Shown here: piece after piece, positions 1 through 64,000 of the stretch
Layout of the letters: every line of letters starts with the position of its first letter
How positions within the stretch are numbered: the stretch's first letter is position 1
Source of the DNA: Phycisphaerae bacterium
GTDB taxonomy: Bacteria; Planctomycetota; Phycisphaerae; UBA1845
Reading direction: 5' to 3'
NCBI GenBank assembly: GCA_020056715.1
Contig: JAGVHG010000040.1
Location: 11,920-75,919 of the forward strand
Length of the DNA: 64,000 nt
Translations under genes and position numbers: made by a program
Notes under the pieces: model-generated
Databases searched by the model: none
Told to the model about the DNA's origin: nothing
What the model saw: only the letters and a program-made list of their open reading frames with translations

Positions 1-504
1 GACGCGACTGTCGAAACCGATCACGATCTTGGTCAATGGCGGATCATGCTTAACGCCGAACCTCGCCACGCCCGCGGAAGTGAGCAGCAGCAGAACATCG
101 TTGATCGTGTTCGGCCCTTTGATGATGCCCGCGTGGATGCCCTCTTGTTTGAGTCGGAGGATTTCCTCACGTCGCGCGCCCATCTTTTCACGGATTCCCC
201 CGGTGCCGAAGCTGACGTCGCGGGAGAAGGCGTTGGTCAGCGCCTCCCACTGTTCGCGGCGGATCGCGTCACGCAGGCCGTCGCGAAGATTGGGGGAAAT
301 TCGGTCAAGCTCTTCGGCGAGCAGCCATTTGCGAAGATTTGGGATGGTCTTCGAGACGGCGTCGTCGTAGTAGCTGCCCGCGATACGACCCTGATCCCGC
401 TGGGCGGTGAGGTAGGCGCGGATGCCCGCCTCCGCCTGCTGGAGAAGTACCTGATCCTGATCGTCCTTGATCGACACCGGAAGTCTCCCGCGCGATAGTG
501 CCAT
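1..504 (-). CDS. alpha-D-phosphohexomutase (phosphoglucomutase/phosphomannomutase family), N-terminal part; the gene runs off the left edge
   Basis: Not in the ORF track because it has no stop in the window. A reverse-strand ATG at 504..502 opens a frame that stays open to position 1: MALSRGRLPVSIKDDQ...NAFSRDVSFGTGGIREKMGARR...LTKIVIGFDSRV. FGTGGIR and IGFDSR resemble phosphohexomutase domain I signatures. Confidence 0.55.
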   Translation of the reverse strand, partial: MALSRGRLPVSIKDDQDQVLLQQAEAGIRAYLTAQRDQGRIAGSYYDDAVSKTIPNLRKWLLAEELDRISPNLRDGLRDAIRREQWEALTNAFSRDVSFGTGGIREKMGARREEILRLKQEGIHAGIIKGPNTINDVLLLLTSAGVARFGVKHDPPLTKIVIGFDSRV

Positions 505-691
505 GCTACGTCACTCAGTATTCGACGCACGGCCATGGCCACCGTGACCGACCGGAACGGTAGTCCGCCGGGCGTGGATCGTCAATACGTTCGCGAACTC
601 GCGGAGCGCTGGCGGTTGGTGAAATCTGAATCCGTGGATAAGCTACGCGCGGCTCGACGCCGACCGTTCGCGTACAAGGCTTGGATCGCTT

Positions 692-2428
692 GTGGACCGT
701 GAAGTTTCGACAAACCAGCCGCCGCTCACCGCACCGTCGTCGGTCGACGACACCCACGCCCCGTCACCTTCGTCACGCCCTCGAAGTCGACTGGGGCCGC
801 TGATCGTCTTCGTGGGCGGCGTGGTGCTGATGCACTCGATCTATGCTGGGGACAGTGGGTGGTTGAAACCAATCGCCGGGGTTCCCGGCAATGACTCGTT
901 TTACCACATCAAGATGGCGAGCCTGATGCCGCAGGTGGGACTGCTCCACGAGTTTCCATGGCTTAGGTTCTGCTATTTCACGGACCAAGGGCAGGCCTTC
1001 ATCAGTCACCATTATGGTTTTCACGCGTTGCTAGTCCCGTTCGTCAAACTGTCACAGTGGTTAACCGGAGACGAGTTGCCCGGAGGGCGATGGGCCATTT
1101 GCACGTTCTTCGGCCTCGTACTTGTGTTCCTCGACCGCTTGCTGGTCATCGCGCGTACTCCCTGGCGATGGTTATGGCTCGCGCTTTTCGTCTTGCTCCC
1201 CTTTCAGTTCTTTACCCGTCATGCCTTCATCCGTGCCATCACGCCGTCATTGGTGCTCATGCTCCTGATTCTCCTATTGATGTTCCGTCGCCGCTATGTC
1301 TGGACGGCATTCGCAGTCGCCGTCTACGTACATTTGTACATGGGCGGGGTGATTTTCGGGCCGCTGATTGTCGGGCTTTACGTCGTCGCCATGCTGATTG
1401 TACCACCGAAAGACGGACGCAATCCGTGGCGACTTGCAGTGTGGGTCGTAGCGGGATGGACAATCGGAATTGCGACCCATCCCTATCGCGACGGCATGTG
1501 GGAATTCTTGCGTCTGCAAGTATTCGGCACCGGACTGTCCCCGGACATTGCGGTGGGAAAGGAATGGAAGCCCTACAACGATCTTTGGTGGTTTGCGCAA
1601 ATGTCCGGGATTATGCTGGGAGTGTGGGCGACGGCGGTTTTGGCGCGTCTGCGACTCGGCAAACCGGCCAACGCCGAGGAGCTGGCGTTATTCCTGATCA
1701 ACTTCGCTTTCCTGGTTCTAACCCTCAAGTCCAGGCGTTTCATAGAGTATTGGCCGATGTTTTGTATGCTCAGTGCGGCCTACCTTGCCGCGCCGGTGAT
1801 CGTGAATCTCACCGAGATATTTCAACGACGCGCGAAATCACGCGCGATATACTGGTTTGCGAAATGGGGACCGAGCGCAGCAGTTATCGGTGTCATCGTC
1901 ATTATGGTTTTCTCTCCGGTCTGGCAGGAAATACGGAAGACATCCCAGTGCGAATATGACCTTCCCGCAATCCGTGCGGCCATGGATTACCTACAAGAAC
2001 AATCGCAACCCGGGGAAGTAGTTTTCACGGACGACTGGGACATCTTCCCCGTTTATTTCTTCTACAATTCGCACAACCACTACGTTGTAGGCCTGGACCC
2101 CAAATTCACCCACGCCCGCCGGCCGGACCTCTGGGAGAGATATGTCAAAATCACACGAGGGCAAATCCCTTCGGATGTGACCCTGGACATACCCGGTAAT
2201 GACGCGAAAGTCGTCAGGCAGCCATTGCACGTGTCCCTGGAGGATATCCGCGAGCATTTCGGGGCCAACTATGTAGTCACGGATCGCGATCACAAACCTC
2301 TGGCCAAAAAGCTTGCGGAGGCGAAAGACTTCACCGAATTGATCTATCCCTCGACTTCCTATGCGAAGTCGCGCGACGCGCCTTATCTCATATTTCGCGT
2401 CCGCGGGGAACGCAGTACACCACCCTGA
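692..2428 (+). CDS. polytopic integral membrane protein, possibly a GT-C-type glycosyltransferase (function uncertain)
   Basis: 578-aa ORF with a GTG start. It has many hydrophobic segments in the first ~400 aa, followed by a soluble C-terminal domain. The architecture resembles ArnT/PMT-like enzymes. No catalytic motif recognised with certainty. Confidence 0.6.
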   Translation: MDREVSTNQPPLTAPSSVDDTHAPSPSSRPRSRLGPLIVFVGGVVLMHSIYAGDSGWLKPIAGVPGNDSFYHIKMASLMPQVGLLHEFPWLRFCYFTDQGQAFISHHYGFHALLVPFVKLSQWLTGDELPGGRWAICTFFGLVLVFLDRLLVIARTPWRWLWLALFVLLPFQFFTRHAFIRAITPSLVLMLLILLLMFRRRYVWTAFAVAVYVHLYMGGVIFGPLIVGLYVVAMLIVPPKDGRNPWRLAVWVVAGWTIGIATHPYRDGMWEFLRLQVFGTGLSPDIAVGKEWKPYNDLWWFAQMSGIMLGVWATAVLARLRLGKPANAEELALFLINFAFLVLTLKSRRFIEYWPMFCMLSAAYLAAPVIVNLTEIFQRRAKSRAIYWFAKWGPSAAVIGVIVIMVFSPVWQEIRKTSQCEYDLPAIRAAMDYLQEQSQPGEVVFTDDWDIFPVYFFYNSHNHYVVGLDPKFTHARRPDLWERYVKITRGQIPSDVTLDIPGNDAKVVRQPLHVSLEDIREHFGANYVVTDRDHKPLAKKLAEAKDFTELIYPSTSYAKSRDAPYLIFRVRGERSTPP

Positions 2429-2505
2429 TCGCCCTACTGCGTGAATCAGCCATAAACATCGCGACAGTACCCCGTTCGGGAGATTTCGTGTAAAATGCGG
2501 CGGCG

Positions 2506-3882
2506 ATGAGCGATACCGCGTTCGTATTGATAGTCGAGGATGAGCGAGCCCACGGGGAGGCGATCGCCGAGGCCCTGGCGCGCTCGACGTTCGCCTGCAA
2601 CGTGGTGGACAGCGGCCCGGCGGCCATCGAAAGCGTGCGGAACCGAACGCCCGACGTGGTCATCACCGACTACAAGCTCGGCGGGGGCGTCACCGGCATG
2701 GACGTGCTGCGCGAGGCGAAAAAGAAAAACCCGGACACGGAGGTGATCCTCATCACCGCCTACGGCAGTGAAGCGCTGGCCCGCGAAGTGCTCAGCCAGG
2801 ACAGCGAGTTCCGGGCCTACGACTACCTCATCAAGCCCATCGACATCGACGTGCTGCGCGACAAGGTCAACCGAGCCGCCAAGCAAGCCCTGGCCGCCCG
2901 CGACGCCAGGCTCCTCAAGGAGCAGGTCGATAAAGCCTTCGAGTTCTCCGGCATCATCGGCACGTCGGAGGCCATCCTTCGAGAGATCAAGCGGCTCAAG
3001 AAAATCGCCCGCAGCAAGAGCACCGTGCTGATCGTCGGCGAGACGGGGACGGGCAAGGAATTGTTCGCCCTGGCCATCCATCAGAACTCGCCGCGAGCGG
3101 GCAAGGCATTCAAGGTGCTCAACTGCGCCGCGGTGAGCGAAACGCTGTTGGAAAGCGAACTGTTCGGGCACGTGAAGGGCGCCTTCACCGGGGCGATCGT
3201 GGATCGCAAGGGTCTGATCCAGGCCGCCGACGGGGGGACGCTTTTCCTCGACGAGATCGGCGACATGCCGCTGCCGATGCAGGCCAAGCTGCTGCGCACG
3301 CTGGATACGGGCGAAGTGCTACGGGTTGGCACCAACGACACGCAATACTTCGACGTTCGATTTGTCGCGGCGACGAATCATGACCTTGCGGAGTTGGTCC
3401 GCACCGGCGCGTTCCGGGAGGATTTGTTCTACCGCCTGCACGCCCAGGCCGCCATCCGCTTGCCGCCGCTGCGGCAGCGCCGCGAGGACATCCCCGTGCT
3501 GGTCCACAAGTTCATCGAGCAGGCGAACTTCGAGCACCGCACGGCCTTTACCGGGGCGTCGGCGGAGGTGATGCGCAAGCTGGTCAACTACACCTGGCCG
3601 GGCAACGTCCGCGAGTTGCGCAACGTCGTCTTCCGCATGAGCCTGGAGTCCGAGGGGCCGGTCTTGGAAGTGGACGACCTGCCCGACAACCTGCGCGCTT
3701 CCACCGACATCGTGCTCCTGGGTCCGCCGAACCTGGCGGGGATGTCCATGGCCGACGTGGAGAAATTGCACATCATGAACACGCTACGCATGTTCGGCGG
3801 CAACCGCGAGAAAACCGCCAAGGCCCTGGGCATCGGGGCGCGGACGCTGTATCGCAAACTGCGCGATTACGGGCTGCGATAG
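2506..3882 (+). CDS. sigma-54-dependent response regulator (NtrC family)
   Basis: N-terminal receiver domain (VLIVEDE...VVITDYKL). AAA+ core with Walker A GETGTGKE, the sigma-54 contact loop GAFTGA and Walker [11 protein letters not shown]-terminal Fis-type HTH ([23 protein letters not shown]). Confidence 0.92.
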
Positions 3883-3885
3883 CGG

Positions 3886-3924
3886 GTAAACGTCAAAACG
3901 TCGAAAAGTCAAAACGCCGAAACC
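3886..3924 (+). repeat. partial copy of the GAAACGCCGAAA-type element (family A)
   Basis: gtaaacgtcaaaacgtcgaaaagtcaaaacgccgaaacc: an ~8-nt periodic (A)AAACGYC/GAAA array resembling one arm of the 74-nt elements at 53274, 58897 and 59313. Confidence 0.5.
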
Positions 3925-3980
3925 AGTACCGCGCTAGCATGAAGCGGACCCATCAGAGCCGTCGGCGCGAACCGACGGAC

Positions 3981-4016
3981 ATCCAAACCCAAAGCGCGAG
4001 CGTGGGGTCCATCCGA
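3981..4016 (+). repeat. half copy of the 60-bp palindromic element (family F)
   Basis: atccaaacccaaagcgcgagcgtggggtcc aligns with the reverse complement of the right half of the elements at 57782 and 62570, and with the copy at 8576. Confidence 0.55.
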
Positions 4017-4246
4017 GACGGGAGCGGGTGCTGGCCGGTATCGGCAATTGCGACGAAGCCATATAGCCACGGAAGCAAACGCCGAAAAGCCGGAACCAGG
4101 GCACGCCGGAGGGAGACCGAGCGGTCCCGGCGCGCCAGGACTTCGATCTTGCCGACTTGCAAAGGTTTTTGAACGGCTTCCATCCCGAGCCGTAGGGCGG
4201 CGGTTGGTCGCAGGTCGCATATCGGCTATGATGCTCCTCGAAGTTC

Positions 4247-6937
4247 TTGCGGAGGATCAACGTGCCGACAGTCCCGGGACTCGATTCCAAGATCAATCGT
4301 GCAAGAGCGCACCTAAAAAACCCCCTCACCCTGCCCTCTCCCCCAAGGGGGAGAGGGGGTGACCGGTCGCTTGCGCTCCCGGCTCTGGGGGGCGTCCGCT
4401 GGCTTACGCCTGCGGCTCTGATCGCGCTTCTCGCGGGGGTTCCCGGCTGCGGGAAGGACGAATCAAAACAAACCAAAAGCCAACCCGCGGCGAGCACGCC
4501 GAAGGCGTTCACCGATGTGACCGAGGCCGCGGGCATCAAACACGGCCACAGCAAGCCCGTTCTCGACCACAAGCTCGATAACATCATGACCTGGGTGTGC
4601 AGCGTCGGCGCGGCGGCCGCTGCGGGGGACTTCGACAACGACGGCTGGATCGATCTATACGTTACGAACTCCAACAAGGGCACGCCGAACTATCTTTATC
4701 GTAACAACCACGACGGCACCTTCACCGACATCGCCAAGAAAGCTGGCCTCGCTGACGTCAACGGCGACGACGGCGTCAGCATGGATTGCATCTGGGGCGA
4801 CTACGACAACGACGGGTGGAAGGACCTCTTCCTCGCCCGATGGGGCAGGAATTCGCTCTTCCGCAACAACGGGAACGGCACCTTTACGGAAGTCACCAAG
4901 CAACGCTTCCGTCGACGCGACGGGTCGCCGGGCACCGATTGGGCGAACGCCAACGCGGCCATCTTCCTCGACTACAACCTCGACGGGCGGCTGGACATCT
5001 ACGTAGGGAACTACTTTGATGAGATCGACCTGTGGAACCTCAAGACCACCAAGATCATGCACGACAGCTTCGAGGGTGCGCGCAACGCGGGGCGGAACTA
5101 CATGTACCGCCAGGAAGCGGACGGCACATTCACCGAAGCAGCGAAAGAGCTGGGCCTCGACGATCCCGGATGGACGCTGGCCGTCGGCTCGGCGGATATC
5201 AACAACGACGGTTGGCCCGACCTTTATTGTGCCGACGATTTCGGCCCCGATCAACTCTTCTTGAACAACCGCGATGGGACCTTCAAGAACGTGACCAAGG
5301 AGGTCCTCGGTGGCGATTCCAAGAAGGGCATGAACGTCGAGTTCGGCGACTTCGACAACGACGGCTGGCTGGACATTTACGTCACCAACATCACCACGGC
5401 CGAGTACCTCCAAGAGGGCAACATGCTGTGGCACAACAACGGCGTGGGCCCCGATGGCGTGTTGAGCCTCACCGACGTTTCCCTCGAAACCGGCACCTAT
5501 GATGGCGGATGGGGCTGGGGGGCCAAGTTTTTCGACTACGACAACGACGGCGATCTCGATCTTTTCGCTGCCAACGGGTTCATCAGTGCCGGGGAGGGCA
5601 ACTACTGGTACGACCTCGCCTCGTGGACCGTGCTTGGCCAGGATCCCGCCGATGCCGTCAATTGGCCGACCATCGGCGATCGGTCGTTCTCCGGCTACGA
5701 GCGCGAACGGTTCTGGCGCAATGACGGAATGGGTTCCTTCACCGAACGGGCAGAAGAACTCGGCGTGGGAAACACGCGCGACGGGCGGGGCGTCGTCTAC
5801 TTCGACTACGACAACGACGGGGACCTCGATCTCTTCGTCGCCAACCAAGGGCAACCGCCCTACCTCTACCGCAACAATGGTGCGAACAAGAATCACTGGC
5901 TGATGGTGGAGCTGGAGGTTGATCCGGCAACGGGCGTCAACCGTGACTCCGTGGGTGCGCGGGTGACGGTCATGACTTCGAAGGGCCTGCAAATCCGCGA
6001 GCGCGATGGTGGCAACGGTTACTGCGGCCAAAGCGACCCACGGGTGCATTTCGGGCTGGGAGCGGATAAGGAAGTCAAGTTGCTCGAGGTCCGCTGGCCC
6101 GACGGCGGATTACAGTACCAGGAGCACGTGCAAGCGGACCGCCTGATTAAAATCCGCCAGGACCGCAATAAGTATGCCAGTCAGGTGGCGATCAAGGTGT
6201 CCGCTCCGCAACCGTGGGGAGGCTCCACCGAGGCAGGCCGTCCCAAAGGCCCGCCGCCCGAACCTGCCGATCTCGAAAAACACCTAGCCGACATGGAGAC
6301 CATGCTCCGTGATCGCCCGCAGGCCTACGGCGTGGCGAGCACCTATCGTTCACATTGTGCAACCTATGGCCGCCACGACCGATCGATCAAGTTCTTTCAG
6401 CAACTCGTTTCGGAAAAGCCCGACGACTGGCGGGCGCGCGTCGAATTGGCCTGCGCCTACATCGACAAAATCCCCACCTGTGGGGGCATGGCCGCCATCG
6501 TGAGCAAGGGTACGCTCGCCCGGAAGTCCCTCGACCAGTTCGATCAGGTCCTCGCCGAACATCCTGATTTGTGGGTGGGCTACTACACGCGGGGGATGAA
6601 CCACCTGCACTGGCCTCGGGCGCTCTTACATTCCGACGATGCGGCGACGGACTTAGCCCGATGTATCGAGCTTCAGCGAAAATCCGAATCCGCCGGCCCG
6701 GAGTACTACTTCGTGCGTACCTACGTCGCCCTCGGCGACGCCTTCACCAAGGCCAAAAAATACGACCGTGCCCGGGAAGCCTGGCGGCAAGGTGCGAAAC
6801 TGTTCAGCGCGTCTGCGGAATTGAAAGAGCGTCTGTCGATCACCGATGATTCCGCCTTGCTCAAGTACGTCGAGTCCAAACGCAGCCTGGAGCAGCCGAT
6901 CGACACCGGGCTCTCCTTCCTCGATCCCACGCCTTGA
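4247..6937 (+). CDS. FG-GAP/VCBS-repeat ASPIC/UnbV-family (CRTAC1-like) lipoprotein with a C-terminal TPR-like region
   Basis: Seven or more FG-GAP-type repeats (GDFDNDGWIDLYVTN, GDYDNDGWKDLFLAR, ADINNDGWPDLYCAD, FDYDNDGDLDLFAAN and others). UnbV/ASPIC-like block GARVTVMTSKGLQIRERDGGNGYCGQSDPRVHFGLG. Lipobox-like LLAGVPGC with Cys68. The start is uncertain: TTG 4247 or GTG 4262 are the only canonical in-frame starts upstream of the signal peptide. Confidence 0.85.
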   Translation: MRRINVPTVPGLDSKINRARAHLKNPLTLPSPPRGRGGDRSLALPALGGVRWLTPAALIALLAGVPGCGKDESKQTKSQPAASTPKAFTDVTEAAGIKHGHSKPVLDHKLDNIMTWVCSVGAAAAAGDFDNDGWIDLYVTNSNKGTPNYLYRNNHDGTFTDIAKKAGLADVNGDDGVSMDCIWGDYDNDGWKDLFLARWGRNSLFRNNGNGTFTEVTKQRFRRRDGSPGTDWANANAAIFLDYNLDGRLDIYVGNYFDEIDLWNLKTTKIMHDSFEGARNAGRNYMYRQEADGTFTEAAKELGLDDPGWTLAVGSADINNDGWPDLYCADDFGPDQLFLNNRDGTFKNVTKEVLGGDSKKGMNVEFGDFDNDGWLDIYVTNITTAEYLQEGNMLWHNNGVGPDGVLSLTDVSLETGTYDGGWGWGAKFFDYDNDGDLDLFAANGFISAGEGNYWYDLASWTVLGQDPADAVNWPTIGDRSFSGYERERFWRNDGMGSFTERAEELGVGNTRDGRGVVYFDYDNDGDLDLFVANQGQPPYLYRNNGANKNHWLMVELEVDPATGVNRDSVGARVTVMTSKGLQIRERDGGNGYCGQSDPRVHFGLGADKEVKLLEVRWPDGGLQYQEHVQADRLIKIRQDRNKYASQVAIKVSAPQPWGGSTEAGRPKGPPPEPADLEKHLADMETMLRDRPQAYGVASTYRSHCATYGRHDRSIKFFQQLVSEKPDDWRARVELACAYIDKIPTCGGMAAIVSKGTLARKSLDQFDQVLAEHPDLWVGYYTRGMNHLHWPRALLHSDDAATDLARCIELQRKSESAGPEYYFVRTYVALGDAFTKAKKYDRAREAWRQGAKLFSASAELKERLSITDDSALLKYVESKRSLEQPIDTGLSFLDPTP
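4326..4388 (+). repeat. composite palindromic element (C-rich/G-rich hairpin plus family F/G core) lying inside the 5' end of the ASPIC ORF
   Basis: tcaccctgccctctccccc-aag-ggggagagggggtga is a long hairpin. It is followed by gaccggtcgcttgcgctcccggctctgg, whose reverse complement (ggagcgcaagcgac) is the core shared with the elements at 13633, 57782 and 62570. Confidence 0.6.
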
Positions 6938-6960
6938 AGGCGCGCCCGTCCGATACTTAC

Positions 6961-6989
6961 TTGACAGACCCTCCACGATAATCTATACT
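6961..6989 (+). promoter_or_regulatory. sigma-70-type promoter candidate for the dksA-like/lspA unit
   Basis: TTGACA (6961-6966), 17-nt spacer, TATACT (6984-6989), about 80 nt upstream of the 7071 start, in a locally AT-richer intergenic region. Confidence 0.5.
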
Positions 6990-7070
6990 AAAGGGCTTGA
7001 TTTTATCGCTTCTCTTTGTGGGACAAGGAGTTAGCGACGAACGGGGATCGCCGGAGAGTGGGGGGTTCGG

Positions 7071-7817
7071 GTGAAAAAACGAGTCCAAATGAAGGCCGAG
7101 GTGAAGCCGGTTGCCCCCGCGCAAAAAGTCGCGCGGAAAACGGCGGCGGCCTTGAGCGCGGCCAAGTCCAGGATCTCAACGTCGCGCAAAATGCGCCCGT
7201 CGGAAAGGGATCTCCACGCCGAGCGAAACTCCAAAGAAACCGCGCCGTCCGTTGTGCCGATGATACCGTCGAAGGCCGGCGACGGCGGGGAACGCTCTAT
7301 GACGAACCCCCCAGGATTAATCAACGAGCCGATCAGAGCGACGCGTAAACCCGCGCCTTTGGATATCGTCGAACCGTCGCCGACTTCACAGGATCCCATC
7401 CAGTATCCCGAAGAGGCGACGAATAAGGTCAAGACCTACCTGAACGCCAAGCAGCTTAGGGAATTCAAGACCATCTTGCTGGATAAGCGCGACCAGCTCG
7501 CCGGCGACGTGGAGCGGCTCACCTCGGAAGCGTTGAAGGGCAACGGGCAGGGCCAGAGCGACCAATCGACCATGCCGATCCACATGGCCGACCTCGGCAG
7601 CGACACCTGGGAACAGGACTTCACCATCGGCCTCATCGCCAACGAGCAAAACATCGTCCGGGAGATCGACGACGCACTCGAACGCATCGCGGACAAGACC
7701 TACGGCATGTGCCTCGCTACGGATCAGGAGATTAGTCTGGCCCGTCTACATGCCAAACCCTGGGCCAAGTACTGCATCGAATACGAGCGGGCCCGCGAAG
7801 AGGGACGCGCGCCCTAA
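7071..7817 (+). CDS. DksA/TraR-family protein with a long basic N-terminal extension and an incomplete zinc finger
   Basis: The C-terminal ~130 aa align in pattern with DksA (coiled coil, then ...KTYGMCLATDQEISLARLHAKPWAKYCIEYE). Only 2 of the 4 canonical Cys are present (CxxT...CxxY). Start is GTG 7071 or ATG 7089. Confidence 0.75.
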   Translation: MKKRVQMKAEVKPVAPAQKVARKTAAALSAAKSRISTSRKMRPSERDLHAERNSKETAPSVVPMIPSKAGDGGERSMTNPPGLINEPIRATRKPAPLDIVEPSPTSQDPIQYPEEATNKVKTYLNAKQLREFKTILLDKRDQLAGDVERLTSEALKGNGQGQSDQSTMPIHMADLGSDTWEQDFTIGLIANEQNIVREIDDALERIADKTYGMCLATDQEISLARLHAKPWAKYCIEYERAREEGRAP

Positions 7818-7828
7818 CCCGGTCCTCC

Positions 7829-8608
7829 ATGATGGACGCATTCGCACACCAAACACCCCATGCGGTCGACGAGCAACCCGAATCCGCGATCGGGCACGTC
7901 GCGTCCCAGGTTCGATTTTGGCTGCCCGCCGCCGCCCTCTTGTGGCTCGATTTGTGGTCCAAGAATTGGGTGTTCGCCAACATACCCACCGATCACGGGC
8001 AAATCATCGTCCCCGGTTTCCTTGAGTTCCGGCGGTCGTTGAACGACGGCGCGGTGTTCGGATCGTTCACCGGTTACGTCGGCGTATTTATTGTCGCTTC
8101 CCTGTTTGCTCTCGGCTTTGTCTTCTATTTGTTCGCGAACAGTACGCGGCGGCAACGCAGTCTGCACATCGCCCTGGCCTTAATCCTCGCCGGGGCAATC
8201 GGCAATCTCTACGACCGCGCGTTCATCAAGGCCGACGTGGTACGTTTTCGCGACGGCACCAACCCGCGGGGATCGGTCATCGGCACATTGGCCGGCGAGC
8301 CGACGCAAGACAAGATCCGGCTCGGCGATTGGCCTGACGGCGCCAACGCCCGGACCTTCGCGGTGTCCGACGTGACTCTGCATCGACAGGGCGTGGTCCG
8401 CGACTTCATCAAGTTCATACCGAAATTTCCTCGATCGTGGTCCCGATTGGGCGGTTTCGACATGTGGCCGTGGATCTTCAACGTGGCCGATGCGGCGCTG
8501 GTGTGCGGCGTGGGCCTACTGCTACTCAACTGCTTCTTTGATCGAAAACCGCGAACGGTGCCCGCGCACGTCCTGTTCCAAACCCCAAGCGCAAGCGTGG
8601 GGCCGTGA
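7829..8608 (+). CDS. lspA: lipoprotein signal peptidase (signal peptidase II) with a ~58-aa insertion
   Basis: LspA signatures: NDGAVFG, GNLYDR (catalytic Asp), VVRDFI, FNVADAALVCG (second catalytic Asp). There is an extra segment between GNLYDR and VVRDFI. The last 11 codons and the stop come from a family F half element. Confidence 0.85.
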   Translation: MMDAFAHQTPHAVDEQPESAIGHVASQVRFWLPAAALLWLDLWSKNWVFANIPTDHGQIIVPGFLEFRRSLNDGAVFGSFTGYVGVFIVASLFALGFVFYLFANSTRRQRSLHIALALILAGAIGNLYDRAFIKADVVRFRDGTNPRGSVIGTLAGEPTQDKIRLGDWPDGANARTFAVSDVTLHRQGVVRDFIKFIPKFPRSWSRLGGFDMWPWIFNVADAALVCGVGLLLLNCFFDRKPRTVPAHVLFQTPSASVGP

Positions 8609-8609
8609 C
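8576..8609 (+). repeat. half copy of the 60-bp palindromic element (family F), supplying the lspA 3' end and stop codon
   Basis: ttccaaaccccaagcgcaagcgtggggccgtgac matches the reverse complement of the right half of the 57782 element at about 28 of 34 positions (hand alignment). The lspA TGA (8606-8608) is the ccgTGA of the element. Confidence 0.6.
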
Positions 8610-8685
8610 GGCTGAGGATCGCGGGTTCGGCTCAAAACGAGCGATCGCGCGCACTATGGTGACCGGACGCCTCTCCCCGGCGTGG

Positions 8686-11600
8686 TCATTCGCGGTCCGG
8701 CTTGCCTTGATGCAATCGTGGAGTCGTCGCGCTGTCATCAGTCACACCCTTGCGCGGCACGGTGTCTGACGCGGCGCCGCTGTTCATCGCTCCCAGCGGC
8801 GGCCCGGGACACGGCGTGTCATCGCGCGGACTCACCCAATCGTACTCGCCCCAGGCCATGCCATGCCCGTGGCACGTCTGGCACGAGGTGCAATAGGCAT
8901 GCCAATCATAGGCCGCCAACCAGTCCGCGTGGCACACGGTGCAAAGTCCGTTGGCGCTTCCCCATCCCACATTGAGCCCGCTGACCGGCACTGTAACCGC
9001 GCGGGCCTGGCCGAACGTGTTCCACGGCGGTCCATTGAATCCGCTGCCGCCGGCGGTGCGTATGCCGTCGTCGACGAATGTAGTGCCGTCTACGAAGTCA
9101 CGAATCATGTAAGGGTTTCCGGCTGAGTTCGTCGGCGAGTAGGAACCGTGCGGGTCGTGACAGACGACGCAAGCGGTCACCGCGCCGGGCGCGCCGGAGT
9201 ACCCGGGCCAGCCGCGCTTCGAGTCCGTCCCGTGCGCAGAGTGTGTCCATGAGTAGTCCACATACCAGGGGCCCTCGACATAGTCGCACGAATCGACGCC
9301 GCGCAGCGAGGAGCACGCCCCGCCCAGACACGCGCCGCCGAGGATGTTGTTCCAATTAAAGCCCAACGACGCCCAGCGCGGATCGGTTGCGTCGATCGTC
9401 GGCCCCGCAACGCCCGGCGGGAAGCTCGGGTCGAGCGGGCCGGTGCCGCCATTGTGGCACGACAAGCAGAATCCGTCGCCGCTGCCCGTCCACGGTGTCG
9501 TGTTGGCGAACGGATCGGTAAGCGGCCGGGTCCGGGACGCGGCATGCGCGCCGTGGCAGTTGAGGCATTCGATCTTCGCCCCGCTGAACGCCTGGTCCGC
9601 GTCGCTGATGTCGTGGTGACTGTTGACGGCGCGCAACGTGCCCTCGTTGCCGAAGCAGAAGTCGCCGTATTTCTCTTCCCACTGCAGCGTTCCCTGGAAC
9701 CTGCCGGCAACATCGAGCGGAACGGTGCCGCCGCCGAAGGGATCGAACGGCGTCGCCAGCCGGGCAGAGCCGTCGGAATCATGGCACGCGGCGCAGAAGT
9801 CGGACAGGTCGGGGTCGCCCGTGAGGTCACCGGGTTTTTGGAAGCGATAAACGCCGCCGCCGTCGGGATCGATCAAATCGACATAGCCGTCCATGTGGGT
9901 GCCCTGGTCATGGCACACCACGCACGCGCCGGTTCCAAGCTCAACTCCGTAATGGGCGTGCGCGTCGCCGACGGGGAACTCGCCGACCACCGCCCGTCGT
10001 CCGCCCGGCGGGATGCCGTCGCCGTTGTTCTGTGCCACAGAGTGGCACGATATGCAGTCGCCGCCCGTGGGTATGAAGCCGGCGCTATGGGGATGGCAGT
10101 CTATGCAGTTCTGCCCGTTGTTGTGCGGCGTGCCGCTCCCATCCTGGCGGTGGTAACTGGTCGCGGTGTGGCACACCTGGCAGAGGCCGTCATTGGCCGC
10201 CGGGTCGCCGTCGTCGAGGCTGTTCGCTCCCGTGCGCGCGGAGAATACCACGGGCTTGTCCGCACCCAGCGTCCGGTTGTAGACCGACGTGCCCACTAGC
10301 GCCAAGTTGCCGCTCTTGGGGTTGTGCGTGTCGTGGCACTCCGAGCAGGTCGGTTGCCACGAACCCTGCGGCGTGTGCCCGATGTAATCTACGTGGCACT
10401 GCTTGCACAGCGTACCGTCCCGATTGCTCACCCGAAGGTACGGCGAGCCGGCGGTGTTGTTGTGCTGATTGTGACAGGTGGCGCACTTGATGACTCCGCC
10501 CGATAGATAACGAGCCATTTCGCTCCCGGCCGGCGGGCCGACCGATCCGACCGATGCGTTAATCGCCGCCACGCCCCACGCGTGGGAACGACCGCCCGAA
10601 TCCGGCGCCGGCGAGCCGTTGAGGACGCGATCCGCGCTGCGGAACGCTGAGTCCAAGGCGTGGCCGCCGCTGGTGTGGCAAGAGAGGCAGAGGTTGCTCT
10701 GACCGGCGACCGTGGCCGCATGTCCGCCCGGTTCGCCGTCGATATTGTGGCAACGGGCGCAGGGCGTATCGCTGAGCATGTGCGGGGGTTCCCAGCCGCC
10801 CGTCACGGCGACGGCGTCGGCGTCGAGGGACGCGCTCTTCGGTCCCGTGCGGGTGAGTCGCGAGAGCCTAGCCACCCCGCCGAGAACCTTGCGCAAGGCG
10901 GCGTCGAAGGGGCTGTCATTCGTGCCGCGGTAGAACGTTCCAAGTTCGCCTGCGGCCGCGACACTCGGCGGGTCGTAAATCTCGACGGTGCCGACGTTGC
11001 TGTTTGCGATCAGGACGCGGCCTGTGGCGTCGAGAGCGACGTCGCACGGCGTCTGGAGATCGCCCGGCGCGGCGCCGTAGCCGACGAGCTTGCCGAGCTC
11101 CGCACCGCGCAGATCGAACACGCGGAGGGTTCCCATGATCGCGTCGGTGACGTACACCCGCCCGGAGGCGTCGACGGCCAGCCCTGCGACGCGCGCGAAC
11201 CAGCCTTCGCTGGTCCCGTCGGGCAAATACTTGATGCGGTACCCGAAGGAAAACCGAAACAGGCCCGAGGTGTCGAAAACCTGCACGCGGAAGTTGTCCT
11301 GATCGGCCACGAGGATGCGATGGTTGATCGCGTCCAGTGCGATGGCGCTGGGATACTTGAATTGGCCGAACCCACTGCCGCGGATTCCGAACATGAGGAC
11401 CAGTGCGCCTGCGGCGTCGAACGCGTACACGCGGTCCGCGCCGCTGTCCACGACGTAGACGAGGCCGCTATCGGGATCGACCGCCAGATCGGTTGGCTGC
11501 ACGAAGGCGACGACTCCATCGCCGAGAAATTGCAGGAACGTAAACGTGGAGTCGTAAACGGCGACCTTAGCGTCGCGACGGGAGACGAAGATTCGGCCGT

Positions 11601-11838
11601 CCGCATGGACGGCGACGCCGACCGGCCCGCCCGATTCGATCCATACGCTCAAAGGACTGCCGCTTGTGTCGAATCGCCGGATCACGCCCGAGCGCGGATC
11701 GGTGACGAGGATTTCGGCGGCGGTGACGGCGATCCGGGCCGGACTGTCCAGCCCCGCTGAGAGCGTCATGCGGTGGGTTATCGGTCCAATCTGTGCGACG
11801 GACGAAAGAGAGATTGCTATTGCGGCCCCAATGAACAT
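8686..11838 (-). CDS. secreted NHL-repeat beta-propeller fused to a multihaem c-type cytochrome (15 CxxCH motifs)
   Basis: Signal-peptide-like N-terminus MFIGAAIAISLSSVAQ. NHL-type repeats in the first ~300 aa. Then CARCH, CLSCH, CATCH, CKQCH, CSECH, CQVCH, CIDCH, CISCH, CVVCH, CAACH, CLNCH, CLSCH, CVVCH, CTVCH, CQTCH. GGAGGA lies 7 nt upstream of the ATG. Confidence 0.88.
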   Translation of the reverse strand: MFIGAAIAISLSSVAQIGPITHRMTLSAGLDSPARIAVTAAEILVTDPRSGVIRRFDTSGSPLSVWIESGGPVGVAVHADGRIFVSRRDAKVAVYDSTFTFLQFLGDGVVAFVQPTDLAVDPDSGLVYVVDSGADRVYAFDAAGALVLMFGIRGSGFGQFKYPSAIALDAINHRILVADQDNFRVQVFDTSGLFRFSFGYRIKYLPDGTSEGWFARVAGLAVDASGRVYVTDAIMGTLRVFDLRGAELGKLVGYGAAPGDLQTPCDVALDATGRVLIANSNVGTVEIYDPPSVAAAGELGTFYRGTNDSPFDAALRKVLGGVARLSRLTRTGPKSASLDADAVAVTGGWEPPHMLSDTPCARCHNIDGEPGGHAATVAGQSNLCLSCHTSGGHALDSAFRSADRVLNGSPAPDSGGRSHAWGVAAINASVGSVGPPAGSEMARYLSGGVIKCATCHNQHNNTAGSPYLRVSNRDGTLCKQCHVDYIGHTPQGSWQPTCSECHDTHNPKSGNLALVGTSVYNRTLGADKPVVFSARTGANSLDDGDPAANDGLCQVCHTATSYHRQDGSGTPHNNGQNCIDCHPHSAGFIPTGGDCISCHSVAQNNGDGIPPGGRRAVVGEFPVGDAHAHYGVELGTGACVVCHDQGTHMDGYVDLIDPDGGGVYRFQKPGDLTGDPDLSDFCAACHDSDGSARLATPFDPFGGGTVPLDVAGRFQGTLQWEEKYGDFCFGNEGTLRAVNSHHDISDADQAFSGAKIECLNCHGAHAASRTRPLTDPFANTTPWTGSGDGFCLSCHNGGTGPLDPSFPPGVAGPTIDATDPRWASLGFNWNNILGGACLGGACSSLRGVDSCDYVEGPWYVDYSWTHSAHGTDSKRGWPGYSGAPGAVTACVVCHDPHGSYSPTNSAGNPYMIRDFVDGTTFVDDGIRTAGGSGFNGPPWNTFGQARAVTVPVSGLNVGWGSANGLCTVCHADWLAAYDWHAYCTSCQTCHGHGMAWGEYDWVSPRDDTPCPGPPLGAMNSGAASDTVPRKGVTDDSATTPRLHQGKPDRE

Positions 11839-11899
11839 GATTGCATCCTCCAGCGCGAATAGCGCGCACTACATCCCCAGTTCCTGACGCACTCTGTTG

Positions 11900-11916
11900 T
11901 GGCATTTTTCGTGCCA
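11900..11916 (-). promoter_or_regulatory. sigma-54 (-24/-12) promoter candidate upstream of the NHL-multihaem cytochrome gene
   Basis: The minus strand reads TGGCACGAAAAATGCCA. TGGCACG is a perfect -24 element. The GC of ATGC is at the canonical spacing (GG to GC 12 nt). It lies about 60-80 nt upstream of the ATG at 11838. The site is also palindromic (TGGCA-N7-TGCCA). Confidence 0.5.
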
Positions 11917-12298
11917 TTGGGGCACGCTTATCGCATATGGCGATCAACCACCACTTATCGCTGTATGGGACGCATTTTCGGGCAGTCTGCGGTTCACTGA
12001 GTACAGTTTAGCTTGTCATTCGACGGAATACGGCGAACGTTTTTCTCATTACCGAGAATGACGGGCAAATACCCCACCGGTTGCTGGGCGGAAACCCAAG
12101 TTCCGCAGTTCGGCGATGAAAACAGCATTGTAGTGGGTGCCGAGGCCGTTCGAGCGAGAAAGTCGTAACTACAATTGGCCCCCGTCCGGGAGAGCGGGCA
12201 GTGGGAGTAGTACTGGCAAACTCGAAAAATCGCGTAATGCCAAAATCCGTGGCCAGACCCGGTGGCCAGACGCCATACCTGGGGGCGTTTACCTCTTG

Positions 12299-12327
12299 TT
12301 GACCTGTGTATCAAAGTTCGCTATCTT
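12299..12327 (+). promoter_or_regulatory. sigma-70-type promoter candidate for the IPTL-CTERM protein gene
   Basis: TTGACC, 17 nt, TATCTT, 116 nt upstream of ATG 12443. A 10-bp direct repeat GTGGCCAGAC (12249-12258 and 12262-12271) lies just upstream. Confidence 0.3.
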
Positions 12328-12442
12328 CACCATTGAGCGGTGCTGTTTACGCGCACTGTCGAAGACAACGGAACGGCGAATCGGGGTCGTGCCGGAGTTC
12401 CGCATCGGCGGCCTGAACGACCTCCCAGAGGAGGAGACGGAC

Positions 12443-13576
12443 ATGTGGTCGAACAACGAGGGGGTTCTCAACGTCCAACGTCGACGAAAAAGAACATTGG
12501 CAATCCTGATCCCCGCTTGCATTATCGGCCTTGCGCGCGGCGCCGAGATTCGCCCCGGCGAGGAGAAGCCGAGCGCCGCTCAAGACTCGGCGCGAATGAC
12601 AACTGTTGGGGACGTGGGGAGGACGGAGCAGGTTGCGGGAAGCCTCCCCGAGTTCTATTTCGAGCCGAGTAACATCACTGTTCCGCCCGGCGGTGGCACT
12701 GTGATGTTGAATGTCGCTCTAAGGAACTGGCCGCTACGCCTTGGCGCAATCTCGGCGGACCCGAAAGTGGTTCGCGTCGTTGGGCCAACTTGTCCGCCCT
12801 TATGTCCTTGTCATCCAGATCCCGCGCACTTCACTTTCGCGAGCGCGCCGAATTGGATCTTTGGCAACGCCCCTACTACGTCATGTCACCCCTGCCAGTT
12901 TCCCGAGAGCTTTTCCGTCGACGTTACTAACAAGCCCGCCGACGCGGTTCATTACTACGACGGAGCGAATGGACTCATCGGCACCCTTGAGGTGATCGTC
13001 AGTCCCGGCTGCGAACCCAACACGCAGATCGTAATCGGCACTAGCTCTAGCTTTCCACCAAGTGTTAGCTCGTTGGCAGATAACTTTCTTGTTCTTATAG
13101 ACGACGAAGGGAACGAAACGAAAAGTGCATTCACCGTGATACCCGCGTTCATACTAGTCGTAGGCACAGGCGCGTGCTGCGACCGTCGAATCGTCGATCC
13201 TCTTCTCCGTTGCCGGGACGGCGTACCGGAGTCTCAGTGCATCGTCGATGACCCCACGCAGGTTTCCTGGACCGAGGGAATCTTGTGTCAGGACTTGGAT
13301 CCCGCGTGCACCGAGCACACGGGTGCCTGCTGCGACGAGGACACCTTTGGAAGCTGCCAAGACAACGTGCCGGCGTCGCAATGCAACTGCAAGAAATGCT
13401 TGTTCTACAAGGGTACGCCGTGCAGCGAGATCGAGTGCGTGCACAACCCAATTCCGACGGTTTCCGAGTGGGGGTTGATGGTCCTTGCCCTTCTCCTGCT
13501 CACCGGGGCGAAACTGGCCTTCCGTCGCGCGAGCCGGGGTGAGCCCGCCGACTTTGACGTCACCCACGAGGGGTGA
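12443..13576 (+). CDS. secreted Cys-rich protein with an IPTL-CTERM-type C-terminal sorting signal
   Basis: ATG 12443 is preceded by GGAGGAG. The N-terminus RRRKRTLAILIPACIIGLARGAE is signal-like. The C-terminus IPTVSEWGLMVLALLLLTGAKLAFRR matches the IPTL motif, TM helix and basic cluster. There are two GACCD...SQC Cys-rich modules. The track ORF start at 12137 is an upstream stop-free extension. Confidence 0.75.
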   Translation: MWSNNEGVLNVQRRRKRTLAILIPACIIGLARGAEIRPGEEKPSAAQDSARMTTVGDVGRTEQVAGSLPEFYFEPSNITVPPGGGTVMLNVALRNWPLRLGAISADPKVVRVVGPTCPPLCPCHPDPAHFTFASAPNWIFGNAPTTSCHPCQFPESFSVDVTNKPADAVHYYDGANGLIGTLEVIVSPGCEPNTQIVIGTSSSFPPSVSSLADNFLVLIDDEGNETKSAFTVIPAFILVVGTGACCDRRIVDPLLRCRDGVPESQCIVDDPTQVSWTEGILCQDLDPACTEHTGACCDEDTFGSCQDNVPASQCNCKKCLFYKGTPCSEIECVHNPIPTVSEWGLMVLALLLLTGAKLAFRRASRGEPADFDVTHEG

Positions 13577-13632
13577 CGCTAGATCGTCCGCGAGATTGCG
13601 CTCGCGGCTCGGATCGGTCGTGTCGCTCGGGT

Positions 13633-13735
13633 TGGCCCGTCGCTTGCGCTCCGGGTTCTGATTCGTTTCGGAATTCTGCGGGCGTAGCGATAAAGATCGA
13701 CGTAGACCCTCCCCGCTCCAAGGGGCGGGGACTCG
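13633..13735. repeat. family F/G core plus C-rich/G-rich hairpin between convergent genes
   Basis: The reverse complement of 13633-13663 reads atcagaacccggagcgcaagcgacgggcca, matching about 26 of 30 positions of the 62570 element by hand alignment. 13705-13735 (gaccctccccgc-tccaag-gggcggggactc) resembles the hairpin at 4326. Confidence 0.55.
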
Positions 13736-13759
13736 ACGTGCCTCAAACGCACCTCTCGT

Positions 13760-16420
13760 CTACGGCGGCGTTGGCGCGTGGGGTAAAAGATCGCGAAAGA
13801 ACTTCTCTCGGTCGGGGCGCTCCCAAGCCGCGTATAGGTCCGCCAGGCGAGTGGCGGTCTCTACCGTCCGGAAGTATGACTCCCCCTTCGTGCTCGAGAG
13901 GATGCGGTACGCCTCGAGGAGATGCTGTTCGGCTTCCTCGAAACGAGCGAGTTTGGCCAGGCAGGCACCGAGGCTAGTCAGAGTTACAGCAACGATCTCG
14001 CTGTTGTCACCGAAGAGCTTCCGACGCATGTCAAGGGCTGTACGATGTAACCTTTCGGCCTCCGTTAAGTCGCCCTTCTCACGGAGTATAGCACCCAGGG
14101 TGTTCAGGTCCGAGGCTATCCGCGGGTGCTCGTTCCCGAGCCGCTTTTGATCGATCTGGAGGGCGTCGCGGACTAGAGGCTCGGCCTCATCGTATCTGTG
14201 CCGGTTCAGCAGCAGGGCCGCAAGGTGGTTGGAACACGACGCCACCTCCGGGGATTCTTCCCCAAAGATGAACCGGTACCCGGACAATACCTCGCGGTAC
14301 AAAGGCTCAGCCCGTTCCAGCTCGCCCTCGAAATACAACAATGCGGCGAGGTAATGCAAAGCCTCAAGGACAAGCGGATGCCGGTCGCCAAAGCGAGTTT
14401 TCCGAATGCTCAGCGCCTCAAGATACATGCCTTCAGCGCGCTGGAAATCGCCCCGGACTTGGGCAATCGTCCCCAAGTCGATCAGGGAAAGCGCGACCTC
14501 GGGACTGCCATCGCCGAACAGATCCCGGCGGATCGCAAGCGCTTGGTTGTAGAGGCTCTCCGCTTCGTCGTTGCGGGACAATTTTAGTAGAGTGTTGCCC
14601 GTAGCAGCCATCGACTCTGCCACTTGGGGATGCCGATCGCCGAATAAGGACCGCCTCATACGCAGGGCGTCCTCGTGCGTGCGGAGGGCTTTCTCGTACT
14701 CCCCGCGAGCATCCAGCACGTCGCCGAGGGCGCGGAGGGAGGAGGCGATCTCTTCGCTGGGTTCCACGAGTGAGGATTGACGGATGGACAACGATTCCTC
14801 GAGGAGTCGTTGGGCTTGTTCGAATAAACCCAGCTTGGCGTGGACGTTGCCGAGCGTCTCCAGAAGTGCGCCGCGGATGAGGGGTTGGTCTCGAAGCTCA
14901 TACCGAACTCGAGCCGCCCCCCGGTCGAGGATTTCACGTGTGGTCAGATGAGCGCCCTGTGATTCAAGGGGATCGGAGACGTTGAACAGCCCAACAAGGA
15001 AATCTGAAACTTGTCGAGCGGTAAGAGCTTCGCGGTCCGCCCGGCTGCGCTCGCGCTCCGCACGATCGGCCTCATCTCGCGCCAGTACCTCATTGGCCTG
15101 CGCGACTTCTCGCTGTTCGGCTTCGCGGCCTCGGGCTTGCTCCGCTTGACCGCGCTGCCTCTCGGCACGAAAGTAAAGTCGGGTCATGCCAACTGCCGCT
15201 CCCGCGAGCACCGTGACAAAAAGCGTACTCACCAGTACCGTCCCGCGATTCCGCCGCACGAACTTCTGCAGGCGGTACAGGCGGTTTGGTGGGCCTGCTT
15301 GTACCGGCTCATTGTTGAGATGGCGGATGATATCATCGGCAAAAGCAAAAGCCGTGGCGTAGCGCCGAGTGCGGTCCTTTTCCAAGGCCTTCATGATGAT
15401 CCAGTCCAGGTCGCCGCGGACTTGGCGAAGGAGCGTCTTGGGTTCGGTATGGCGGCGGTGGGCGATGTCGTCGATTGACGAGCCGCCCGCCGCAGGCGGG
15501 TGAGGGAGCGGAGATTTCGGGTCCGCGGGCGTGGCAGGACCGCTTGTTGATACGCGCGGTACTGATCTGAGCGCGCTCAGGCGCGTGCTCGGCTTGGGCG
15601 GATCGACCTCGCGGATAATACGCTGAATCTCCGCGAAACCACCGGCAAACAAGGTTCTTGGATCAAACGGCAACGCGCCAACCAGGAGCTCGTAGAGCAG
15701 CACACCCAGCGAGTAGATGTCCGTGCGCGTGTCGATGTCCAGCGCCGTCATCTCCGCCTGTTCGGGGCTCATGTAGCCGGGCGTGCCGATGAGTTGTCCC
15801 TGCTCGGTGAACAGCGTCCGCTCCGTAAGGCGATGTTGCGTGGCCTTCGCAACACCGAAGTCGATCACTTTGGGCACCGGTTTTTCATCCTGCACGGTCA
15901 CCAACACGTTCGACGGTTTGATGTCCCGGTGGATGATTCCCTTCTGATGGGCGTGCTGCACAGCGTGGCACACGTCTATGAAAAGGCGCAGGCGTTCCTC
16001 GGTATTGAGTCGATGCTTATCGCAGTAGTCAGTGATCGGAATACCCGCAACATACTCCATCACGAAGTAGGGTCGCCCAGTTTCGGTGGCCCCCGCGTCG
16101 AAGACCTTGGCCACGTTAGGATGGTTCATCAAGGCCAGAGCTTCGCGCTCGACCTCGAACCGGGTGATCACCTGCCGAGTATCCATACCCAGCTTGACGA
16201 TCTTGAGGGCCACGCGGCGATGGACGGGCTTTTGCTGCTCCGCAAGGTAGACGGTGCCAAACGCGCCCTCGCCGAGCACCTCCAGAAGTTTGTACGGGCC
16301 GATCTCGCGCAGGACTGGCATCCCGGGCGCGGTCTGCGCAGGTGGTCGACCGCCGACATCGGTGTAGTCGGAGCCGTGTTGGATGGACAGCGTTTCTTCC
16401 GACGATCCGTCGCTGGTCAT
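13760..16420 (-). CDS. Ser/Thr protein kinase with a transmembrane segment and C-terminal TPR repeats
   Basis: Hanks kinase motifs [36 protein letters not shown]. One TM helix ([18 protein letters not shown]). About 400 aa of TPR-like repeats. Confidence 0.92.
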
Positions 16421-16818
16421 GAGCGGCCCTGCTTTCTAAGACGCACTCGATAGGACACGAATAGATGTTTGGGTTATAAGCCAAGGGTGTATCGGTTTCA
16501 AGAGCCGCGGCGGCCACGCGACGACGCGCGTTGATCGGTCGCCCCGGCTACGTGGACCGAGCCCCCGTGACGTTATCTTTTTGGATGAAGGCGCGCCACA
16601 ATCAGAAAAGAAGCGATTGCGAGATAAACGCGGATTTCCAAACGAACCCACCGTAGAATCGCTAAGTCCTTGCGGTGTCGAGAATTATGAAAATGCCCAT
16701 GTCGCGGCAAAGCCAAAACAAAGCCACTCAAAGCCACCCGCGTTCGCAGCGCGTTGCCGGATGGGCGACTTTGGAATCGCAGCCGTCGGCCCAGAAGTTG
16801 ACTGAAGTTGACGAGAGC

Positions 16819-17919
16819 ATGATGCGTCGAGCGCTCGCCCTGGCGAAAAAAGGCGCGGGCCGCGTCGAGCCTAATCCCATGGTGGGCTGCGTTATCGTCC
16901 GCGACGGCCGTGTCATCGGCGAGGGTTACCACCGTCGATTCGGCGGCCCGCACGCCGAGATCGAAGCCCTTCACTCCTGCACACGAAATCCCCGCGACGC
17001 GACGGTCTACGTATCGCTCGAACCTTGCTGCCACCACGGCAAGACTCCGCCCTGCACCGCTGCTTTGATCGAGGCGGGCTTCGCCCGCGTTGTGACGCCG
17101 TTTTACGACCCGAACCCGGCCGTGAACGGCAAAGGTCTTCGACGGCTTCGCGCTGCTGGAATCGCGGTCACCACCGGCGTGCTCGTCCATGAGGCCGCGG
17201 AAGTCCTCGCACCGTTCTTGACCACCGTACGCCTGGGCCGACCGTACATCATCGCCAAATGGGCACAGAGCCTCGACGGGCAGCTCATCACGCCGCCCGG
17301 CGAATCGAAGTGGATATCTTGTGAAATGTCGAGACGGACGGTACACCGCTTGCGTGCCCGCGTCGACGCCATCCTCGTCGGCGTCAGGACGGTGCTCGCC
17401 GATGATCCGCTTCTCACCGCCCGTGATGTTCCCCTCCGGCGTCAAGCGCTCCGCGTCGTGCTCGACGGCCAACTACGGATTCCCGTGAGTGCCAAATTGG
17501 TGGCATCTTCAAAGACTACACCGACGCTCGTATTCACGACGCCTCAGGCGCTCAACACCAAAAAGGCACAACAACTGACGCGCCAGGGCGTGGAACTCGT
17601 GGCGTCCAAGACGCGAAACGGACGATTGCTCCTCGGCGAGTGCTTATCTCATCTAGCCAACCGCAGAGTGACAAACCTGCTGGTCGAAGGCGGTCCGACG
17701 GTCCTCCACGCAATGTTGAAGGCGCGATTGGTCGATGAGGCTTGGGCCTTCGTCGCTCCAAGGCTGATCGGCGGCGACCCGCAACGGTGCTGCCTCGCCA
17801 ACGTGTTCGCCAACACGGATCCCCGCGCCGCGACCGTCGAACGGTCCGGCAATGATCTCCTTTACCGCCTGCGCTTGACCGACCTGCCGCGAGCGGCGGA
17901 AGCGCGAAGATGGAAGTGA
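16819..17919 (+). CDS. ribD: bifunctional riboflavin biosynthesis protein RibD (deaminase/reductase)
   Basis: MMRRALALAKKGAGRVEPNPMVGCVIV..., deaminase zinc motifs HAE and PCCHHGKTPPC, and a C-terminal reductase domain. The track ORF starts at 16675; ATG 16819 fits the usual RibD N-terminus better. Confidence 0.88.
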   Translation: MMRRALALAKKGAGRVEPNPMVGCVIVRDGRVIGEGYHRRFGGPHAEIEALHSCTRNPRDATVYVSLEPCCHHGKTPPCTAALIEAGFARVVTPFYDPNPAVNGKGLRRLRAAGIAVTTGVLVHEAAEVLAPFLTTVRLGRPYIIAKWAQSLDGQLITPPGESKWISCEMSRRTVHRLRARVDAILVGVRTVLADDPLLTARDVPLRRQALRVVLDGQLRIPVSAKLVASSKTTPTLVFTTPQALNTKKAQQLTRQGVELVASKTRNGRLLLGECLSHLANRRVTNLLVEGGPTVLHAMLKARLVDEAWAFVAPRLIGGDPQRCCLANVFANTDPRAATVERSGNDLLYRLRLTDLPRAAEARRWK

Positions 17920-17977
17920 GAAGATAGAAGGGGCCGATCTTGCGATTCTCACCTCTCTCTTCTCTCTTCTAACTTCT
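17916..17977. repeat. nested inverted repeats between the convergent ribD and rodA stops (possible bidirectional terminator; GAAG-rich like family B)
   Basis: gtgagaa (17916-17922) pairs with ttctcac (17946-17952). gaagatagaag (17920-17930) pairs with cttctaacttc (17967-17977) with one mismatch. No clear T-run. Confidence 0.3.
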
Positions 17978-19235
17978 CTATTGCTTGAACCAGCTCCGTC
18001 TGCTCGCGGGTGAACGCCGGAGGTCTGGTGGTCAGAAGAAACGGACGGTGTTGGGATACGCTGATTAGCAGCGCGACGCCTATCAGATTGCATAGCAGGC
18101 TGCTTCCCCCGTAGGAGACAAACGGCAAGGTCATCCCCGTCACCGGCAGAAGCCCCATGGTCATCCCCATGTTCACGACGGCCTGCGAGGTGATGAGGGT
18201 CACCAACCCCACGGCAAGCAAACGAGCGAACGGCTCGGTGGTTACTGATGCAATGCGCACCCCGGCGACGGCGATGGCTGTAAAGCATCCCAACACTATC
18301 GCGCAACCGATCAGCCCCCACTGATGAGCGATGATCGCAAAGATGAAATCATTGTGTCGATCGGGCAGAATGGTGTTCTCGACGTAGACGCCTTTGCCCC
18401 AACCGTTTCCCCAAATCCCTCCGCTGCCGATGGCGTTCTTGGAGTGAACGAGCTGATAGCCGGCGCTCGCCGACCATTCCAATGCCTGGCGCTTCGTCGC
18501 CAGCAGTGTGTATGCTTGCGGATCGTCGATTACCGCCTTGCGAAGTTCGTCGGACTGCAGCAGCACCGCGGTTATGCGAAGTCGCTGGTAGCTCTCGATG
18601 TGCCCCCACGCCAACGGAGCGGCCGCCAGCCCCGCAAGAACGAAGACGGCGAGATATCTTTTTTTCGCACCGGCTGCGAAGAGCATGGTGAAGAGCACCG
18701 GTACCAGCAGCATCGCCGTGCCCAGGTCCGGCTCCAGGAGAATCAATGCGATCGGCGCGGCCGAAACAATCACCGGCAACAGCACTCCGCCGAAACCACC
18801 TACTTTCTTGCGAAAACGCAGATACCACGCCAAGGCCAGCACATAGGCGATCTTCATGAACTCCGAAGGCTGCAAGAGAAATCCGGCAAGGTGAATCCAG
18901 CGGTAGGCGCCGTTACGCGGCGCGGTCAGCCCACCGAAACTCGAATGCAAAACCTTGGCGACAACCAGCGGAACCAACCCGGCAAGGCACACTACAAAGA
19001 GCGAGTAGGAATATCGCCCGATGGTCTGATACCCGATCCTAAGCACGATTGCCGCCAGAAAGAAACCGAGCACGACGCGCACCGCCTGCTTCGCGGCGTT
19101 GGCCGGCCCGTCATTTCCGCTGGCGTAGTGCGTGTCCGTGACGTAGATGCTGGCGATGCCCACCAGGGTAAGGATGGCGACTGCCGAGCCGATCGCCCAG
19201 CCGGGGTTCGTCAAATCGTAGGCAGCGCGTCTCAC
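17949..19235 (-). CDS. rodA: SEDS-family peptidoglycan polymerase RodA (FtsW/RodA/SpoVE)
   Basis: 10-TM profile, conserved LPFVSYGGSSLL near the C-terminus, located immediately downstream of PBP2. GTG start. Confidence 0.88.
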   Translation of the reverse strand: MRRAAYDLTNPGWAIGSAVAILTLVGIASIYVTDTHYASGNDGPANAAKQAVRVVLGFFLAAIVLRIGYQTIGRYSYSLFVVCLAGLVPLVVAKVLHSSFGGLTAPRNGAYRWIHLAGFLLQPSEFMKIAYVLALAWYLRFRKKVGGFGGVLLPVIVSAAPIALILLEPDLGTAMLLVPVLFTMLFAAGAKKRYLAVFVLAGLAAAPLAWGHIESYQRLRITAVLLQSDELRKAVIDDPQAYTLLATKRQALEWSASAGYQLVHSKNAIGSGGIWGNGWGKGVYVENTILPDRHNDFIFAIIAHQWGLIGCAIVLGCFTAIAVAGVRIASVTTEPFARLLAVGLVTLITSQAVVNMGMTMGLLPVTGMTLPFVSYGGSSLLCNLIGVALLISVSQHRPFLLTTRPPAFTREQTELVQAIEKLEERRER

Positions 19236-19261
19236 ATGTACACGGGTCGATCAATGAACCT

Positions 19262-19329
19262 CTGGTGCGAGAATGGATTCTCGCACCAGCAAGGATTCTC
19301 GCACCAACGAGGATTTTCGCACCAGCACG
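19262..19329 (+). repeat. family D element (hairpin plus three 18-nt tandem units) in the mrdA-rodA intercistronic spacer
   Basis: ctggtgcgagaat-gg-attctcgcaccag is a hairpin. It is followed by gcaaggattctcgcacca / acgaggattttcgcacca. 28 nt are identical to the reverse complement of 63246-63273 inside pilM. Confidence 0.7.
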
Positions 19330-19337
19330 GCGTCCAA

Positions 19338-21503
19338 CTACTCACCGAGCACGTCCAACGCTTCCGTCGCAACCTGCGTCGCAAGCGGCCCGGAGGTCTG
19401 CGCGCCGCTACCCCCGAACTCGATCAACACAGCCAAGGCGATCGGCGCTTCCCTAGACCAATCCGGTTGACGGTGTGCATCCAACGGTTGAAGGAACGCT
19501 CCGAACCAGGCATGGGAGTATTTTTCGCCATCGGGGGAAGGATAGGGCGGCCAACGACCGGCCACCTCCACGCGGGCGGGATCGAATTTCCACAATGGGT
19601 TCTCGCGGCGGAAACGCTCGATCGCCGGTTCTTTGGCCGCTTCGCGCACTACAGCCACGCCTTTGACCCCGAATTCGTCGACGTACGGAACCCGATACGA
19701 CGTCGGCCAGGGATGCACCGTCGCGCTGCCCGTCTTTCCGCACAGTGCGTAACGATCGTTTTCAAAGTGGACGTACTTGTGGGCCGTCCCCTCCGGGTCG
19801 TTTACCACTCCATAAATACCTCGGCGGATCGCCAACCATTGATCGTTCGTGGCGGGGAGCTTCCATTCCGGCGAGGGAGTCGCCGTGTCGATCAGCGTCA
19901 CCGGTCGATACCGTCCGCTTGCGTAGGTCGCCATCATGTTTGCGACCTGCACCGGTGTCATCGCCAGCTCGCCCTGCCCGATGGCAAACAGACGGGCCGT
20001 GCCTGGCACGGACTGATGTTTGTTGGCCATCAGCCAGCCCGGAGTGGGATTAATTCCGGCCGCATCCTCACGAAGCCCGATCCCCGACCCTCGGCCGACA
20101 CCGGCCATGTCGAAAGTGTTGCACAGCCGATCGACACCCAGCCGCTCGCCCAACCGGTACATAAAAACATTGCAACTACCGGTGAGCGCTTCCACCAGAT
20201 TGATCGACCCGTGGGCCTTGCGGGTGCTGGTTCCCCTCACCTCCCAACAGCGCCAAGCATCGTGGTTCTCCTCCGACAGATACCCCGTACAGTTCTCCCG
20301 GCTATCCGGCGTGATCCGCCCGTTCATCAAGCCGGCGAGACAGACCAATGGTTTGATCGTGGAACCCGGCGGATACCTACAATTCACCGCCCGGAACAAC
20401 AGCGGCAGCCGGTCGGTATCGTCGCGAAGATCGGTGTAAAGTTCCTCAAAATGACTCGGATCGTAGGAGGGATACGACACGAGCGCAAGCACATTCCGCG
20501 TCCGAACATCGAGGACCACGATCGCGCCGCCGGAGGATGCGGGGTGTTGATGGACGGTGTTCCCGAGCAGCCGATACAGACGTCGCTGCAACGGGCCGTT
20601 AATTGTTAAGGTCACGTCCTTCCCGTGCTCGGCCTCGATGTCTTCGATCACCGCGTTGTCCAGGTCGAGCGTGATCTGCCCCCGCCGACCGCGAAGCATC
20701 CGCTCTGCGGCGTATTCCACCCCGCTGGTTCCGATCCGCTCATCGGCTCGATATTCGGCGAAGGGATCGTTCGCTTCGGGGTCCGAGGCGACGTCATCGG
20801 GATCAATTCGACCCATTCGTCCCAATACGTGTGCGAATGGCTCGGCATCGACGGCGAACCGCCGCGCCGACGAGGCCTCGACATGGACCCACGGGTAGCG
20901 GGCGAACATCTCTCGTGCCGTGATTTGCTGGTCCGCGTCGAGTCCGGTCAGGACGGCGTGGGGTTGTCCCTCCTCTGCCACCGGAGCGTCAAAGCCTCGC
21001 CGAACGGCGACCGCGGCGCGGATTCCGGCGATACGGTCATAGATTTCCCGTGCTCGCGTGCGAAGCACGAAGGCCGATTGTGGTTCGGGCGATCGCGCGG
21101 TGAGCGAAGATAACTCCTCCCACATGGCCGCAATCTCTTCTTGTAATGTGGCTTGGACCTGCTCGTCGGGGACCGTTTTTACAAAGGGATATCGTCCCGC
21201 ACGCTTCCAGCGCTTGATCTCGCGCTTGATCGCTGACGGGGCTTCCTCGCAGGCCGCGGCAATCACACCATAGTCGATCGTAAGGTTCCAGCACGGCTCA
21301 TCGCTCACCAAGACCTCGCCGTTGCGATCGCGAATGCTTCCCCGAACGAATGGAAGTTGAGTCGGAGTGAGAATGAGTGAACGCTCGGTCCGCTGTCGGT
21401 AGTAATCGGCGTGGACGATTTGCAATTGCCCCAACCGGACCAGCAAAACCAGCGCCCCGAGGGCCAGCACACCTAGCAAAACTCGCAACCGCTTCTCAAA
21501 CAT
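19338..21503 (-). CDS. mrdA: penicillin-binding protein 2 (elongasome transpeptidase)
   Basis: N-terminal TM helix (LRVLLGVLALGALVLLV), dimerisation domain, transpeptidase motifs STIK, SCN and KTGS. Start ATG 21503 (MFEKRL) overlaps the mreD stop by 8 nt. The alternatives 21533 or 21656 are less likely. Confidence 0.88.
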   Translation of the reverse strand: MFEKRLRVLLGVLALGALVLLVRLGQLQIVHADYYRQRTERSLILTPTQLPFVRGSIRDRNGEVLVSDEPCWNLTIDYGVIAAACEEAPSAIKREIKRWKRAGRYPFVKTVPDEQVQATLQEEIAAMWEELSSLTARSPEPQSAFVLRTRAREIYDRIAGIRAAVAVRRGFDAPVAEEGQPHAVLTGLDADQQITAREMFARYPWVHVEASSARRFAVDAEPFAHVLGRMGRIDPDDVASDPEANDPFAEYRADERIGTSGVEYAAERMLRGRRGQITLDLDNAVIEDIEAEHGKDVTLTINGPLQRRLYRLLGNTVHQHPASSGGAIVVLDVRTRNVLALVSYPSYDPSHFEELYTDLRDDTDRLPLLFRAVNCRYPPGSTIKPLVCLAGLMNGRITPDSRENCTGYLSEENHDAWRCWEVRGTSTRKAHGSINLVEALTGSCNVFMYRLGERLGVDRLCNTFDMAGVGRGSGIGLREDAAGINPTPGWLMANKHQSVPGTARLFAIGQGELAMTPVQVANMMATYASGRYRPVTLIDTATPSPEWKLPATNDQWLAIRRGIYGVVNDPEGTAHKYVHFENDRYALCGKTGSATVHPWPTSYRVPYVDEFGVKGVAVVREAAKEPAIERFRRENPLWKFDPARVEVAGRWPPYPSPDGEKYSHAWFGAFLQPLDAHRQPDWSREAPIALAVLIEFGGSGAQTSGPLATQVATEALDVLGE

Positions 21504-22038
21504 CCGCCCCTCCCCGCGACGCTGCGCCCGCATACGAGTAACGCGGACGAGGAATCCCCAACGGTCGTGACATCCATTGCAGAACGCGGAAGGCGAACGG
21601 CGCCAATGCTGCGGTGTAAGCGGATACGACAACGCCGCCGATGAGCCAGTCGGCAAGCATCGGCCCCCGCGCTTCGTACAGCAGGTGGTAATACATCGTC
21701 CACGCCGTCCGAACCAACAGGCAGGCCGTCAGAGTAACGGCCGTCTGCGTTACCACACGGTATCGAAACAAATACTCGCGGAATGACGTGACAATTATCG
21801 CGGTCAATCCGTAGGAAAGAGCGATCACGCCGAAGCGCTCGATGGTCATGAGGTCAGCACACACACCGAGAACCCACCCGGCTGCAATCGCGTTACTCGA
21901 CCGTGCATAAAGACTCAAGAATACGACGACGATCAGCAAGAAATCCGGTCGAGCGGAGAACAGTTCAAGCCCGGGCGCCACCGCGGCTTGCAGGGTGAGC
22001 ACGAGAACGGTCAAGATCGCGAAGGTCAGCCAACGCAT
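21496..22038 (-). CDS. mreD: rod shape-determining protein MreD
   Basis: 180-aa, 5-TM protein MRWLTFAILTVLVLTLQAAV...PDFLLIVVVFLSL, positioned directly upstream of mrdA. The track ORF extends to 22473 through an overlapping frame of the HEAT gene and is not credible beyond 22038. Confidence 0.75.
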   Translation of the reverse strand: MRWLTFAILTVLVLTLQAAVAPGLELFSARPDFLLIVVVFLSLYARSSNAIAAGWVLGVCADLMTIERFGVIALSYGLTAIIVTSFREYLFRYRVVTQTAVTLTACLLVRTAWTMYYHLLYEARGPMLADWLIGGVVVSAYTAALAPFAFRVLQWMSRPLGIPRPRYSYAGAASRGGADV

Positions 22039-22057
22039 TCTTCTTCCCGCTCCACTC

Positions 22058-23170
22058 CTACCGGTCCTGCCTCGCCGGGGTCGCGGCGTAGGGCAAGTCC
22101 TTCTTTCGATCCGCATCGACGATGTCGAGAATCGCCCGTGCCGCCGAGACCTGCACGCGCGGATCGCGCGGATCGTCCAAAAGTTCGGCCAGCAACGGTA
22201 GGGCGTCGGCGCGTCCGATTGCTCCCAGCGCCGCGGCGGCAAGTTGTCGCGTCCGCAGCATCTGCCCTTCGACGGGATCCTGCGGATCGCTGCGCGCCGG
22301 TTGATCGCCCCGCAGCGCCCGCATGGCGGTCTCGAATCCCACATCCGAATGGAGCAACCCAAGTCCTCGCGCGGCGGCGAGCCGCGTTTCCATGTGCGTT
22401 GCGGTCGCGAGTTTGTAGCGGAAAGTTTCCAAATAAGTATTGTCGCTGGTGGCGGCCAAAGCGCTGATCGCAAAAACCTCGTCCGAGCCTACGCCGGCGC
22501 CGGTCATGAAGGTAAGCTCTTGCCGAGAGTCGCGGTTTCCCAGCCGGGCCATCGCCTCGAGGGAGTGGTCGCGTACGCCGGCGTCGGAGTCCTTCATCCC
22601 CTTTGCAAGGACTTTGACCGCCCCCTGTTCACCTAGAAGTCCCAACACCAGGGCCGCGTTTCTCCGCACCATCGCGTCGCTGTCATGGAGTAGGTAACCC
22701 GCCAAGTCACCCGAGCGTTCGGTATGCCCAAGTCGATGGCGCGCGAAAAGCGCCGCCACGCGGACGGAGGCGTTCGGATCTTTGAGACACCTTGCCACTC
22801 CCGCCTCGGCCCCAACGTCGCGGGCCTCACCAACCGCCACACACGCGGCGAAGCGCACCGCGGCATGGTCATCCAACAATGCCGAGCGAACCCACGGGGC
22901 CCCTTCATCGGATGTTCGCCCCGCAAGGGCCTCAACGGCCTCGACGCGAACCACCGGGTTGTGCCGATACCCCACCCCAGCCTTCAAGCACTCCATCGCC
23001 CGACGCCGCAGCTCGACCTGATTGCTCGTCTGGCGGCTGCTCACCGGTTGCACGCATCCGGCTAGTGCGATAGTCAACGCCGCTACGATGGAATATAGAA
23101 ACGCGAAGCGCCCATCGACCAATCGACATTCGATCCGCCGCAGGCGGAACAATCGACGTTCCATTCTCAT
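22058..23170 (-). CDS. HEAT-repeat lipoprotein
   Basis: Lipobox LTIALAGC. About eight HEAT/PBS-lyase-type repeats (e.g. DPNASVRVAALFARHRLG, DSDAMVRRNAALVLGLLG, DSDAGVRDHSLEAMARLG). Its ATG 23170 forms an ATGA overlap with the lnt stop. Confidence 0.8.
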   Translation of the reverse strand: MRMERRLFRLRRIECRLVDGRFAFLYSIVAALTIALAGCVQPVSSRQTSNQVELRRRAMECLKAGVGYRHNPVVRVEAVEALAGRTSDEGAPWVRSALLDDHAAVRFAACVAVGEARDVGAEAGVARCLKDPNASVRVAALFARHRLGHTERSGDLAGYLLHDSDAMVRRNAALVLGLLGEQGAVKVLAKGMKDSDAGVRDHSLEAMARLGNRDSRQELTFMTGAGVGSDEVFAISALAATSDNTYLETFRYKLATATHMETRLAAARGLGLLHSDVGFETAMRALRGDQPARSDPQDPVEGQMLRTRQLAAAALGAIGRADALPLLAELLDDPRDPRVQVSAARAILDIVDADRKKDLPYAATPARQDR

Positions 23171-24924
23171 TCCGCCGCGACCGCCCGTGCCCGCGCAACC
23201 CAATAGTCGATGTAGAGCAAGAGCCACACCAGCGCGCAACCCCATGCGAACCAATCACCATACCGGGAGTACATCGAGTACCGCGAATCCACGCTGATGC
23301 GTGAGATCGCGTATCCCGACTCACCGGGCCAGCTATTGGACGGATTGCCGCGAACCCGGTCGTGTACCCGGCCTGATGGCTCGATGAACGCACTGACGCC
23401 CGTCGTAACCGCCCGCGCGATTCCGACCCGGTTCTCGACGGCTCGAAAAACGCAAATGGCCAGGTGTTGCGGCTGTTGCGACCCGTGACCGTACCATCCG
23501 TCGTTGCTGATGTTGAGCATGAAGTCGACGCGCTTTTCGTTCGATCCGCCGGAGACGAACTCCCTGCTGACGTAAGGCATCACGTCCTCGTAACAGATCG
23601 GGACGCCGAATCGGTAGGAACGGCCCGGCTGCGATGCGGGTTCCATCGTGAAGCGTCGGAACTCATTTCCGGAAGTGAGCGAATACTCGAAACCTAGGTC
23701 AGCCCCGCTGAAGGGCATGATCCGATTCAGCCAATGGTAGACGAAGCGTAACCGCCCGAACCGAAATGGAACGACCTCGCCGAAATACACGAGGTGGATC
23801 TTGTCGTAGCGTCCCGGCTCCGAGCCATCCGGGCCAAACACCATGGCCGAGTTGTATCGCCATTCCGTGGCACGCAAGTCGTACGGCGTCTTCACGAGCG
23901 AGGCACTACCCACTACCACGTAGGCGTTGCCCCCGGTCGCATAGCGTTGAAATCGGGCGAAGCTATCCCGCGAAATTTGGAAGAAGTCCCGCGCCTCCGG
24001 GTTTAGGTACATAAACCACGGGGTCTCCGGCAAGAGTAACAGATCGGGCTTCTCCTTCGCCGCCTCCTCGAGCATCGAGAAGTACGTCCGCATCTTGTCG
24101 AGATCGTTGACGTCCGGCCCATCCACCGACACCAGGTAATCGCCTTGGATCACCGCGACCTTAGGGCCCTCGGTCGTCGTTCCGCGATGCAACTGAACTT
24201 GCCCATAGATCACCGTCGCGGCCACAAGCACGATTGCGAACCCGACGCTGAATCTAGCGGACCGCGCGGGCATCCCGTCGCTGCCGCTCCGTGCTCTGAG
24301 TCTGACCAGGATCACATCGGCGATAGCCCCGTTGACCGCGGCCACGACGAAGCTGACTCCGTACGCGCCGACCAGATCACTGATCTGGATCATCGTTAGC
24401 ACGCTATACTGACTGTGGGCAAGGTAGAACCAAGGAAACCCAGTGATAACCACCGCGCGGAGCATTTCGCTGCCCGTCCAGATGAGCGGGAAGACCACGG
24501 CCAGTCCGCCTACGGCGGATCGCCGTACGGCGTGGCGTACCGGGCACGCCACTAGGGGAAAGTACGCGGCCTGGTAGAGCGACAAGCCGAGGTACCCCCA
24601 TCCCGTAGCCGCGTACATCCAGCGCATGTTGATCAGGAACGACACCAAGCCCAGCATGTAACTATAGAAATAGACCCGCGGCGCTTGCGTCGTCCTGGCC
24701 GTCAGGATCAGCCAGGGAACCATACAAACGAAAGCCACCGGCCAAACGGAGATCGGCGCGAAGATGACACTCTGCAACAGCGCGCTAAGCAGGGCGAGAA
24801 CGGCGACGGCGCGATGGGTATTGATGGCAAACTCCGGCGCAGCCTCGGAGGGCACGCGGCGTGGCTTGGCATTCGGCGTGGTCGGATCGAGAGTTCGGTT
24901 CAACAGGCGTCCATCCTTGGGCAT
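23167..24924 (-). CDS. lnt: apolipoprotein N-acyltransferase
   Basis: Multi-TM N-terminal domain plus a CN-hydrolase domain with the E-K-C triad context (LLLPETPW, YDKIHLVYFGE, GVPICYEDVMP). Confidence 0.88.
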   Translation of the reverse strand: MPKDGRLLNRTLDPTTPNAKPRRVPSEAAPEFAINTHRAVAVLALLSALLQSVIFAPISVWPVAFVCMVPWLILTARTTQAPRVYFYSYMLGLVSFLINMRWMYAATGWGYLGLSLYQAAYFPLVACPVRHAVRRSAVGGLAVVFPLIWTGSEMLRAVVITGFPWFYLAHSQYSVLTMIQISDLVGAYGVSFVVAAVNGAIADVILVRLRARSGSDGMPARSARFSVGFAIVLVAATVIYGQVQLHRGTTTEGPKVAVIQGDYLVSVDGPDVNDLDKMRTYFSMLEEAAKEKPDLLLLPETPWFMYLNPEARDFFQISRDSFARFQRYATGGNAYVVVGSASLVKTPYDLRATEWRYNSAMVFGPDGSEPGRYDKIHLVYFGEVVPFRFGRLRFVYHWLNRIMPFSGADLGFEYSLTSGNEFRRFTMEPASQPGRSYRFGVPICYEDVMPYVSREFVSGGSNEKRVDFMLNISNDGWYGHGSQQPQHLAICVFRAVENRVGIARAVTTGVSAFIEPSGRVHDRVRGNPSNSWPGESGYAISRISVDSRYSMYSRYGDWFAWGCALVWLLLYIDYWVARARAVAAE

Positions 24925-24974
24925 CGAGTGTGGCTAGAATAGCTTAAGAAGTTCCCGTCCGCCACAATGGCTGA

Positions 24975-25028
24975 AAGATCGAAGTCCGAAGATCGAAGAA
25001 AATGACGGATTGGACTTCGATCTTCGGG
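24975..25028. repeat. family B (GATCGAAG) inverted-repeat element in the lnt/DUF885 divergent intergenic region
   Basis: ccgaagatcgaag (24986-24998) and cttcgatcttcgg (25015-25027) form a 13-bp stem. The same arms occur at 56132/56184. Confidence 0.65.
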
Positions 25029-25117
25029 TTTCTCATTGACGATCCTGCACCGGTACGGTATTTCTCCCTATCAAACCTCCCGCAATGATGGATTGTTGAA
25101 GATCATTGGAGTCACGT

Positions 25118-26881
25118 ATGCGTAGTAGCGATCGGCGTCTGTGGAAGCTTTCAGTGTTCGTTTTCGCGGCGGCAACTCGGACCCTGGGACAGACCGACCC
25201 GGCCCTAAAGTCCCTCGCCGATCGCTATTGGGACGCGTCGATGGAGCGCTACCCCACCTCGGCCACGGACCTGGGCGACTACCGCTTCAATGACCGCCTA
25301 CCCGACCTCTCCGAAGAGGCCCGCCTTCGCTGGAATCAGGCGCTAGAAGGGTTTCTGAAAGAGGTTCAAGCTCTGCCCGCGGCCGGGCTTTCCCCGGCGG
25401 ACCGGCTAACACGCGGTCTCCTCGAAAGGACGCTCCAAGACGGGCTATTCGAATTCGCCGCCCAACATGGCCAATACTTACCGTTAAACCCGTTGGACGG
25501 ACCCCAACTGCGCTTCCCGCTGATCCTCGTCTCCCAGCCGTTCCGGAGCACCGAGGACTTCCACAAGTACGCCGCGAGGCTTCACGCGTTTCCCAAGCAG
25601 GTCGATGACTTGATCGCCAACATGCGCAAAGGCGTTTCACTTCGGATCGTGTCGCCCCGCGTCACTATCGAGAAAGTCGTTCCGCAGATTCGCACGCACA
25701 TCGTCGATGACCCGGCACAAAGCGAATTCTACAAGCCTGTGCAGAGAACAGAGACATTGAGCGAGGCCGATCGGCAAACGGTCACGCAGGAGATCGTTCA
25801 AGCGATTCGGTCGGACGTGGCGCCCGCGTACCGGAAACTGCTCCAGTTCGTCGAAAGCGAGTACTTACCCGCGTGCCGCCCCACCGTCGGCATTGGGGCC
25901 GTGCCCACCGGCGACAAAATGTACGATGAACTGGCCTACCTGAATGCGACAGTCAAGGTAAACGCCGATGAGGTCCACCAACTGGGTCTGTCCGAAGTCG
26001 CACGCATCCGCGGCGAAATGGCCAAGGTCCAGAAGGAAGTCGGCTTCGAAGGCAGCCTAGACGACTTCCTCGCTCACATGCGCACCGACCCCGCCCAACG
26101 CTTCAAGACCGGCGAGGAACTCTACGCCGCCGCCGATGCCATCCTACAGCGCACCAAACCCCTGATGTCCAAGCTGTTCACGCGGATACCGAAGGCCGAC
26201 TGCGTGATGAAGGAACTCGAATCCTTCCGTGCTCCCGCTTCGCCGGTGGCGTACTACAACCCGCCGCCGGAGGACGGCTCGCGGCCCGGCTACTTCTACA
26301 TCAACACCTACAAGCCGGAGGAGCGATTGCGTTTCACGCTCGAAGCACTCACCTACCACGAGGCCATCCCCGGCCACCACTTCCAGATCGCCCTCCACCA
26401 GGAAAACACAGAGCTCCCCAAGTTTCGCCGCTACGGATCATTCACCGCCTACGTCGAGGGATGGGCGCTTTACACCGAAAAACTCGGCTATGAAATCGGC
26501 GGATACAAAGACGCCTATTCGCGGTTCGGGCAGTTGACCTTCGAGATGTGGCGGGCCTGTCGTCTCGTCGTGGACACGGGTATGCACACCAAGGGCTGGT
26601 CGCGTCAGCAGGCGATCGACTTTATGGCGAGTAATACGAGCCTCGCTCGTCTTGATATCGAATCCGAGATAGACCGCTACATCTCCTGGCCCGGACAGGC
26701 TCTTGCTTACAAAATCGGCGAGCTGCGCATCCTCCAACTCCGCCGCGAGGCCGAGGAGAAACTGGGCAAGAGGTTCGACCTCCGCGCGTTCCACGACGCC
26801 TTACTTTCCGAAGGCGCTATGCCGATCGACGTTCTTGAAACGCGGATGCGCACCTGGATCAGCGAACGTCAGAAGCAATAG
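25118..26881 (+). CDS. DUF885-family secreted protein (putative metallopeptidase-like)
   Basis: Signal-like N-terminus, conserved HEAIPGHHFQ block and the overall DUF885 pattern (YYNPP...GYFYIN...EAxxxHEAxPGHH). ATG 25118 preferred over TTG 25106. Confidence 0.75.
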   Translation: MRSSDRRLWKLSVFVFAAATRTLGQTDPALKSLADRYWDASMERYPTSATDLGDYRFNDRLPDLSEEARLRWNQALEGFLKEVQALPAAGLSPADRLTRGLLERTLQDGLFEFAAQHGQYLPLNPLDGPQLRFPLILVSQPFRSTEDFHKYAARLHAFPKQVDDLIANMRKGVSLRIVSPRVTIEKVVPQIRTHIVDDPAQSEFYKPVQRTETLSEADRQTVTQEIVQAIRSDVAPAYRKLLQFVESEYLPACRPTVGIGAVPTGDKMYDELAYLNATVKVNADEVHQLGLSEVARIRGEMAKVQKEVGFEGSLDDFLAHMRTDPAQRFKTGEELYAAADAILQRTKPLMSKLFTRIPKADCVMKELESFRAPASPVAYYNPPPEDGSRPGYFYINTYKPEERLRFTLEALTYHEAIPGHHFQIALHQENTELPKFRRYGSFTAYVEGWALYTEKLGYEIGGYKDAYSRFGQLTFEMWRACRLVVDTGMHTKGWSRQQAIDFMASNTSLARLDIESEIDRYISWPGQALAYKIGELRILQLRREAEEKLGKRFDLRAFHDALLSEGAMPIDVLETRMRTWISERQKQ

Positions 26882-26886
26882 GGACC

Positions 26887-28071
26887 ATGACGACGACCAG
26901 CACGAATCCTGTGATCTCAGAGGTTGGGCGATCCTACCTGCGCCTCCAGCGAGTCCCCGACGTCGGACCCGTCCGCGCCAGAAACCTCATCGCCCATTTC
27001 GGCTCGGTCGACGCCATCTGGTCCGCGTCGATGGCCGAACTGCAACACGTAGAGGGAATCGGTCCATGTGTTGCCGAATCCATCTTCCGCTCCCGCGACG
27101 AAAAGGGAGTGGACGAGGAGATCGCCAAGGCCGTCGAATGTGAGTTGCGAATCCTCTGCCCCGAGGACGCGGATTACCCCAAACCGTTGCTGCACATCCC
27201 CGACTCGCCGATCTGTCTCTACGTGCGGGGTACGCTTCAACCCGCGGATAGCGTGGCCGTAGCTATCGTGGGAACGCGACGATGCTCCCACTACGGCCGA
27301 GAGCAAGCGCTACGCTTCGGCGAAATGCTCGCCGGCGCGGGGTTCACCGTTGTCTCCGGTCTGGCCCGAGGCATTGACGGCGAGGCCCATCGCGGCGCAT
27401 TACGCGCCGGGGGACGCACTGTCGCCGTCCTCGGCAACGGTCTGGGTTCGATCTACCCGCGGGAACACGAGGAATTGGCCGAAGAAATCGCCGCAAGCGG
27501 CGCAATCGTCAGCGAACTTGAAGTGGACATCGGCCCGGACTTCAAAAACTTTCCCCCGCGCAACCGAATCATTGCCGGGCTGTCGCTGGGCGTGATCGTC
27601 ATCGAGGCCGGAGAAAAGAGCGGCGCTCTCATTACGGCCAGACTCGCTACCGAGTACAACCGCGAAGTCTTCGCCGTTCCCGGCAATGTTGATCGCCCCG
27701 CGCAAACCGCGGGAAGCAATGCCCTGATCCGCGACGGACAGGCCAAGCTCATCACTTGCCTCGATGACGTGCTCAATGAACTCGGCGAGGTCGGTAAGTC
27801 GCTGCGCCCCGACTCCTCGCTCCTCCCCACCGACGCTCCGCTTTTCGCAACCGCGAACCTTGCACAGCACGAACGATCCATCCTTGAAGCGGTGAGCAGC
27901 GGTATCGAGGAGGTGGAGGGCATCTGCACAACGACGCGCCTCGATGCCGGGTCGGTGACCTCCACCTTGACGGCCCTGCAACTCCGCGGTCTGATCCGTC
28001 TGTTACCGGGTAACCGGTTTGTTTGTCGCACTGCTGCGCGATCAGAGCCGCGAGCGGAAGCGAGCGGATAA
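26887..28071 (+). CDS. dprA: DNA-processing protein DprA (Smf)
   Basis: N-terminal SAM-like domain, Rossmann-like core with GLARGIDGEAHRGAL and GSIYPREH, and a C-terminal winged-helix-like extension. Confidence 0.85.
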   Translation: MTTTSTNPVISEVGRSYLRLQRVPDVGPVRARNLIAHFGSVDAIWSASMAELQHVEGIGPCVAESIFRSRDEKGVDEEIAKAVECELRILCPEDADYPKPLLHIPDSPICLYVRGTLQPADSVAVAIVGTRRCSHYGREQALRFGEMLAGAGFTVVSGLARGIDGEAHRGALRAGGRTVAVLGNGLGSIYPREHEELAEEIAASGAIVSELEVDIGPDFKNFPPRNRIIAGLSLGVIVIEAGEKSGALITARLATEYNREVFAVPGNVDRPAQTAGSNALIRDGQAKLITCLDDVLNELGEVGKSLRPDSSLLPTDAPLFATANLAQHERSILEAVSSGIEEVEGICTTTRLDAGSVTSTLTALQLRGLIRLLPGNRFVCRTAARSEPRAEASG

Positions 28072-28100
28072 CCCAGCCAAACGTCACGGACAGACATCCC

Positions 28101-28127
28101 GTCGCTACCGCTCCGGGCTCTGATCCA
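28101..28127 (+). repeat. short dispersed repeat (family G variant)
   Basis: gtcgctaccgctccgggctctgatcca matches 54044-54070 (gtcgctaccgctccccgctctgatcaa) at 24 of 27 positions. This copy is intergenic; the other is inside the histidine kinase ORF. Confidence 0.6.
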
Positions 28128-28149
28128 TGACGCATAGGACGATCGCAAC

Positions 28150-30093
<1,944 letters not shown>

Positions 30094-30182
30094 AACTTGC
30101 TAAAATGATCCGTGTGATGATGGTGGCGATCTAGGCCGTTCTTGGGTAGGATGATTGCGCAGGATAGGAGCGTCGAAACCCC

Positions 30183-31274
30183 ATGGCCGAGGACTTCCTT
30201 CCCATTAAGGGCTATGACCACGTTGAGTTTTACGTGGGCAACGCCAAGCAGGCGGCACATTTTTACGACAAGACCTTCGGCTTCAAGCCGGTGGCCAAGG
30301 CCGGCCTCGAAACCGGCTGCCGCGACCGGGCCAGTTATGTCATGGAGCAAGGTAACGCGCGATTCGTTTTCACCAGCGCCTACGGCCCAGACCATGAGAT
30401 CGCCCGCCATTGCGCTTTACACGGCGACGGCGTCAAATCCATCGGTCTAAGCGTTCCCGACGTCGATCGCGCCATTGCGGAGACAAAGAAACGCGGCGCC
30501 ACCGTGCTGCAACAGACCACGTCGGTGAAGGACGAGCACGGGACTTACGTCACGGGAACGATCAAGTACGCCGGCGATACAGTCTTTCGGTTCGTGGATC
30601 GGAAGAACTATCACGGAGCCTTCGCCCCGGGATTCAAGCCTATCCAGGCACACGGGCCGCTGCCGGTTGGCCTGGCCGCGATCGATCACATTGTCACCAA
30701 CGTCTACCTCGGCGAAATGAACTTCTGGGCCAAGTGGTTCGAGGAGGTGATGGGCTTCTCTAATCTCTGCGGCTTTACCGACAAAGACATCAGCACGGAA
30801 TACTCCGCCCTGATGAGCAAAGTCATGGAGAACGGCACGGGCAAGTGCAAGTTCCCCATTAACGAACCCGCTGAGGGGAAAAAGAAAAGTCAGATCGAGG
30901 AGTTTCTCGACTATTACTACGGTCCCGGCGTCCAGCACATCGCCATGAATAGCGGCAACATCTATGATACGGTCACGGAACTCCGCCGTAGGGACATCGA
31001 CTTCCTCCGCGTCCCGGATACGTACTATGACTACATGCGCAAGCGCGTCGGCGATGTCGGCGAAGACTGGGATAAGCTGCAGGACTTGGGAATCCTTATT
31101 GATAGGGACGATGACGGGTATTTATTGCAGATTTTTACCGCTCCGGTACAAGATCGGCCGACGCTATTCTTTGAGGTCATCGAGCGCCACGGCAGTCGCG
31201 GATTTGGAATCGGTAACTTCAAGGCTCTGTTTATCAGCATTGAAGCGGAACAGGCATTGCGGGGAAATCTTTAG
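30183..31274 (+). CDS. hppD: 4-hydroxyphenylpyruvate dioxygenase
   Basis: Two VOC-fold halves. C-terminal signature FFEVIERHGSRGFGIGNFKALFISIEAEQ. GVQHIA iron-ligand context. Confidence 0.9.
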   Translation: MAEDFLPIKGYDHVEFYVGNAKQAAHFYDKTFGFKPVAKAGLETGCRDRASYVMEQGNARFVFTSAYGPDHEIARHCALHGDGVKSIGLSVPDVDRAIAETKKRGATVLQQTTSVKDEHGTYVTGTIKYAGDTVFRFVDRKNYHGAFAPGFKPIQAHGPLPVGLAAIDHIVTNVYLGEMNFWAKWFEEVMGFSNLCGFTDKDISTEYSALMSKVMENGTGKCKFPINEPAEGKKKSQIEEFLDYYYGPGVQHIAMNSGNIYDTVTELRRRDIDFLRVPDTYYDYMRKRVGDVGEDWDKLQDLGILIDRDDDGYLLQIFTAPVQDRPTLFFEVIERHGSRGFGIGNFKALFISIEAEQALRGNL

Positions 31275-31325
31275 CCGTAAACATTGCTAAATCGGCAATT
31301 GGCAATTCGCGCGGAGCAACTATAA

Positions 31326-32540
31326 GTGATTCACTATCACCACCTCGGCAGCGTCCCCCCCAAGCATCACGTCACGCACTATGAGAACGGCAAACTCCTC
31401 ATGGAGCAGTGCATGACCCGCGTGGGGTTTGACAGCACTTACAGTATTCTCTATTATCGGATTCCGCCAACCGACGAATTCGCCGTACGGGCCATGGAGC
31501 TGCCGGGATTCTGTCCAATCTCGCCGATGGACAGGCAACTGTTGCACCGCCGGCACATCAAGACCCAGAACCTCAAGGTCGACGGCGATTTCCTCACCGC
31601 TCGGCGGACGGTCCTGATGAACGCGGACATCCGCGTGGGCATCAGCAAACCCAACCAGCCGGCCAAACACTGGTTCAGCAACGGCGAAGGGGACGAATGT
31701 TGGTTTGCGTACGATGGCGGCGGGACGCTGGAGAGCGTCTATGGCATTCTCCCTTTCAAGAAACATGACTATGTCATCGTACCCAAGGGAACCCCCTACC
31801 GCCTACATCCCGACGGCAACCGTGGAACATTCCTAGTGTTCGAATCGGACAGTTACATTGACGTTCCCAGGCAATTCCGCAATGAGTCCGGCCAGATCAC
31901 CATGGACGCCCCGTTCTGCCATCGGGATTTCCGCATTCCAACGGAGATGTTGCGGTATGACCGAGCCAAGCACGGCGAGCCGCCTTATCCCCTCGTCGTC
32001 AAACACGCCAATCAACTGAGCGTGCACGAGTTCAAACACTTCCCCTGGGAATTAGCGGGGTGGGACGGCGTTGTCTATCCCGTGGCCTTCAATATTCATG
32101 ACTACCAACCGCGCACCGGCACCGTTCATTTGCCGCCTACGACGCATATCACCTTTGCAGGACGGGGATTTGTGATTTGCAGTTTCGTCCCTCGGAAAGT
32201 TGACTACTACGACCGAGACGGTGTAAAGGCGATTCCCTGCCCCTACGGCCACGCCAGTGTGGACTGCGACGAAATCCTTTATTATGTGGAAGGCAATTTC
32301 ACCAGTCGTAAGGGTATTGAGTCGCAGTCCATCAGTCTTCACCCCATGGGCGTCCCTCACGGACCCCATCCCGGCACCTACGAAAAAAGCATCGGCCACG
32401 ACCGTACCAATGAACTGGCCGTCATGTGCGACACCTTCAAGCCCCTGCTTCTAACCTCAGTGGCTGACTCCATCGAAGACAAGGACTATCACTACACCTG
32501 GGTCAAACGCGAAAACGAAGCCATGGAAACCAGCAAGTAG
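31326..32540 (+). CDS. hmgA: homogentisate 1,2-dioxygenase (short bacterial type)
   Basis: 404-aa cupin-type protein directly after hppD. GTG start. The sequence pattern (YYRIPPTDE..., HPMGVPHGPHPG) is consistent with the compact HmgA family. Confidence 0.75.
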   Translation: MIHYHHLGSVPPKHHVTHYENGKLLMEQCMTRVGFDSTYSILYYRIPPTDEFAVRAMELPGFCPISPMDRQLLHRRHIKTQNLKVDGDFLTARRTVLMNADIRVGISKPNQPAKHWFSNGEGDECWFAYDGGGTLESVYGILPFKKHDYVIVPKGTPYRLHPDGNRGTFLVFESDSYIDVPRQFRNESGQITMDAPFCHRDFRIPTEMLRYDRAKHGEPPYPLVVKHANQLSVHEFKHFPWELAGWDGVVYPVAFNIHDYQPRTGTVHLPPTTHITFAGRGFVICSFVPRKVDYYDRDGVKAIPCPYGHASVDCDEILYYVEGNFTSRKGIESQSISLHPMGVPHGPHPGTYEKSIGHDRTNELAVMCDTFKPLLLTSVADSIEDKDYHYTWVKRENEAMETSK

Positions 32541-32561
32541 TCCTGAGCCGCGGCGGGTGTC

Positions 32562-33026
32562 TTATTTCTTTCCCCGTGCGCGCTGCGCCGCGAAGAACTC
32601 CTGCAATATCGCCCCGCACTCATCCGCGAGGCCTGACTGGTCCATTACTACACGGTGATTCAACCGCTCATCGGTGGGAATGGAATACAGCGACACACAC
32701 GCCCCGGCCTTGGGATCACGGGCGCCAAATACCAGACGTGGAAGCCTCGCCAGCACGATCGCACCCGCGCACATCGCACACGGCTCTAGCGTCACAAACA
32801 GGGTACACCCTTCCAGCCGCCAACTTTGGAGGTGACCGGCCGCCGCCGTAATGGCGATCATTTCCGCATGGGCTGTTGGGTCGTTGAGCGTTTCGCGTTG
32901 ATTATGCCCGCGGCCGATGATCCGTCCGTCATGCACCACGACGGCCCCGATCGGTACTTCATCCTCATCCAAGGCGAAGCCCGCCTCCGCGATCGCCGCC
33001 CGCATGTACGATTCGTCAGATTTCAC
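32562..33026 (-). CDS. tadA: tRNA adenosine(34) deaminase
   Basis: 154 aa with the CDA-fold motifs HAEMIAI and PCAMCAGA. Confidence 0.9.
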
Positions 33027-33192
33027 CCAGGAATCCCGCGGGCTGGGAACCCGCGCTCTCGGCCTCGAAACGATCTCCGCCCAACTGACAGAGCATCGCC
33101 CCGGCCATCTGCGACCGACCCGCCTAGGGCGGATCGCTACACAGTAACAAAACGCTGATCCTGGAACGGTCCGTAATGGGCGCTGCTCGTGC

Positions 33193-33235
33193 CGTCAGCC
33201 GAATCCGCCGACCGGCGGATAAGTCGTTCGGCGAG
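33193..33235 (+). repeat. GTCAG-palindrome-CGAG element (variant of the hairpin-module family)
   Basis: cgtcag, then ccgaa-[atccgccg-ac-cggcggat]-aagtcg-ttcgg, then cgag. It has the same head and tail as the 30-nt modules at 51-56 kb, in the same orientation. Confidence 0.5.
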
Positions 33236-33285
33236 CGACGAAACACTCCAGCGGACTTCACTCTACTGTGCCCTCGCCTATCACT

Positions 33286-35130
33286 CTACGGGCATGCCGC
33301 CGCGTCGCCGACGCACGTCGAGTCCCATTCTGTTTCACAGCAGTAGGGATCGCTCGCGCATACGGTCTCGCAACAGGTTTGTGTAGCGCAACCGGGCGTC
33401 GCATGGACCGAGTGACAATCGCCCGCTCCTGGCACGCAGGTCAAGAAGCACATCGAGTTCGCCTCATCCACACAAGTCCCGTCCCACTCCTCAAGGCAGC
33501 AGAACGGATCGACCTTGCACACCGTGTTGCAGCAGGTCTCGTTGCAACCTGGATTGCTGTCGGGCGTACCGCAGGTTCTTGTATTCGCAGTGCATGCCGT
33601 GTAGCTTCCTTGGCAAACGCCCTTCGCCTCTTCCGCACAGTCCCCATCCCAATCCACATCACAACAGAACCGATCCAATGTACAGATCTGCGCACAGCAG
33701 CCCGAGCCCGCATCGTCGCAGCCCGGCGTCAGCGTCTGACTCGGCGACTCTGTGAAGCAGTCGCCAGTCCCGTTGGCGCAGGCATCGACGACATCGCACC
33801 CGATGGTCAACCGTCCGTCCCCCTGCTTGGTGAGGTATCCGCCTACACGGACCAGATATTGCTGCCCCGACGTCACCGCTATGGTGACGCGGGATTGCTG
33901 CTTTTTGACATCCCCCGTGCCGCCGCAGTCGTCGTCGCTGCACGCCAGCGGCGCCGCCGAGGGGCAACCACAACCGGCGTAGACCGCCAGCTTGGTGTCG
34001 TAATCACTGCCGCACAGACTTACCATCGCCGTGCACGTGTCCGTGGCCGTGTAGCAATACCAGATGTCGGAGTCCACGTTTGTTGATCCGGCGAAGTTGC
34101 ACGTCGCCGGTTCATTCGGACCGTCCGTCGTTGCCCCGGCGTTACTATAGGTCCGTGTCCCTTCGCCCACGGGAGTTGCGACGCTGCAAAGTTCGTTGGG
34201 GATTCCGCCTCCGCCACCCCCGCCTCCGCCTCCGCCTCCTCCGCCGCCACCGCCACCTGTCTCAGTCTGGCAGGTCGCCGAGCAGAGGTCTCCGTTCACC
34301 GTGTTCCCATCGTCGCACTGCTCGCCGGCGTCTACGTGCCTATCGCCGCACTTCGTGCAGTTGTTGCGGCAGCCGTCGGTGTCGACGGCATTACCGTCGT
34401 CGCATGTTTCGACTCCGGCTGGTCCATCTATGGCTTTGTTACCGCAGTACGTGCAATTGCTTCGGCACGCCCCGTGGCTGGCCGGTGCGGTGGTCTCGAA
34501 CTTGGTTCCGTCGCAATCCTCGCCGGTGTTGAGGACGCCGTTTCCACAAGTCGCGGGAGGCGGTTCAGTCTGGCAGGTCGCCCCGCAACGGTCGCCCGGC
34601 GTGGTGTTCCCATCGTCGCACTGCTCGTTTGCGGCAGTGTTCAAGATGCCGTCGCCGCAGCGGGCTGTCGTGCAGTCGGCGTTGCACGACGCCGTCTCAC
34701 CGCCGTCGTCGCATTGTTCAGATCTATCCACGATGCTGTCACCGCAAACCGGTAGCGGCCGATCAGGTTCTACCTGACAGGTCGAGGAGCAACCGTCCAA
34801 ATCCACCGTATTTCCGTCGTCGCATTGCTCGGACGAATCCAAGACGCCGTCACCGCAAACCGGCAGCGGCCGATCAGGTTCTACCTGACAGGTCGAGGAG
34901 CAACCGTCTAAATCCACCGTATTTCCGTCGTCGCATAGCTCGGAAGTATCCACGATGCCGTCACCGCAAACCGGTGAGGGTTCATTGTCGTTGCCGTTTC
35001 CTGTGTTATCGTTGGTGTTGTCCGTCCCTGGGTCGACGAGCGGGCACCCACCCATGGCCAGCGCCGTCAGTCCAGTGATTAACAAAGAAAACGAGTTACG
35101 CCGAAGCCATGCGAATGGTAACTGATACAC
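33286..35130 (-). CDS. secreted multi-domain cysteine-rich protein (Myxococcus-type Cys-rich repeats, poly-Gly linker, PPC-like domain, CC...FCC...WD..C modules)
   Basis: Signal/lipobox-like N-terminus. Repeats of CGDGxxD..EQCDDGNTxxxDGCSSTCQxE. 18 consecutive Gly. C-terminal triplicated motif (GCCAQICTLDRFCCDVDWDGDC, ETCCNTVCKVDPFCCLEEWDGTC, QTCCETVCASDPYCCETEWDSTC). Confidence 0.8.
   Translation of the reverse strand: MYQLPFAWLRRNSFSLLITGLTALAMGGCPLVDPGTDNTNDNTGNGNDNEPSPVCGDGIVDTSELCDDGNTVDLDGCSSTCQVEPDRPLPVCGDGVLDSSEQCDDGNTVDLDGCSSTCQVEPDRPLPVCGDSIVDRSEQCDDGGETASCNADCTTARCGDGILNTAANEQCDDGNTTPGDRCGATCQTEPPPATCGNGVLNTGEDCDGTKFETTAPASHGACRSNCTYCGNKAIDGPAGVETCDDGNAVDTDGCRNNCTKCGDRHVDAGEQCDDGNTVNGDLCSATCQTETGGGGGGGGGGGGGGGGGGIPNELCSVATPVGEGTRTYSNAGATTDGPNEPATCNFAGSTNVDSDIWYCYTATDTCTAMVSLCGSDYDTKLAVYAGCGCPSAAPLACSDDDCGGTGDVKKQQSRVTIAVTSGQQYLVRVGGYLTKQGDGRLTIGCDVVDACANGTGDCFTESPSQTLTPGCDDAGSGCCAQICTLDRFCCDVDWDGDCAEEAKGVCQGSYTACTANTRTCGTPDSNPGCNETCCNTVCKVDPFCCLEEWDGTCVDEANSMCFLTCVPGAGDCHSVHATPGCATQTCCETVCASDPYCCETEWDSTCVGDAAACP
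34738..34959. repeat. 111-bp (37-codon) tandem duplication inside the Cys-rich protein gene
   Basis: Units 34738-34848 and 34849-34959 differ at only a handful of positions by eye. A third, more diverged unit flanks each side. The period is divisible by 3. Confidence 0.85.
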
Positions 35131-35369
35131 GTTTGATTTCCTCCGTTGTTGAAGCGGCCCTCGACCTCAGCCACGGGCAACAATCCCGCAACTGGTCGCC
35201 GCAGACTCACTTGCCTCAACTGTATGCGACCACCAAGTACAAAGCAAGGGCTGAGGAGTTAAGTACCAGCTTATGGGATGCGGCCGAAAATTACCGTCAT
35301 GCTGTATCGAAGTGCCGATGTTTTACTGGACCATCATGCGGAACCCAAGTGGTAATCGGTCATCGGCAA

Positions 35370-36512
35370 TCATTTCATCGCCTCGGCGAAGACTTTTTGG
35401 GCCGCGGCGACACCCGCGCCTGGCGCGAGTTTGAATCCTTGTCCAATCAGGGTCATTTCCAACGCCGCCAACACGCCGAGGGTGTCAAACGCATCGACGT
35501 ATCCCATGTGCGAAAAGCGGATGATCTTCCCCTTAAGTTCGCCCTGCCCGCCCGCGATCTGGAAGCCGTACTTGGACCGCATGGTTTTGCGCAAAGCGCC
35601 TTCCTCGACGCCGGTGGGGACAACGACGGCCGTCACGGAGTCAACGGGATCAGCGGCAAAGAGCTTCAGTCCCATGGCCTCTGCGGCGGCGCGAGTTGCG
35701 CGAGCCAGCAACGTCGTCTCCGCCCAAACTGACTCCAAACCCCGCTCTTTGATCCCGCGGAGCACACAGAGCAACCCACGGACCAGCGTAACCGGCGGCG
35801 TATAAGGCACATCCCACTCCGCGAGCGACTTACGATAAGCCTTCAGATCGTTGTAGAGCGTCGGCGTCTTACCCGACTCGATCCGCTCCCAGGCGCGATC
35901 GCTCACCGCGACAAAGGCCAGCCCCGGCGGAAGCATCAGCGCCTTCTGCGAGCCGGTGATGTAGGCATCGACGCCCCACTCGTCCATCTTGCAGGGAATC
36001 GCGCCCACGGCGGTAATGCCGTCCACGATGAGCAGCGCCCCTCGGTCGCGCGTCAGACGGCCGATGCCTGCGATGTCGGAGAGGGCCGTCGTCGAGGTCT
36101 CGCTGTGGACGATTATGATCGTGTCGATCTTCGGATCAGCGTCCATGGCCTTGCTGATGTCCGCCGCCTTGGCGCCCCGGCCCCATTCGATGGGCAACCG
36201 GGTATTGGCGATACCGAAAGCCGCGCAGACCTTCACCCAGCGCTCGGCGAACTTCCCGTTGTCCACCACGAGGGCCTTATGTCCGGTCGGGCAGCATCCC
36301 ACGATGGCCGCCTCGGCCGCGGCCGTCCCGCTACCCGCCATCGTCACGCACATCGCCTTCGTCTGAAAGAGATATTGCAGAAGCCCATGCGCTTCCTTAA
36401 CCCATTCCTTGTAGATACCCGTGCGATGGTGCTCCATCGGCCGGGCCATTTCCAGCATCACTTCTTCCGGAACCATTGTCGGGCCGGGAGTAAACAAACG
36501 GATTTTCTTCAT
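35370..36512 (-). CDS. class V aminotransferase (serine-pyruvate / alanine-glyoxylate type)
   Basis: MKKIRLFTPGPTMVPEEV N-terminus and PLP-lysine context ITGSQKALMLPPGL. 380 aa. Confidence 0.82.
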   Translation of the reverse strand: MKKIRLFTPGPTMVPEEVMLEMARPMEHHRTGIYKEWVKEAHGLLQYLFQTKAMCVTMAGSGTAAAEAAIVGCCPTGHKALVVDNGKFAERWVKVCAAFGIANTRLPIEWGRGAKAADISKAMDADPKIDTIIIVHSETSTTALSDIAGIGRLTRDRGALLIVDGITAVGAIPCKMDEWGVDAYITGSQKALMLPPGLAFVAVSDRAWERIESGKTPTLYNDLKAYRKSLAEWDVPYTPPVTLVRGLLCVLRGIKERGLESVWAETTLLARATRAAAEAMGLKLFAADPVDSVTAVVVPTGVEEGALRKTMRSKYGFQIAGGQGELKGKIIRFSHMGYVDAFDTLGVLAALEMTLIGQGFKLAPGAGVAAAQKVFAEAMK

Positions 36513-36693
36513 AGCTTGTTATCCTTCCTCAAGTTTCGCCGTACATGGCGCGCCATCGGTATTATACACGAATCATCGTCCCGCTGTAACGCCGCAGCTT
36601 GGCGGCGGCGGCGGGGCCCGCTGGCTCGCGCCCGCGGCTCTGATCGACCGACTTGCAGGTCTTGTGCCAGTTGCCACCGGCTCGAGCACGCGA

Positions 36694-37032
36694 TTACTCT
36701 GACGGTGGGAGCAATCGCCCTAGAGCCGTCCGCACGACTGGGGCCTTCGTACTTGCTATATCCCAGACGAGGTCCCAATCGACGTCCTCGTAGCTGTGAA
36801 TCAGGACATCGCGCAAGCCGGCCATCTGTTTCCACTGAATGGCCGGGTGTGACTCGCGAAAGGCGTCGGACAACCGTTTTGTGGCCTCGCCGACGATCTC
36901 GAGCTGTCGAACGACAGCCGACATCACCAGTTTGTTCGCAAAGAAGTCCTCTTTTGAGCTTCGACCGAGGAACGTCGCGACTTCGTCGCAGGCGTTCACG
37001 ATGTCTGCAACGTACGTGAGGTCACGATCCAT
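36694..37032 (-). CDS. hepT: HepT-like (DUF86) RNase toxin of a type VII TA pair
   Basis: 112 aa with the RxxxxHxY-type motif (LRDVLIHSYEDVDWDLVW). Overlaps the upstream nucleotidyltransferase gene by 11 nt. Confidence 0.8.
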   Translation of the reverse strand: MDRDLTYVADIVNACDEVATFLGRSSKEDFFANKLVMSAVVRQLEIVGEATKRLSDAFRESHPAIQWKQMAGLRDVLIHSYEDVDWDLVWDIASTKAPVVRTALGRLLPPSE

Positions 37033-37339
37033 ATATCAGCATAGCCGAGTCTAAGATGCTCTTACGCCGGATCCAATTGCGGCTTCGCTCCACCGCCCGG
37101 CGGGGAACGAGATCGACGGGCCGCTCAAGGAGCGCCGCGAGGTCGTCCCTCATTTCGATATACTTCCATCCCCACGGTCCGGGGTCGTCGTTCTCAAAGG
37201 TCACGAGGAAATCTACGTCGCTCTCCGGGCCGAAGTCGTCGCCGAGGATCGAGCCGAAGACGGCGAGCTCCTTCACACCGTACTTACTACAAAGTTCGGC
37301 GATGTCGCCCATCGGAAGCGTGGGAGTCTTGAGGACCAT
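37022..37339 (-). CDS. mntA: MntA-like minimal nucleotidyltransferase antitoxin
   Basis: 105 aa with GS...DxD (LAVFGSILGDDFGPESDVDFLV), typical of the minimal NTase partner of HepT. Confidence 0.8.
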   Translation of the reverse strand: MVLKTPTLPMGDIAELCSKYGVKELAVFGSILGDDFGPESDVDFLVTFENDDPGPWGWKYIEMRDDLAALLERPVDLVPRRAVERSRNWIRRKSILDSAMLIYGS

Positions 37340-37505
37340 TTGTACATTCTCGTGGGCGACTTATCCGTACCGGTCAATCGCCCCCTATCATAACCTTCAT
37401 GCGCAAATGCAGTCAAAGGTGCCGTGAAAAAAAATCCTTTTTCCGGCAGGCCAAGGCAATAAATATCTCCCGTGCGAGCTCGTGGAATCGCCTGCGATTC
37501 CGTGC

Positions 37506-38393
37506 TCAATCTCTGTTGAGCTTTTGCGCCAAACGGTCCGCCAATCGCTGGCCGAGCGCTCGCGGATCAACGCCGGTCTCGACTCCTTCGGCCATCCTCA
37601 GACCATCGTCGCTGAAGAGTTGCCCGTGGAGGGCAATCGTGCTTCCATTCACCGTCGCCAAGGCGCCGACGGGCGTATGGCAACCAGCGTGGAGATGGCG
37701 AAGAAAACTCCGCTCGGCCTCGACGGCGCGACGCGAAGGATTGTGCTCAATCACCGCAAGCAATGTGACTGTTGAGTCGCCCTCACGGACCTGCACGGCG
37801 AGTGCGCCTTGGGCGGGAGCGGGTACGAACCAGTCGATCGGTAGGTCGATCAGATTGGGCGGTCTCAGACCCAGCCGCTTCAGCCCCGCGGCGGCGAGCA
37901 CCACTCCTTCGAGTCCGCCCTGCCCCACTTGGGCAATACGCGTGGGAACATTTCCGCGGATCGGGACGATTTCCACCTCGCCTTGGCGTCGCATCTGCGC
38001 GGCGCGGCGCGGACTGCTGGTGCCCAGTCTGATCCCCTTCGGAAGATTAGACAAATCAACGGGGTCGCGGGTCACGAGCACGTCGTGGGGTGCTTCGCGC
38101 GGCGGCACCGCCGCGATCATCAGGCCCGGCGTCGCCGCCGTCGGCAGATCCTTATAGCTGTGAACGGCGAAATCGATACGTCCATCCAACAATGCTTGCT
38201 CGATCGCGCTTACGAACCCGCCGACGGGGAAGTCCGTATCCAAGGGCTGGCCGGTCGCAATGTCGCCGTGCGTCTTGATGACGACCTCTTCAAACTCCAC
38301 GCCTGCATGAACCGCTCGTAGCAGATCGCAGACCCATCGCGTCTGCCGCAGGGCGAGGTCACTGCCACGGGTGCCGACTCGAATCCGCGTCAT
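37506..38393 (-). CDS. hemC: hydroxymethylbilane synthase (porphobilinogen deaminase)
   Basis: MTRIRVGTRGSDLALRQT..., IKTHGD, cofactor Cys context AGCHTPVGA. ATG 38393 forms an ATGA overlap with the hemL stop. The track start 38504 is an upstream extension. Confidence 0.9.
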   Translation of the reverse strand: MTRIRVGTRGSDLALRQTRWVCDLLRAVHAGVEFEEVVIKTHGDIATGQPLDTDFPVGGFVSAIEQALLDGRIDFAVHSYKDLPTAATPGLMIAAVPPREAPHDVLVTRDPVDLSNLPKGIRLGTSSPRRAAQMRRQGEVEIVPIRGNVPTRIAQVGQGGLEGVVLAAAGLKRLGLRPPNLIDLPIDWFVPAPAQGALAVQVREGDSTVTLLAVIEHNPSRRAVEAERSFLRHLHAGCHTPVGALATVNGSTIALHGQLFSDDGLRMAEGVETGVDPRALGQRLADRLAQKLNRD

Positions 38394-39697
38394 GGGGCGA
38401 TGCTCCGAAACGCATCCTTCGCGGCGTCGACGATGGTCGCGATGGCTTCGTCGTCGTGGGCCGAGGAAATGAACATCGCTTCGTACCCGGACGGCGGTAG
38501 CCATACGCCGCGGTCGAGCATGGCGTGGAAGAACTTCGCAAATAGCTTGTGGTCGCAGGCCTGGGCGTCAGTGAAGTTTCGGACGGGGCGCTGCGAGAAG
38601 GCGATCCCTAACAACCCGCCGCGCGCGCCGGTTTGCAAGGCGATCCCGGCAGAGGTCGCACAGGCGCGCAAGCCCTCGGTGAGTCGCGTACTCTTGGCGT
38701 GAAGGGCATCATAGAACTCGGCGGCTTGACACAATCGAAGTGTCGCGATGCCTGCGGCCATTCCGACGGGATTTCCGCTGAGTGTTCCGGCCTGATACAT
38801 CGGACCAGAAGGGCTGACCAGTGACATCAGTTCGCGTCGAGCGGCATACGCGGCGACGGGCATCCCGCCGCCGATAACCTTACCGAGGCAGGTGATATCC
38901 GGTCGGACGCCGCACACATTCTGATACCCGCCCCAGGCCACGCGGAAGCCGGTCATTACTTCGTCGAAGATCAGAAGGCAGCCGTGGCGATCGCAGAGCG
39001 CCCGCAGGCCGGTTAGAAATCCCTCGACCGGTTCGACGAAGCCCATGTTGCCGGCGATCGGCTCGACGAGAACGGCGGCGACGTCCCCGCTGAACTTGCT
39101 CATCATGCGTTCGGCGGAGTTGAGATCGTTGTACGGCGCCGGAATCGTGCATTCCACAAACGCGGTCGGCACCCCGGCGGAATCGGGCACGGTGAATGTC
39201 GCCGCGCCGGACCCGGCGGCGACCAGTAGGGAGTCCGCATGGCCGTGATAGCAACCGATGAATTTGACGATCTTGGATCGTCCGGTCGCGGCCCGGGCCA
39301 GGCGGATGGCGCTCATCGCCGCCTCTGTGCCGCTATTTACGAAACGGACTACTTCCATCGACGGCAAGGCGCTGATGATGATCTCGGCAAGCTCGGATTC
39401 AGCGGCGCAGCAGGCGCCGAAGCTCAGCCCGCTCTTCGCCGCGCGGCAAACGGCCTCGACCACGGCGGGGTGGGCGTGCTCTACGATGGCAGAGCCCCAA
39501 CTCCCGACCAGATCGACGTAGCGATGGCCGTCGAGGTCGAAGATGTACGGCCCCTCAGCGTGATCGACGAACACCGGCGTCCCGCCGACCGCCTGGAAGG
39601 CCCGGACGGGGCTGTTGACGCCCGCAACCAGAACGCGACAGGCACGCTCGTAGGCCGCGTTTGAACGGAGGCGAGTCGGACTGTAGGGGGAGCTCAT
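38390..39697 (-). CDS. hemL: glutamate-1-semialdehyde 2,1-aminomutase
   Basis: Class III aminotransferase with DEVMTGFR and the PLP-lysine context LGKVIGGGMP. 435 aa. Confidence 0.92.
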   Translation of the reverse strand: MSSPYSPTRLRSNAAYERACRVLVAGVNSPVRAFQAVGGTPVFVDHAEGPYIFDLDGHRYVDLVGSWGSAIVEHAHPAVVEAVCRAAKSGLSFGACCAAESELAEIIISALPSMEVVRFVNSGTEAAMSAIRLARAATGRSKIVKFIGCYHGHADSLLVAAGSGAATFTVPDSAGVPTAFVECTIPAPYNDLNSAERMMSKFSGDVAAVLVEPIAGNMGFVEPVEGFLTGLRALCDRHGCLLIFDEVMTGFRVAWGGYQNVCGVRPDITCLGKVIGGGMPVAAYAARRELMSLVSPSGPMYQAGTLSGNPVGMAAGIATLRLCQAAEFYDALHAKSTRLTEGLRACATSAGIALQTGARGGLLGIAFSQRPVRNFTDAQACDHKLFAKFFHAMLDRGVWLPPSGYEAMFISSAHDDEAIATIVDAAKDAFRSIAP

Positions 39698-40023
39698 CGA
39701 ACGCGTTCCTGCTGCGTGCAGCTTGAAGACGTGCGGATTGTCCCATGGTCGGCGGAATCCGGCAATTCAGGGCCGGGAGCGCAAGCGACCGGAGCTGTCC
39801 GATGTCGTCGCGGAACTCGCCGAAAAACTGCCCTATTATGCCGGGGTGCCACTGACGAAGTGTGCCACTGCTCTTGAGCAGTGTGTTTGTCCCGGAAGGA
39901 AGATCACTGTTGTTCCAACAGTGGCACTCGGCGAGATTACCCGGTCGCACCCCCGGGGGGGGCTGAGGGTCTTCGCAGATGGGGTGAACAATACCTCGTC
40001 GGAATGACATTCAAAAACGGCGA

Positions 40024-40052
40024 CGCCCGCGATCGGCGAGCGATCGCGGGCG
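40024..40052 (-). terminator. rho-independent terminator candidate downstream of the 40119 gene
   Basis: 12-bp GC stem (cgcccgcgatcg / cgatcgcgggcg) with a 5-nt loop. On the minus strand it is followed by tcgccGTTTTTgaa. Confidence 0.5.
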
Positions 40053-40118
40053 CTTCGTTCTTTGGGTCATCGGGCAAAACGAACGGCTCTTGCTGACCGT
40101 CGCCGATCGACCTAGAGC

Positions 40119-40466
40119 CTAGTCATCGCCCTGGGGTTTCTTGTCCTTAACTTCGACGTTGGTGTTCTGGCCGTCGGAGGTCACATTGACTTGGACCTCT
40201 CCCCCATCGGCGGATGCCGGCCCGGAAACCGTCACGGTCGTCGCCTTTCCACTTTGAACGGGCACCTGGAAAGTCGTGGCCCCGCCCTCCGGGAGGGTGA
40301 TCTCCCGCGTGTCGACGACCTTGCCGTCAATGACCGTCACCGCAAACCACCCACGGGTCGCAGCAAATGCCGCAGCGCCGAGCAGTAAAGCGGCCAGCCC
40401 CGCGACCATCAGCGTTCTTCGCCTTCCCGTTCCGTACCCCAATCGTTGAGTGTCGAACTCGCTCAT
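40119..40466 (-). CDS. small single-pass membrane protein downstream of the ECF sigma factor (possible anti-sigma or partner; function unknown)
   Basis: ATG 40466 is preceded by GAGGAG at good spacing. One TM helix (LMVAGLAALLLGAAAFA) precedes a ~80-aa extracytoplasmic segment. No zf-HC2 motif seen. Confidence 0.6.
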   Translation of the reverse strand: MSEFDTQRLGYGTGRRRTLMVAGLAALLLGAAAFAATRGWFAVTVIDGKVVDTREITLPEGGATTFQVPVQSGKATTVTVSGPASADGGEVQVNVTSDGQNTNVEVKDKKPQGDD

Positions 40467-40567
40467 CAGTTTCTCCTCTAATAGATTCCTGTGGGATTCT
40501 CCGGTCCATCGCTTGGACCGCAAACACATCAGTGCACCGTCAACTGGATCCAGGTTTTTGCGCACCG

Positions 40568-41143
40568 TTACGACCTCCTTCGCAAGAGTTCTCGTTGAAG
40601 CGATTCTCGCCCGCGCGACAATCGCGATTTCACCGTTCCCACGCGGCAGCCGACGACCGACGCCACCTCCTCGACGCTCAACCCCTCGAAGTAGTGCAGC
40701 GAAAGAACCGTCTGGTGCTTCGGGGACAGCGCCAGCATCGCCTCGCGTGCCGAGGCCGTGTCCTCTCGCTCCCGCGGATCAAGGACCGCCTCGCCGCCGT
40801 CCTGGGCGGTCGCCGGATGGCCTAGAACATAGCGACGGTTGCGTCTGAGCCAGCGGTTGACCGAGTTCGTGGCGATCCGATACAACCACGCTTTCAAGGG
40901 GATCCCGCGGTATTGGTAGCGCCTCAAGGACTGCATTACTGCGAGAAACACCTCGGCCACAACGTCCTCCGTCGCGTGCACGTCGCCCAGGCGACGATAG
41001 ACATAGGTCGTGACATCGTCGTAGTAGCGACGGTAAAGCTGAGTGAATGCGGCCCGATCGCATCTCGCACGCTCAACGAGGTCGCGCTCTTCCTCCAAGT
41101 CGGACCGTTCCCCCACGATCGCGGCAATACAACCATTGCCCAC
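40568..41143 (-). CDS. ECF-type sigma-70 family RNA polymerase sigma factor
   Basis: Region 2 (FTQLYRRYYDDVTTYVYRRL...DVVAEVFLAV...WLYRIATN) and region 4 HTH (LSVEEVASVVGCRVGTVKSRLSRGR). GTG start with GGGAGG upstream. Confidence 0.9.
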   Translation of the reverse strand: MGNGCIAAIVGERSDLEEERDLVERARCDRAAFTQLYRRYYDDVTTYVYRRLGDVHATEDVVAEVFLAVMQSLRRYQYRGIPLKAWLYRIATNSVNRWLRRNRRYVLGHPATAQDGGEAVLDPREREDTASAREAMLALSPKHQTVLSLHYFEGLSVEEVASVVGCRVGTVKSRLSRGRESLQRELLRRRS

Positions 41144-41408
41144 TCTTTGTGCCTCCCAGTCGCATCGAACCAGTCAGGTTATGTCTATACTCTATAAGTC
41201 ACGAGACGCCGAGTAGGTTCCCCAACGTTCACTTTTTCCGTGGTATTTTTTCGGATGCGCTGGTGGATTTGCGGTTTGTGACCAGCCCCCAGGTCGTTAC
41301 TCCCCACCCGTTTCTGTCGAAAGGGATGGGGCGCCTACGGCGACCCTCGCTTACGCACGGCTTGGAATGCCGTCGCAAAACGGCGAAGCGTCCGATAGGA
41401 TAGGTTCG

Positions 41409-42350
41409 ATGAAAAAGTCCGGTCCGGTCGCGTGGTTGCTCTACGTCGCCGTCCGCGCGGTCTTCGCCGTTATGCAGGCGTTTCCAATCGCCTGGAACCT
41501 GCAAACGGCGCGGATATTGGCCAAAATCTGGGCAGTGGCCATGCCCCGACATCGGCAACGGGCGGTCGCAAATCTCTCCGCAGCATTTGGACAAGTTTAT
41601 CCAATGAGCCGGATGTCGCGGCTCGCGGACCTCTGCATGGAAAGCGTAACCATGTTCGCGGTGGAGGCGATTTGCCTGCCGCGACTGATCAATGCCTTTT
41701 CCTGGAGCCGATACATCGATTTGGTGAACTTCGACGATGCCCTTCGGCTGATCCTCAGCGGCAAAGGCGTGATCTTCGTCACCGGGCATTATGGGTCGTT
41801 CGAGGTCATGGGGCACCTGCTCGCGGCGCTGGGCTTTGACATGACTGCGGTGATGCGGCCCCTCGACAACGTCTACCTGAATCGCTTCATGGTTGCTAGC
41901 CGCCGAACGCATGGGTTGACCCTGCTCGACAAGAAAGGGGCGATGAGCAGCGCCGAGGGACTGCTCGCCGACGGGGCGCTGCTCGCCTTCATCGGCGATC
42001 AGGACGCGGGCCGCAAAGGAATCTTCGTCGACTTCTTCGGTCGTCCGGCATCCACCTATAAGTCGATCGCTTTGCTGGCGATGGCCACCGGTTCTCCCAT
42101 CGTCGTGGGTTACGCTCGCCGCTGCGGCAACGTCGCCCGGTACGAGGTGGGCGTGCCGCGGATTATCTATCGTCACGAATGGGAACAGCAGGCGGACCCC
42201 TTGCGCTGGATCACGCAGGAGTACACGTCGGCCATCGAATCTTTCGTCCGCGAAGCCCCGGAACAGTACCTTTGGATTCACCGGCGGTGGAAGTCCAGAC
42301 CCAAGAGCGAGAAAGCGGAGACAACAATGAAGATCGCCCCAAAAATCTGA
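41409..42350 (+). CDS. lipid A biosynthesis (LpxL/HtrB-type) lysophospholipid acyltransferase family protein
   Basis: N-terminal membrane anchor and an HX4E acyltransferase motif (VTGHYGSFEV). Size and pattern fit Kdo2-lipid IVA acyltransferases. ATG 41409 preferred over the track start 41367. Confidence 0.7.
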   Translation: MKKSGPVAWLLYVAVRAVFAVMQAFPIAWNLQTARILAKIWAVAMPRHRQRAVANLSAAFGQVYPMSRMSRLADLCMESVTMFAVEAICLPRLINAFSWSRYIDLVNFDDALRLILSGKGVIFVTGHYGSFEVMGHLLAALGFDMTAVMRPLDNVYLNRFMVASRRTHGLTLLDKKGAMSSAEGLLADGALLAFIGDQDAGRKGIFVDFFGRPASTYKSIALLAMATGSPIVVGYARRCGNVARYEVGVPRIIYRHEWEQQADPLRWITQEYTSAIESFVREAPEQYLWIHRRWKSRPKSEKAETTMKIAPKI

Positions 42351-42409
42351 TTTGACCTTTTTTCGCCGGGGATGAGATTGCCAATTGTTAATTGTCAATT
42401 GAACGCGGG

Positions 42410-42979
42410 TTACTCGTTCCGCGTCAGCAGCGCGAATACTTCGCGGTTTCCGCCGTGTCCTCGCAACGGACTTAGAAATTCGCCGTGGACGGTCCATCCG
42501 CGGGATCGTACGTCGCCGAGCACTGCCTCGACGACTTCATCGACCCGTTCATCGGGTAGAACTCCGTTCACAAGTAGGTTTTCGGAGGCCTCGTAGTGCG
42601 GTTTGATAAGCGTAATGACCCTCGCGGCGGGGGAAATTAGCCGCGCGACGCTTGGCAGGATTTTCGATTGCGGCGTCCAGCCGACATCCACGGTCACGAC
42701 TTCGACCGGCTCCGGCAACGCCACGTGCATCGCGTTGCTGCGTTCGAGGACCGTGACTCGCGGCTCCTTCCGCAGCTTCCACGCGAGGATGCCGTAAGCC
42801 GTATCGACGGAGTAGACGCGGGCCGCGCCACGGCGAAGAAGACAATCGACGAAACCGCCGACATGACTTCCGAGGTCGGCACAGACAAGTCCCGTTACAT
42901 CGACTGCGAAGTGTTGCAGCGCGGCCTCGAGCTTGTCGCCGCCGCGGGAAACATAACGATGCGGTGGCGCATCGGTCAT
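42410..42979 (-). CDS. tlyA: TlyA-family rRNA 2'-O-ribose methyltransferase lacking the N-terminal S4 domain
   Basis: RYVSRGGDKLEAALQHF..., SAM motif ADLGSHVGGFVDCLL. The protein starts just before the YVSRGG block, so no S4 domain is encoded. ATG 42979 preferred over TTG 42994. Confidence 0.75.
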   Translation of the reverse strand: MTDAPPHRYVSRGGDKLEAALQHFAVDVTGLVCADLGSHVGGFVDCLLRRGAARVYSVDTAYGILAWKLRKEPRVTVLERSNAMHVALPEPVEVVTVDVGWTPQSKILPSVARLISPAARVITLIKPHYEASENLLVNGVLPDERVDEVVEAVLGDVRSRGWTVHGEFLSPLRGHGGNREVFALLTRNE

Positions 42980-42998
42980 GAGCGCAATTGGCAATCCC

Positions 42999-43277
42999 CT
43001 AACCGGCTTTGCCGGCCTTGGCCGCGTTGAGGCGGCGGGCGAGGCGGGACTTACGACGGGCGACGGTGTTCTTATGCAGCGTTCCCTTCGCAGCCAGTTG
43101 GTCGAGCTTTTTCGTCACCAGCGTGAACGCGTCCGTGGCCGCTTTCACATCGCCGCTTCCCAGCACATCCAGGAGCCTCCTGGTTTCCGTCTTAATGACC
43201 GATTTGCGGGCACGGTTGCGCGTGCGGTTCCGCTCGTTCTGTTTCACACGTTTCTTCGCCGAGGCAAGGTTGGGCAC
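42999..43277 (-). CDS. rpsT: 30S ribosomal protein S20
   Basis: MPNLASAKKRVKQNERNRTRNRARKS..., 92 aa, a typical S20 N-terminus. Confidence 0.92.
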   Translation of the reverse strand: MPNLASAKKRVKQNERNRTRNRARKSVIKTETRRLLDVLGSGDVKAATDAFTLVTKKLDQLAAKGTLHKNTVARRKSRLARRLNAAKAGKAG

Positions 43278-43309
43278 AGCCGATTCTCCGTTGGTTTCGT
43301 TTTCTATCT

Positions 43310-44791
43310 CTATCGACTCGCCCGACCCGCCTGGCCGGGCAACGCTAGACCATCCAGTCTACCACGAACGTCTTTGTAGTTGTAGTCCAGTTGAAGGATG
43401 ATTCCGTAGGTCTTCTTGGCGGCGTCCTGGTTGCCGGCGGCCTCCTGGGACCGTCCCAGCCAGTAAAACATGGTTTTCGCAAGCGCGTCGTCCGTGACCT
43501 CGTAGTCCTTGAGCGCCTCCTCAAAGGCCGCGATCGCTTCGGTGTAGTACCCCTTGCGAAAGAAACATCGCCCCAGATACATCCCGCAAGCGGCACGGTT
43601 CTTCGGGTCGTTGCGCGCGGTTTGGAAGAGGGGGATGGCGTCGTCGAATTGACCGGCCCGGAATTTCCGCACCGCGTATTCGAAGCGAGCGCGGTTGTCG
43701 GTGGGGTACTTGTCCACCCGCTCCTTATAGACGCTCAACTCGAAGCGGAGCTGGGCGATCTGCTTCTCCTTCAGCGCAGCGGCGTCGCCGGCCTTATCCG
43801 CCTCTCGAACCTCGCGCCCCAGTTGCTTCATACGCACCTCGTCGGCGAGGTGCTTCCAGCGATACTCGCCGCCGCGCTTGTACTCAGCGACGAGAATCCC
43901 GATGGCGCGCGACTCTTCGTCCAGTCGTTCGCGGCGACAGAGCAGATCGACCAATTGCTTGAGCGGTGTGGCATTGCCGGGCTCTTTCTGGTGCTCGGCG
44001 TCAGCTTTGGCGATCAACTCATCCAAACGATCGTCGGATTGGACGGAGCGCTGCTGGTCGTGGAGGTCGGCCTGTTCCTCGAGGCCGTCGATGCTATCGC
44101 GGTAAGACCCGCCGTCCGAATACTTGCCCTTCAGGATCGTCAGCTTCGTGGAAAGGTCTTTCACCGTGTTCTCGGCCGCTTGATCCTTGGGGAAGCGCCG
44201 TCGCCACAAGTTCAGCACCTCGACTCCCGTTTGGTAGCATGCGACCCCGAATGCCGATTCGTTGCGCGCCGCCGCACGATCGCCGAGGTCCTCGAACAAC
44301 TGCGTAAGTGATTGAAGCTGCTTGGCGGTTGTCTTGGGAGCGGAATCGAGTGCCCGGTGGAGCACGCTGCCCGCCCATTTGGCGACGTCCTCCGCGCGGA
44401 GGCGGCTGGCGTTTCGCGCAAGGGCCTCTATGTAACCCAGGTTGTCCGGATCGTGCCCAAAGAGCCAAAGGGCGTTGAGAAACGCCTGTTTGGCGTTCTT
44501 GTCGGTGAGCGACCGCTTCATCGTGTCTTTGAGGCCGGGTTTCTTCCCCCCGGCTTGGCGACGGCCTACGCCACAGCCGTGAAGCGGTTTGCAGGCTTCT
44601 TCGACCGCGTCGGGCCAGAACTCCATCCCGTTGACGTAGTATTCGAGGGCGTAGTCGAACTGTCTTTTGTCGCCTAGTTCGCGGGCGCGGCTGAACCACT
44701 TGGCCGCCTTGGCCTTGTCCTCGGGCGTGACAATCAGACGGGCGTTGGGATCGACGGGCTCAACGGCTTCGTCGTTGGTTTTCTTGGCCAT
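43310..44791 (-). CDS. TPR-repeat protein
   Basis: 493 aa with several TPR-like units (e.g. AACGMYLGRCFFRKGYYTEAIAAFEEAL, MFYWLGRSQEAAGNQDAAKKTYGIIL). Co-directional with rpsT. Confidence 0.75.
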   Translation of the reverse strand: MAKKTNDEAVEPVDPNARLIVTPEDKAKAAKWFSRARELGDKRQFDYALEYYVNGMEFWPDAVEEACKPLHGCGVGRRQAGGKKPGLKDTMKRSLTDKNAKQAFLNALWLFGHDPDNLGYIEALARNASRLRAEDVAKWAGSVLHRALDSAPKTTAKQLQSLTQLFEDLGDRAAARNESAFGVACYQTGVEVLNLWRRRFPKDQAAENTVKDLSTKLTILKGKYSDGGSYRDSIDGLEEQADLHDQQRSVQSDDRLDELIAKADAEHQKEPGNATPLKQLVDLLCRRERLDEESRAIGILVAEYKRGGEYRWKHLADEVRMKQLGREVREADKAGDAAALKEKQIAQLRFELSVYKERVDKYPTDNRARFEYAVRKFRAGQFDDAIPLFQTARNDPKNRAACGMYLGRCFFRKGYYTEAIAAFEEALKDYEVTDDALAKTMFYWLGRSQEAAGNQDAAKKTYGIILQLDYNYKDVRGRLDGLALPGQAGRASR

Positions 44792-44998
44792 TAATGTCGA
44801 ACAACTTCCACACTCAAGTAGGATACACTAACCGGCGATGCGAGCGCCAGGCACCCTTTACAATCGACAGAAAAATCATAGTATCATTAGGGCGGTCGGT
44901 GTCAATATATGGGGTAGCAACCCTCGCCCTGAGCCTCGAAGGGCTTGACGCGAACCGGCTTTACTTGCCCTGAGCCTCGAAGGATCGGTCAAACGACG

Positions 44999-45553
44999 AT
45001 GAAGCTCCCCAGCCCGAGCCGCCTCCGCATCGTGCTGTACCCCAACCCGGTTTTGAAAAAACGGGCCGTGGATGTGGGTGAGTTTAACGCGGAGCATGCC
45101 CTGAGCGGCGAATGGATCGCGGCCCTGGCGAAGCGCATGTTGGAATTAATGCGTGAGGCCAAGGGGGTGGGGCTGGCCGCGCCGCAGGTGGGCGTGGGGC
45201 TGCGCCTGTTCGTTTGCAACCCCACGGGCGAACCTGGCGACGACCTGATCTGCGTCAACCCGCGATTCATCGAACGATCCGGAGGAGAGGAACGGGAGGA
45301 GGGGTGCTTGTCGATTCCCGGTGTGACCGTCACTATGCGTCGAGCAATGAGCGTGGTAATGGCGGCGTTCGATGTCGATGGGAAACCGTTTCAGGCGACG
45401 GGTACGGAACTGCGTGCCAGAATCTGGCAGCATGAGATGGACCATCTCGACGGACGGTTGATCATCGACAACATGTCCGCCACCGACGAGATCGCCAATC
45501 GCCGCGCAATCAAGCAGCTCCAAGACCAATACCGCCCCCCGCGTCGATCCTAA
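44999..45553 (+). CDS. def: peptide deformylase
   Basis: The three PDF motifs GVGLAAPQVG, EGCLSIPG and QHEMDHLDG. ATG 44999 (MKLPSPSRLRIVLYPNPVL). Confidence 0.92.
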   Translation: MKLPSPSRLRIVLYPNPVLKKRAVDVGEFNAEHALSGEWIAALAKRMLELMREAKGVGLAAPQVGVGLRLFVCNPTGEPGDDLICVNPRFIERSGGEEREEGCLSIPGVTVTMRRAMSVVMAAFDVDGKPFQATGTELRARIWQHEMDHLDGRLIIDNMSATDEIANRRAIKQLQDQYRPPRRS

Positions 45554-45570
45554 ACAATGTCGAACGAATC

Positions 45571-46518
45571 ATGCGTATCGTCTTCATAGCTTCGGGTGCG
45601 TTTGCCCAGCCGACGCTGCGCTGGCTCGCACAGAGTCAACACGAAGTCGCGTTGGTGGTGACTCAGCCGGCGAAGGGCAGCGGCCGCGGGCAACACCTTA
45701 CGCGGACGCCCGTTCGAGCGATGGCCGACGAGCTTGGCTTGGAAACATTGGAAGCCGAGAACGTCAATGATCCGAACGTCGTCGCCCGGCTGCGTTCGCT
45801 TGAAGCCCGCGTGGGTTTGGTAATCGCGTTCGGCCAGAAGCTCGGTCCGGAGTTGCTTGAGTCGATGCCCGGCGGCTGTATCAATCTTCATGCGTCGCTG
45901 CTTCCCAAGTACCGTGGGGCCGCTCCAATCAACTGGGCCGTGGCCCGCGGTGAAGAGAAGTCCGGGTGTACCGTGTTCCGCATCACCAATCGCATGGACA
46001 CCGGGCCGATCCTCGTTACACGATGGACGGAAATCAAACCGGAAGAAACCGCCGGCGAATTGCACGATCGACTGGCCGGCATCGGCGTGGATGCGATGCA
46101 GGCCGCGGTGGAGTTGTTCGACGGGGAAACTATTCCGACGGGTACACCACAGGACGAACGCGAAGCCACACTCGCCCCCAAACTTTCCAAGGCCGACGGC
46201 CAGGTGAACTTCGATCGTCCGGCCGCCGACGTAGCCCATCACATTTGCGGCATGACCCCTTGGCCTGGGGCGAGCGCGAGATTCGAGGCCGGCGAGGGCC
46301 GCTGGGAGAACGTCACCTTCCTTCGCGCTCGCCGAGCGTTGGATCCTTACGCACCTAGTGATCTGCCCGGAACGATCGACGCCCGTCGCTACGTGGCCGC
46401 ACGCGATGGCTTCGTCGAAATCCTGGAGATCAAACCCTCATCGGGCCGCTCCATGACCTGGCAGGACTACGTCAACGGCCGACACGTCTCCCACGGTGAT
46501 CGGTTTACAATTCCGTAG
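45571..46518 (+). CDS. fmt: methionyl-tRNA formyltransferase
   Basis: MRIVFIASGAFAQPTL..., HASLLPKYRGAAPINWA, C-terminal Fmt domain, immediately after def. Confidence 0.92.
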   Translation: MRIVFIASGAFAQPTLRWLAQSQHEVALVVTQPAKGSGRGQHLTRTPVRAMADELGLETLEAENVNDPNVVARLRSLEARVGLVIAFGQKLGPELLESMPGGCINLHASLLPKYRGAAPINWAVARGEEKSGCTVFRITNRMDTGPILVTRWTEIKPEETAGELHDRLAGIGVDAMQAAVELFDGETIPTGTPQDEREATLAPKLSKADGQVNFDRPAADVAHHICGMTPWPGASARFEAGEGRWENVTFLRARRALDPYAPSDLPGTIDARRYVAARDGFVEILEIKPSSGRSMTWQDYVNGRHVSHGDRFTIP

Positions 46519-46602
46519 ACACTTGATAGTGGACTTTACCCGCCGTCAAAGTCCCTAGGGGACTGATATCTGGTATGGCAAATTAACAAAAAATGGAAAA
46601 CA

Positions 46603-46632
46603 TTGCATATTCTGCCGCCAGTCCGGTATAAT
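46603..46632 (+). promoter_or_regulatory. sigma-70-type promoter candidate for the large secreted protein gene
   Basis: TTGCAT, 18 nt, TATAAT in an unusually AT-rich stretch. GAGGAGG lies at 46653-46659. A two-codon mini-ORF, ATG TCT TGA (46671-46679), has a stop that overlaps the TTG start at 46676. Confidence 0.4.
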
Positions 46633-46675
46633 GGATCTTCAGTAGGGAAATTGAGGAGGCTTATAGGCACATGTC

Positions 46676-49600
46676 TTGAAAGGTACCGCTGTGACAAGGC
46701 AGAAAGGCTCCAACATCGTTCGCGTCATCAAGTTCAAATCCCTGGTACTTGTCCTCGGACTTCCAGCTCTGGCGACCGTCACTCAAGGAGGGGTAGAGGT
46801 GCAGCTCGTGCTCAACCCGGACCAGGCGGCTTATTCGCCGAACCAAGTCGTGCAGGTCGACGTCAATCTGGCTCAAGCGCCAGGCGGCAGTGATCAGCTC
46901 TTGCGCATGGTCGAGTTTGATCTGCAAGCCACAAACCCGTTCCTCACGCTCGCTCTCCCGTTGACGCACAACAAAGGGACGCCGGGCACGGGCGATGACA
47001 TCAAGTTTTGGTCGTTCAGTTCGCTTTCAATGTGCGTATCTTTCCCGTCGTTCTGCGGATTCAGGCACCTCATCGACGACGACCGCCCGGCTGGTCCGGT
47101 GGACATGCGGGTGGACGTTCTTTCGATCGCATACTTCGGTTTGACCGCTGATTCGACGGCGCAGATCCTCCTTCCGGCAAGCGGCGTACCGCTGACTATC
47201 GGTCGGTTGCAAGTCACGATGCCGGCGTTCGACGGGGATTTCATGCTGAACCTGGTAAACGCCGGCGACCCCGATCCCGTCCGCGGCACCCATGTGGACT
47301 TTGGCTTCGACTCGCATATCATCTGGGAGGCCCGTCTCGCCGCGCCCAACGATGTGACTGGTGGGACCGTTCTGTTCCATGTTTTTTCACCGCTTGCGAC
47401 ATCGCCGCCATTAATCGCCCTCGAACCCGATATACCGAAAACCCGAGTGCTTTCCTTTAATGTCCCGCCCGCCGGTGGCGGGAACGGTTCCGCGACGGCC
47501 ATCAAGATCACGATGGTCGATTTGCAAAACCCGAATCCGCCGAACTTGCCGCAATACCCACCGCCAAACTTCGGTGCGTACGAGTCTGAAACGTGTATGG
47601 CCGCGGGCGAGATGAACGGGTGTGCCCGCTGGGTGGGCAAGCCGGGGATCTTCCTTGAATCGCAGGACAGTCCGGGCCTGGGGAGCTTCGCCGGCGCACG
47701 CCTGCAGTGCACACCGTACTACCATGACTTCGCGGGCGAAGGCCTGCTTCACGTAACCGGGGCCGAAATCGTCCCCAGCTCCACGTATAAGGTCGAAGTG
47801 TTCGGAAGCAACTGCAATGGCAACGAGAGCACTTGCATGGATGTATCCGCCCCGGTGACGATCGGCACGCGCCGTTCCGGCGACGTGTCCGCGTTGTATC
47901 AGGTACCCTCACCAGCGACTCTGTCCCAGCCCAACGCAGTCGACGTCGCGCAATTGGTCAACAAGTTCAAGAACGTGACGGGCGCTCTGGTGAAAGCGAT
48001 CGCACAGTTGCAACCCAACCTGCCGGAGTTAAACGCGGACGTGAGCGCCTTGGACATCGTGGCGGTGGTGGATGCGTTGAAGGGCTTCGCCTACCCGCTC
48101 AGCGGTCCCTGTCCGTGCCCGTCGACGGTGCCCTGCGGCAGCGTCGCGTGCCCTTCGGGTCCGGCGCCTTGTGTTGCCGCATTCGGCGCCGGCGCTATGT
48201 GCGTGAAGACCTGCACGGGCGGCGCCAACCATGGCGACCCGTGCATCAGCGACACGCACTGTCCCGGCGGAACCTGCGGCAATGCCTTCTGCCGCGATCG
48301 CTGCGGACGGTGCGACGCTCCGAATTGCGACGATCAAAACCCGTGCACGGACGATTCTTATTTGTACGGGGTCTGCGAACACGCCGACAACACCAACTCC
48401 TGCAACGACAACAACGCCTGTACGACGAACGATCATTGCTCCAACGGCTCGTGCAGCGGAACAATCCTTGACTGCAACGACAGCAACGAGTGTACGGACG
48501 ATTCGTGCAATCCAGCGAGCGGGTGTGTCCTTGTGAACAACTCCAATTCCTGCACCGATGGGTTGTTCTGCAACGGAAGCGATACGTGCAGCGGCGGGAA
48601 CTGTGGTTTACACTCGGGTAACCCGTGTCCGTCCAACACCACTTGCGACGAAGCAACGCAAACATGTATGCCGAGGGGCAGCGTGATATCGTTCAAAGCG
48701 GTCAAGAGAAACAACGTGGCGATCACGCCGACCAACAACCTTACAGTCCTCGGGGGCGACACGATCGAAGTGGAGCTCTTCCTTTCCAACTGGATCAACG
48801 ACTTTCCAGTCGATGACATTCCCAATAATGTCCGTCTCTTTCAAGTGAAACTTGACCGTGAGCGGTACGTCAGTCCCGATAATGGAACCGCCAAGCCGCT
48901 GGGCTGGTGCGGGCCGGTGGAGAGGATCAACTGCACAGGGTCGGCTACTTGTCCACCCGAGTACCCCATTTGCCTAACGCCTGCGGGGTGCACGTGCTCA
49001 CCGCACAATCCGGACCTTGGGGGGTTCATTACCACGTCGCGAACGGACTTCCTGCTTTTCGGACTGGACGGGCCTACACCCCAATGCGTCACTTCAGTCA
49101 TTGACTATACATACTATGGGGTAGCCGCGGACAGCTCAGTGCCGGACACGGGAGTGCCCCGCTATCTCGGCACCTTGATCCTAAAGGTGTCCGCGAACGC
49201 CTGCGGCACATTCACCATCGGCTTCGTCCAAGAAATCGGGAATACGTTCATCGCCGATCCGGCTCCTAAGCCGAATGTGGCGTTGCCGGCTTTGCAGCCG
49301 CTCCTTCTTACGGTTAGCGATTGTTCGCAGCAGCTTTTGTCTTGTAGCCCCGGTCACTGCAACATTGATGCCCGCATCGCCCACGACCGGCACGACCAGA
49401 ACATAAAGAAAAATACGAACCGGATGGTGATGACTTTCAGTAAACCGACCACGGGAATGACGGCGGCGGACTTTGAAATCACGGTTGTTCCCTACGATCC
49501 CATTAATGATATCATCCCCACCATTAGCATCTTAACGCCGAACGGAACGGACCCGAAGATAACAACCCTCACCCTCAACCGCCGCATCCAGCAGACGCGT

Positions 49601-49927
49601 TGGACGTGTATCCGCGAAAAGGGGAGTAACAAACGCTGCTGCATGGGCAGCCTTCCCGCGGATGCGCACAACAACCTCATCAGCCAACCGGACGACGTGT
49701 TTGAAGTCATCAACAATCTCCAAGGCTGCTTAAACCCGCCTAGCTGCTCAGATCCCCTTCTCCCGATAGAACGGTGCGACGCCGACCGCAACCTGCAGTG
49801 CTTACCGGCGGACCTCCTCATGGTCGTCGACCTGCTCAACGGGGCCGATGCGTTCACCGAAGTCAACGGCGACACGCTTCCAGCGCTCTTCAATCGCGCG
49901 TGCCCGTCGATGAATTTGGCTCCGTAG
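46676..49927 (+). CDS. large secreted protein with Dictyostelium-type Cys-rich (CTDC-like) repeats and a dockerin/EF-hand-like C-terminus
   Basis: Signal-like N-terminus (FKSLVLVLGLPALATV). A central run of C.D.N.CT.D.C repeats (NCDDQNPCTDDS, SCNDNNACTTNDHC, DCNDSNECTDDSCN and others). Two C-terminal D.N..I...D segments. Start is TTG 46676 or GTG 46691. Confidence 0.8.
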   Translation: MKGTAVTRQKGSNIVRVIKFKSLVLVLGLPALATVTQGGVEVQLVLNPDQAAYSPNQVVQVDVNLAQAPGGSDQLLRMVEFDLQATNPFLTLALPLTHNKGTPGTGDDIKFWSFSSLSMCVSFPSFCGFRHLIDDDRPAGPVDMRVDVLSIAYFGLTADSTAQILLPASGVPLTIGRLQVTMPAFDGDFMLNLVNAGDPDPVRGTHVDFGFDSHIIWEARLAAPNDVTGGTVLFHVFSPLATSPPLIALEPDIPKTRVLSFNVPPAGGGNGSATAIKITMVDLQNPNPPNLPQYPPPNFGAYESETCMAAGEMNGCARWVGKPGIFLESQDSPGLGSFAGARLQCTPYYHDFAGEGLLHVTGAEIVPSSTYKVEVFGSNCNGNESTCMDVSAPVTIGTRRSGDVSALYQVPSPATLSQPNAVDVAQLVNKFKNVTGALVKAIAQLQPNLPELNADVSALDIVAVVDALKGFAYPLSGPCPCPSTVPCGSVACPSGPAPCVAAFGAGAMCVKTCTGGANHGDPCISDTHCPGGTCGNAFCRDRCGRCDAPNCDDQNPCTDDSYLYGVCEHADNTNSCNDNNACTTNDHCSNGSCSGTILDCNDSNECTDDSCNPASGCVLVNNSNSCTDGLFCNGSDTCSGGNCGLHSGNPCPSNTTCDEATQTCMPRGSVISFKAVKRNNVAITPTNNLTVLGGDTIEVELFLSNWINDFPVDDIPNNVRLFQVKLDRERYVSPDNGTAKPLGWCGPVERINCTGSATCPPEYPICLTPAGCTCSPHNPDLGGFITTSRTDFLLFGLDGPTPQCVTSVIDYTYYGVAADSSVPDTGVPRYLGTLILKVSANACGTFTIGFVQEIGNTFIADPAPKPNVALPALQPLLLTVSDCSQQLLSCSPGHCNIDARIAHDRHDQNIKKNTNRMVMTFSKPTTGMTAADFEITVVPYDPINDIIPTISILTPNGTDPKITTLTLNRRIQQTRWTCIREKGSNKRCCMGSLPADAHNNLISQPDDVFEVINNLQGCLNPPSCSDPLLPIERCDADRNLQCLPADLLMVVDLLNGADAFTEVNGDTLPALFNRACPSMNLAP

Positions 49928-50111
49928 GGACTTGTTAAAAAGAGCAGGCTCTCGGTCGAAGGGAGCGATCGCAGATGACCGCCTATCGGCACTTGCGGCG
50001 CTGTTCGAATGTCTTAATCGAGTACTGTCCGCGCCACTGGGTGAGGTGGCATTGACCGATGTGTGTGCCCAGCGCGGCTTCGTAGGTTGACGAGTCACGT
50101 GCCCTCGCACC

Positions 50112-50537
50112 TCAGCCGAAAAAGGCGACGACGCCGACCCCGAAGTGCCGTGACAATGCGCAGATGTGCGATTTGGTTAAGTCTCTGCTGCCTGAGAGGA
50201 TCATGGACGTCGCAGACTCCCCAACGTCCAAGAGCCTTGCCAACTCTCTCTGTGTCATTCGGCGTTCGGCCATGAGATGTCGCAGTACGTCGATTCCCTT
50301 CGCCTTTGGCAGCTTCGGATCGTGATGGGCCTGTTCGAATTCGCGAATCAGCACGACGAGGGCATCAAGGTATTGCCCTTCGCCGGCGGTGAGCTTTCGA
50401 CACAGGCCGATGAGACTGCCGGACACCTTCAAAGCTTCTGCATGTTGGGCGTTGCTTTGTACCTTCTTTAGTGGAAACGTTTGCACAAGAGTAAGGTAAT
50501 CGTCTTTCCGGTCAGTGGCGAGGGTTTTGGGCATCAT
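50112..50537 (-). CDS. higA: HigA-type antitoxin (XRE-family HTH)
   Basis: C-terminal HTH MTQRELARLLDVGESATSMILSG. AGGAG lies 5 nt upstream of ATG 50537, inside the end of higB. Confidence 0.82.
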   Translation of the reverse strand: MMPKTLATDRKDDYLTLVQTFPLKKVQSNAQHAEALKVSGSLIGLCRKLTAGEGQYLDALVVLIREFEQAHHDPKLPKAKGIDVLRHLMAERRMTQRELARLLDVGESATSMILSGSRDLTKSHICALSRHFGVGVVAFFG

Positions 50538-50545
50538 CGTCGCTC

Positions 50546-50866
50546 CTATCCGTATCGCTTCTTCCACTTGTCTTTCGAATATTCGGCGTGCGTGAGGACT
50601 TCTACAACCTGTACGAGTTGCTCTTTGTAGCCGATCTGGGTCAGCAATCGGTAATCGTTCCCGCCCGCATTGAACACCGTCACAACCATTTTCTTCTCAC
50701 CGCTTCCTAGAACGACGCCATCGGCAGAGGGGTACATCCTCTTTAAGTCCAAGAGGCTTTGCCAGCTTGCGGCCATGACGACAGTGCGCCATGCTTCGAG
50801 CCAAGCCCTGACCTGGGGATGTTTCTTCGCCGCTCGGTCAAGTTCGATGGCGTTGAGCAGTTCCAC
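50546..50866 (-). CDS. higB: HigB-family mRNA interferase toxin
   Basis: 106 aa. The pattern ...SWQSLLDLKRMYPSADGV...VFNAGGNDYRLLTQIGYKEQLVQVVEVLTHAEYSKDKW matches the HigB_toxin family. GTG start. Confidence 0.85.
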   Translation of the reverse strand: MELLNAIELDRAAKKHPQVRAWLEAWRTVVMAASWQSLLDLKRMYPSADGVVLGSGEKKMVVTVFNAGGNDYRLLTQIGYKEQLVQVVEVLTHAEYSKDKWKKRYG

Positions 50867-50869
50867 GCC

Positions 50870-50903
50870 TTCACATTATGTGAAACATGGGTGAGAATGT
50901 CAA
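50870..50903 (-). promoter_or_regulatory. higBA promoter with an overlapping palindromic operator candidate
   Basis: The minus strand reads TTGACA (50903-50898), 17 nt, CATAAT (50880-50875), then 8 nt to the GTG. The perfect 15-bp palindrome TTCACATTATGTGAA (50870-50884) covers the -10. The transcript would be nearly leaderless. Confidence 0.5.
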
Positions 50904-50952
50904 GCGGGATACGTATATTTTCAGACGTCCCATAAGCAAGTGCGGGTAGCGC

Positions 50953-51279
50953 TTAGTCGAGCACTTCCACGCCGCTGGCGGTGTTGATGTGTTCGGCCTG
51001 GAGGGCGACCTTGCGGTATCCGAGGTACTGCATGATCTCGAAAACCTCAGTCCAACTAGGGAAGGGGCGCTCGTTGATCTTCTTGTACTCGTCGATGGCC
51101 ATGATGAATTCGAGCAGCTCGCCGGTGATTTCCCCTTCTTCAGCCGCTCGACGGACTTCGCCGCGACGCCGCCCCGGGCCGCGACGACGGTCCATGCCGA
51201 CGCGACGCTCCACGCTCCCGCGCCGCGCGCCTCCGCTTGCGTCTCCGCCGCGATGGGGTCCTGTATACGTTGCCGTCAT
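50953..51279 (-). CDS. small protein of unknown function: Arg-rich N-terminus plus a compact helical C-terminal domain
   Basis: 108 aa. Sequence: GARRGSVERRVGMDRRRGPGRRRGEVRR, then ELLEFIMAIDEYKKINERPFPSWTEVFEIMQYLGYRKV. No family recognised. Confidence 0.55.
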   Translation of the reverse strand: MTATYTGPHRGGDASGGARRGSVERRVGMDRRRGPGRRRGEVRRAAEEGEITGELLEFIMAIDEYKKINERPFPSWTEVFEIMQYLGYRKVALQAEHINTASGVEVLD

Positions 51280-51377
51280 ACTGACGGAATCGGCTAGAAA
51301 GGAGGCAGCCTTAACGAGAGAGGGGTATCCGCAAAAAGGTAGCGTAGGAGACGAGATACGGCGACCTTATCAGCCGT

Positions 51378-51407
51378 CAGGCACAGGGCCCTTGAGCCCT
51401 GTGCCGA
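51378..51407 (+). repeat. 30-nt hairpin module (CAG-N9-CCKTGA-N9'-CGA family)
   Basis: cag gcacagggc ccttga gccctgtgc cga. The 9-bp stem is perfect. Confidence 0.8.
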
Positions 51408-51482
51408 CGAATCAATTCCAACAGGCGCTTATCGGATTGCAGCACTTATCGGCGCCTGGCGGGGGAGCAAGGACGGACACAG

Positions 51483-51518
51483 CCGAGCGATCAGGAATTA
51501 CCGAGCGATCAGGAATTA
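51483..51518. repeat. perfect 2 x 18-bp tandem repeat
   Basis: ccgagcgatcaggaatta twice (51483-51500 and 51501-51518). The second unit supplies the stop codon of the acidic-tail ORF. Confidence 0.85.
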
Positions 51519-51788
51519 CTCTTCCTCTTCTTCCACCTCGTCATCGTCATCATCGTCCTCATCGTCGGCATCGTCGTCGGCGAGGAGTTCATCCTCCTCC
51601 TCTTCCTCCTCTTCTTCTTCTTCATCCGCGGCGATGTCGTCGTCCCAGGCCTTGGGGACGGGGGAATCCAACAACATAAGGATGTCTCTCTTCCGCTCAC
51701 GGTACGCCTGAGGGGGGCCGACTCGCAGGCCGAGCCAACCCACAAGCCCGCTCTGCTCAACCAGGAGCCGATCGCACTGATTTAACAT
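51516..51788 (-). CDS. small protein with an extreme poly-acidic C-terminal tail (function unknown)
   Basis: MLNQCDRLLVEQSGLVGWLGLRVGPPQAYRERKRDILMLLDSPVPKAW, then ~45 residues almost entirely D/E. Coding status is uncertain (weak RBS, low-complexity tail). Confidence 0.45.
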   Translation of the reverse strand: MLNQCDRLLVEQSGLVGWLGLRVGPPQAYRERKRDILMLLDSPVPKAWDDDIAADEEEEEEEEEEDELLADDDADDEDDDDDDEVEEEEE

Positions 51789-52014
51789 GTTCGTCGTTCT
51801 CACTGGACCCACGTTCGATCACGCCTGACCGGGCACCCGCGACGCCTCGCGCCTGCACCCGCGTCTTGAGAAGCGGGCAAAGTCTAGTCCGCCGCAAACC
51901 GCCGTCAAGGGGGAAATTTGACCTTCTTGGGAGCCTAATTTTATGCCGCCGGGGGCCTCTCGTTGCCTCCCCCAGGGTGGCGAGTCACAATCCCCCGTCA
52001 GCCGGACCGCCGGT

Positions 52015-52044
52015 CAGCCAAAACGCCCTTGAGCGGTTTGGCGG
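52015..52044 (+). repeat. 30-nt hairpin module
   Basis: cag ccaaaacgc ccttga gcggtttgg cgg. 8 of 9 stem pairs. A truncated head (cag ccggaccgc cggtca) directly precedes it. Confidence 0.75.
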
Positions 52045-52081
52045 ACTTGTTGCCCCTGTGTACGGCGAGGGATCATAAGCG

Positions 52082-52681
52082 ATGCTGCTGACCCGGCGGG
52101 AACTCCCGGTCCTGATCGTCAACCTCATCTACATCCCCGTTTTCACCATCATCGCCCTACGTGAACTGAACTTCGAATTTTTACTTTACATCGGAGTCGT
52201 CCTGGTCGTGGGGGCTTTGGTGGTTTGGAAGCAGCGGAAGGTGCGGTTCGACCTGACGATTCTTTGGGGGTTGACCATATGGGGCCTGCTGCACATGGCC
52301 GGGGGGAACATCCAGGTCGGCGACGATGTGCTCTACGGCCTACAATTGATCCCCGTTGTCCTACGCTACGATCAACTCGTCCATACCTTCGGCTTCGGGA
52401 CGGCCACGCTCGTATGCTACCATCTGCTTCAACCGTATCTACGCGAGGGCATCGACCGTTGGCGTACGCTTTCCGTCCTGATCGTGTTCATGGGTTGCGG
52501 ATTGGGGGCCATCAACGAGATCATTGAGTTCATTGCGGTGAAGACCATCAAGGACACCCATGTCGGCGGTTATGACAACACGCTTTGGGACCTGATCTTC
52601 AACCTCATCGGCGGCGTCTTCGCCGTCGGCTGGCTCACCGTACGGAAACAACGACGGCGGCGAAGAGGCGCTCGGCAATAG
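52082..52681 (+). CDS. integral membrane protein (DUF2238/YjdF-like pattern; tentative)
   Basis: 199 aa, about 6 hydrophobic segments, motifs YDQLVHTFGFG and INEIIEF. Arg-rich C-terminus. Confidence 0.6.
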   Translation: MLLTRRELPVLIVNLIYIPVFTIIALRELNFEFLLYIGVVLVVGALVVWKQRKVRFDLTILWGLTIWGLLHMAGGNIQVGDDVLYGLQLIPVVLRYDQLVHTFGFGTATLVCYHLLQPYLREGIDRWRTLSVLIVFMGCGLGAINEIIEFIAVKTIKDTHVGGYDNTLWDLIFNLIGGVFAVGWLTVRKQRRRRRGARQ

Positions 52682-52760
52682 CCCGCTCTACTCTCAACTT
52701 TCATTAGACATGGTCCGCAGAATTGCTACATACAGCGGATGGGCTTCGTTTGGTCCGCAA

Positions 52761-52800
52761 CAGCCCAAACGCCCTTGAGTCCGCCTGCGGCGGAGGCGAG
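52761..52800 (+). repeat. composite hairpin module (head, first arm and loop, then the palindrome tccgcc-tgc-ggcgga)
   Basis: cag cccaaacgc ccttga g tccgcctgcggcgga ggcgag. 36 of 37 nt are identical to 53823-53859. Confidence 0.8.
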
Positions 52801-52816
52801 GTGACTACCTTCAACA

Positions 52817-52890
52817 TGCGCCCGGCGGGATTCGAACCTGCGACCCCCGGTTTAGGAAACCGGTGCTCTATCCAACTGAGCTACGAGCGC
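52817..52890 (-). tRNA. tRNA-Arg (anticodon CCU)
   Basis: Reverse complement: GCGCTCGTAGCTCAGTTGGATAGAGCACCGGTTTCCTAAACCGGGGGTCGCAGGTTCGAATCCCGCCGGGCGCA. It has a 7-bp acceptor stem (one G-U pair), D-arm GCTCAGTTGGATAGAGC, anticodon stem CCGGT/ACCGG with loop TTCCTAA, and T-arm GCAGG-TTCGAATC-CCGCC-type. No encoded CCA. Confidence 0.9.
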
Positions 52891-52896
52891 TCGAAA

Positions 52897-52926
52897 CAGA
52901 CCAAACGCCCGTGAGCGTTTGGGCGA
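52897..52926 (+). repeat. 30-nt hairpin module
   Basis: cag accaaacgc ccgtga gcgtttggg cga. It lies 7 nt from the tRNA-Arg 5' end. Confidence 0.8.
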
Positions 52927-53009
52927 CGTCAACACTTCAAACGGGCGAGGCAACCACTCCAACCATCGTAACCGTAGGAACCGAGAACCCCAAGGCTGCG
53001 GTCGCCCGC

Positions 53010-53090
53010 GAAGATTGAAGATTGAAGTCCGAAGTCCGAAAATGGCGGAACGCCGATTGCCGTCCGGCCTTCGATCTTCGGACTTCTTCG
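53010..53090. repeat. family B (GAAG/GATCGAAG) inverted-repeat element
   Basis: gaagattgaagattgaagtccgaagtccgaa ... ccttcgatcttcggacttcttcg. The arms are related to those at 24986 and 56132. Confidence 0.6.
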
Positions 53091-53135
53091 TCCGGGAATG
53101 GTCCCCTTTAGAACGCCGCGAACCCTTCATCCCGT

Positions 53136-53165
53136 CAGTTCCACGACCCGTGAGTCGTGGAACGA
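53136..53165 (+). repeat. 30-nt hairpin module
   Basis: cag ttccacgac ccgtga gtcgtggaa cga. The 9-bp stem is perfect. Confidence 0.8.
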
Positions 53166-53273
53166 GGACTCTAACGGCTGATAAACCATTCGTGCATTCG
53201 CGCTTCCGAAGGTGGTCTCGCCCAAAAGTGCTTGAAGTGAAGGGCGGCAGTTCCGCAAACGATAACGATGCAG

Positions 53274-53346
53274 GGAAATGTGGAAACGCCGAAGCCGGGA
53301 AAAGCCGAAATTTCGGCGTTTCAGCGTTTTGACTTTTCCGTTTCGG
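53274..53346. repeat. family A ~74-nt palindromic element (GAAACGCCGAAA type)
   Basis: ggaaatgtggaaacgccgaagccgggaaaagccgaaatttcggcgtttcagcgttttgacttttccgtttcgg. The whole element folds on the centre gaaatttc. Confidence 0.75.
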
Positions 53347-53356
53347 ACGGGGTCGT

Positions 53357-53386
53357 CAGCGGCAAGGCCGGTGAGCCTTGCCGCGA
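53357..53386 (+). repeat. 30-nt hairpin module (loop variant CGGTGA)
   Basis: cag cggcaaggc cggtga gccttgccg cga. The 9-bp stem is perfect. It contains the TTG (53378) that the ORF track uses as the kinase start. Confidence 0.75.
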
Positions 53387-55564
53387 GGAGATGGTGCGCA
53401 CAGCTTGCGAAACTGGTGGAAATCATTTCGAGGGTTCCTCACCGCGGAGGAAGTGCCGCGTTGGTTCGGCCTTTCCGTAGTTCTCATCTACGTCGTGGGA
53501 ATGGGGTCCATCGCCCAGTTCGGCATCGCCCAGGCGCGGCGGGAGACGGCGATCCGTTTCCAGATTGACAGCCAATACGCGGTCAAGCTCCTCGCCGATC
53601 GAATCGAGGCCATCGAGGGCGAGGGCGCAACCGACCCGAAGTGGTTGAGCGTCTGCCAACGAGCGCTGCGGGAGTTCGCGGCCAACGTCCCCGCCAAATC
53701 CGTTCGCGTTGTTGAAGGCCGTCCTCCGGGGCGGATCATCGCCTCGACCAACCCCACGGAAACCGGGACCAGTACCACTCCCGGCGCGCCGGGAGTGGCG
53801 CGTGGGGCGCGAATCGCGGCACACCAAACGCCCTTGAGTCCGCCTGCGGCGGAGGCGAGCGGATCAACCAAGGCATTGCAACCAGGCGGGCTGGAGATCG
53901 CAACGATTTCCTCGAACGGCTCCGAAACGCGGCATCGACTCCTCCGTGCGCCGCTCCACCGTATCCATCAGAGCCGGGAGTCCGCCGCAGGCGGACGACC
54001 GGAATCGACGTACGTGGACCACGCTGCCCAGGAGGCCAATCGGGTCGCTACCGCTCCCCGCTCTGATCAAGACGCCTACCTAGAGGTCATCCTGCCCTTC
54101 GAACCGGTCGAACCGACGAGTCTTGCCAACCAGGCGCGGATGCTGGCCATCGTCCTGGCCGTGCTCGGGGCGTTGTTTGTGGTCTATCGATGTTTGCGCG
54201 AACAGCTTCGCGGACTCTCCAAGATCGCCGGCCGTCTGGAATTGCATCGAGATCGGATTGAAGACGACCTCGCCTCCCTGCGGATCGGTGACGCACTCGA
54301 TGGAGTCACCGTGGGCTGGAATGAACTCGTTGACCTGACCGAGCGACTCCAAACTAGCGTTCAGCGGACCGAGGCCAACGAGGAACTTTCCAGCGTTCTT
54401 CAACGCACAGGCGCTGGGGCGTTGTCCGAAGCGCTCAACGCCGTCCCCGACGGGCTGATGTACATCTCCGATGAAGTTCGCTTCGAGTATCTCAACTCGG
54501 CGGCCCTGCGACTACTCGGGTGGAATGCGCCAGACGCCAACGTCAGCGGCGTGGCCCGTGAGCCACGCCGTGAGAGAAACTATCCGACCCTGATCGATGC
54601 CCAGGCGAACGGACTGGGCCTGAAGCTCTTGGAATTGATTCGCGGCGCCGCCTTGCCGGAGGGCGTTTTTGAAGCGCGGACCGAGGTGCTCGAGGCCGGC
54701 GACGCCGAGGCCCACGACCTCAGTACCTACCGTGTGTGGCTGATTCCCTTGCAGCGCGCCCGTCACCACGGCGAGTGCGTCGTCGTCATCCGTGATGTGA
54801 GCCAGCAGTTTCGCGCCGACCGTGCCCGCGAGGAATTCATCGCCCAGGTGACGCACGAACTACGCACGCCGCTCACCAACATCCGGGCGTATACGGAGAC
54901 CCTTTCCAGCGGCATGTTCGAGGACCCCAAGGTCATCACCGAGTGCTACAACGTGATCACCAAGGAGACCCGCCGGCTGTCGCGTTTGGTGGAGGACATT
55001 CTGAGCGTTTCGCAGTTGGAGGTCGGCTCGATCGAGCTGCACGTGGACAGCGTTGACCTCAAGGTTTTACTGAACGACGGCGTACGCGACGTTCGGGGCC
55101 TCGCCGATGAGAAAAACATCGACGTCCAATTGGTCTTGCCCGCAAAGCTCGAACCGGTCCGCGCCGACCGCGACAAGCTCGCCGTGGTCATCAACAACCT
55201 CCTCGGCAACGCGATCAAGTACACGCCCGCCAACGGTAACGTGATGGTCGGCTGTCAGGTCGCCGCCGACGTCGTGGTGCTCACTTTCAAAGACAACGGC
55301 ATCGGAATCGACCCCTCGGAGCACACCAAGGTCTTTGAGAAGTTCCAGCGCGGCAGCAACCCGGAGGTGCAGAGCGAGTCGGGCACGGGTATCGGTCTCT
55401 ACACGGCCCGCGAGATCGTACGTCGTCACGGAGGGGACATCGAGCTGCTCAGCGAAAAGGGCAAGGGTTCGACCTTTATGGTGCGCTTGCCGCATCGCGA
55501 GAGCCGCGCCGCCGCCGTCAGCACCAACTCCCGTGAGAGTTGGGGCGGTCAGTCCGCGGTGTAA
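53378..55564 (+). CDS. sensor histidine kinase (two TM helices, repeat-colonised extracytoplasmic region, PAS, HisKA, HATPase_c)
   Basis: H-box FIAQVTHELRTPLTNI, N-box NNLLGNAIKYT, G1 DNGIGI, G2 GTGIGLYTAREIV. TM helices FGLSVVLIYVVGMGSIAQFGI and MLAIVLAVLGALFVVY. The start is uncertain (TTG 53378, TTG 53405 or GTG 53453). Confidence 0.88.
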   Translation: MPRGDGAHSLRNWWKSFRGFLTAEEVPRWFGLSVVLIYVVGMGSIAQFGIAQARRETAIRFQIDSQYAVKLLADRIEAIEGEGATDPKWLSVCQRALREFAANVPAKSVRVVEGRPPGRIIASTNPTETGTSTTPGAPGVARGARIAAHQTPLSPPAAEASGSTKALQPGGLEIATISSNGSETRHRLLRAPLHRIHQSRESAAGGRPESTYVDHAAQEANRVATAPRSDQDAYLEVILPFEPVEPTSLANQARMLAIVLAVLGALFVVYRCLREQLRGLSKIAGRLELHRDRIEDDLASLRIGDALDGVTVGWNELVDLTERLQTSVQRTEANEELSSVLQRTGAGALSEALNAVPDGLMYISDEVRFEYLNSAALRLLGWNAPDANVSGVAREPRRERNYPTLIDAQANGLGLKLLELIRGAALPEGVFEARTEVLEAGDAEAHDLSTYRVWLIPLQRARHHGECVVVIRDVSQQFRADRAREEFIAQVTHELRTPLTNIRAYTETLSSGMFEDPKVITECYNVITKETRRLSRLVEDILSVSQLEVGSIELHVDSVDLKVLLNDGVRDVRGLADEKNIDVQLVLPAKLEPVRADRDKLAVVINNLLGNAIKYTPANGNVMVGCQVAADVVVLTFKDNGIGIDPSEHTKVFEKFQRGSNPEVQSESGTGIGLYTAREIVRRHGGDIELLSEKGKGSTFMVRLPHRESRAAAVSTNSRESWGGQSAV
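53776..53797. repeat. perfect 22-nt palindrome, sharing a 19-mer with 56558-56576
   Basis: cactcccggcgcgccgggagtg. The 19-mer tcccggcgcgccgggagtg recurs in the HD-GYP gene. Both are read in the same frame as PGAPGV. Confidence 0.75.
53820..53859 (+). repeat. composite hairpin module inside the kinase ORF
   Basis: cac accaaacgc ccttga g tccgcctgcggcgga ggcgag. Translated as HQTPLSPPAAEAS. Confidence 0.8.
53969..53998 (+). repeat. 30-nt module variant (CAG-N9-[tccgcc-gca-ggcgga]-CGA) inside the kinase ORF
   Basis: cag agccgggag tccgccgcaggcgga cga. Same head, tail and total length as the canonical modules. Confidence 0.6.
54044..54070 (+). repeat. short dispersed repeat (family G variant) inside the kinase ORF
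   Basis: 24 of 27 positions identical to the intergenic copy at 28101-28127. Confidence 0.6.
54544..54573 (+). repeat. 30-nt hairpin module inside the kinase ORF
   Basis: cag cggcgtggc ccgtga gccacgccg tga. The 9-bp stem is perfect. Read as SGVAREPRRE. Confidence 0.8.
55519..55548 (+). repeat. 30-nt hairpin module inside the kinase ORF 3' end
   Basis: cag caccaactc ccgtga gagttgggg cgg. 8 of 9 stem pairs. Read as STNSRESWGG. Confidence 0.78.
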
Positions 55565-55572
55565 CCGGGCGG

Positions 55573-55618
55573 CAGAACCAATCCGTCGGTCTGCGGATGG
55601 GTGTTGGTTCGAGTTTTT
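55573..55618 (+). terminator. CAG-hairpin-CGAG element followed by T5 between the kinase and receiver genes (weak terminator or attenuator candidate)
   Basis: cag aaccaa-tccg tcggtctg cgga tgggtg ttggtt cgag ttttt. This is a 10-bp interrupted stem with an asymmetric bulge. The T-run begins 4 nt after the stem. Confidence 0.3.
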
Positions 55619-55629
55619 GGGATCCGAAT

Positions 55630-56025
55630 ATGGCCAAGATTCTTATTGTCGATGATGACGCCCATATCGTCCGCGTCCTGTCCATGTGGCTGGGTCGGCA
55701 CGGCTACGACGTGGTCACGGCGCGCAACGGCGAGGCGGCTTTGGCGACGCTGGATCGCGAAGAGGTCGACATGATCATCTCGGACATGAACATGCCGGGT
55801 CTGGACGGGGTCGGACTGGCGAAGGCGGTTCGAGCGAAAAGCGGCCCCACGATTCCCATTCTCATGTTGACGGCCCGTTGCGATCAGGAACGTCTCAGTG
55901 AACAGCTTGCGGCGTATGGTGTCCGCGTATACCCCAAACCGTTCCTCCCGTCGCAGTTGGTAGTGGAAATCAACTCCGCCTTCGGCGGATTAGGCGTCGC
56001 CGCCAGTGAGGGTTCGGTATCATGA
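55630..56025 (+). CDS. single-domain CheY-like response regulator
   Basis: MAKILIVDDDAHIVRVLSMWL...VDMIISDMNMPGLDG...PKPF. 131 aa. Its stop forms an ATGA overlap with the next gene. Confidence 0.88.
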   Translation: MAKILIVDDDAHIVRVLSMWLGRHGYDVVTARNGEAALATLDREEVDMIISDMNMPGLDGVGLAKAVRAKSGPTIPILMLTARCDQERLSEQLAAYGVRVYPKPFLPSQLVVEINSAFGGLGVAASEGSVS

Positions 56026-57521
56026 CTCGTCCAAAAAAACAGCATGCTGTTCCGACTTCTCCCGGCGCCCCGGCGACGTCCAAGATCGAAGCATCAGACG
56101 CACGGCCCGTGAGCCGTGCGGCGAGGGAAGGCCCGAAGATCGAAGAACCCGACCGTTTGGGCCTTCGATCTTTGATCTTTGATCTTCGATCTTCGGGTGA
56201 CCTGACCGCGTTGCTGCCGGCTCTGTCGTCGTCGGTCGAACAGTTGATGACCGAGCACCAGGGCATGGCCGACGAATTGCTCTGCCTGTACGAACAGCTC
56301 GGCATCATCTTTGAGATCACCCGCAAGCTCGCCGGGGTTCATAACGAATCCGATGTTCTCGACCTTTTTCTAATCAGCCTGCGACGCAGTTTTGAGGAAC
56401 GGACCGTCTTTGCCGCCCACAGCCGCCCCCGCGGATGGGTGTTGGAAGGGAAACGCGACCGTCATGCGAGCCGACCGGGAAGGGAGGGTCCAGATGGGAG
56501 CGGCGACACGATGGTGGTCAATGAATGGTTGCGCGGACTGCTCGACCGTGCCGCGAATCCCGGCGCGCCGGGAGTGATCGTCGAATCGGCGTTGCCGGGG
56601 GCCATGCCCGGCGCTATCGCCGAGGCCATGATCGCCCCGGTGATCTCCGGCGACGCCCTTGTCTGCTCCCTCGTTCTCCTCCGCACCGAAAAGACGCCTG
56701 CGTTCCGGGCGAGTGAGATGATGTTGATCGAGTCCCTCACCACCTTCTGCGGCGACCTGATCCGCAGCCATCGGCTGGTGCGCGAGCTTCGCGAGATGTC
56801 TCTCACCATGGTGCGGGCCTTGGTCAACGCCATCGATCAGAAGGACGAATACACCTGCGGTCATTCCCTGCGCGTGGCGTACTACGCCACGACGCTGGGT
56901 CAACACCTCGGCTTGGGTGAGGTCGATCTCCAGATGCTCCAGTGGGCCGCGCTCCTCCACGACGTGGGGAAAATCGGGATTCGCGACAACGTCCTTAAGA
57001 AGGAAGGCAAGCTCACTCCCGAAGAGTTCGGGCATATCCAGGAACACCCCGTCCGCAGCCACAAGGTCGTGCAGGAAGTTCCGCAGCTTCTCCGAGCGTT
57101 AGACGGCATTCTTCATCACCACGAACGATACGACGGCTCCGGATACCCCGCAGGGCTGAAGGGGGAACAGATCCCGTACCAGGCACGGATCATTCAGATC
57201 GCCGATGTGTTTGACGCTCTGACCTCCAACCGCTCTTACCGTAAGGCCTTCGACTGGCAGCGGGCCTTAGGAATCCTTCAAGAAGAGGCCGGCAAAACCG
57301 TCGACCCGTGTTTGCAGAAGATCTTCGACACCCTCATCCGCGAGACGCTGAAAGACGAGCCGATGGCATGGGAACGCATGGTCGAACACGCCAACCGTTT
57401 CATGCAGGGTCTGGATGCTCCCGACGACCGAGAGTCAGACGACGCGACCGTCAGACGACGCGACCAAGGCGGGAGCGTCCGGGCGCCGGGAGTCGGCGGA
57501 AATAGAAGGAGAATGACATGA
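56022..57521 (+). CDS. HD-GYP domain protein (predicted c-di-GMP phosphodiesterase) with a GAF-like N-terminal region
   Basis: HSLRVAYYA, LLHDVGKIGI, HHERYDGSGYP. The first ~75 codons consist of repeat elements. An alternative start at ATG 56247 would leave them intergenic. Confidence 0.85.
   Translation: MTRPKKQHAVPTSPGAPATSKIEASDARPVSRAAREGPKIEEPDRLGLRSLIFDLRSSGDLTALLPALSSSVEQLMTEHQGMADELLCLYEQLGIIFEITRKLAGVHNESDVLDLFLISLRRSFEERTVFAAHSRPRGWVLEGKRDRHASRPGREGPDGSGDTMVVNEWLRGLLDRAANPGAPGVIVESALPGAMPGAIAEAMIAPVISGDALVCSLVLLRTEKTPAFRASEMMLIESLTTFCGDLIRSHRLVRELREMSLTMVRALVNAIDQKDEYTCGHSLRVAYYATTLGQHLGLGEVDLQMLQWAALLHDVGKIGIRDNVLKKEGKLTPEEFGHIQEHPVRSHKVVQEVPQLLRALDGILHHHERYDGSGYPAGLKGEQIPYQARIIQIADVFDALTSNRSYRKAFDWQRALGILQEEAGKTVDPCLQKIFDTLIRETLKDEPMAWERMVEHANRFMQGLDAPDDRESDDATVRRRDQGGSVRAPGVGGNRRRMT
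56082..56197. repeat. family B inverted-repeat element with a nested 30-nt hairpin module (56095-56124)
   Basis: Perfect 14-bp arms cccgaagatcgaag (56132-56145) and cttcgatcttcggg (56184-56197). The nested module is cag acgcacggc ccgtga gccgtgcgg cga. Confidence 0.78.
56558..56576. repeat. palindromic 19-mer shared with 53779-53797
   Basis: tcccggcgcgccgggagtg, identical in both genes. Confidence 0.75.
57434..57480 (+). repeat. family E element (16-bp tandem duplication plus a 27-mer shared with pilM)
   Basis: gtcagacgacgcgacc occurs twice (57434-57449 and 57450-57465). gacgacgcgaccaaggcgggagcgtcc (57454-57480) is identical to 63580-63606. Both are read as RRDQGGSV. Confidence 0.8.
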
Positions 57522-58915
57522 CGCTGACACTTCTATTGCCGTGGTTTCCGATCCTCTTGGCCGTCGGCGTCGGCGGACGGTTGTTGGGGCGCAGTCGCGG
57601 CTTCGCCCTCGGCCTGGTGTGCGGGATGTTTTGGATCGTCTTGGTTCAGGCAACCGCCGGAACCGGAGTGTGGAGGCAGCCGTGGGTGGTCGTGACCATG
57701 CTCATCGGCGCCGCGGCGATTTTTCTGATTGGCGGGTGGGCCGGTTCCGCCGAAGGCGGACCGCTCGACGATCTCGCGCCCATCCGAACCCGGAGCGCAA
57801 GCGACGGGTCAAGACCCCGCGCTGGCGCTTGGGGTTCGGATTCCACGGAGCGCTCCTCCGATGAGACGACGATCGCCCTCGACCGGTTCGCAACCGTGAT
57901 CCAGCAGTTCGACGACTGGCTTGTCGAACACCGCGACGATGCCGACCCTTGGCCGTTGTTCGGCGAGTTCATTCGCGGCGCCCTGTATCAATGTTGCAAG
58001 GCGACGCACGTAAAACCATTTCGCTTACTCAGCGAAGGCGAAGAGCTGACGCCGCTCCAATCGTCCCGGTTGGAGCCGGACCCATTTACGGAAGGTAGGC
58101 GAGTTTCCGCTCGGCAGGGGATTCTAGGTCATGTGGTTACGAGCGGTCGATCCTACGTAGAAGGCGACCGGACCCAGGGTGAGCTGATCGAGCAACTAGC
58201 CCAGGCCTGCCCTGAACCGATCGTGTGGTGCTTCGCCATCACCCAAGGCACCCAAAGACTCGGTGCGGTGACGGCGGGTCAACTGGACATCGTTCCCGCA
58301 GACAACCTGGCGCTGCTTCGCGCCGTCGAACAACTTGTCTCGCAATGTTGGTGCCTGCTCGCTGAAACGGTTCACAGCCGCACCGCCGGTCAAGATGACC
58401 CAGGCTCGGGACTCTATAACCGGACCGCGTTCCTCCAGGTCGCAGAGCAATCGTTGCGCGAATCGTACGCTCAAGGTGAACCGGTGGCGATCGCCGTGAT
58501 CGTCGTGGAAGGGATGCGCGAGCTGAACGACGCCGGAAGATGGGAGGTCGCCGATGAACTGGTCCGCGAAGTCGCCGACTCCCTACGCCGCAAGATTCGC
58601 ATGGATGACCGCCTCGGGCGTTTCGACGGTTCGCGTTTCATCTGGCTGCTACGCCGCGTAGACGCCGAGTTGGCGTCGCTGATTGTCAAGCAAGTGATAT
58701 CGCGTCTGACGACGTTGTGCGGCGACCGTAGCCGATGGTCCGCCTCTGGCGGAGCGATCACTGTGCGTTGCGGCGTGGTCGGTAGCGGTACCGGTAGTAG
58801 AAACCCCGACCTCCGCACGCTGGTCTCCCATGCCTTGGTGCAGTCTCGCCGTGCAAGGCTCGAACATGTGACCATCGCCGGCGAACTGGACGCGGCGGAA
58901 ATGTCGAAACGCTGA
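57518..58915 (+). CDS. membrane-anchored GAF-GGDEF protein with a degenerate active site (DGSRF) and an intact RxxD I-site
   Basis: Two N-terminal TM helices and a GAF-like middle region. The GGDEF-fold pattern is GLYNRTAFLQVAEQ...VAIAVIVVEGMRELND...RKIRMDDRLGRFDGSRFIWLL. It has an ATGA overlap with the HD-GYP gene. Confidence 0.8.
   Translation: MTLTLLLPWFPILLAVGVGGRLLGRSRGFALGLVCGMFWIVLVQATAGTGVWRQPWVVVTMLIGAAAIFLIGGWAGSAEGGPLDDLAPIRTRSASDGSRPRAGAWGSDSTERSSDETTIALDRFATVIQQFDDWLVEHRDDADPWPLFGEFIRGALYQCCKATHVKPFRLLSEGEELTPLQSSRLEPDPFTEGRRVSARQGILGHVVTSGRSYVEGDRTQGELIEQLAQACPEPIVWCFAITQGTQRLGAVTAGQLDIVPADNLALLRAVEQLVSQCWCLLAETVHSRTAGQDDPGSGLYNRTAFLQVAEQSLRESYAQGEPVAIAVIVVEGMRELNDAGRWEVADELVREVADSLRRKIRMDDRLGRFDGSRFIWLLRRVDAELASLIVKQVISRLTTLCGDRSRWSASGGAITVRCGVVGSGTGSRNPDLRTLVSHALVQSRRARLEHVTIAGELDAAEMSKR
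57782..57841 (+). repeat. family F 60-bp palindromic element inside the GGDEF-protein ORF
   Basis: Perfect 10-bp termini atccgaaccc / gggttcggat. 53 of 60 positions identical to 62570-62629 inside pilM. Read as IRTRSASDGSRPRAGAWGSD. Confidence 0.85.
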
Positions 58916-58970
58916 AACACCGAAACGCCGAAATTTCGGCTTTTCCCCATTTCGGCGTTTTCGCATTTGG
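58897..58970. repeat. family A ~74-nt palindromic element between the GGDEF gene and the STAS gene
   Basis: ggaaatgtcgaaacgctgaaacaccgaaacgccgaaatttcggcttttccccatttcggcgttttcgcatttgg. It covers the last 6 codons and the stop of the GGDEF gene. Confidence 0.85.
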
Positions 58971-58977
58971 ATAGCCT

Positions 58978-59313
58978 ATGAAGATCGAACAGCAACAGGT
59001 CGGAACGGTGGATGTCTTCACCCCCATAGGGCCTCTGGTGGACCAGGACGGAGAGACCTTTTCGAAGGCGCTCCTCACCAGGGTGAAGTCGCCCAACCCC
59101 CGCATCGTGTTGGCCATGCAGGAAGTCCCCTATGTAGACAGCAATGCTCTGGAGGGCTTACTCACCGCCACTGATGAACTCAACGAACGCGCCTCCAGCC
59201 TCAAGCTGGCCACCGTTACCCCGACCTGTCGGGAGATCTTCGAACTGACCGGATTGTCGCCACGGTTTCGTTTCTTCAAAGACGTGCAGGACGCGGTGAA
59301 GAGCTTTTTGTAG
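58978..59313 (+). CDS. STAS-domain protein (anti-sigma-factor antagonist / SpoIIAA-like)
   Basis: 111 aa. The pattern VDVFTPIGPLVDQD...LAMQEVPYVDSNALEGLL...LKLATVTPTCREIFELTGL matches the STAS fold, with the conserved Ser in YVDSNALEGL. Confidence 0.82.
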   Translation: MKIEQQQVGTVDVFTPIGPLVDQDGETFSKALLTRVKSPNPRIVLAMQEVPYVDSNALEGLLTATDELNERASSLKLATVTPTCREIFELTGLSPRFRFFKDVQDAVKSFL

Positions 59314-59386
59314 GAGAAAGCGGAAACGCCGAAACACCGAAACGCCGAATTTTCGGCTTTTCCCCATTTCGGCGTTTTCGCATTTA
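59313..59386. repeat. family A ~74-nt palindromic element between the STAS gene and the ATPase gene
   Basis: The 55-nt core (59331-59385) differs from 58914-58968 at one position. Confidence 0.85.
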
Positions 59387-59390
59387 GCCG

Positions 59391-61157
59391 ATGCCGAATC
59401 TAACCATCGAAACCGCAGTCCGACTCGGCGACCAGCTCATCCGCGACGGCGTGGTCACGGCTGAGCAACTCGCGGACGCCTTGGCGCGTCAGTCCGCCGC
59501 AGGCGGAGCGGTGCGTATCGGCAAGGCGCTCATGGACGTCGGCGCCATCTCCTCCGCCGCCCTCGTTGGGGCGCTCGCCCGACGGCTTAACGTGAAGGGA
59601 ACTACGCTCCGTCACGGTCTCATCGACCCCAAAGTCGCTAAGTCCATCCCCAAGGAGGAGGCCGAACGGCTGCGCGTGCTGCCCCTGTTCCGGGTGCGCG
59701 ACGAACTCACCGTGGCCATGGTCGATCCGCAATCTCTGCCCGTCCAAGATCGGCTTCGGTCGCTCACCGGCTGCGCGATTCGCTCAGTTCTCGTTCTCGA
59801 GGAAAACCTCGCCGAGTACCAGCAGAAATACCTCGCCGCCGAGGTCACCGTCGATTCCTTCCTCGCCTCGATGGAAGAGTCCGACATTCAGATCACCGAG
59901 TCGGAAGCGATCGACGAAGGCCCGATCACCGACCTCGACAAGATGGTCGAGGGCAGCCCGATCGTAAACCTCATCAACCTCGCCATACTCACCGCCCTCC
60001 GTGCCGGGGCCTCCGACGTGCACATCGAGCCGGACCGCGACGGAACGCACATCCGCTATCGCATCGACGGCGAGTTGCGCGAGATGCTCAAGCCCCCGCG
60101 GGGGATGCACGCCGCGATCGTCTCCCGCGTCAAGGTCATCGGGCGGATGGACATCGCCGAAAAGCGGCTCCCTCAGGAGGGTCGCGTGCATCTCGTCGCT
60201 GACCGTCGCGAGATTGACCTGCGTGTCTCCTCCATGCCCACCGTGCTCGGCGAAAAGATCGTGCTCCGCATTCTCGACAAGGCCAATCTCTCCTTCGAGC
60301 TGGAAACCCTCGGAGTTCGAGGACAGGACCGTTGGGCGATCGAGGCCATGATCCACAGCCCCTACGGCCTGATGCTCGTCACCGGGCCTACCGGCTCCGG
60401 AAAGACCACGACACTATATTCCGCTTTGGATCTCCTCCGCGACGAGTCCACCAACATCGTCACCATCGAGGATCCGGTGGAGTATCAACTGCCGCTCGTC
60501 AACCAGATTCAGGTCAACGAACGAGTGGGGCTGACCTTCGTCCGCGCCCTGCGGTCCATCCTCCGACAAGACCCCGATGTCATCATGGTCGGAGAAATTC
60601 GCGATCAGGACACCGCCCGCGTGGCGATTCAGAGCGCCCTCACCGGCCACTTGGTCCTCTCCACCCTGCACACCAATGACTGCCCCGGCGGCATCATGCG
60701 CCTGGTGGACATGGGCATCGAGCCGTTTCTCCTCACCGCTTCCATCCTCGGCTTCGTCGCCCAGCGGCTCGCCCGCACGATCTGTGCATCTTGCAAAACC
60801 TCCTACTATCCGCCACCCAATTTGCTCAAGCAGGTCGGCTGGGAGAATCGCACCAGCGAACTCTTCCAAAAGGGCGAAGGCTGCCGGGAGTGCAACAACA
60901 CCGGGTTCCGCGGGCGCATCGGCATTTACGAGGTGATGCTGCTGGACGCGGAACTCAAGCAGATGATTCAGAAGAACCCGTCGGAAACCGACATCCGCGT
61001 CTACCTCGCCCAGACCGGATGGCGGACGTTGCGGGAAAAGGCCCTCGACCTGGTCGAGCGCGGTGAATCCACGCTCGAGGAAGTGCTGCGGGTGACGCGC
61101 TCCGAGGCGCTCGACGTCAGTGATCCGTCGGGCGCCGGAAGAGTGGGTGAATCATGA
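59391..61157 (+). CDS. GspE/PilB/MshE-family secretion ATPase with an N-terminal MshEN-type domain
   Basis: Walker A GPTGSGKTTT, Walker B VIMVGEIRD, His box TGHLVLSTLHTN, and the tetra-Cys cluster CASCK...CRECNNTG. The N-terminus is RLGDQLIRDGVVTAEQLADALARQ, then RIGKALMDVGAISSAALVGALARR. Confidence 0.9.
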   Translation: MPNLTIETAVRLGDQLIRDGVVTAEQLADALARQSAAGGAVRIGKALMDVGAISSAALVGALARRLNVKGTTLRHGLIDPKVAKSIPKEEAERLRVLPLFRVRDELTVAMVDPQSLPVQDRLRSLTGCAIRSVLVLEENLAEYQQKYLAAEVTVDSFLASMEESDIQITESEAIDEGPITDLDKMVEGSPIVNLINLAILTALRAGASDVHIEPDRDGTHIRYRIDGELREMLKPPRGMHAAIVSRVKVIGRMDIAEKRLPQEGRVHLVADRREIDLRVSSMPTVLGEKIVLRILDKANLSFELETLGVRGQDRWAIEAMIHSPYGLMLVTGPTGSGKTTTLYSALDLLRDESTNIVTIEDPVEYQLPLVNQIQVNERVGLTFVRALRSILRQDPDVIMVGEIRDQDTARVAIQSALTGHLVLSTLHTNDCPGGIMRLVDMGIEPFLLTASILGFVAQRLARTICASCKTSYYPPPNLLKQVGWENRTSELFQKGEGCRECNNTGFRGRIGIYEVMLLDAELKQMIQKNPSETDIRVYLAQTGWRTLREKALDLVERGESTLEEVLRVTRSEALDVSDPSGAGRVGES

Positions 61158-62365
61158 TTTTGACCTACGACGCCATCGACGCCGGCGGTCGCTCGACGAC
61201 GGATTCGATCGAGGCCCAGAATACTAAGGAAGCCGTCGAACAGCTCCGCCGCCGCGGCCTGTACGTCAAGAAAATAGCCGAGCCGCGGGTTTCAGCCCGC
61301 GTAGCGAAACCGAATCTTCCTGCGTCGCTGCGTCTGCCGCTCAAACTGCTGGTTCAAATCACGCGTCAGATGGCGATGTTGCTCCGCGCCGGCAGCGAGC
61401 TGGTTCCGGCCATTTCCGCCATCCAGCGGCAGATGACGAAGCCCAACCACGCGGCCTTGCTCGGGAAGCTCGTCAACGACCTCGAAGACGGAATGACCCT
61501 CACGGACACGCTGCGGAAGCACCCCCGTACCTTCGACGCGATCTACTGCGCCATCGTCGCCGCGGGCGAAGCCAGCGGAACCCTCACCGAGATGTTAGAG
61601 CGGCTTTCGGTCATCGTGGGGAAGCGCCGGGCCCTGCGCAAGAAAATCCTCGGCGCCCTTGCCTATCCGGCGCTGCTGATCGCGATGTGTTTTCATATCA
61701 TGCTTGTGGTGTTGTTCTTTGTGCTCCCGCGGTTCAACGCCATGTTCGTTCAGCTTAACGTGGAAACTCCCGCCACCACGAAAGCGCTGTTGTCCGTGTC
61801 CGTGGTCCTGCGCGGCTATTGGCCGGTGCTGCTCTTCGTCACCGCCGCACTCGCCGGAGCGGCGGCCTGGGCGTCTACCAGCCGGGCTGGACGACAATGG
61901 CTCAGCAACGTGCAGCTTTTCATCCCCGTCGTGGGACGACTGCGATCACGCCTCATCCAAGGCCAGATTTTTCGGACCATGGGAATGCTCCTGGAGAGCC
62001 GCGTCGACGTGCTCGATACATTAGATTTAGTCCGCGAGTCTACCCTCAACGGTCGCTTTCAGAAACTGTTCAACGACCTCCAGGAGGCCGTGACTTCCGG
62101 CGGGAGGCTCAGCACCGCGTTCGAGGCGTCCACCATCGTCGAGCCTTATATTTGTCAGGCCATCTACACCGGCGAGGACAGCGGCAGTCTCGGCGCCTCC
62201 ATGTCCTTCTGCGCCGATATGCTCGACGAGTCCAATGAAGAGTTCATCAGTATGGTCACGAAACTGATCGAGCCGTTGATTCTCATCATTATGGGCTTCG
62301 TGGTCGGCGGAGTGGCGATTTCACTGTTCGTGCCGTTGTTCGATATGACCTCCGCGATCAAGTAG
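61154..62365 (+). CDS. pilC: type II secretion / type IV pilus platform protein (GspF/PilC family)
   Basis: 403 aa with two T2SSF repeats and three TM segments. ATGA overlap with the ATPase gene. Confidence 0.88.
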   Translation: MILTYDAIDAGGRSTTDSIEAQNTKEAVEQLRRRGLYVKKIAEPRVSARVAKPNLPASLRLPLKLLVQITRQMAMLLRAGSELVPAISAIQRQMTKPNHAALLGKLVNDLEDGMTLTDTLRKHPRTFDAIYCAIVAAGEASGTLTEMLERLSVIVGKRRALRKKILGALAYPALLIAMCFHIMLVVLFFVLPRFNAMFVQLNVETPATTKALLSVSVVLRGYWPVLLFVTAALAGAAAWASTSRAGRQWLSNVQLFIPVVGRLRSRLIQGQIFRTMGMLLESRVDVLDTLDLVRESTLNGRFQKLFNDLQEAVTSGGRLSTAFEASTIVEPYICQAIYTGEDSGSLGASMSFCADMLDESNEEFISMVTKLIEPLILIIMGFVVGGVAISLFVPLFDMTSAIK

Positions 62366-62378
62366 CGAGACTCTGGGT

Positions 62379-63659
62379 ATGATGGTCGCACTGAAAGCTT
62401 TGCAACGCACCAGCTGGCGCGGCAGTCGAAGCCGGATCGGTCTGGACATAGGCGCAGCTGGTATCCGCGCCGTCCAGTTGAACCGCCAAGCACAGCCGCG
62501 CGGCCCAAGTAGCCCCCGCAGCCTGGACGGTTACGTGGTGACGAACGCCGCCTGTGGCGACCGGAGCCCGTCCGAACCCGGAGCGCAAACGACGGGCCAG
62601 GACCACGCACTAGCGCTTGGGGTTCGGATTCCACCGTTGCTGCCCCGTCAGGTCGAGGATTGTCTGCGCCGAGCAAACGTCCGCGGGAAAGCCGTCGCCG
62701 CCGCCCTGGCGACTCCCGACGTGGAGTTTCATACCCTTGAGTTGCCCGCCGCCGTTTTTCAGGCCGACGAGGTCGAGGCCGCTCAGATCGTGCGATTCGA
62801 AGTGGAACGCCTCATGTCCAACTCGCACGCTCCCGTCGAGACCCGGCATTGGCGACTGCCGCAGACGAACGTGACGGCCCCGAACGCCATCGGCGCGGGC
62901 GCCGCACATGAAATCATCAACGCAACGATCAAAGTCTGTGCCGAGGCGGGGTTGACCTGCACCGATCTGGATACAACCGCCACGGCGCTCAGTCGGTTCG
63001 GCGCTGTGTTGCAGAGCCGACCCAAAGACCAGATATGGGGAGTTCTGGACGTTGGCGATCGTCAAGCCCGCTTGGTGCTTTGCCTCGACGATACGCCGAT
63101 TTTGGTGCGGACGGCGGGCGCCGGTGGACGTGCCTGGACCCAACGCATCGCCGACGCCCTGCAAGTGAGCTTCAAGGCCGCGGAAATCCACAAACGCGAC
63201 CACGGGATCGCCCTGACCGGTCGTGCACTGGTGCGAGAATCTGCACTGGTGCGAGAATCCATTCTCGCACCAGGGGCCCCCCGCCTCCCCCATTATCAAG
63301 GGGGGAAAGAGGGGGTTCGAAGCGAATTGGCCTCGTTGATTCTGGGTGCCGTACGCGCGGACCTCAACGATCTGGCCTCCGAGGTCAAGCGATCGTACGA
63401 GTATGTCCTGAGTTGTTACCCGGGGAGACAGGCCGCTGACTTGGTACTTTGCGGCGGCGGTTCGCTCCTGCACTATTTTCCCGAGTTCCTGGGCAATGCC
63501 TTGGGCATACCCGTGCGTCGAGCGTCGAGCTATCTCCAGAGCGAATCGTGTCGACTTCGCTTCGCCGCCGAGAGGGTCGGACGACGCGACCAAGGCGGGA
63601 GCGTCCACGCTCCCCTCGAAGTCCTCGCCGTGGCCGTGGGACTCGCCATATCAGAGTAG
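62379..63659 (+). CDS. pilM: PilM-like actin-fold pilus assembly protein carrying three in-frame repeat-element insertions
   Basis: N-terminus IGLDIGAAGIRAVQL, then ...VLDVGDRQARLVL..., then C-terminal LVLCGGGSLLHYFPEFL. It is 426 aa; removing the element-derived segments leaves roughly the usual PilM length. Confidence 0.75.
   Translation: MMVALKALQRTSWRGSRSRIGLDIGAAGIRAVQLNRQAQPRGPSSPRSLDGYVVTNAACGDRSPSEPGAQTTGQDHALALGVRIPPLLPRQVEDCLRRANVRGKAVAAALATPDVEFHTLELPAAVFQADEVEAAQIVRFEVERLMSNSHAPVETRHWRLPQTNVTAPNAIGAGAAHEIINATIKVCAEAGLTCTDLDTTATALSRFGAVLQSRPKDQIWGVLDVGDRQARLVLCLDDTPILVRTAGAGGRAWTQRIADALQVSFKAAEIHKRDHGIALTGRALVRESALVRESILAPGAPRLPHYQGGKEGVRSELASLILGAVRADLNDLASEVKRSYEYVLSCYPGRQAADLVLCGGGSLLHYFPEFLGNALGIPVRRASSYLQSESCRLRFAAERVGRRDQGGSVHAPLEVLAVAVGLAISE
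62570..62629 (+). repeat. family F 60-bp palindromic element inside pilM
   Basis: gtccgaaccc...gggttcggat. 53 of 60 positions identical to 57782-57841. It is read in a different frame from that copy (SEPGAQTTGQDHALALGVRI). Confidence 0.85.
63225..63316 (+). repeat. family D element (2 x 18-nt tandem plus hairpin) followed by a C-rich/G-rich hairpin, inside pilM
   Basis: gcactggtgcgagaatct / gcactggtgcgagaatcc / attctcgcaccag. Then ccccccgcctccccc-attatcaa-ggggggaaagaggggg. Read as ALVRESALVRESILAPGAPRLPHYQGGKEG. Confidence 0.8.
63580..63606 (+). repeat. family E 27-mer inside the pilM 3' end
   Basis: Identical to 57454-57480. Confidence 0.8.
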
Positions 63660-63666
63660 GGAACGT

Positions 63667-64000
63667 ATGGTCACTGTGAACCTCATTCCGGAAAGCGTCC
63701 AGGCGGCGCAAGCCCGACGCCGGCATATCAAGTGGTGGGCGGCATGCCTTGCCGTCACCACCGTAGTCGCGGTCGTGCCCGTAGGCGCCCACTTGATGCA
63801 ACACTTACGCATTGATGAGTTGCACGCCCAAAATTACAAATTCCAGACCGACCTCGCCGCCGCGCGGGTCGAACTGAAGACCGCAACCGCGGCAGCGAAC
63901 GATTCCTTCCTGCGTATCGAACGGGCCAAGGCTTTACGCACCAAACGGGCCTGGTCGGACATGTTGGCGCTGATCGGCTCCTGCCTTCCGAAGGACTGCT
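63667..64000 (+). CDS. pilN: PilN-like pilus assembly protein, N-terminal part (runs off the right edge)
   Basis: MVTVNLIPESVQAAQARRRHIKWWAACLAVTTVVAVV... The NLIP motif, one TM helix and then a coiled-coil-like segment are typical of PilN, and it sits directly after pilM. Confidence 0.7.
   Translation, partial: MVTVNLIPESVQAAQARRRHIKWWAACLAVTTVVAVVPVGAHLMQHLRIDELHAQNYKFQTDLAAARVELKTATAAANDSFLRIERAKALRTKRAWSDMLALIGSCLPKDC

Follow-up and report, generated by a model that had tools for sequence, protein, structure and literature searches.

What kind of element could place ten hairpins of one build, all on the same strand, within a 5-kb stretch of a planctomycete genome that holds a tRNA gene and a signalling operon? 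We addressed this question in 64 kb of DNA from a Phycisphaerae bacterium (hereafter the window) and in the corresponding loci of close relatives. An earlier, sequence-only reading had offered three explanations, namely REP-like single-stranded DNA hairpins, an RNA hairpin bound by a protein, and a hairpin-generating repair or insertion process, of which the first fits best: the hairpins are probably lineage-specific REP-like stem-loop DNA repeats with an unpaired CGTCA 'tag', found in a narrow clade of Phycisphaerae-like planctomycetes.

Hairpin modules in the window

Recomputing the coordinates recovered all eight canonical modules that had been read by eye between 51.37 and 56.13 kb, each on the + strand, with stems starting at 51380, 52017, 52899, 53138, 53359, 54546, 55521 and 56097. 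The window also holds two composites. The pattern CAG-N9-CCKTGA-N9-CG matched the 64 kb seven times against 0.12 expected (100 dinucleotide shuffles; largest count 1). A covariance model made from the hairpin family was used to score the whole window: it gave the eight modules 44-54 bits, and its next-best match, at 33190 (+), reached 20 bits. It found no significant match on the - strand, no canonical copy in the remaining 59 kb and no strong match outside 51.37-56.13 kb. As a control, the head, loop and tail pattern, with no hairpin required, was searched in other genomes; stem complementarity was at chance in 118 of 119 matches, the sole exception being L106, another Planctomycetota MAG, and in all 29 viral matches.

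The unit reads CGTCA, G-N8-C, CCKTGA, G-N8'-C, GAGG. Its stem is 10 bp long because the G of CAG pairs with the C of CG; all stems have this length, with a fixed outer G-C pair and a fixed inner C-G pair, and the loop is always 6 nt, the hairpin measuring 26 nt, or 35 nt with head and tail. The family alignment comprised 56 distinct copies, with 36 distinct cores, taken from orthologous loci and from other loci of close relatives. The head is conserved in 73-98% of them (C 46, G 49, T 41, C 55, A 55), so that the conserved 5' flank is CGTCA and extends beyond the TCAG given earlier. Likewise, the loop CCKTGA describes the window copies and broadens to CC-N-TGA once relatives are included (CCCTGA, CCATGA, CTTTGA and TGGTGA also occur); as RNA its consensus reads CCGUGA, position 3 being unconstrained. 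Most copies end in a GAG(G) tail, 12 of the 56 in GAC(G), and the tag of copies with a GACG tail is able, in the predicted fold, to pair with that tail. The geometry of CGTCA head, 10-bp stem, 6-nt CC-N-TGA loop and GAG(G) tail is thus fixed.

The stems themselves had been described as unrelated; they are variants of one consensus, GCCCAAACGC, around which each position switches between two or three bases, and some recur, GCTCCAACGC at two places and GCCGCACGAC at several. The family is indeed structured and of one orientation, and a covariation test run on its alignment showed that the stems covary: pairing holds at 95% of stem positions, double changes occur in 8 of the 10 pairs, and many pairs flip from C-G to G-C. 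Double-change cells numbered 125 versus 41 in shuffles, and the covariation score was 0.60 versus 0.17 for shuffled alignments and about 0.06 with partners slid. Stem mismatches are mostly A·G (18), with 6 G·T/T·G and 7 A·C/C·A, that is, no excess of G·T wobbles over A·C.

Module 1 (51375..51409, +; 50.4 bits) has a CGTCA head, stem GGCACAGGGC/GCCCTGTGCC, loop CCTTGA and tail GACG, with a predicted DNA fold of -17 kcal/mol (z -7.5); it is antisense to both neighbours because it lies between two minus-strand ORFs. Module 2 (52012..52046, +; 44 bits), with a GGTCA head and one A·G mismatch in its stem GCCAAAACGC/GCGGTTTGGC, is about 40 nt upstream of a gene for a DUF2238 membrane protein. A tRNA-Arg(CCT) gene (52817..52890, -) has + strand modules on either side: a composite 16 nt past its 3' end, and Module 3 (52894..52928, +; 46.1 bits; AAACA head, stem GACCAAACGC/GCGTTTGGGC with A·G at pair 2, tail GACG), which begins 4 nt from its 5' end. 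Module 4 (53131..53171, +; 54.1 bits) is the full 41-nt unit CCCGTCA-GTTCCACGAC-CCGTGA-GTCGTGGAAC-GAGGACTC, and Module 5 (53354..53388, +; 53.9 bits; stem GCGGCAAGGC, loop CGGTGA, tail GAGGAG) occupies the 5' leader of the histidine-kinase gene. The other three lie inside ORFs that proved to be real. Module 6 (54541..54586, +; 44.2 bits), given with its inserted stretch, is within the kinase gene, whose C-terminal residues are recoded by Module 7 (55516..55550, +; 50.5 bits); Module 8 (56092..56132, +; 51.2 bits), again with its inserted stretch, is in the 5' part of the HD-GYP gene, the start codon of which overlaps the response-regulator stop, a conserved arrangement.

The two composites are also real and are 91% identical to each other. 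The one beside the tRNA gene (52756..52800, +; 14.6 bits) keeps the module head, 5' arm and loop, its 3' arm being swapped for a TCCGCC-TGC-GGCGGA hairpin. The other (53815..53859, +) is within the kinase sensor domain, and at the orthologous site L120 and L121 have a canonical module; 16 nt (TCCGCCTGCGGCGGAG) therefore replace 7 nt of the 3' arm here. Four variants noted at 33193, 53969, 55573 and 59490 stood up as well; in these, parts of a module are joined to a hairpin of a second family, TCCGCC-N3-4-GGCGGA. Two of them have the hairpin TCCGCC-GCA-GGCGGA, after a TCAG head at 53966..53998 (+), in a stretch of the kinase sensor domain that is variable among orthologues, and directly after a CGTCAG head at 59485..59510 (+), in the 5' part of a GspE-like ATPase gene. 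The other two are nested. In the kinase-response regulator spacer (55567..55618, +; 13.1 bits), a CAG head, an outer stem AACCAA/TTGGTT and a CGAG tail enclose a degenerate TCCGYC..GCGGA hairpin; L120 has a canonical module in this place and L132 both forms. The distant variant (33190..33240, +; 20.3 bits, E 0.0016), which lies in the spacer between genes for a deaminase and a DUF4215 protein, has a CGTCA head, an outer stem GCCGAA/TTCGGC, a GAG tail and an inner hairpin TCCGCC-GACC-GGCGGA. Several further small palindrome families crowd the same region as the modules.

Gain, loss and replacement among relatives

Comparison of orthologous loci, where modules are present or absent between near-identical relatives, showed that many places in the locus have gained, lost or exchanged a module since close relatives diverged, and that the landing sites are leaders, spacers and those stretches of coding sequence that tolerate an insertion. 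The Module 4 unit is absent in L120 and L123, with clean junctions (CTTCAT/TAACGG), and represents a clean intergenic insertion of 41 nt. At Module 6, 46 nt take the place of 7 nt found in the empty site (GCCAAGAAGATGACCCTG; L120, L122), which adds 39 nt or 13 codons, and L121 and L139 carry a different palindrome (TCCCGGCGCGCCGGGA) there. At Module 8, the empty site (L120, L132) has 8 nt where 41 nt stand here, a gain of 33 nt or 11 codons. Two of the three filled/empty junctions are thus not clean, 7-8 nt being replaced, which counts against a REP-like reading. These comparisons do not support a clean 30-nt indel, since the intergenic inserted unit is 41 nt long, nor the idea that 30 nt keep the frame as 10 codons, since the gains inside genes relative to empty orthologous sites are +39 and +33 nt.

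Other sites were refilled rather than filled. L121 and L122 have a different stem (GCTCCAACGC) and tail at the Module 5 position, and L122 carries stem GTCCAAACGC at the Module 7 site, where orthologues without a module end ...AAALTAV; flanks of these same-site replacements, at 53354 and 55516, are 94-100% identical. At the Module 3 site, L132 and L138 show an additional 20-nt partial duplication. The elements change proteins in this clade, in the kinase sensor, PAS region and C-terminus and in the HD-GYP N-terminus, and make apparent indels by which gene calling and orthologue alignment can be misled.

Further away, no copy was found in 22 kb around an orthologous operon with 75% kinase identity, nor at an orthologous locus with 56% kinase identity. 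Relatives have copies at a minimum of five loci other than the signalling operon, and among the unrelated loci are the mraZ-rsmH spacer, a position upstream of tRNA-Ser and the end of a SEC-C-motif gene. The commonest 22-nt core matched only 17 metagenome contigs, about half of them representing the signalling-operon locus. Copy number of the family looks low, a second point that counts against a REP-like reading.

DNA element or RNA signal

At the locus all copies point the same way, both in the window and in each orthologous contig, along a 5-kb stretch with genes on both strands; the only inverted pair found is at the mraZ-rsmH locus of L137. The orientation is independent of gene direction, G·T wobbles are not preferred and no T-run is present. 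These points favour a strand-specific element at the DNA level over an RNA motif. Intrinsic (rho-independent) terminators were rejected, as the sequence directly 3' of every copy is GAGG, GACG or GGTC and never a T-run. The likeness to an iron-responsive-element hairpin (CAGUGN loop, 5-bp upper stem, bulged C) suggested earlier did not hold, given a CCGUGA loop, a continuous 10-bp stem without bulge, antisense copies at 51378 and around the tRNA gene, and G·T mismatches that do not exceed A·C.

More generally, the modules could be RNA-level cis-regulatory hairpins, selected and not mobile, through which a protein binds the CCGUGA loop or operon mRNAs are stabilised or processed. The strictly conserved stem length and loop and the predicted stability of the hairpins are consistent with this, as are the copies outside the signalling locus, which are mostly sense to the adjacent gene and in 5' leaders, a GAGGA tail 3 nt ahead of the rsmH ATG, and a GAGGAG ahead of the response-regulator start in L120. 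We nevertheless consider it unlikely: the 51375 copy lies between two minus-strand ORFs, the 52894 copy is just past the 5' end of a minus-strand tRNA gene with no plus-strand gene upstream, other copies are within coding sequence, modules come and go among near-identical relatives, the same operon at 75% identity lacks them altogether, mismatches show no preference for G·U, and an Rfam search returned the tRNA only.

If the modules are instead REP-like DNA repeats, the moving unit would be about 41-46 nt long, comprising head, hairpin and a tail of 8-15 nt, and would be copied or moved as single-stranded DNA. A structure- and strand-specific enzyme may read the head, loop and stem length, not the stem sequence, much as HUH-Y1 enzymes (RAYT, IS200/IS605 TnpA) do with REPs and transposon ends on the lagging-strand template. 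The GC skew observed, about -0.03, is weak. Among 40 ORFs scanned across the window there is no gene for a Y1, RAYT (PF01797) or other transposase, which counts against the REP-like reading. Stem diversity would reflect several co-existing sequence types, and templated correction of one arm against the other within the hairpin could turn a one-arm change into a paired change. In-frame lengths within genes would then be a matter of survivorship, not of a 30-nt design, and effects on expression, for example of the GAGGA tail just 5' of the rsmH start, would be secondary.

A bolder proposal, which we regard as quite unlikely, is a low-copy, orientation-locked 'hairpin cassette', in which a stem-loop-plus-tail of about 41 nt is inserted, excised and swapped at CGTCA-tagged positions, a candidate strand-specific enzyme acting on single-stranded DNA measures the 10-bp stem between the CGTCA head and the similar CGTGA of the loop, and TCCGCC..GGCGGA mini-hairpins land in module loops and arms. 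Were it true, the missing mobilisation mechanism of transposase-less CGTC-type REPs would be exposed.

We give little credence to the possibility that the hairpins are not family copies but are made locally, by break repair or replication template-switching at a fragile locus. The replacement of 7-8 nt at two junctions, the two different palindromes that site 54541 has in different relatives, the 20-nt partial duplication adjoining Module 3 in L132 and the other small palindrome families of the region all speak for such an origin; however, it leaves unexplained why unrelated loci, and another MAG too, have the head, loop, tail and stem length in identical form, and against it also stand the identical stems at different loci (GCTCCAACGC, GCCGCACGAC) and the one clean insertion of 41 nt. 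Least credible is cassette exchange by a site-specific recombinase acting on inverted arms around the 6-nt centre, the modules being dif/lox-like recombination sites: 10-nt inverted arms around a 6-nt centre resemble tyrosine-recombinase core sites, a likeness of layout that might favour it, relatives show exchange of complete stem-plus-tail units at an unchanged position, and the locus adjoins a tRNA gene next to which L140 has an island with a resolvase gene, but the arms vary freely and could therefore not be recognised by a sequence-reading recombinase, orientation is strictly one-stranded though such sites are nearly symmetric, and the 40 ORFs scanned in the window include no recombinase gene.

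Comparison with known repeat systems

Rickettsia palindromic elements (RPE) share with the REP-like modules the insertion of in-frame palindromes into tolerant gene parts, by which 11-17 residues are added and the gene is kept. RPE-1 units are roughly 100-150 bp long and their host is an obligate intracellular bacterium, whereas units here are about 41 nt in a free-living high-GC planctomycete. GTAG-headed REPs and REPINs, served by RAYT/TnpA-REP enzymes of the Y1-HUH type, also have an unpaired head followed by a hairpin, a structure that matters more than its sequence, sequence types differing by paired changes, and presence/absence polymorphism between relatives. Their head is GTAG (GT[AG]G) instead of CGTCA; classical REPs/REPINs are inverted pairs, while the modules are head-to-tail with the one L137 exception, which counts against the REP-like reading; a single-copy RAYT gene (PF01797) is flanked by REPIN repeats, with none in the 40 window ORFs; and, unlike REPs/REPINs, many copies here are inside genes.

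IS200/IS605 elements (IS608, ISDra2) share a logic that is both strand-specific and single-strand-specific, their enzyme recognising a hairpin and a short adjacent motif. Class 3 Y1-HUH enzymes are enriched in Planctomycetes; their genes have atypical hairpins on either side, and such hairpins can occur in multiple genomic copies (Quentin et al. 2018, PMC6006769). No transposase gene is attached to the modules, and the class 3 foot, CnGA at the 5' side (PMC6006769), does not match CGTCA.

Nearest among known kinds is the CGTC-tagged REP superfamily, with Neisseria dRS3 and Rickettsia RPE-4/RPE-6 among its members (Di Nocera, De Gregorio & Rocco 2013, BMC Genomics 14:522; PMC3733652). Ordinary REP families had been thought not to look like the modules, but tagged superfamilies are on record that have heterogeneous stems, form clusters and include intragenic units (PMC3733652): CGTC-tagged REPs have heterogeneous stems, loops and tails, are in some cases intragenic, are clustered in some species and have no known dedicated transposase (PMC3733652), traits that the modules share, for the transposase within the 40 ORFs scanned, together with a repeated short stem-loop (20-40 bp there; 26 nt here, 35 with head and tail) and a conserved CGTC at one end, outside the stem. 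They differ in stem (10 bp, G-C first, versus 8-9 bp, A-T first), loop (6 versus 4-5 nt), tail (GAG/GAC versus a 3-nt unpaired CCA) and arrangement (head-to-tail in one orientation versus mostly head-to-head dimers, head-to-tail being negligible), as well as in an extra A between tag and stem and a tag that can pair with a GACG tail. CGTC-tagged REPs number tens to thousands of copies per genome, in dispersed positions, and the number here appears low in the 64 kb of source read. Given the differences in stem length, loop, tail and arrangement, the modules are a new variant relative to these REPs. The hairpin repeats are real and lineage-specific, yet of an already described kind, 'tagged' REP-like palindromes, and they extend the CGTC type to Planctomycetota, which lies outside the five phyla given for such repeats (PMC3733652). 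Their graded close relatives, with a site empty, filled, or occupied by another stem or another palindrome, amount to an unusually favourable natural experiment, which brings the question raised in 2013 within concrete reach: by what means REPs of the CGTC type, which have no dedicated transposase, are moved, and whether movement continues today.

Structure and covariation of the modules

Eight canonical hairpin modules, starting at 51375, 52012, 52894, 53131, 53354, 54541, 55516 and 56092 and all on the + strand, were recovered by direct reading of 51200-56400 and by an unbiased search for 9-bp stems of whatever sequence enclosing a 6-nt loop, at the positions and in the orientation claimed in the sequence-only reading. 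They are crowded within 5 kb, adjoining the tRNA-Arg(CCT) gene (52817-52890, - strand). The pattern CAG-N9-CCKTGA-N9-CG matches 7 times, compared to 0.12 expected from dinucleotide shuffles. Every CCKTGA or CGGTGA loop of the window with well-complementary flanks is a member of the canonical set, and none on the - strand has a complementary stem around it. A covariance model made from the family itself and run on the window scored the eight copies at 44-54 bits and the next match, at 33190, at 20 bits; on the - strand it found nothing significant. Folded as single-stranded DNA, the modules reach -8.6 to -17 kcal/mol (z -2.7 to -7.5).

The consensus of 56 distinct copies reads CGTCA / GCCCAAACGC / CCGTGA / GCGTTTGGGC / GAGG, with a loop of the form CC-N-TGA and head counts of C 46, G 49, T 41, C 55 and A 55. 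Pairing between the G of 'CAG' and the C of 'CG' brings the stem to 10 bp, of which the outer G-C and inner C-G are fixed and the other eight pairs variable. The stems had been described as unrelated yet self-complementary; only the second half of this description holds. At each position two or three bases alternate (C/A, C/G, G/A) about one consensus, T is scarce in the 5' arm and A in the 3' arm, and variation between stems consists mostly of transversions. Covariation is pronounced: among the 56 copies, for which pairing was partly a criterion of collection, 95% of cells are paired, 8 of the 10 pairs show double changes (125 cells, versus 41 in shuffles), and the covariation score is 0.60, versus about 0.06 with partners slid. 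The head-and-loop-only pattern in the window and two external negative controls show that this pairing is not a selection artefact.

Four observations favour a strand-specific element at the level of DNA. The modules share one orientation at the locus though the opposite strand carries the tRNA-Arg gene and two ORFs; wobble pairs are not favoured (the 34 non-Watson-Crick cells include 18 A·G, 6 G·T/T·G and 7 A·C/C·A); C-G to G-C flips are common; and no copy is followed 3' by a T-run or matches Rfam, tRNA being the sole family found in that search. GC skew was too weak to serve as a pointer to replication direction and was dropped.

Gain, loss and replacement at individual sites

Comparison with relatives reveals filled and empty sites. 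Module 4 (53131-53171, +) is a clean 41-nt insertion between CTTCAT and TAACGG, the site being empty in loci L120 and L123. Where the empty site of the kinase gene has 7 nt, the module 6 allele has 46 (+39 nt, 13 residues); for HD-GYP, the module 8 allele has 41 nt in place of 8 (+33 nt). The proposal that a 30-nt unit keeps the frame was thus wrong in detail; in genes, survival is limited to insertions with a net length that is a multiple of three.

Sites may also carry alternative units. At the module 6 site (54541), L121 and L139 have another palindrome, TCCCGGCGCGCCGGGA, instead. L122 has another stem and another tail in the same positions at both the kinase leader (53354) and the kinase C-terminus (55516), as does L121 at the leader. 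With flanks 94-100% identical at these two sites, whole units have been swapped, as opposed to slow compensatory drift. The TCCCGGCGCGCCGGGA allele at 54541 amounts to net +9 nt; the perfect palindrome TCCCGGCGCGCCGGGA(GTG) is repeated at 53779-53797 (kinase ORF) and 56558-56576 (HD-GYP ORF).

Since empty sites are without CGTCA, the head arrives with the insert, and the idea of CGTCA as a pre-existing target, by analogy with the TTAC target of IS608, was dropped; at 56092, as an exception, the atypical CATCA head may derive in part from an ATC that was already there. Target-site duplication was likewise dropped, none of at least 2 nt being present at the clean junction of module 4, as was derivation from the adjacent tRNA sequence, to which visual inspection showed no similarity.

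Another family of mini-hairpins, TCCGCC-N3-4-GGCGGA, has 10 copies in the window versus 0.04 expected (23134, 24505, 33204, 52780, 53839, 53981, 55975, 57746, 58739 and 59493). Many copies lie within ORFs (lnt, response regulator, GGDEF, GspE-like), and nesting within a CGTCA module, in its loop or one of its arms, is frequent. At two sites where filled and empty alleles were compared (53839, and 55975 in the response regulator), the one with the hairpin is net +9 nt.

Other repeats are present in the window. An intergenic element of 63-80 nt (53275-53345, 58890-58976 and 59315-59401) surrounds the palindrome GAAA(A/C)GCCGAAATTTCGGC(G/T)TTTC with 8-nt GAAACNCC periods; its kinase-upstream copy (53275-53345) has the opposite orientation to the others, and CGTCA modules take the place of this copy in relatives. 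Long imperfect inverted repeats, made up of short GAAGATTGAAG / TTCGATCTT tandem repeats, flank module 8 within the 5' region of HD-GYP (56125-56200) and are found again upstream of the kinase (53005-53095); there, L122 and L135 have unrelated sequence in which GGCGGA-type hairpins occur (TCCGCCTCGGCGGA in L122). A 48-nt repeat at the HD-GYP C-terminus (57440-57487) and near 63.6 kb (63566-63613) contains CCGTCAG and encodes '..RRDQGGSV..', a peptide inserted at two further sites in kinase orthologues P0004, P0005 and P0010. Two copies, 90% identical, of a 69-nt palindromic repeat (ATCCGAACCC...GGGGTTCGGAT; 57778-57846 and 62566-62634) each add 23 codons to the GGDEF-protein and PilM-like-protein ORFs. 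The 12-bp-stem hairpin CTGGTGCGAGAA-N4-TTCTCGCACCAG is found at 19262-19289 and, 44 kb away and with a complementary loop, at 63246-63273, where it adjoins a tandem duplication of TGCACTGGTGCGAGAATC (63224-63259). Just upstream of the module cluster lies a HigB/HigA-type toxin-antitoxin pair (50115-50866).

Distribution in relatives and positions near gene starts

The module family is real, restricted to a narrow clade and concentrated at the signalling locus, as follows from surveys of orthologous loci, metagenomes, reference genomes, viral contigs and distant orthologues. The kinase is 100% identical to an entry on a 141-kb JGI metagenome contig, and its orthologues form a graded series from 91% down to about 55% identity, those with names being MAGs of Phycisphaerae, Phycisphaerales or Planctomycetes. 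Relatives keep the gene order (kinase, response regulator, HD-GYP, GGDEF, STAS, then type IV pilus/T2SS genes); the remaining genes of the window are ordinary chromosomal genes. Modules of the same kind, in a single common orientation, occur in orthologous loci L120, L121 and L122, with 10 in the first 3.4 kb of L121 and none in its other 6.6 kb. A metagenome scan with the commonest core found only 17 contigs, about half of them representing this signalling locus; the others were the mraZ-rsmH spacer (four contigs), a site upstream of tRNA-Ser and three more. Among reference genomes, head, loop and tail alone matched at least 119 loci, at which stem complementarity is at chance level except for L106, the sole true member among the matches listed: a perfect module directly 3' of a stop codon in a Planctomycetota MAG. 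None of 29 pattern matches on viral contigs is self-complementary, which leaves no link to phages. The orthologous operon at 75% (L140) and 56% (L141) kinase identity has no module in 22 kb each. In L140, which is free of modules, an island carrying resolvase, HTH_17, AAA_25 and Lon-like genes borders the same tRNA-Arg(CCT) (L140 positions 1-9600).

Some modules could be relevant to expression, judging by their tails: in relatives, the GAGGA tail of the second spacer module lies 3 nt upstream of the rsmH ATG, and in L120 a GAGGAG tail lies upstream of the response-regulator gene. The mraZ-rsmH spacer of L125, L127, L131 and L137 holds two tandem modules immediately 5' of rsmH; in L137 the first is reversed, and no other inverted pair was observed. 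The 3' arm of module 5 contains the TTG with which the longest kinase ORF opens (53378-53410). Kinase orthologues begin at MRNWWKSF, which points to the TTG at 53405 as the probable true start; module 5 would then belong to the leader, its GAGGAG tail lying upstream of that start. In the database, the call for the identical kinase (687 aa) starts still later and loses the conserved first transmembrane helix.

Comparison with known repeat systems

Di Nocera et al. (2013, PMC3733652) assign most REPs to two superfamilies, tagged GTAG or CGTC. In both, stems are heterogeneous, units can be intragenic and certain species carry them in clusters; the CGTC type lacks an associated transposase. With the CGTC type the modules have the tag and the general logic in common. 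They differ from its four families, however, in having 10-bp stems with an outer G-C (versus 8-9 bp, A-T first), 6-nt loops (versus 4-5 nt), a GAGG consensus tail (versus CCA) and a strictly head-to-tail order at the locus (versus head-to-head dimers); moreover, the phyla listed for CGTC repeats exclude Planctomycetota. We therefore file the modules as REP-like tagged stem-loop repeats, a variant distinct from the described CGTC families. By analogy, their mechanism would be ssDNA-based, structure-reading and strand-specific.

A hairpin-cassette reading is kept alive, at low probability, by a copy number that appears low, the 5-kb pile-up, head-to-tail order, same-site replacement, nested hairpins and transversions. 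For the REP-like repeats as filed here, no Y1 gene was found within the window ORFs scanned. According to Quentin et al. (2018, PMC6006769), the class 3 Y1-HUH group is enriched in Planctomycetes, and the atypical hairpins that flank it have a CnGA foot; equating this foot with the modules was dropped because their CGTCA head does not fit. Though its foot differs, class 3 Y1-HUH is a lead for the candidate enzyme.

Follow-up and report, generated by a model that had tools for sequence, protein, structure and literature searches.

The analysed window spans 64,000 nt from a bacterium of the Phycisphaerae (Planctomycetota), and its last part (53378-64000) holds nine co-directional genes on the + strand. 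In order, they code for a histidine kinase (HK), a stand-alone receiver (REC), an HD-GYP protein, a degenerate GGDEF protein, a STAS protein, a PilB-type ATPase, PilC, PilM and PilN. All nine products named in the original prediction were identified, using Pfam, NCBIfam and, for PilN, an orthologue. A gap of 490 nt after a tRNA-Arg gene precedes the HK start. The features of the locus are as follows:

53276-53339, + strand: diverged copy of a palindromic hairpin made of GAAACGCC units, ca. 40-65 nt upstream of the HK start
53378-55564, + strand: membrane sensor HK with two TM segments, an extracytoplasmic region, and PAS_8, HisKA and HATPase_c domains
55630-56025, + strand: stand-alone CheY-like REC (Response_reg, 3.7e-24 over the full profile)
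56022-57521, + strand: HD-GYP protein, candidate c-di-GMP phosphodiesterase (Pfam HD_5, 5.5e-42)
57518-58915, + strand: membrane-anchored degenerate GGDEF protein with a TM region and a weak GAF-like domain (GGDEF, 3.5e-13)
58899-58968, + strand: palindromic hairpin copy, starting inside the 3' end of the GGDEF gene and ending 9 nt before the STAS ATG
58978-59313, + strand: single-domain STAS protein of 111 aa, SpoIIAA/RsbV-like (Pfam STAS, 9e-14)
59317-59385, + strand: second hairpin copy, ending 5 nt before the PilB ATG
59391-61157, + strand: PilB/GspE-type extension ATPase (T2SSE, 2.7e-134 over the full profile; MshEN, 5e-13)
61154-62365, + strand: PilC/GspF platform protein (T2SSF, 1.2e-49), its start overlapping the PilB stop (ATGA)
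62379-63659, + strand: PilM-like actin-fold protein of 426 aa (Pfam PilM_2, 1.4e-14; FtsA, 2e-7)
63667-64000, + strand: N-terminal fragment of PilN, beginning with ATG and cut by the window end

The three ATGA overlaps that had been invoked in favour of co-transcription are real: the REC stop overlaps the HD-GYP start (56022-56025), and the same arrangement is seen at the HD-GYP/GGDEF (57518-57521) and PilB/PilC (61154-61157) junctions. The remaining intergenic gaps measure, in gene order, 65, 62, 77, 13 and 7 nt. As a caveat to the co-transcription argument, both gaps flanking STAS hold a stable 63-nt hairpin, and with hairpins on both of its sides the nine genes may not form one simple transcript. 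The first copy consists of 8-nt GAAACRCC units and their complement (RNA MFE of -36.3 kcal/mol, z of -3.6), while the second reaches -39.7 kcal/mol (z of -5.7) and has a 63-nt core repeat (59323-59385) that is 97% identical to the first. Aligned with these two, the diverged copy upstream of the HK gives a mean column identity of 81%.

The HK was matched in Pfam by HisKA (1e-16), HATPase_c (3e-27) and PAS_8, and translation probably begins at the in-frame TTG at 53405, given that the relatives align from about residue 11. Its H-box (HELRTPLTNI) and its N, G1 and G2 boxes are kept in 15/15 orthologues, which are located upstream of STAS in most loci. As for the REC, it displays D9/D10, D52 in IISDMNMP, the T of MLTA and the K of YPKPF. 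The pair thus has the H/N/G1/G2 boxes and the DD...D...T...K residues of an orthodox two-component system.

Concerning the c-di-GMP proteins, the HDxGK (LLHDVGK) and HHExxDGxGYP (HHERYDGSGYP; HHHERYDGSGYP) motifs of the HD-GYP protein are intact, and the predicted catalytic motifs are retained in all its full-length orthologues, in keeping with the phosphodiesterase that had been proposed. Its N-terminal domain of 250 aa gave no Pfam match (aa 1-256). The GGDEF protein, in which the GAF-like domain is weak (GAF_2 only, E of 0.03), had rightly been called degenerate: aligned to the active cyclases 4zmm and 3ign, GGEEF is replaced by DGSRF and the DxD metal site by V-E-G, and a DGSRF-type dead signature occurs in 19/19 orthologues. 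The cluster encodes no active diguanylate cyclase, as had also been stated. The RxxD I-site is kept, as RMDD here and as RxxD in 19/19 orthologues, and stands five residues upstream of the signature, as in an I-site receptor. Judged by these motifs, the degenerate GGDEF protein is a candidate c-di-GMP receptor or scaffold. No PilZ domain was found by Pfam in the cluster proteins, nor in the related loci L081 and L083.

The PilB core possesses the features of a T2SSE ATPase, namely the Walker A and B motifs and the Asp and His boxes (read from GPTGSGKT, DPDVIMVGEIRD and GHLVLSTLHTND), and has a tetracysteine motif, and its PDB matches are Geobacter PilB (5tsg/6olj, 7e-143), M. xanthus PilB (3jc8, 4e-137) and the MshEN structure 5htl (2e-13). 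The MshEN motif attributed to its N-terminus was recognised by NCBIfam NF053729 (MshE-related c-di-GMP motif; 40.0 bits vs. a cutoff of 38), and the putative c-di-GMP-binding module extends over aa 11-65. MshEN consists of two tandem 24-residue motifs, RLGxx(L/V/I)(L/V/I)xxG(L/V/I)(L/V/I)xxxxLxxxLxxQ, separated by a 5-residue spacer (PMC5013675). Candidate tandem motifs of this kind at the N-terminus of a T2SSE ATPase liken this PilB to V. cholerae MshE (PMC5013675) and Chloracidobacterium PilB (PMC6957770), for neither of which a STAS partner is described. In the present copy, motif 1 (RLGDQLIRDGVVTAEQLADALARQ, aa 11-34) conforms to the strict form of that pattern, whereas motif 2 (aa 42-65) agrees only with the authors' relaxed form, and the spacer counts 7 residues vs. 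the canonical 5 of all close relatives.

At the NCBIfam level, PilC scored 295 bits with GspF and 250 bits with PilC, both under the cutoff. The PilN fragment (113 aa) has no Pfam match, and its L001 orthologue matches PilN at 7e-7. The genes expected beyond the window were sought in relatives, where genes for PilN, for PilO-like and unknown small proteins and for N_methyl pilins come next: L001 has PilN and two N_methyl proteins, and weak PilO matches were obtained in L108 and L109. Pilins, PilN and, weakly, a PilO-like protein were therefore recovered, but PilQ was not. Neither the PilQ secretin nor the PilT retraction ATPase was found within 6-10 kb downstream in L001, L081 and L083; both may be encoded elsewhere. 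In a Gimesia locus (L022), PilB and PilC are separated by a PilT-like ATPase. Window and relatives together provide the PilB, PilC, PilM, PilN and N-methylation-motif pilins by which a type IVa system is recognised.

In fold, the STAS protein is canonically SpoIIAA-like, and its phosphorylatable Ser is conserved. Its AF2 model (pLDDT of 95.6) reaches TM values of 0.87-0.89 with SpoIIAA and 4hyl in Foldseek (0.85-0.89 for the SpoIIAA/RsbV fold as a whole), a helix begins at residue 55, and S55 aligns with the Ser of the SpoIIAA DSSG motif, which puts D54-S55 at the phospho-site position. D54-S55 is invariant in 13 diverse orthologues, the phospho-Ser is kept in ca. 98% of the homologues, and a C-terminal tail A-V-K/R-S-F-L is conserved in the family. 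The members of this family are almost always exactly 111 aa long and form a tight clade apart from the generic STAS proteins; no more than 732 matches at E<=1e-3 were obtained among 1.8 billion representatives. No fusion between STAS and PilB or another ATPase was seen among the best 150 family representatives, which counts against a PilB adaptor.

The partner-switch components had been reported missing, and this was borne out: neither HATPase_c_2 (RsbW-type) nor SpoIIE/PP2C was present in the 39 window ORFs scanned individually, i.e. the nine cluster proteins and 30 upstream ORFs. Likewise, no HATPase_c_2 kinase or PP2C was found within 10 kb on either side in L081 and L083, nor in L108 or L109. 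The sole sigma factor found is an ECF gene 18 kb away. Since the phosphorylatable Ser is conserved, some STAS kinase is still expected, and the missing cognate kinase leaves a gap but does not prove that STAS works without phosphorylation. That the kinase implied by conserved Ser55 is not in the neighbourhood weighs against reading the protein as an adaptor.

The gene order was compared across about 20 Phycisphaerae genomes and metagenome contigs, in which STAS identity ranges from 59 to 96%, and the full nine-gene order is conserved in every related locus that is long enough. The original prediction, which lack of such conservation would have overturned, thus withstood this check. That the cluster is a chance juxtaposition without common function could draw on the 62-77 nt gaps with strong hairpins around STAS, but the order recurs in more than 20 independent loci and includes three start/stop overlaps; synteny effectively refutes this explanation, to which we give next to no credence. 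With more distant relatives counted in, STAS stands directly upstream of PilB in all inspected loci (>40, down to 29% identity), Gimesia and Rubripirellula included. The co-occurrence of STAS with this PilB lineage, a check asked for in the original prediction, holds from both search directions. Starting from PilB, STAS is directly upstream in 17/17 planctomycete-clade loci and in 0/58 non-planctomycete loci; starting from STAS, 5/5 informative contigs from distant representatives (29-36% identity) have PilB as the next gene downstream. Within the cluster, PilB is the most conserved protein and STAS the second, as in L103, with 80% identity for PilB, 59% for STAS and 34-55% for the others. In several STAS-linked PilBs (L012, L014, L019 and L022), the strict MshEN motif is missing or altered, so that the STAS linkage is independent of c-di-GMP sensing by PilB.

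Could STAS then be an ordinary anti-sigma antagonist, with a remote RsbW-type kinase and PP2C, controlling a sigma factor (e.g. for pilin or envelope genes) and adjoining pilB for co-expression only? The match to TIGR00377 (anti-sigma antagonist superfamily, 1.5e-10) and the likeness to SpoIIAA/RsbV antagonists in fold and in the position of the widely conserved phospho-Ser would agree with this. However, the scanned ORFs include neither a kinase/anti-sigma factor nor a phosphatase nor a fitting sigma factor, the same holds within 10 kb in relatives, and the family is a separate 111-aa clade linked to a pilus ATPase. Moreover, its place immediately 5' of pilB does not vary in the two classes, whatever the changes upstream, which is unusually strict for mere co-expression. 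We consider such a role unlikely.

The upstream neighbours of STAS are always signalling genes, but variable ones: an HK alone (L003, L005-L009), REC-HK (L014), HK-REC-active GAF-GGDEF (Gimesia, L022), REC-GAF-HD-GYP (L019) or a REC alone (L030). The evolutionarily stable core is TCS gene(s)-STAS-PilB-PilC, while what lies between HK and STAS (REC, HD-GYP and GGDEF) is specific to the lineage and can be exchanged. STAS had been proposed as an adaptor acting either on the ATPase or on the GGDEF/HD-GYP pair; with the c-di-GMP genes being a variable insert, synteny ties it to PilB and the kinase and not to that pair.

An action of STAS on the adjacent GGDEF or HD-GYP protein, after the manner of HsbA and HsbD in Pseudomonas, accordingly appears quite improbable. 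STAS-PilB persists without GGDEF/HD-GYP in L003, L005-L009, L014, L030 and L108, and therefore these proteins cannot be its universal partner. For such an action speak the GGDEF gene that immediately precedes STAS both in the present lineage and in Gimesia, the L019 GAF-HD-GYP stop that overlaps the STAS start, and the best NCBIfam match of the GGDEF protein, which is SiaD (49 bits, far below its cutoff). The activity of SiaD, a cyclase, is under the control of a partner-switch-like protein. There is also a documented precedent in the P. aeruginosa HptB-HsbR-HsbA-HsbD system, where a phosphorelay is linked to the STAS anti-anti-sigma protein HsbA, which binds the GGDEF protein HsbD and affects type IV pili and motility (PMC5085249). 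In that system, however, HsbA has an adjacent cognate kinase/phosphatase, HsbR, and HsbD is active, whereas the present locus has no HsbR-like protein and its GGDEF is dead.

The adjacent HK offers another partner: much as SpoIIAB acts on SpoIIAA, its GHKL domain could bind STAS or phosphorylate it on Ser, and in loci without a receiver STAS would then carry the HK output straight to the pilus motor. The HATPase_c fold is also that of the RsbW/SpoIIAB kinases. The HK lies directly upstream of STAS, with an overlap or a tiny gap, in L003-L009, L013-L014, L105, L107 and L108, and there is no REC within 10 kb in L005-L009. On the other hand, the H-box His is perfectly preserved in every HK orthologue and these proteins resemble orthodox His kinases, most other lineages do encode a receiver, and in the 10 kb of L030 sequence upstream of STAS no neighbouring HK was seen. 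To our knowledge, no HisKA-type kinase phosphorylates a STAS serine. We consider this reading very unlikely.

Of the known systems, the closest parallels are found in Xanthomonas. In X. campestris, an HK phosphorylates a REC-HD-GYP protein that binds GGDEF proteins, which recruit a small adaptor binding pilus motor ATPases without need of cyclase activity (RpfC/RpfG-GGDEF-PilZ adaptor XC_2249-PilT/PilU; PMC3749722). The present cluster would similarly have a sensor kinase feeding a receiver-controlled HD-GYP, a non-catalytic GGDEF protein, and a small single-domain adaptor leading to a type IV pilus motor ATPase. Here, however, the parts are in one putative operon, in cascade order; REC is not fused to HD-GYP, a STAS protein takes the place of PilZ, and the motor next to it is the extension ATPase PilB and not PilT/PilU. 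Against the parallel counts the dead GGDEF, without the DxD needed for the Xanthomonas HD-GYP::GGDEF contact. X. citri PilB-PilZ-FimX (PMC8389850) also combines a degenerate c-di-GMP-domain receptor with a small adaptor that regulates PilB via its N-terminal region. FimX, however, is a GGDEF-EAL protein binding c-di-GMP at EAL, whereas the candidate site here is the GGDEF I-site; the adaptor fold differs, and according to the same study c-di-GMP is not bound by the N-domain of Xanthomonas PilB itself (PMC8389850), unlike what the MshEN motif suggests for the present PilB. The resemblance to PilZ-adaptor regulation would thus be functional only.

From the gene content, the motif states, the synteny and the phylum-wide STAS-PilB linkage, all directly observed, we infer the protein-protein contacts, the c-di-GMP binding, the direction of regulation, and the target and kinase of STAS. 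With moderate confidence, we regard the cluster as an operon for a type IVa-like pilus that is gated by a TCS and by c-di-GMP, with STAS serving as a PilB-proximal adaptor. The gene order would mirror the signal flow: the membrane HK would sense an extracytoplasmic or PAS-borne cue and phosphorylate the stand-alone REC, which, translationally coupled to HD-GYP, would control c-di-GMP hydrolysis. The dead membrane-anchored GGDEF may read c-di-GMP via its I-site as a receptor/scaffold beside HD-GYP, and PilB may read the same local pool via its MshEN module. STAS would be a dedicated adaptor passing the upstream signalling state to the motor ATPase, a role equivalent to that of the small PilZ adaptor in Xanthomonas, its own state being probably set by Ser55 phosphorylation. 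The original reading of the locus as one regulatory module is thereby kept in its in silico predictions (gene order, dead GGDEF, HD-GYP, MshEN and STAS-ATPase) and loses the tie between STAS and GGDEF/HD-GYP.

More tentatively, STAS could be a sigma-independent partner switch, in which Ser55 phosphorylation toggles PilB binding and gates pilus assembly at the post-translational level, alongside c-di-GMP; the Ser55 kinase of this switch would possibly be the GHKL domain of the adjacent HK in receiver-less lineages. If true, STAS partner switching would gain an output of a new class, and the type IV pilus motor a new accessory subunit.

It is known that c-di-GMP tunes type IV pilus motors, acting directly (MshEN) or via PilZ/FimX adaptors, and no description of STAS as part of such a motor, or of a STAS-PilB pairing, was found in the literature searched. 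What is new is a small, sharply defined STAS family that occupies a fixed place right before pilB in the two major planctomycete classes sampled, while the signalling genes before it (kinase, receiver, active cyclase, dead cyclase, HD-GYP) are freely swapped. Its position directly before the motor ATPase across the phylum points to an undescribed control of pilus assembly. For local c-di-GMP signalling at the motor, these loci constitute a natural series, from an active GGDEF (Gimesia) to a dead GGDEF with HD-GYP (here) to none (elsewhere). In the Planctomycetota, whose surface appendages are little studied and whose genetic models are few, the STAS-PilB pair is a testable candidate for how environmental sensing is coupled to pilus assembly.

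As stated in the original prediction, nine co-directional ORFs on the + strand occupy positions 53378-64000 of the window, and searches against Pfam and NCBIfam returned the identities that had been proposed for them:

Genes of the cluster, from Pfam and NCBIfam matches, with E-values for some
53378-55564, +, PAS/HisKA/HATPase_c histidine kinase (HK)
55630-56025, +, stand-alone receiver (REC)
56022-57521, +, HD-GYP protein (HD_5, 5.5e-42)
57518-58915, +, GGDEF protein (3.5e-13)
58978-59313, +, STAS protein of 111 aa (8.6e-14)
59391-61157, +, PilB/GspE-type ATPase, PilB (T2SSE, 2.7e-134; MshEN, 4.8e-13)
61154-62365, +, PilC
62379-63659, +, PilM
from 63667, +, PilN, start of the gene only

Three ATGA start/stop overlaps were confirmed on the sequence, and no + strand terminators were called by consensus scans in the intergenic gaps. 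Upstream, the cluster is bordered by a tRNA-Arg(CCU) gene (52817-52890, - strand), and the 137-aa ORF located between them (52919-53332) is probably spurious. Elsewhere, the window holds a gene for a 578-aa protein without Pfam match and, after it, one for a regulator with the NtrC/PilR architecture, REC-sigma54 activator-HTH_8 (692-3882, +), two proteins that look like typical planctomycete giant surface proteins, namely a DUF4215 repeat protein of 614 aa (33286-35130, -) and a very large, Cys-rich and secreted-looking protein of 1083 aa (46676-49927, +), and a HepT-like ribonuclease toxin gene (36694-37032, -), probably one half of a HepT/MntA toxin-antitoxin pair.

A scan with one genome per species found the nearest relative of the ATPase, at 82% identity, in a Phycisphaeraceae MAG and, judged from this protein, places the window within the Phycisphaerae. 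The possibility, raised beforehand, that the gene order lacks conservation in relatives is clearly not borne out: the complete order HK-REC-HD-GYP-GGDEF-STAS-PilB-PilC-PilM-PilN was found in three related loci (L001, L002 and L010), in two Pfam-annotated genome contexts and in every long-enough metagenome contig retrieved with the STAS protein, down to a STAS identity of 59%. Chance adjacency of these genes, a reading left with practically no credibility, is excluded by such synteny. Downstream of PilN, the relatives carry genes for a PilO-like protein, unknown small proteins and N-methyl pilins, and neither a secretin nor a PilT was seen in the locus of this lineage. In the closest genome relative (L001), a second signalling cluster, encoding a PAS-HK, a REC-HDOD, a REC-HD-GYP and a REC, is located just downstream of the pilus genes on the opposite strand (17351-21643, -).

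A co-occurrence of STAS with PilB ATPases in related genomes was found from both sides, and roughly 40 STAS-PilB pairs were collected in all. In an iterative search of all ORFs, the STAS family was present in 17 of the 80 PilB loci, all 17 belonging to Planctomycetota, with Rubripirellula and Gimesia representing the class Planctomycetia, and in each of them it lies immediately upstream of PilB; in the PilB loci of other phyla, the same search found it in none (0/58). In the PilB tree, the STAS-linked ATPases group into planctomycete clades, and a sister clade, also planctomycete, lacks STAS and shows a different layout, PilM-N-O-x-PilB. In the opposite direction, starting from STAS, 1.8 billion representatives were searched exhaustively without a profile; only 732 matched at E<=1e-3, and nearly all of the best 150 are exactly 111 aa long. 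Among six distant 111-aa representatives (29-50% identity), the five contigs that were long enough all have PilB immediately downstream of STAS; on the other side of STAS, they encode either an HK or a GGDEF protein. No fusion of STAS to T2SSE, REC, GGDEF or HD-GYP occurs in the best 150 of the 732 representatives; the multidomain matches combine a generic STAS domain, at 24-30% identity, with Ser/Thr kinase-ankyrin, TIR, HATPase_c_2 or tandem STAS domains. Within the cluster, the conservation of STAS ranks second, after that of PilB. The association noticed in the original prediction is real, and wider than was known at the time.

Concerning the genes ahead of STAS, they are signalling genes in every case, with a kind that varies by lineage:

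Genes upstream of STAS
Window's lineage: HK-REC-HD-GYP-dead GGDEF
Gimesia (L022): HK-REC-(TM-GAF-GGDEF)
L019: REC, then GAF-HD-GYP
Rubripirellula (L014): REC-HK
L030: REC only
L003, L005-L009 and L108: HK only, often overlapping STAS

No receiver was found within 10 kb in L005-L009. The Gimesia sp. locus, which has a PilT-like ATPase gene between PilB and PilC, offers a natural counterpart with an active cyclase: in place of the dead GGDEF of the window's cluster, it encodes a TM-GAF-GGDEF protein (8116-9627) that has intact GGEEF and DxD motifs and lacks RxxD. Since the upstream genes differ by lineage, the stable unit is therefore TCS (two-component system) gene(s)-STAS-PilB-PilC, the c-di-GMP enzymes being interchangeable inserts. 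Their swapping between lineages argues that the constant partner of STAS is PilB and/or the two-component proteins, and not the GGDEF/HD-GYP pair. Regulation of the adjacent GGDEF or HD-GYP protein by STAS, in the manner in which HsbA acts on HsbD (PMC5085249), is plausible in the window's lineage and in Gimesia; it is not general, many STAS loci being devoid of those genes, and as an explanation it is distinctly improbable. The loci without a receiver make it attractive to consider STAS as a substrate or partner of the GHKL domain of the adjacent HK. The H-box is perfect in every kinase, which goes against such a role and rules out that the lineages without a receiver have lost the His that accepts the phosphoryl group, a loss that would favour an HK acting as a Ser kinase. 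As we also know of no precedent for a GHKL domain of an HK acting on STAS, we regard this explanation as very improbable.

Regarding the STAS protein itself, D54-S55 are invariant across 13 diverse orthologues, a Ser occupies position 55 in about 98% of the homologues, and S55 is aligned with the phosphorylated serine of SpoIIAA. Its AlphaFold model (pLDDT 95.6) displays the canonical SpoIIAA/RsbV fold, with S55 at a helix N-terminus, and the family has a specific C-terminal tail, A-V-K/R-S-F-L. Both the fold and the conserved serine agree with a conventional anti-sigma antagonist whose partners are encoded remotely; an invariant position at PilB and the small, distinct family would be left unexplained, and we consider this reading unlikely. 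The absence of an RsbW-type kinase or PP2C phosphatase near STAS, as originally reported, was verified for the nine cluster proteins and 30 upstream window ORFs scanned singly; for the few other ORFs, neither was among the families listed. The sole sigma factor of the window is an ECF (40568-41143, -) at a distance of 18 kb from STAS, and a 148-aa ORF after it, without Pfam match (within 40119-41143, -), possibly encodes its anti-sigma factor.

The predicted degeneracy of the GGDEF protein was borne out by alignment with active cyclases: the signature is DGSRF vs. GGEEF in the latter and the DxD metal site is replaced by V-E-G, while the RxxD inhibitory site is intact (RMDD). Both the dead signature and RxxD are kept in 19/19 orthologues; therefore, the protein is under selection for a non-catalytic role, plausibly as a c-di-GMP binder. 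HDxGK and HHExxDGxGYP of the HD-GYP protein are retained in all orthologues examined, and the catalytic residues of HK and receiver are complete. Pfam gave nothing significant for the N-terminal domains of the HK, HD-GYP and GGDEF proteins, the last alone giving GAF_2 (E 0.03). As for PilB, its best structural matches are the type IVa PilB of Geobacter and Myxococcus, and over residues 1-142 it can be aligned with the MshEN crystal construct of V. cholerae. Residues 11-34 fit the published strict 24-residue MshEN motif and residues 42-65 the relaxed pattern only; the NCBIfam model of the MshE-related c-di-GMP motif scores just over its cutoff. The inter-motif spacer (aa 35-41, SAAGGAV) has seven residues vs. 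the canonical five in all close relatives, a change that might alter the c-di-GMP affinity of the window's PilB.

The gaps on either side of STAS contain palindromic hairpins (58899-58968 and 59317-59385) that share a direct repeat, 97% identical over 63 nt, in which 8-nt GAAACRCC units stand in tandem and their inverted complement comes after them. These hairpins, with RNA MFEs of -36 and -40 kcal/mol, stop 5-10 nt short of the start codons of STAS and PilB, and a third, diverged copy lies upstream of the kinase (53276-53339). The same architecture with unrelated unit sequences occupies the STAS-PilB gap of relatives (L085 2665-2770, L086 2100-2215, L093 8328-8425, L098 700-800, as well as L091, L094, L095, L097, L100 and L102), where tandem 7-8-nt units, e.g. 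ATTGCCA, TTCAAA, GTGAGG or AAAGTC, precede a mirror-image complement. Units differ even where the proteins of the relatives are 85-96% identical; the hairpins keep their structure and position but not their sequence. A known RNA family or riboswitch was discarded, with no Rfam match, and the terminator scan did not call the hairpins. A second periodic family, with GAAGTCCGAAGATY units, is found in two other intergenic regions of the window (24981-25032 and about 53010-53090), which suggests that such elements form a genome-wide class. Long palindromes apparently inside variable linkers of the relatives' GGDEF and HD-GYP genes (L091 6811-6870, L097 5438-5505) may be palindromic elements that have inserted into the genes. 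Because the window has further palindromes at other sites, and related loci have them too, we interpret the hairpins as a fast-evolving, genome-wide intergenic class settled in the operon's few gaps, and not as a cluster-specific regulator. They could nonetheless influence how the transcript is processed or the ratio in which STAS and PilB are expressed.

The planctomycete gene order mirrors the order of a cascade in Xanthomonas campestris, where RpfC phosphorylates the REC-HD-GYP protein RpfG, RpfG binds GGDEF proteins independently of cyclase activity, and the GGDEF proteins in turn recruit a small adaptor of the PilZ type, which binds pilus motor ATPases (PMC3749722). In X. citri, the PilB N-terminal domain forms a ternary complex with PilZ and a degenerate receptor of the GGDEF-EAL type (PMC8389850). 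Onto the gene content, motif states and synteny observed here, we would place a similar cascade, in which STAS, instead of PilZ, would be the small adaptor and PilB the motor; we infer every contact, the binding of the ligand and the direction of regulation. The MshEN module would provide PilB with a second, direct c-di-GMP input. The conserved serine of STAS suggests that the state of the adaptor would be phospho-controlled.

The control of pilus ATPases by c-di-GMP is established, and the components of the cluster are all of known kinds. In a library with few of the subscription journals, a literature search for STAS or other anti-anti-sigma proteins in connection with PilB, type IV pili or Planctomycetes gave nothing relevant. 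What appears to be undescribed is a dedicated, phylum-wide STAS partner of PilB, with modular swapping of the c-di-GMP enzymes ahead of it.

Follow-up and report, generated by a model that had tools for sequence, protein, structure and literature searches.

Inverted hairpin pairs, probably of the class 3 Y1 type, in frame in a GGDEF gene and in pilM of a Phycisphaerae bacterium

The REPINs of Bertels and Rainey (2011) are reportedly inverted pairs of REP sequences that replicate as one unit without duplicating their target. Their presumed mobiliser is said to be a Y1 transposase encoded by a single-copy gene that the repeats flank. The classical REPINs are said to have GTAG feet, to go with class 2 RAYTs and to be described as extragenic. 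The family presented here likewise forms inverted dimers without target duplication, its feet being CnGA where the classical ones are GTAG. It also has the general traits of REPs and REPINs, since its units are high-copy, dispersed and mostly extragenic near gene 3' ends, and since the dimer propagates as a unit.

The hairpins of class 3 TnpA-Y1 transposases combine a CnGA foot with the shape ((((..((....))..)))) (Quentin et al. 2018, PMC6006769, Table S1). The unit of Planctopirus limnophila reads CACGAG CCGG AA GC GTGA GC GA CGGG. In Planctomycetes such hairpins lie beside class 3 Y1 transposase genes, and the class 3 motifs are NHVH, W[TA] and YV[VI]xEQ (PMC6006769). The present units share the CnGA foot, and their hairpins follow the same plan, an outer stem of 4 bp, an internal loop with 2 nt on either side, an inner stem of 2 bp and a loop of 4 nt. 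High copy number and occurrence in Planctomycetes are common to both, and the P. limnophila unit is nearly identical in form (PMC6006769). That study reports neither intragenic class 3 hairpins nor compact 60-nt dimers; both are present here.

Intragenic copies are known for GTAG- and CGTC-tagged REPs, of which an in-frame minority lies in known genes. More than half of these are dimers, and they contribute 20-30 residues (Di Nocera et al. 2013, PMC3733652). They are most numerous in Opitutus terrae, a member of the PVC superphylum, and in Rickettsia conorii, and tRNA synthetases are among their hosts (PMC3733652). GTAG and CGTC REPs resemble the present units in being short tagged hairpins mostly downstream of genes. 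The conserved end TC(C/A)GA(A/G), a CnGA tag, nevertheless places the present units outside both superfamilies, and CGTC occurs only incidentally, inside some stems.

According to the accounts in PMC10969869 and PMC3733652, Rickettsia palindromic elements (RPEs; Ogata et al. 2000) have inserted in frame in many unrelated genes that remain functional, use more than one reading frame there, and are thought to occupy surface-exposed, fold-compatible segments. In-frame insertion in unrelated functional genes at fold-compatible positions is seen here too, and the likeness is one of behaviour. The RPE as first described is about 150 bp long (PMC10969869) and belongs to obligate intracellular Alphaproteobacteria, whereas the element here is 60 bp and belongs to a free-living-type, GC-rich Phycisphaerae MAG. 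The first-pass annotation of this DNA knew of no in-frame palindromic repeats described for such genomes, but in-frame REP dimers are already on record in this region of the tree, in Opitutus terrae, and in other bacteria (PMC3733652). Since in-frame REP dimers of 20-30 residues are documented in Rickettsia and Opitutus, the present case is a further example and not a new phenomenon.

The hairpin unit and its copies in the window

The window, that is, the whole 64-kb stretch of DNA analysed, was first read as carrying copies of a 60-bp palindromic element. The element is not indivisible. It is an inverted, REPIN-like pair of REP-like hairpins, made of two copies of a 26-nt unit with their 5' feet outward and 6 nt between them, and units are found singly too. 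Each unit begins with the 5' foot TC(C/A)GA(A/G), and its hairpin runs 4 bp, GA, GC, GNNA, GC, GA and 4 bp; the 4-bp stem covaries, the two GA face each other as a GA/GA internal loop, and GNNA is the loop at the tip. In a set of 184 units the foot is TCCGAA in 152, TCAGAG in 23, TCCGAG in six and TCAGAA in three, all of them containing CCGA or CAGA, and 111 have the GA/GA internal loop. The outer stem occurs as CCCG/CGGG, CCCC/GGGG, CCGC/GCGG, CCGG/CCGG, CGTG/CACG and CACC/GGTG. Its covariation score (0.191, against 0.100 in shuffles) was reached by none of 500 shuffles and exceeds that of slid registers (at most 0.114); paired cells amount to 76%, against 69% in shuffles. Left-arm and right-arm types differ by compensating changes that spare each small hairpin and mismatch the long one. 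A compact 58-nt pair of one left and one right arm, with a conserved spacer, recurs at unrelated loci in several other genomes. Paired units span 57-185 nt, with 30 convergent pairs. Five of the six reading frames of the 60-mer are free of stop codons.

A covariance model detects 18 units in the window, nine extragenic, two at gene 3' ends and seven in genes. The partial relatives noticed at the outset (3981, 4361, 8576 and 13633) are all real, the list being merely incomplete. The 26-nt core with up to three mismatches is found three times in the window and not once in 100 dinucleotide-preserving shuffles of it. The intragenic units are shared among four genes, lnt, a histidine-kinase gene, the GGDEF gene and pilM. 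That of lnt (ORF 23167-24924, minus strand) is single and in frame (24274-24299, minus strand, 29.7 bits) and falls between the LNT_N and CN_hydrolase domains; the 585-aa Lnt product is annotated at that length in public sources. The histidine-kinase gene (ORF 53378-55564) carries in frame a 99-nt inverted pair at 53968-54066, corresponding to residues about 197-230, whose left unit has an enlarged inner stem. Compared with its orthologues, this kinase has extra residues at the insert site.

The two units at gene 3' ends belong to lspA and dprA. As proposed earlier, lspA (ORF 7829-8608) takes its final codons and its stop from a single unit of the right-arm type (8577-8602, plus strand), and relatives of LspA have alternative C-terminal tails. 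At 28042-28123, an inverted pair with a 30-nt spacer (41.5 and 40.3 bits) overlaps the 3' end of dprA (ORF 26887-28071) with its left unit, the right one being intergenic. Other units stand in direct orientation. Two are found between convergent genes (13588-13661, minus strand, 22.8 and 43.1 bits) and two downstream of ORF 2506-3882 (3953-4007, plus strand), the latter followed by a degenerate third unit at about 4010-4035. A further two (4363-4421, minus strand, 34.5 and 34.4 bits) are upstream of, or within the 5' end of, the ORF of an FG-GAP/ASPIC gene. Single extragenic units are present at 36618-36643 (minus strand, 38.5 bits) and 39767-39792 (plus strand, 34.3 bits). Read against the ORF map, about eight single units are sense and four antisense to transcription.

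The copies in the GGDEF gene and pilM

Copy 1 (57782-57841, plus strand) is a compact inverted pair within a gene (57518-58915, plus strand) for a membrane-anchored protein of 465 aa with a (degenerate) GGDEF domain (Pfam GGDEF, 3.5e-13). Copy 2 (62570-62629, plus strand) is a decayed version of the pair within pilM (62379-63659, plus strand), which encodes a type IV pilus assembly ATPase-like protein of 426 aa (Pfam PilM_2/FtsA). The two had been located and aligned correctly at first reading, with 53 of 60 positions identical; the similarity covers 69 nt at 90% identity (57778-57846 versus 62566-62634). Perfect 10-bp inverted termini, ascribed to both, are found in copy 1. Copy 2 begins GTCCGAACCC, which leaves it perfect termini of 9 bp only. 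The units of copy 1 are at 57783-57808 (plus strand) and 57815-57840 (minus strand), with a 6-nt spacer (42.4 and 37.3 bits), and those of copy 2 at 62571-62596 (plus strand) and 62603-62628 (minus strand; 32.0 and 19.7 bits). As single-stranded DNA, copy 1 folds into a long hairpin of -27.1 kcal/mol (z = -6.5); that of copy 2 is weaker (-17.1 kcal/mol).

Both copies are in frame, and in different frames, as first noticed. Residues 89-108 of the GGDEF protein are IRTRSASDGSRPRAGAWGSD and residues 64-83 of PilM are SEPGAQTTGQDHALALGVRI, so the DNA is conserved and not a peptide. The proteins continue beyond the element into recognisable domains (GGDEF, residues 294-432; PilM_2/FtsA, from residue 92). 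Invariant alignment columns upstream of it include the IGLDIG motif of PilM and the transmembrane helices of the GGDEF protein, so that conserved sequence lies on both sides. The expectation that the inserts would map to loops is borne out by the AlphaFold models, which are confident on both sides and show the insert as a low-confidence coil. The pLDDT is below 50 at residues 83-106 of the GGDEF protein and 51-67 at residues 61-80 of PilM, between a strand (51-61) and a helix (88-99). An identical 465-aa GGDEF product is annotated publicly, on a 141-kb contig. For PilM, the exact product, tried with eight candidate starts, has no match in the public protein collection.

The pilM site is without the element in more than 100 homologues (L009, L004 and L010 in our sample among them), as is the GGDEF site in L006, L004, L010 and most homologues. 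Synteny of pilB, pilC and pilM is conserved. In orthologues free of the element, both sites hold unrelated sequence of similar length. Most PilM homologues have about 365-370 aa, and the net gain at the pilM site is about 11-12 codons. Both sites are hypervariable linkers, and no collinear empty site exists against which the exact insertion of 60 nt, for which a test had been proposed, could be demonstrated. Target-site duplications are absent from about 14 compact copies and from the orthologous filled sites. Diverged copies keep the frame; the pilM copy of L001, for instance, has a 6-nt in-frame deletion. Searches for a decayed element in the GGDEF linker of L006 and in element-free pilM sites gave nothing significant, with 327, 41 and 88 of 500 shuffles scoring at least as well, and no repeat of the L006 linker turns up in the sampled DNA.

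The divergence of the copies does not follow that of their host genes. Between lineages with only 77% identity in the gene, the GGDEF copy is identical at 59/60 positions; other orthologous copies are 50/60 identical. One ancient insertion that then decayed neutrally does not account for this. At the GGDEF and pilM positions, some lineages have near-master copies and closer relatives have decayed ones. The closest relative has nothing there, and another lineage has an unrelated repeat family at both. It is conceivable, though we hold it doubtful, that the same nucleotide positions have been reoccupied again and again within the Phycisphaerae clade. If so, either specific sites would be targeted or old copies replaced, or the genomic pool would homogenise the resident copies. 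Several repeat families together would then keep reshaping the loops of signalling and housekeeping proteins of a free-living bacterium.

Beyond the window, at least 112 stretches of the family are found in species-representative genomes, almost all of them Phycisphaerae or Planctomycetota MAGs. MAGs rich in units include JBJXFK01, CAYQZH01 and JAZDHF01. Among 117 testable elements in relatives, 11 are in frame within coding-like ORFs and 77 have no open frame across them. The in-frame hosts include MetH, NuoL, ArgRS and a carbamoyltransferase (OTCase/ATCase). Many related genomes carry the family, dispersed over unrelated loci, and its in-frame presence in these housekeeping genes makes the analogy with Rickettsia drawn in the first-pass annotation sound as to behaviour.

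Candidate transposases and the probable mode of spread

One metagenome contig, L183, encodes a 170-aa ORF with THVHFVV, RWT and YVVREQ and a Pfam Y1_Tnp match, with inverted unit pairs on both flanks. A second class 3 gene flanked by units is found on metagenome contig L194. In this the units behave like the published class 3 hairpins on L183 and L194, and differ from them in the sampled Phycisphaerae DNA, where no class 3 gene accompanies them. The closest homologues of the L183 transposase are named as Acidobacteria, so its gene comes from another phylum. In neither the window nor about 1 Mb of Phycisphaerae loci was a class 3 or other cognate transposase gene found. With approximate RAYT and IS200 probes, tblastn gave no match in the sampled DNA, which is weak evidence of absence; with the L183 class 3 protein it matched only L183 and L194, apart from weak hits on L098 (an ABC ATPase) and L050 (a response regulator).

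Several other candidates were discarded. L020, a Phycisphaera MAG, matches the HUH...Y motif in a genuine Y1_Tnp gene whose flanks are different inverted repeats, GGGACAGTCACC. Other matches to the motif are a protein kinase in L087 and the antisense of another gene in L126. Between distant unit pairs in L082 and L070 lie gene-sized stretches whose ORFs, of 468 and 483 aa, far exceed a Y1 transposase in length.

Taken together, we consider it probable that these units form a REPIN-like family of the class 3 Y1 hairpin type, spread most likely as single-stranded DNA, and that the GGDEF and pilM copies are in-frame survivors of this spread. A class 3 Y1 (HUH, IS200-like, 'RayT') transposase, presumably also the mobiliser in the Phycisphaerae lineage, would be supplied in trans, cleave the DNA at the foot and join it up again. 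Such a single-strand mechanism would leave no target-site duplication. Most copies would land or survive just downstream of genes. The intragenic minority would persist where a tolerant linker or surface loop coincides with a length that is a multiple of three and an open frame. The element would then be translated into a low-complexity insert of roughly 20 residues that is probably disordered.

Other explanations and meaning for the host proteins

A classical MITE, i.e., an IS deletion derivative that ends in 10-bp terminal inverted repeats and moves by double-stranded cut-and-paste under a DDE transposase, would account for the termini of copy 1, perfect over 10 bp, and for the uniform compact copies of 58-60 nt at several unrelated loci. 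It is most unlikely nonetheless. The 'termini' are the foot and outer stem of units, which occur dispersed as singletons and in direct tandem as well, paired units lie at variable distances, the stem covaries as expected for a structure-recognised element, and both the compact copies and the orthologous filled sites are without target duplication. Still less credible is the idea that the two sites are ancestral, fast-evolving, low-complexity linkers, alike by convergence or gene conversion and without any insertion. Their hypervariability, the want of a clean empty site and the 4-5 nt of flank common to both copies on each side speak for it. It is already largely refuted, however, by the spread of the family over species-representative genomes, by the presence of the 58-nt sequence at unrelated loci of other genomes, and by its build as a structured inverted pair, with 18 dispersed units in the window. 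The different frames used in the GGDEF gene and pilM and the many PilM homologues free of the element also speak against it.

It has also to be considered that the units are RNA or DNA signals kept by the cell, such as mRNA 3'-end stabilisers, terminator-like or protein-binding elements, with the intragenic copies as by-products or translation regulators and with no active mobile family. The extragenic units downstream of genes or between convergent genes are in the usual location of REPs (PMC3733652), the GNRA-like loops (GCAA, GCGA) and tandem GA/GA recall stable RNA motifs, and selection could yield the near-identity of the GGDEF copy between lineages with much more diverged genes. Yet single units occur in both orientations to transcription, no Rfam family matches, the hairpins lack a T-run, and decay is unhindered in other orthologous copies. 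At gathering thresholds, Rfam finds only a tRNA in the window, and around the element at E<=1 it gives only miRNA-hairpin matches far below threshold. As a replacement for a mobile family this reading is improbable; function and mobility being compatible, it is more a complement than a rival to the REPIN-like interpretation.

Such a family extends in-frame colonisation of the REP type beyond reduced intracellular genomes, to uncultured GC-rich Phycisphaerae, with several repeat families and with essential enzymes among the hosts. It also connects the class 3 Y1 transposase hairpins, which are poorly characterised, with a visible change in protein sequences. The inserts lengthen proteins, provide alternative C-termini (LspA, DprA) and mimic lineage-specific 'linkers'. 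They could mislead analyses of homology, domain boundaries and selection in MAGs.

The predicted junction peptides of the translated inserts include LAPIRTRSASDGSRPR and SPSEPGAQTTGQDHALALGVR.

Paired hairpin units inside two genes

The 60-nt sequences embedded in the GGDEF gene (57782-57841) and in pilM (62570-62629) lie where the first-pass annotation placed them and are indeed 53/60 identical; the similarity runs on to 69 nt at 90% identity. Allowing up to 3 mismatches, their 26-nt core is present three times in the window and is absent from all of 100 shuffles. Perfect 10-bp inverted termini had been ascribed to both copies. This holds for the GGDEF copy, but the pilM copy, which starts with G, has only 9 bp. 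As claimed, the two copies are read in different frames, giving IRTRSASDGSRPRAGAWGSD in the GGDEF gene (ORF 57518-58915) and SEPGAQTTGQDHALALGVRI in pilM (ORF 62379-63659). Direct reading finds five of the six frames of the 60-mer open. Both host ORFs have recognisable domains downstream of the element and conserved residues upstream, so that intact GGDEF and PilM proteins require read-through of the element. A protein identical to the GGDEF product is encoded on a public 141-kb contig. The exact PilM product, tried with eight possible starts, has no match in the public protein collection, which includes the PilB, PilC, GGDEF, HD-GYP, LspA, DprA and Lnt products of the same contig; pilM may be uncalled or differently called in the source annotation. 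The GGDEF signature itself is degenerate (58600-58650, residues ~366-372), with RFDGSRF, kept among homologues, instead of GGDEF/GGEEF. Judging from the sequence, this protein probably lacks active cyclase function.

The element, first described as a 60-bp palindrome, is an inverted pair of 26-nt units rather than an indivisible palindrome. Each unit consists of a foot, TC(C/A)GA(A/G), followed by a 4-bp stem, GA, GC, a loop of four bases (GCAA, GCGA or GCCA), GC, GA and the complementary 4-bp stem. Among 126 distinct units chosen without any stem constraint, the outer stem covaries (CCCG/CGGG, CCCC/GGGG, CCGC/GCGG, CCGG/CCGG, CGTG/CACG and CACC/GGTG). None of 500 shuffles attained either the paired percentage or the covariation score of these units, and slid registers score much lower. 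Between its two arms, left and right, the 60-mer shows compensating changes that keep the small hairpins, while the long hairpin gains G-G and C-C mismatches. This fits selection on the small hairpins. That left and right arms occur in a fixed combination suggests copying of the pair as one unit. Folded as single-stranded DNA, the GGDEF copy reaches -27.1 kcal/mol (z = -6.5) and the pilM copy only -17.1 kcal/mol, indicating that the latter has decayed.

Distribution and insertion sites

A covariance model trained on 40 units detects 18 units in the window: seven in four genes, two at gene 3' ends and nine extragenic, these last lying between convergent genes or downstream of genes. Of the intragenic ones, lnt holds just one (24274-24299) and the histidine kinase gene a pair of 99 nt (53968-54066); the rest are the pairs in the GGDEF gene and pilM. 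Two more overlap the 3' ends of lspA (8577-8602) and dprA (28042-28067). The former provides the last codons and stop of lspA, as had been proposed for a partial copy at 8576; the other partial copies reported, at 3981, 4361 and 13633, were also found.

Homologues of PilM and of the GGDEF protein place the source organism among the uncultured Phycisphaerae (Planctomycetota). When one genome per species was searched with an exact pattern, at least 112 stretches matched, nearly all, among the matches listed, from Phycisphaerae or Planctomycetota MAGs. Unit pairs span 57-185 nt, and a compact 58-nt form recurs in other genomes at unrelated loci with unrelated flanks. Location within a gene was judged conservatively, by an open frame over 90 codons and coding-type GC1/2/3 on each side. 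By this measure, 11 of 117 testable elements in relatives lie in frame within genes, 77 are crossed by no open frame and 29 are ambiguous. The SEPGAQATG frame is used by eight of the 11. The hosts include methionine synthase, NuoL, arginyl-tRNA synthetase, aspartate/ornithine carbamoyltransferase, UbiE, a GT4 glycosyltransferase, an amine oxidase and a TolC-like protein, and the inserts usually lie between Pfam domains.

Syntenic loci (HK-RR-HD-GYP-GGDEF-STAS-pilB-pilC-pilM) from seven other assemblies were compared by codon alignment. At the GGDEF site the 60-nt element is present, frame kept, in loci L001, L007 and L009, reduced to its left half in L003, and absent from L006, L004, L010 and most homologues aligned. 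At the pilM site it is present in L007 (60 nt) and L001 (54 nt, having lost 6 nt in frame) and absent from L009, L004, L010, L006 and most homologues aligned. No target-site duplication flanks the compact 58-nt copies in other genomes. The comparison at the two sites does not yield a clean 60-nt insertion. Both are hypervariable linkers where element-free orthologues have unrelated sequence, and the net gain in pilM is ~11-12 codons, not 20. Tests for decayed element homology in the element-free orthologues at these two sites were not significant.

In the predicted PilM structure (mean pLDDT 87.8), three segments are modelled with lower confidence: residues 61-80, where the element (64-83) lies between strand 51-61 and helix 88-99, and residues 281-310 and 391-410, which are two other repeat-derived inserts. 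The GGDEF model (mean pLDDT 88.9) falls below 50 only at residues 83-106, where the chain passes from the membrane helices to the first cytoplasmic helix; the element takes up residues 89-108.

The divergence of orthologous copies does not track that of the genes. The L009 GGDEF gene is 76.8% identical to that of the window and its element 59/60; the L007 (85.0%) and L001 (81.5%) genes carry copies matching at 50/60; and the closest relative, L006 (87.1%), has the element at neither site. Apparent age, taken as differences from the commonest sequence among the compact copies, is 0 for the GGDEF copy and 7 for the pilM copy of the window, and ~10 and 2, respectively, in L007. The two copies can differ in apparent age within one genome. 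All filled sites have identical junctions. Any one of three processes could account for this pattern: insertion recurring at a favoured target, other copies homogenising the resident ones, or recombination between lineages. In L003, another dispersed repeat, GGTTTGGGGTCTGGGG...CCCCAATCCCCAATCC, also found in L059, occupies both the GGDEF and pilM sites (2089-3519 and 7130-8536).

Affiliation and candidate mobilisation

Rfam holds no family for the element. REPs in frame inside genes occur in several species, in highest number in Opitutus terrae and Rickettsia conorii, and in-gene REP dimers encode 20-30 residues (Di Nocera et al., PMC3733652). Those REPs bear GTAG or CGTC tags, whereas the window family has neither. 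Class 3 Y1 transposases are known mainly from Planctomycetes, Acidobacteria and Proteobacteria, and their genes lie between atypical hairpins that have a CnGA foot (Quentin et al., PMC6006769). Units from Planctopirus limnophila, Solibacter and Legionella (Table S1 of PMC6006769) share both the foot and the ((((..((....))..)))) shape of the window units. In-frame REP dimers and the class 3 hairpin type are thus both already published (PMC3733652, PMC6006769).

Searching metagenomes for the TCAGAGCC-type unit gave at least 120 stretches. Metagenome contig L183 carries a 170-aa ORF with THVHFVV, RWT and YVVREQ that matches Pfam Y1_Tnp and has inverted unit pairs on both sides (311-380 and 903-970). 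The name REPtron is used for a transposase gene enclosed in this way by its own repeats. The closest homologues of the L183 protein are named Acidobacteria, many under the JGI name 'REP element-mobilizing transposase RayT'. A second transposase gene with such units, on metagenome contig L194, is probably damaged. The transposase gene and unit pairs of L183 (240-1030) occupy the 3' end of a host gene. A host segment (AATGGCCTACCAGGC and a diverged continuation) lies duplicated on either side of them, which gives its upstream copy a new C-terminus and stop. Neither the window nor the ~1 Mb of Phycisphaerae loci sampled yielded a class 3 transposase gene. A 231-aa Y1_Tnp protein of a Phycisphaera MAG (L020, 2936-3631, minus strand; PNHVHLV, WQNRF, YVERNP; Pfam 5.2e-15) was rejected as a candidate, its gene lying between other repeats, the inverted GGGACAGTCACC / GGTGACTGTCCC and the AT-rich CTAATTAG, instead of CnGA units.

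The in-frame presence of the element in two unrelated genes is confirmed, and its interpretation as colonisation of genes by palindromic repeats is supported. The best-supported reading makes this a class 3-type, REPIN-like element that is non-autonomous. An enzyme supplied in trans would move it as single-stranded DNA and leave no target duplication, and most copies would lie downstream of genes. Survival inside a gene would require a loop that tolerates the insert, an added length divisible by three (60 nt here, 99 nt in the kinase) and an open frame, as five of six are in the 60-mer. We infer the enzyme assignment for this Phycisphaerae lineage, the single-strand route and the actual translation of the inserts.

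Other repeats

A second palindromic family, TGGTGCGAGAATCCATTCTCGCACCA, in part a tandem array of 18-nt period, is in frame in pilM as LVRESALVRESILAPG (63224-63290), where it forms the low-confidence AlphaFold segment at PilM residues 281-310. It has an extragenic copy at 19259-19342 and related copies in L003 pilM and other loci. A third repeat, GGACGACGCGACCAAGGCGGGAGCGTCC (peptide RRDQGGSV), is in frame near the C-termini of PilM (63566-63613) and of the HD-GYP protein (57423-57487). This peptide occurs at other positions in PilM orthologues P0004, P0006 and P0007, and takes the place of the REP-derived tail in some LspA relatives.

Further in-frame repeats mark the N-terminal region of the histidine kinase; the window sites concerned, inside and outside this gene, are 53776-53859, 52756-52800, 56552-56576 and 4126-4139. 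A 45-nt segment shares 91% identity with a copy adjoining the tRNA gene at 52817-52890; the other repeat is a palindrome, CCCGGCGCGCCGGG (peptide PGAPG), also present in the HD-GYP gene and in orthologues' pilM. Intergenic arrays of 8-nt period (GAAACGCC-like), with inverted halves around CCGAAATTTCGG, lie at 3872-3930, 53275-53345, 58890-58976 and 59315-59401, upstream of the kinase gene and on both sides of the STAS gene, just before pilB. They could be another repeat family or a putative regulator-binding array. Finally, a 111-nt tandem repeat (34703-34974; 2.5 copies, 90% matches) lies inside ORF 33286-35130 on the minus strand, with diverged copies upstream.
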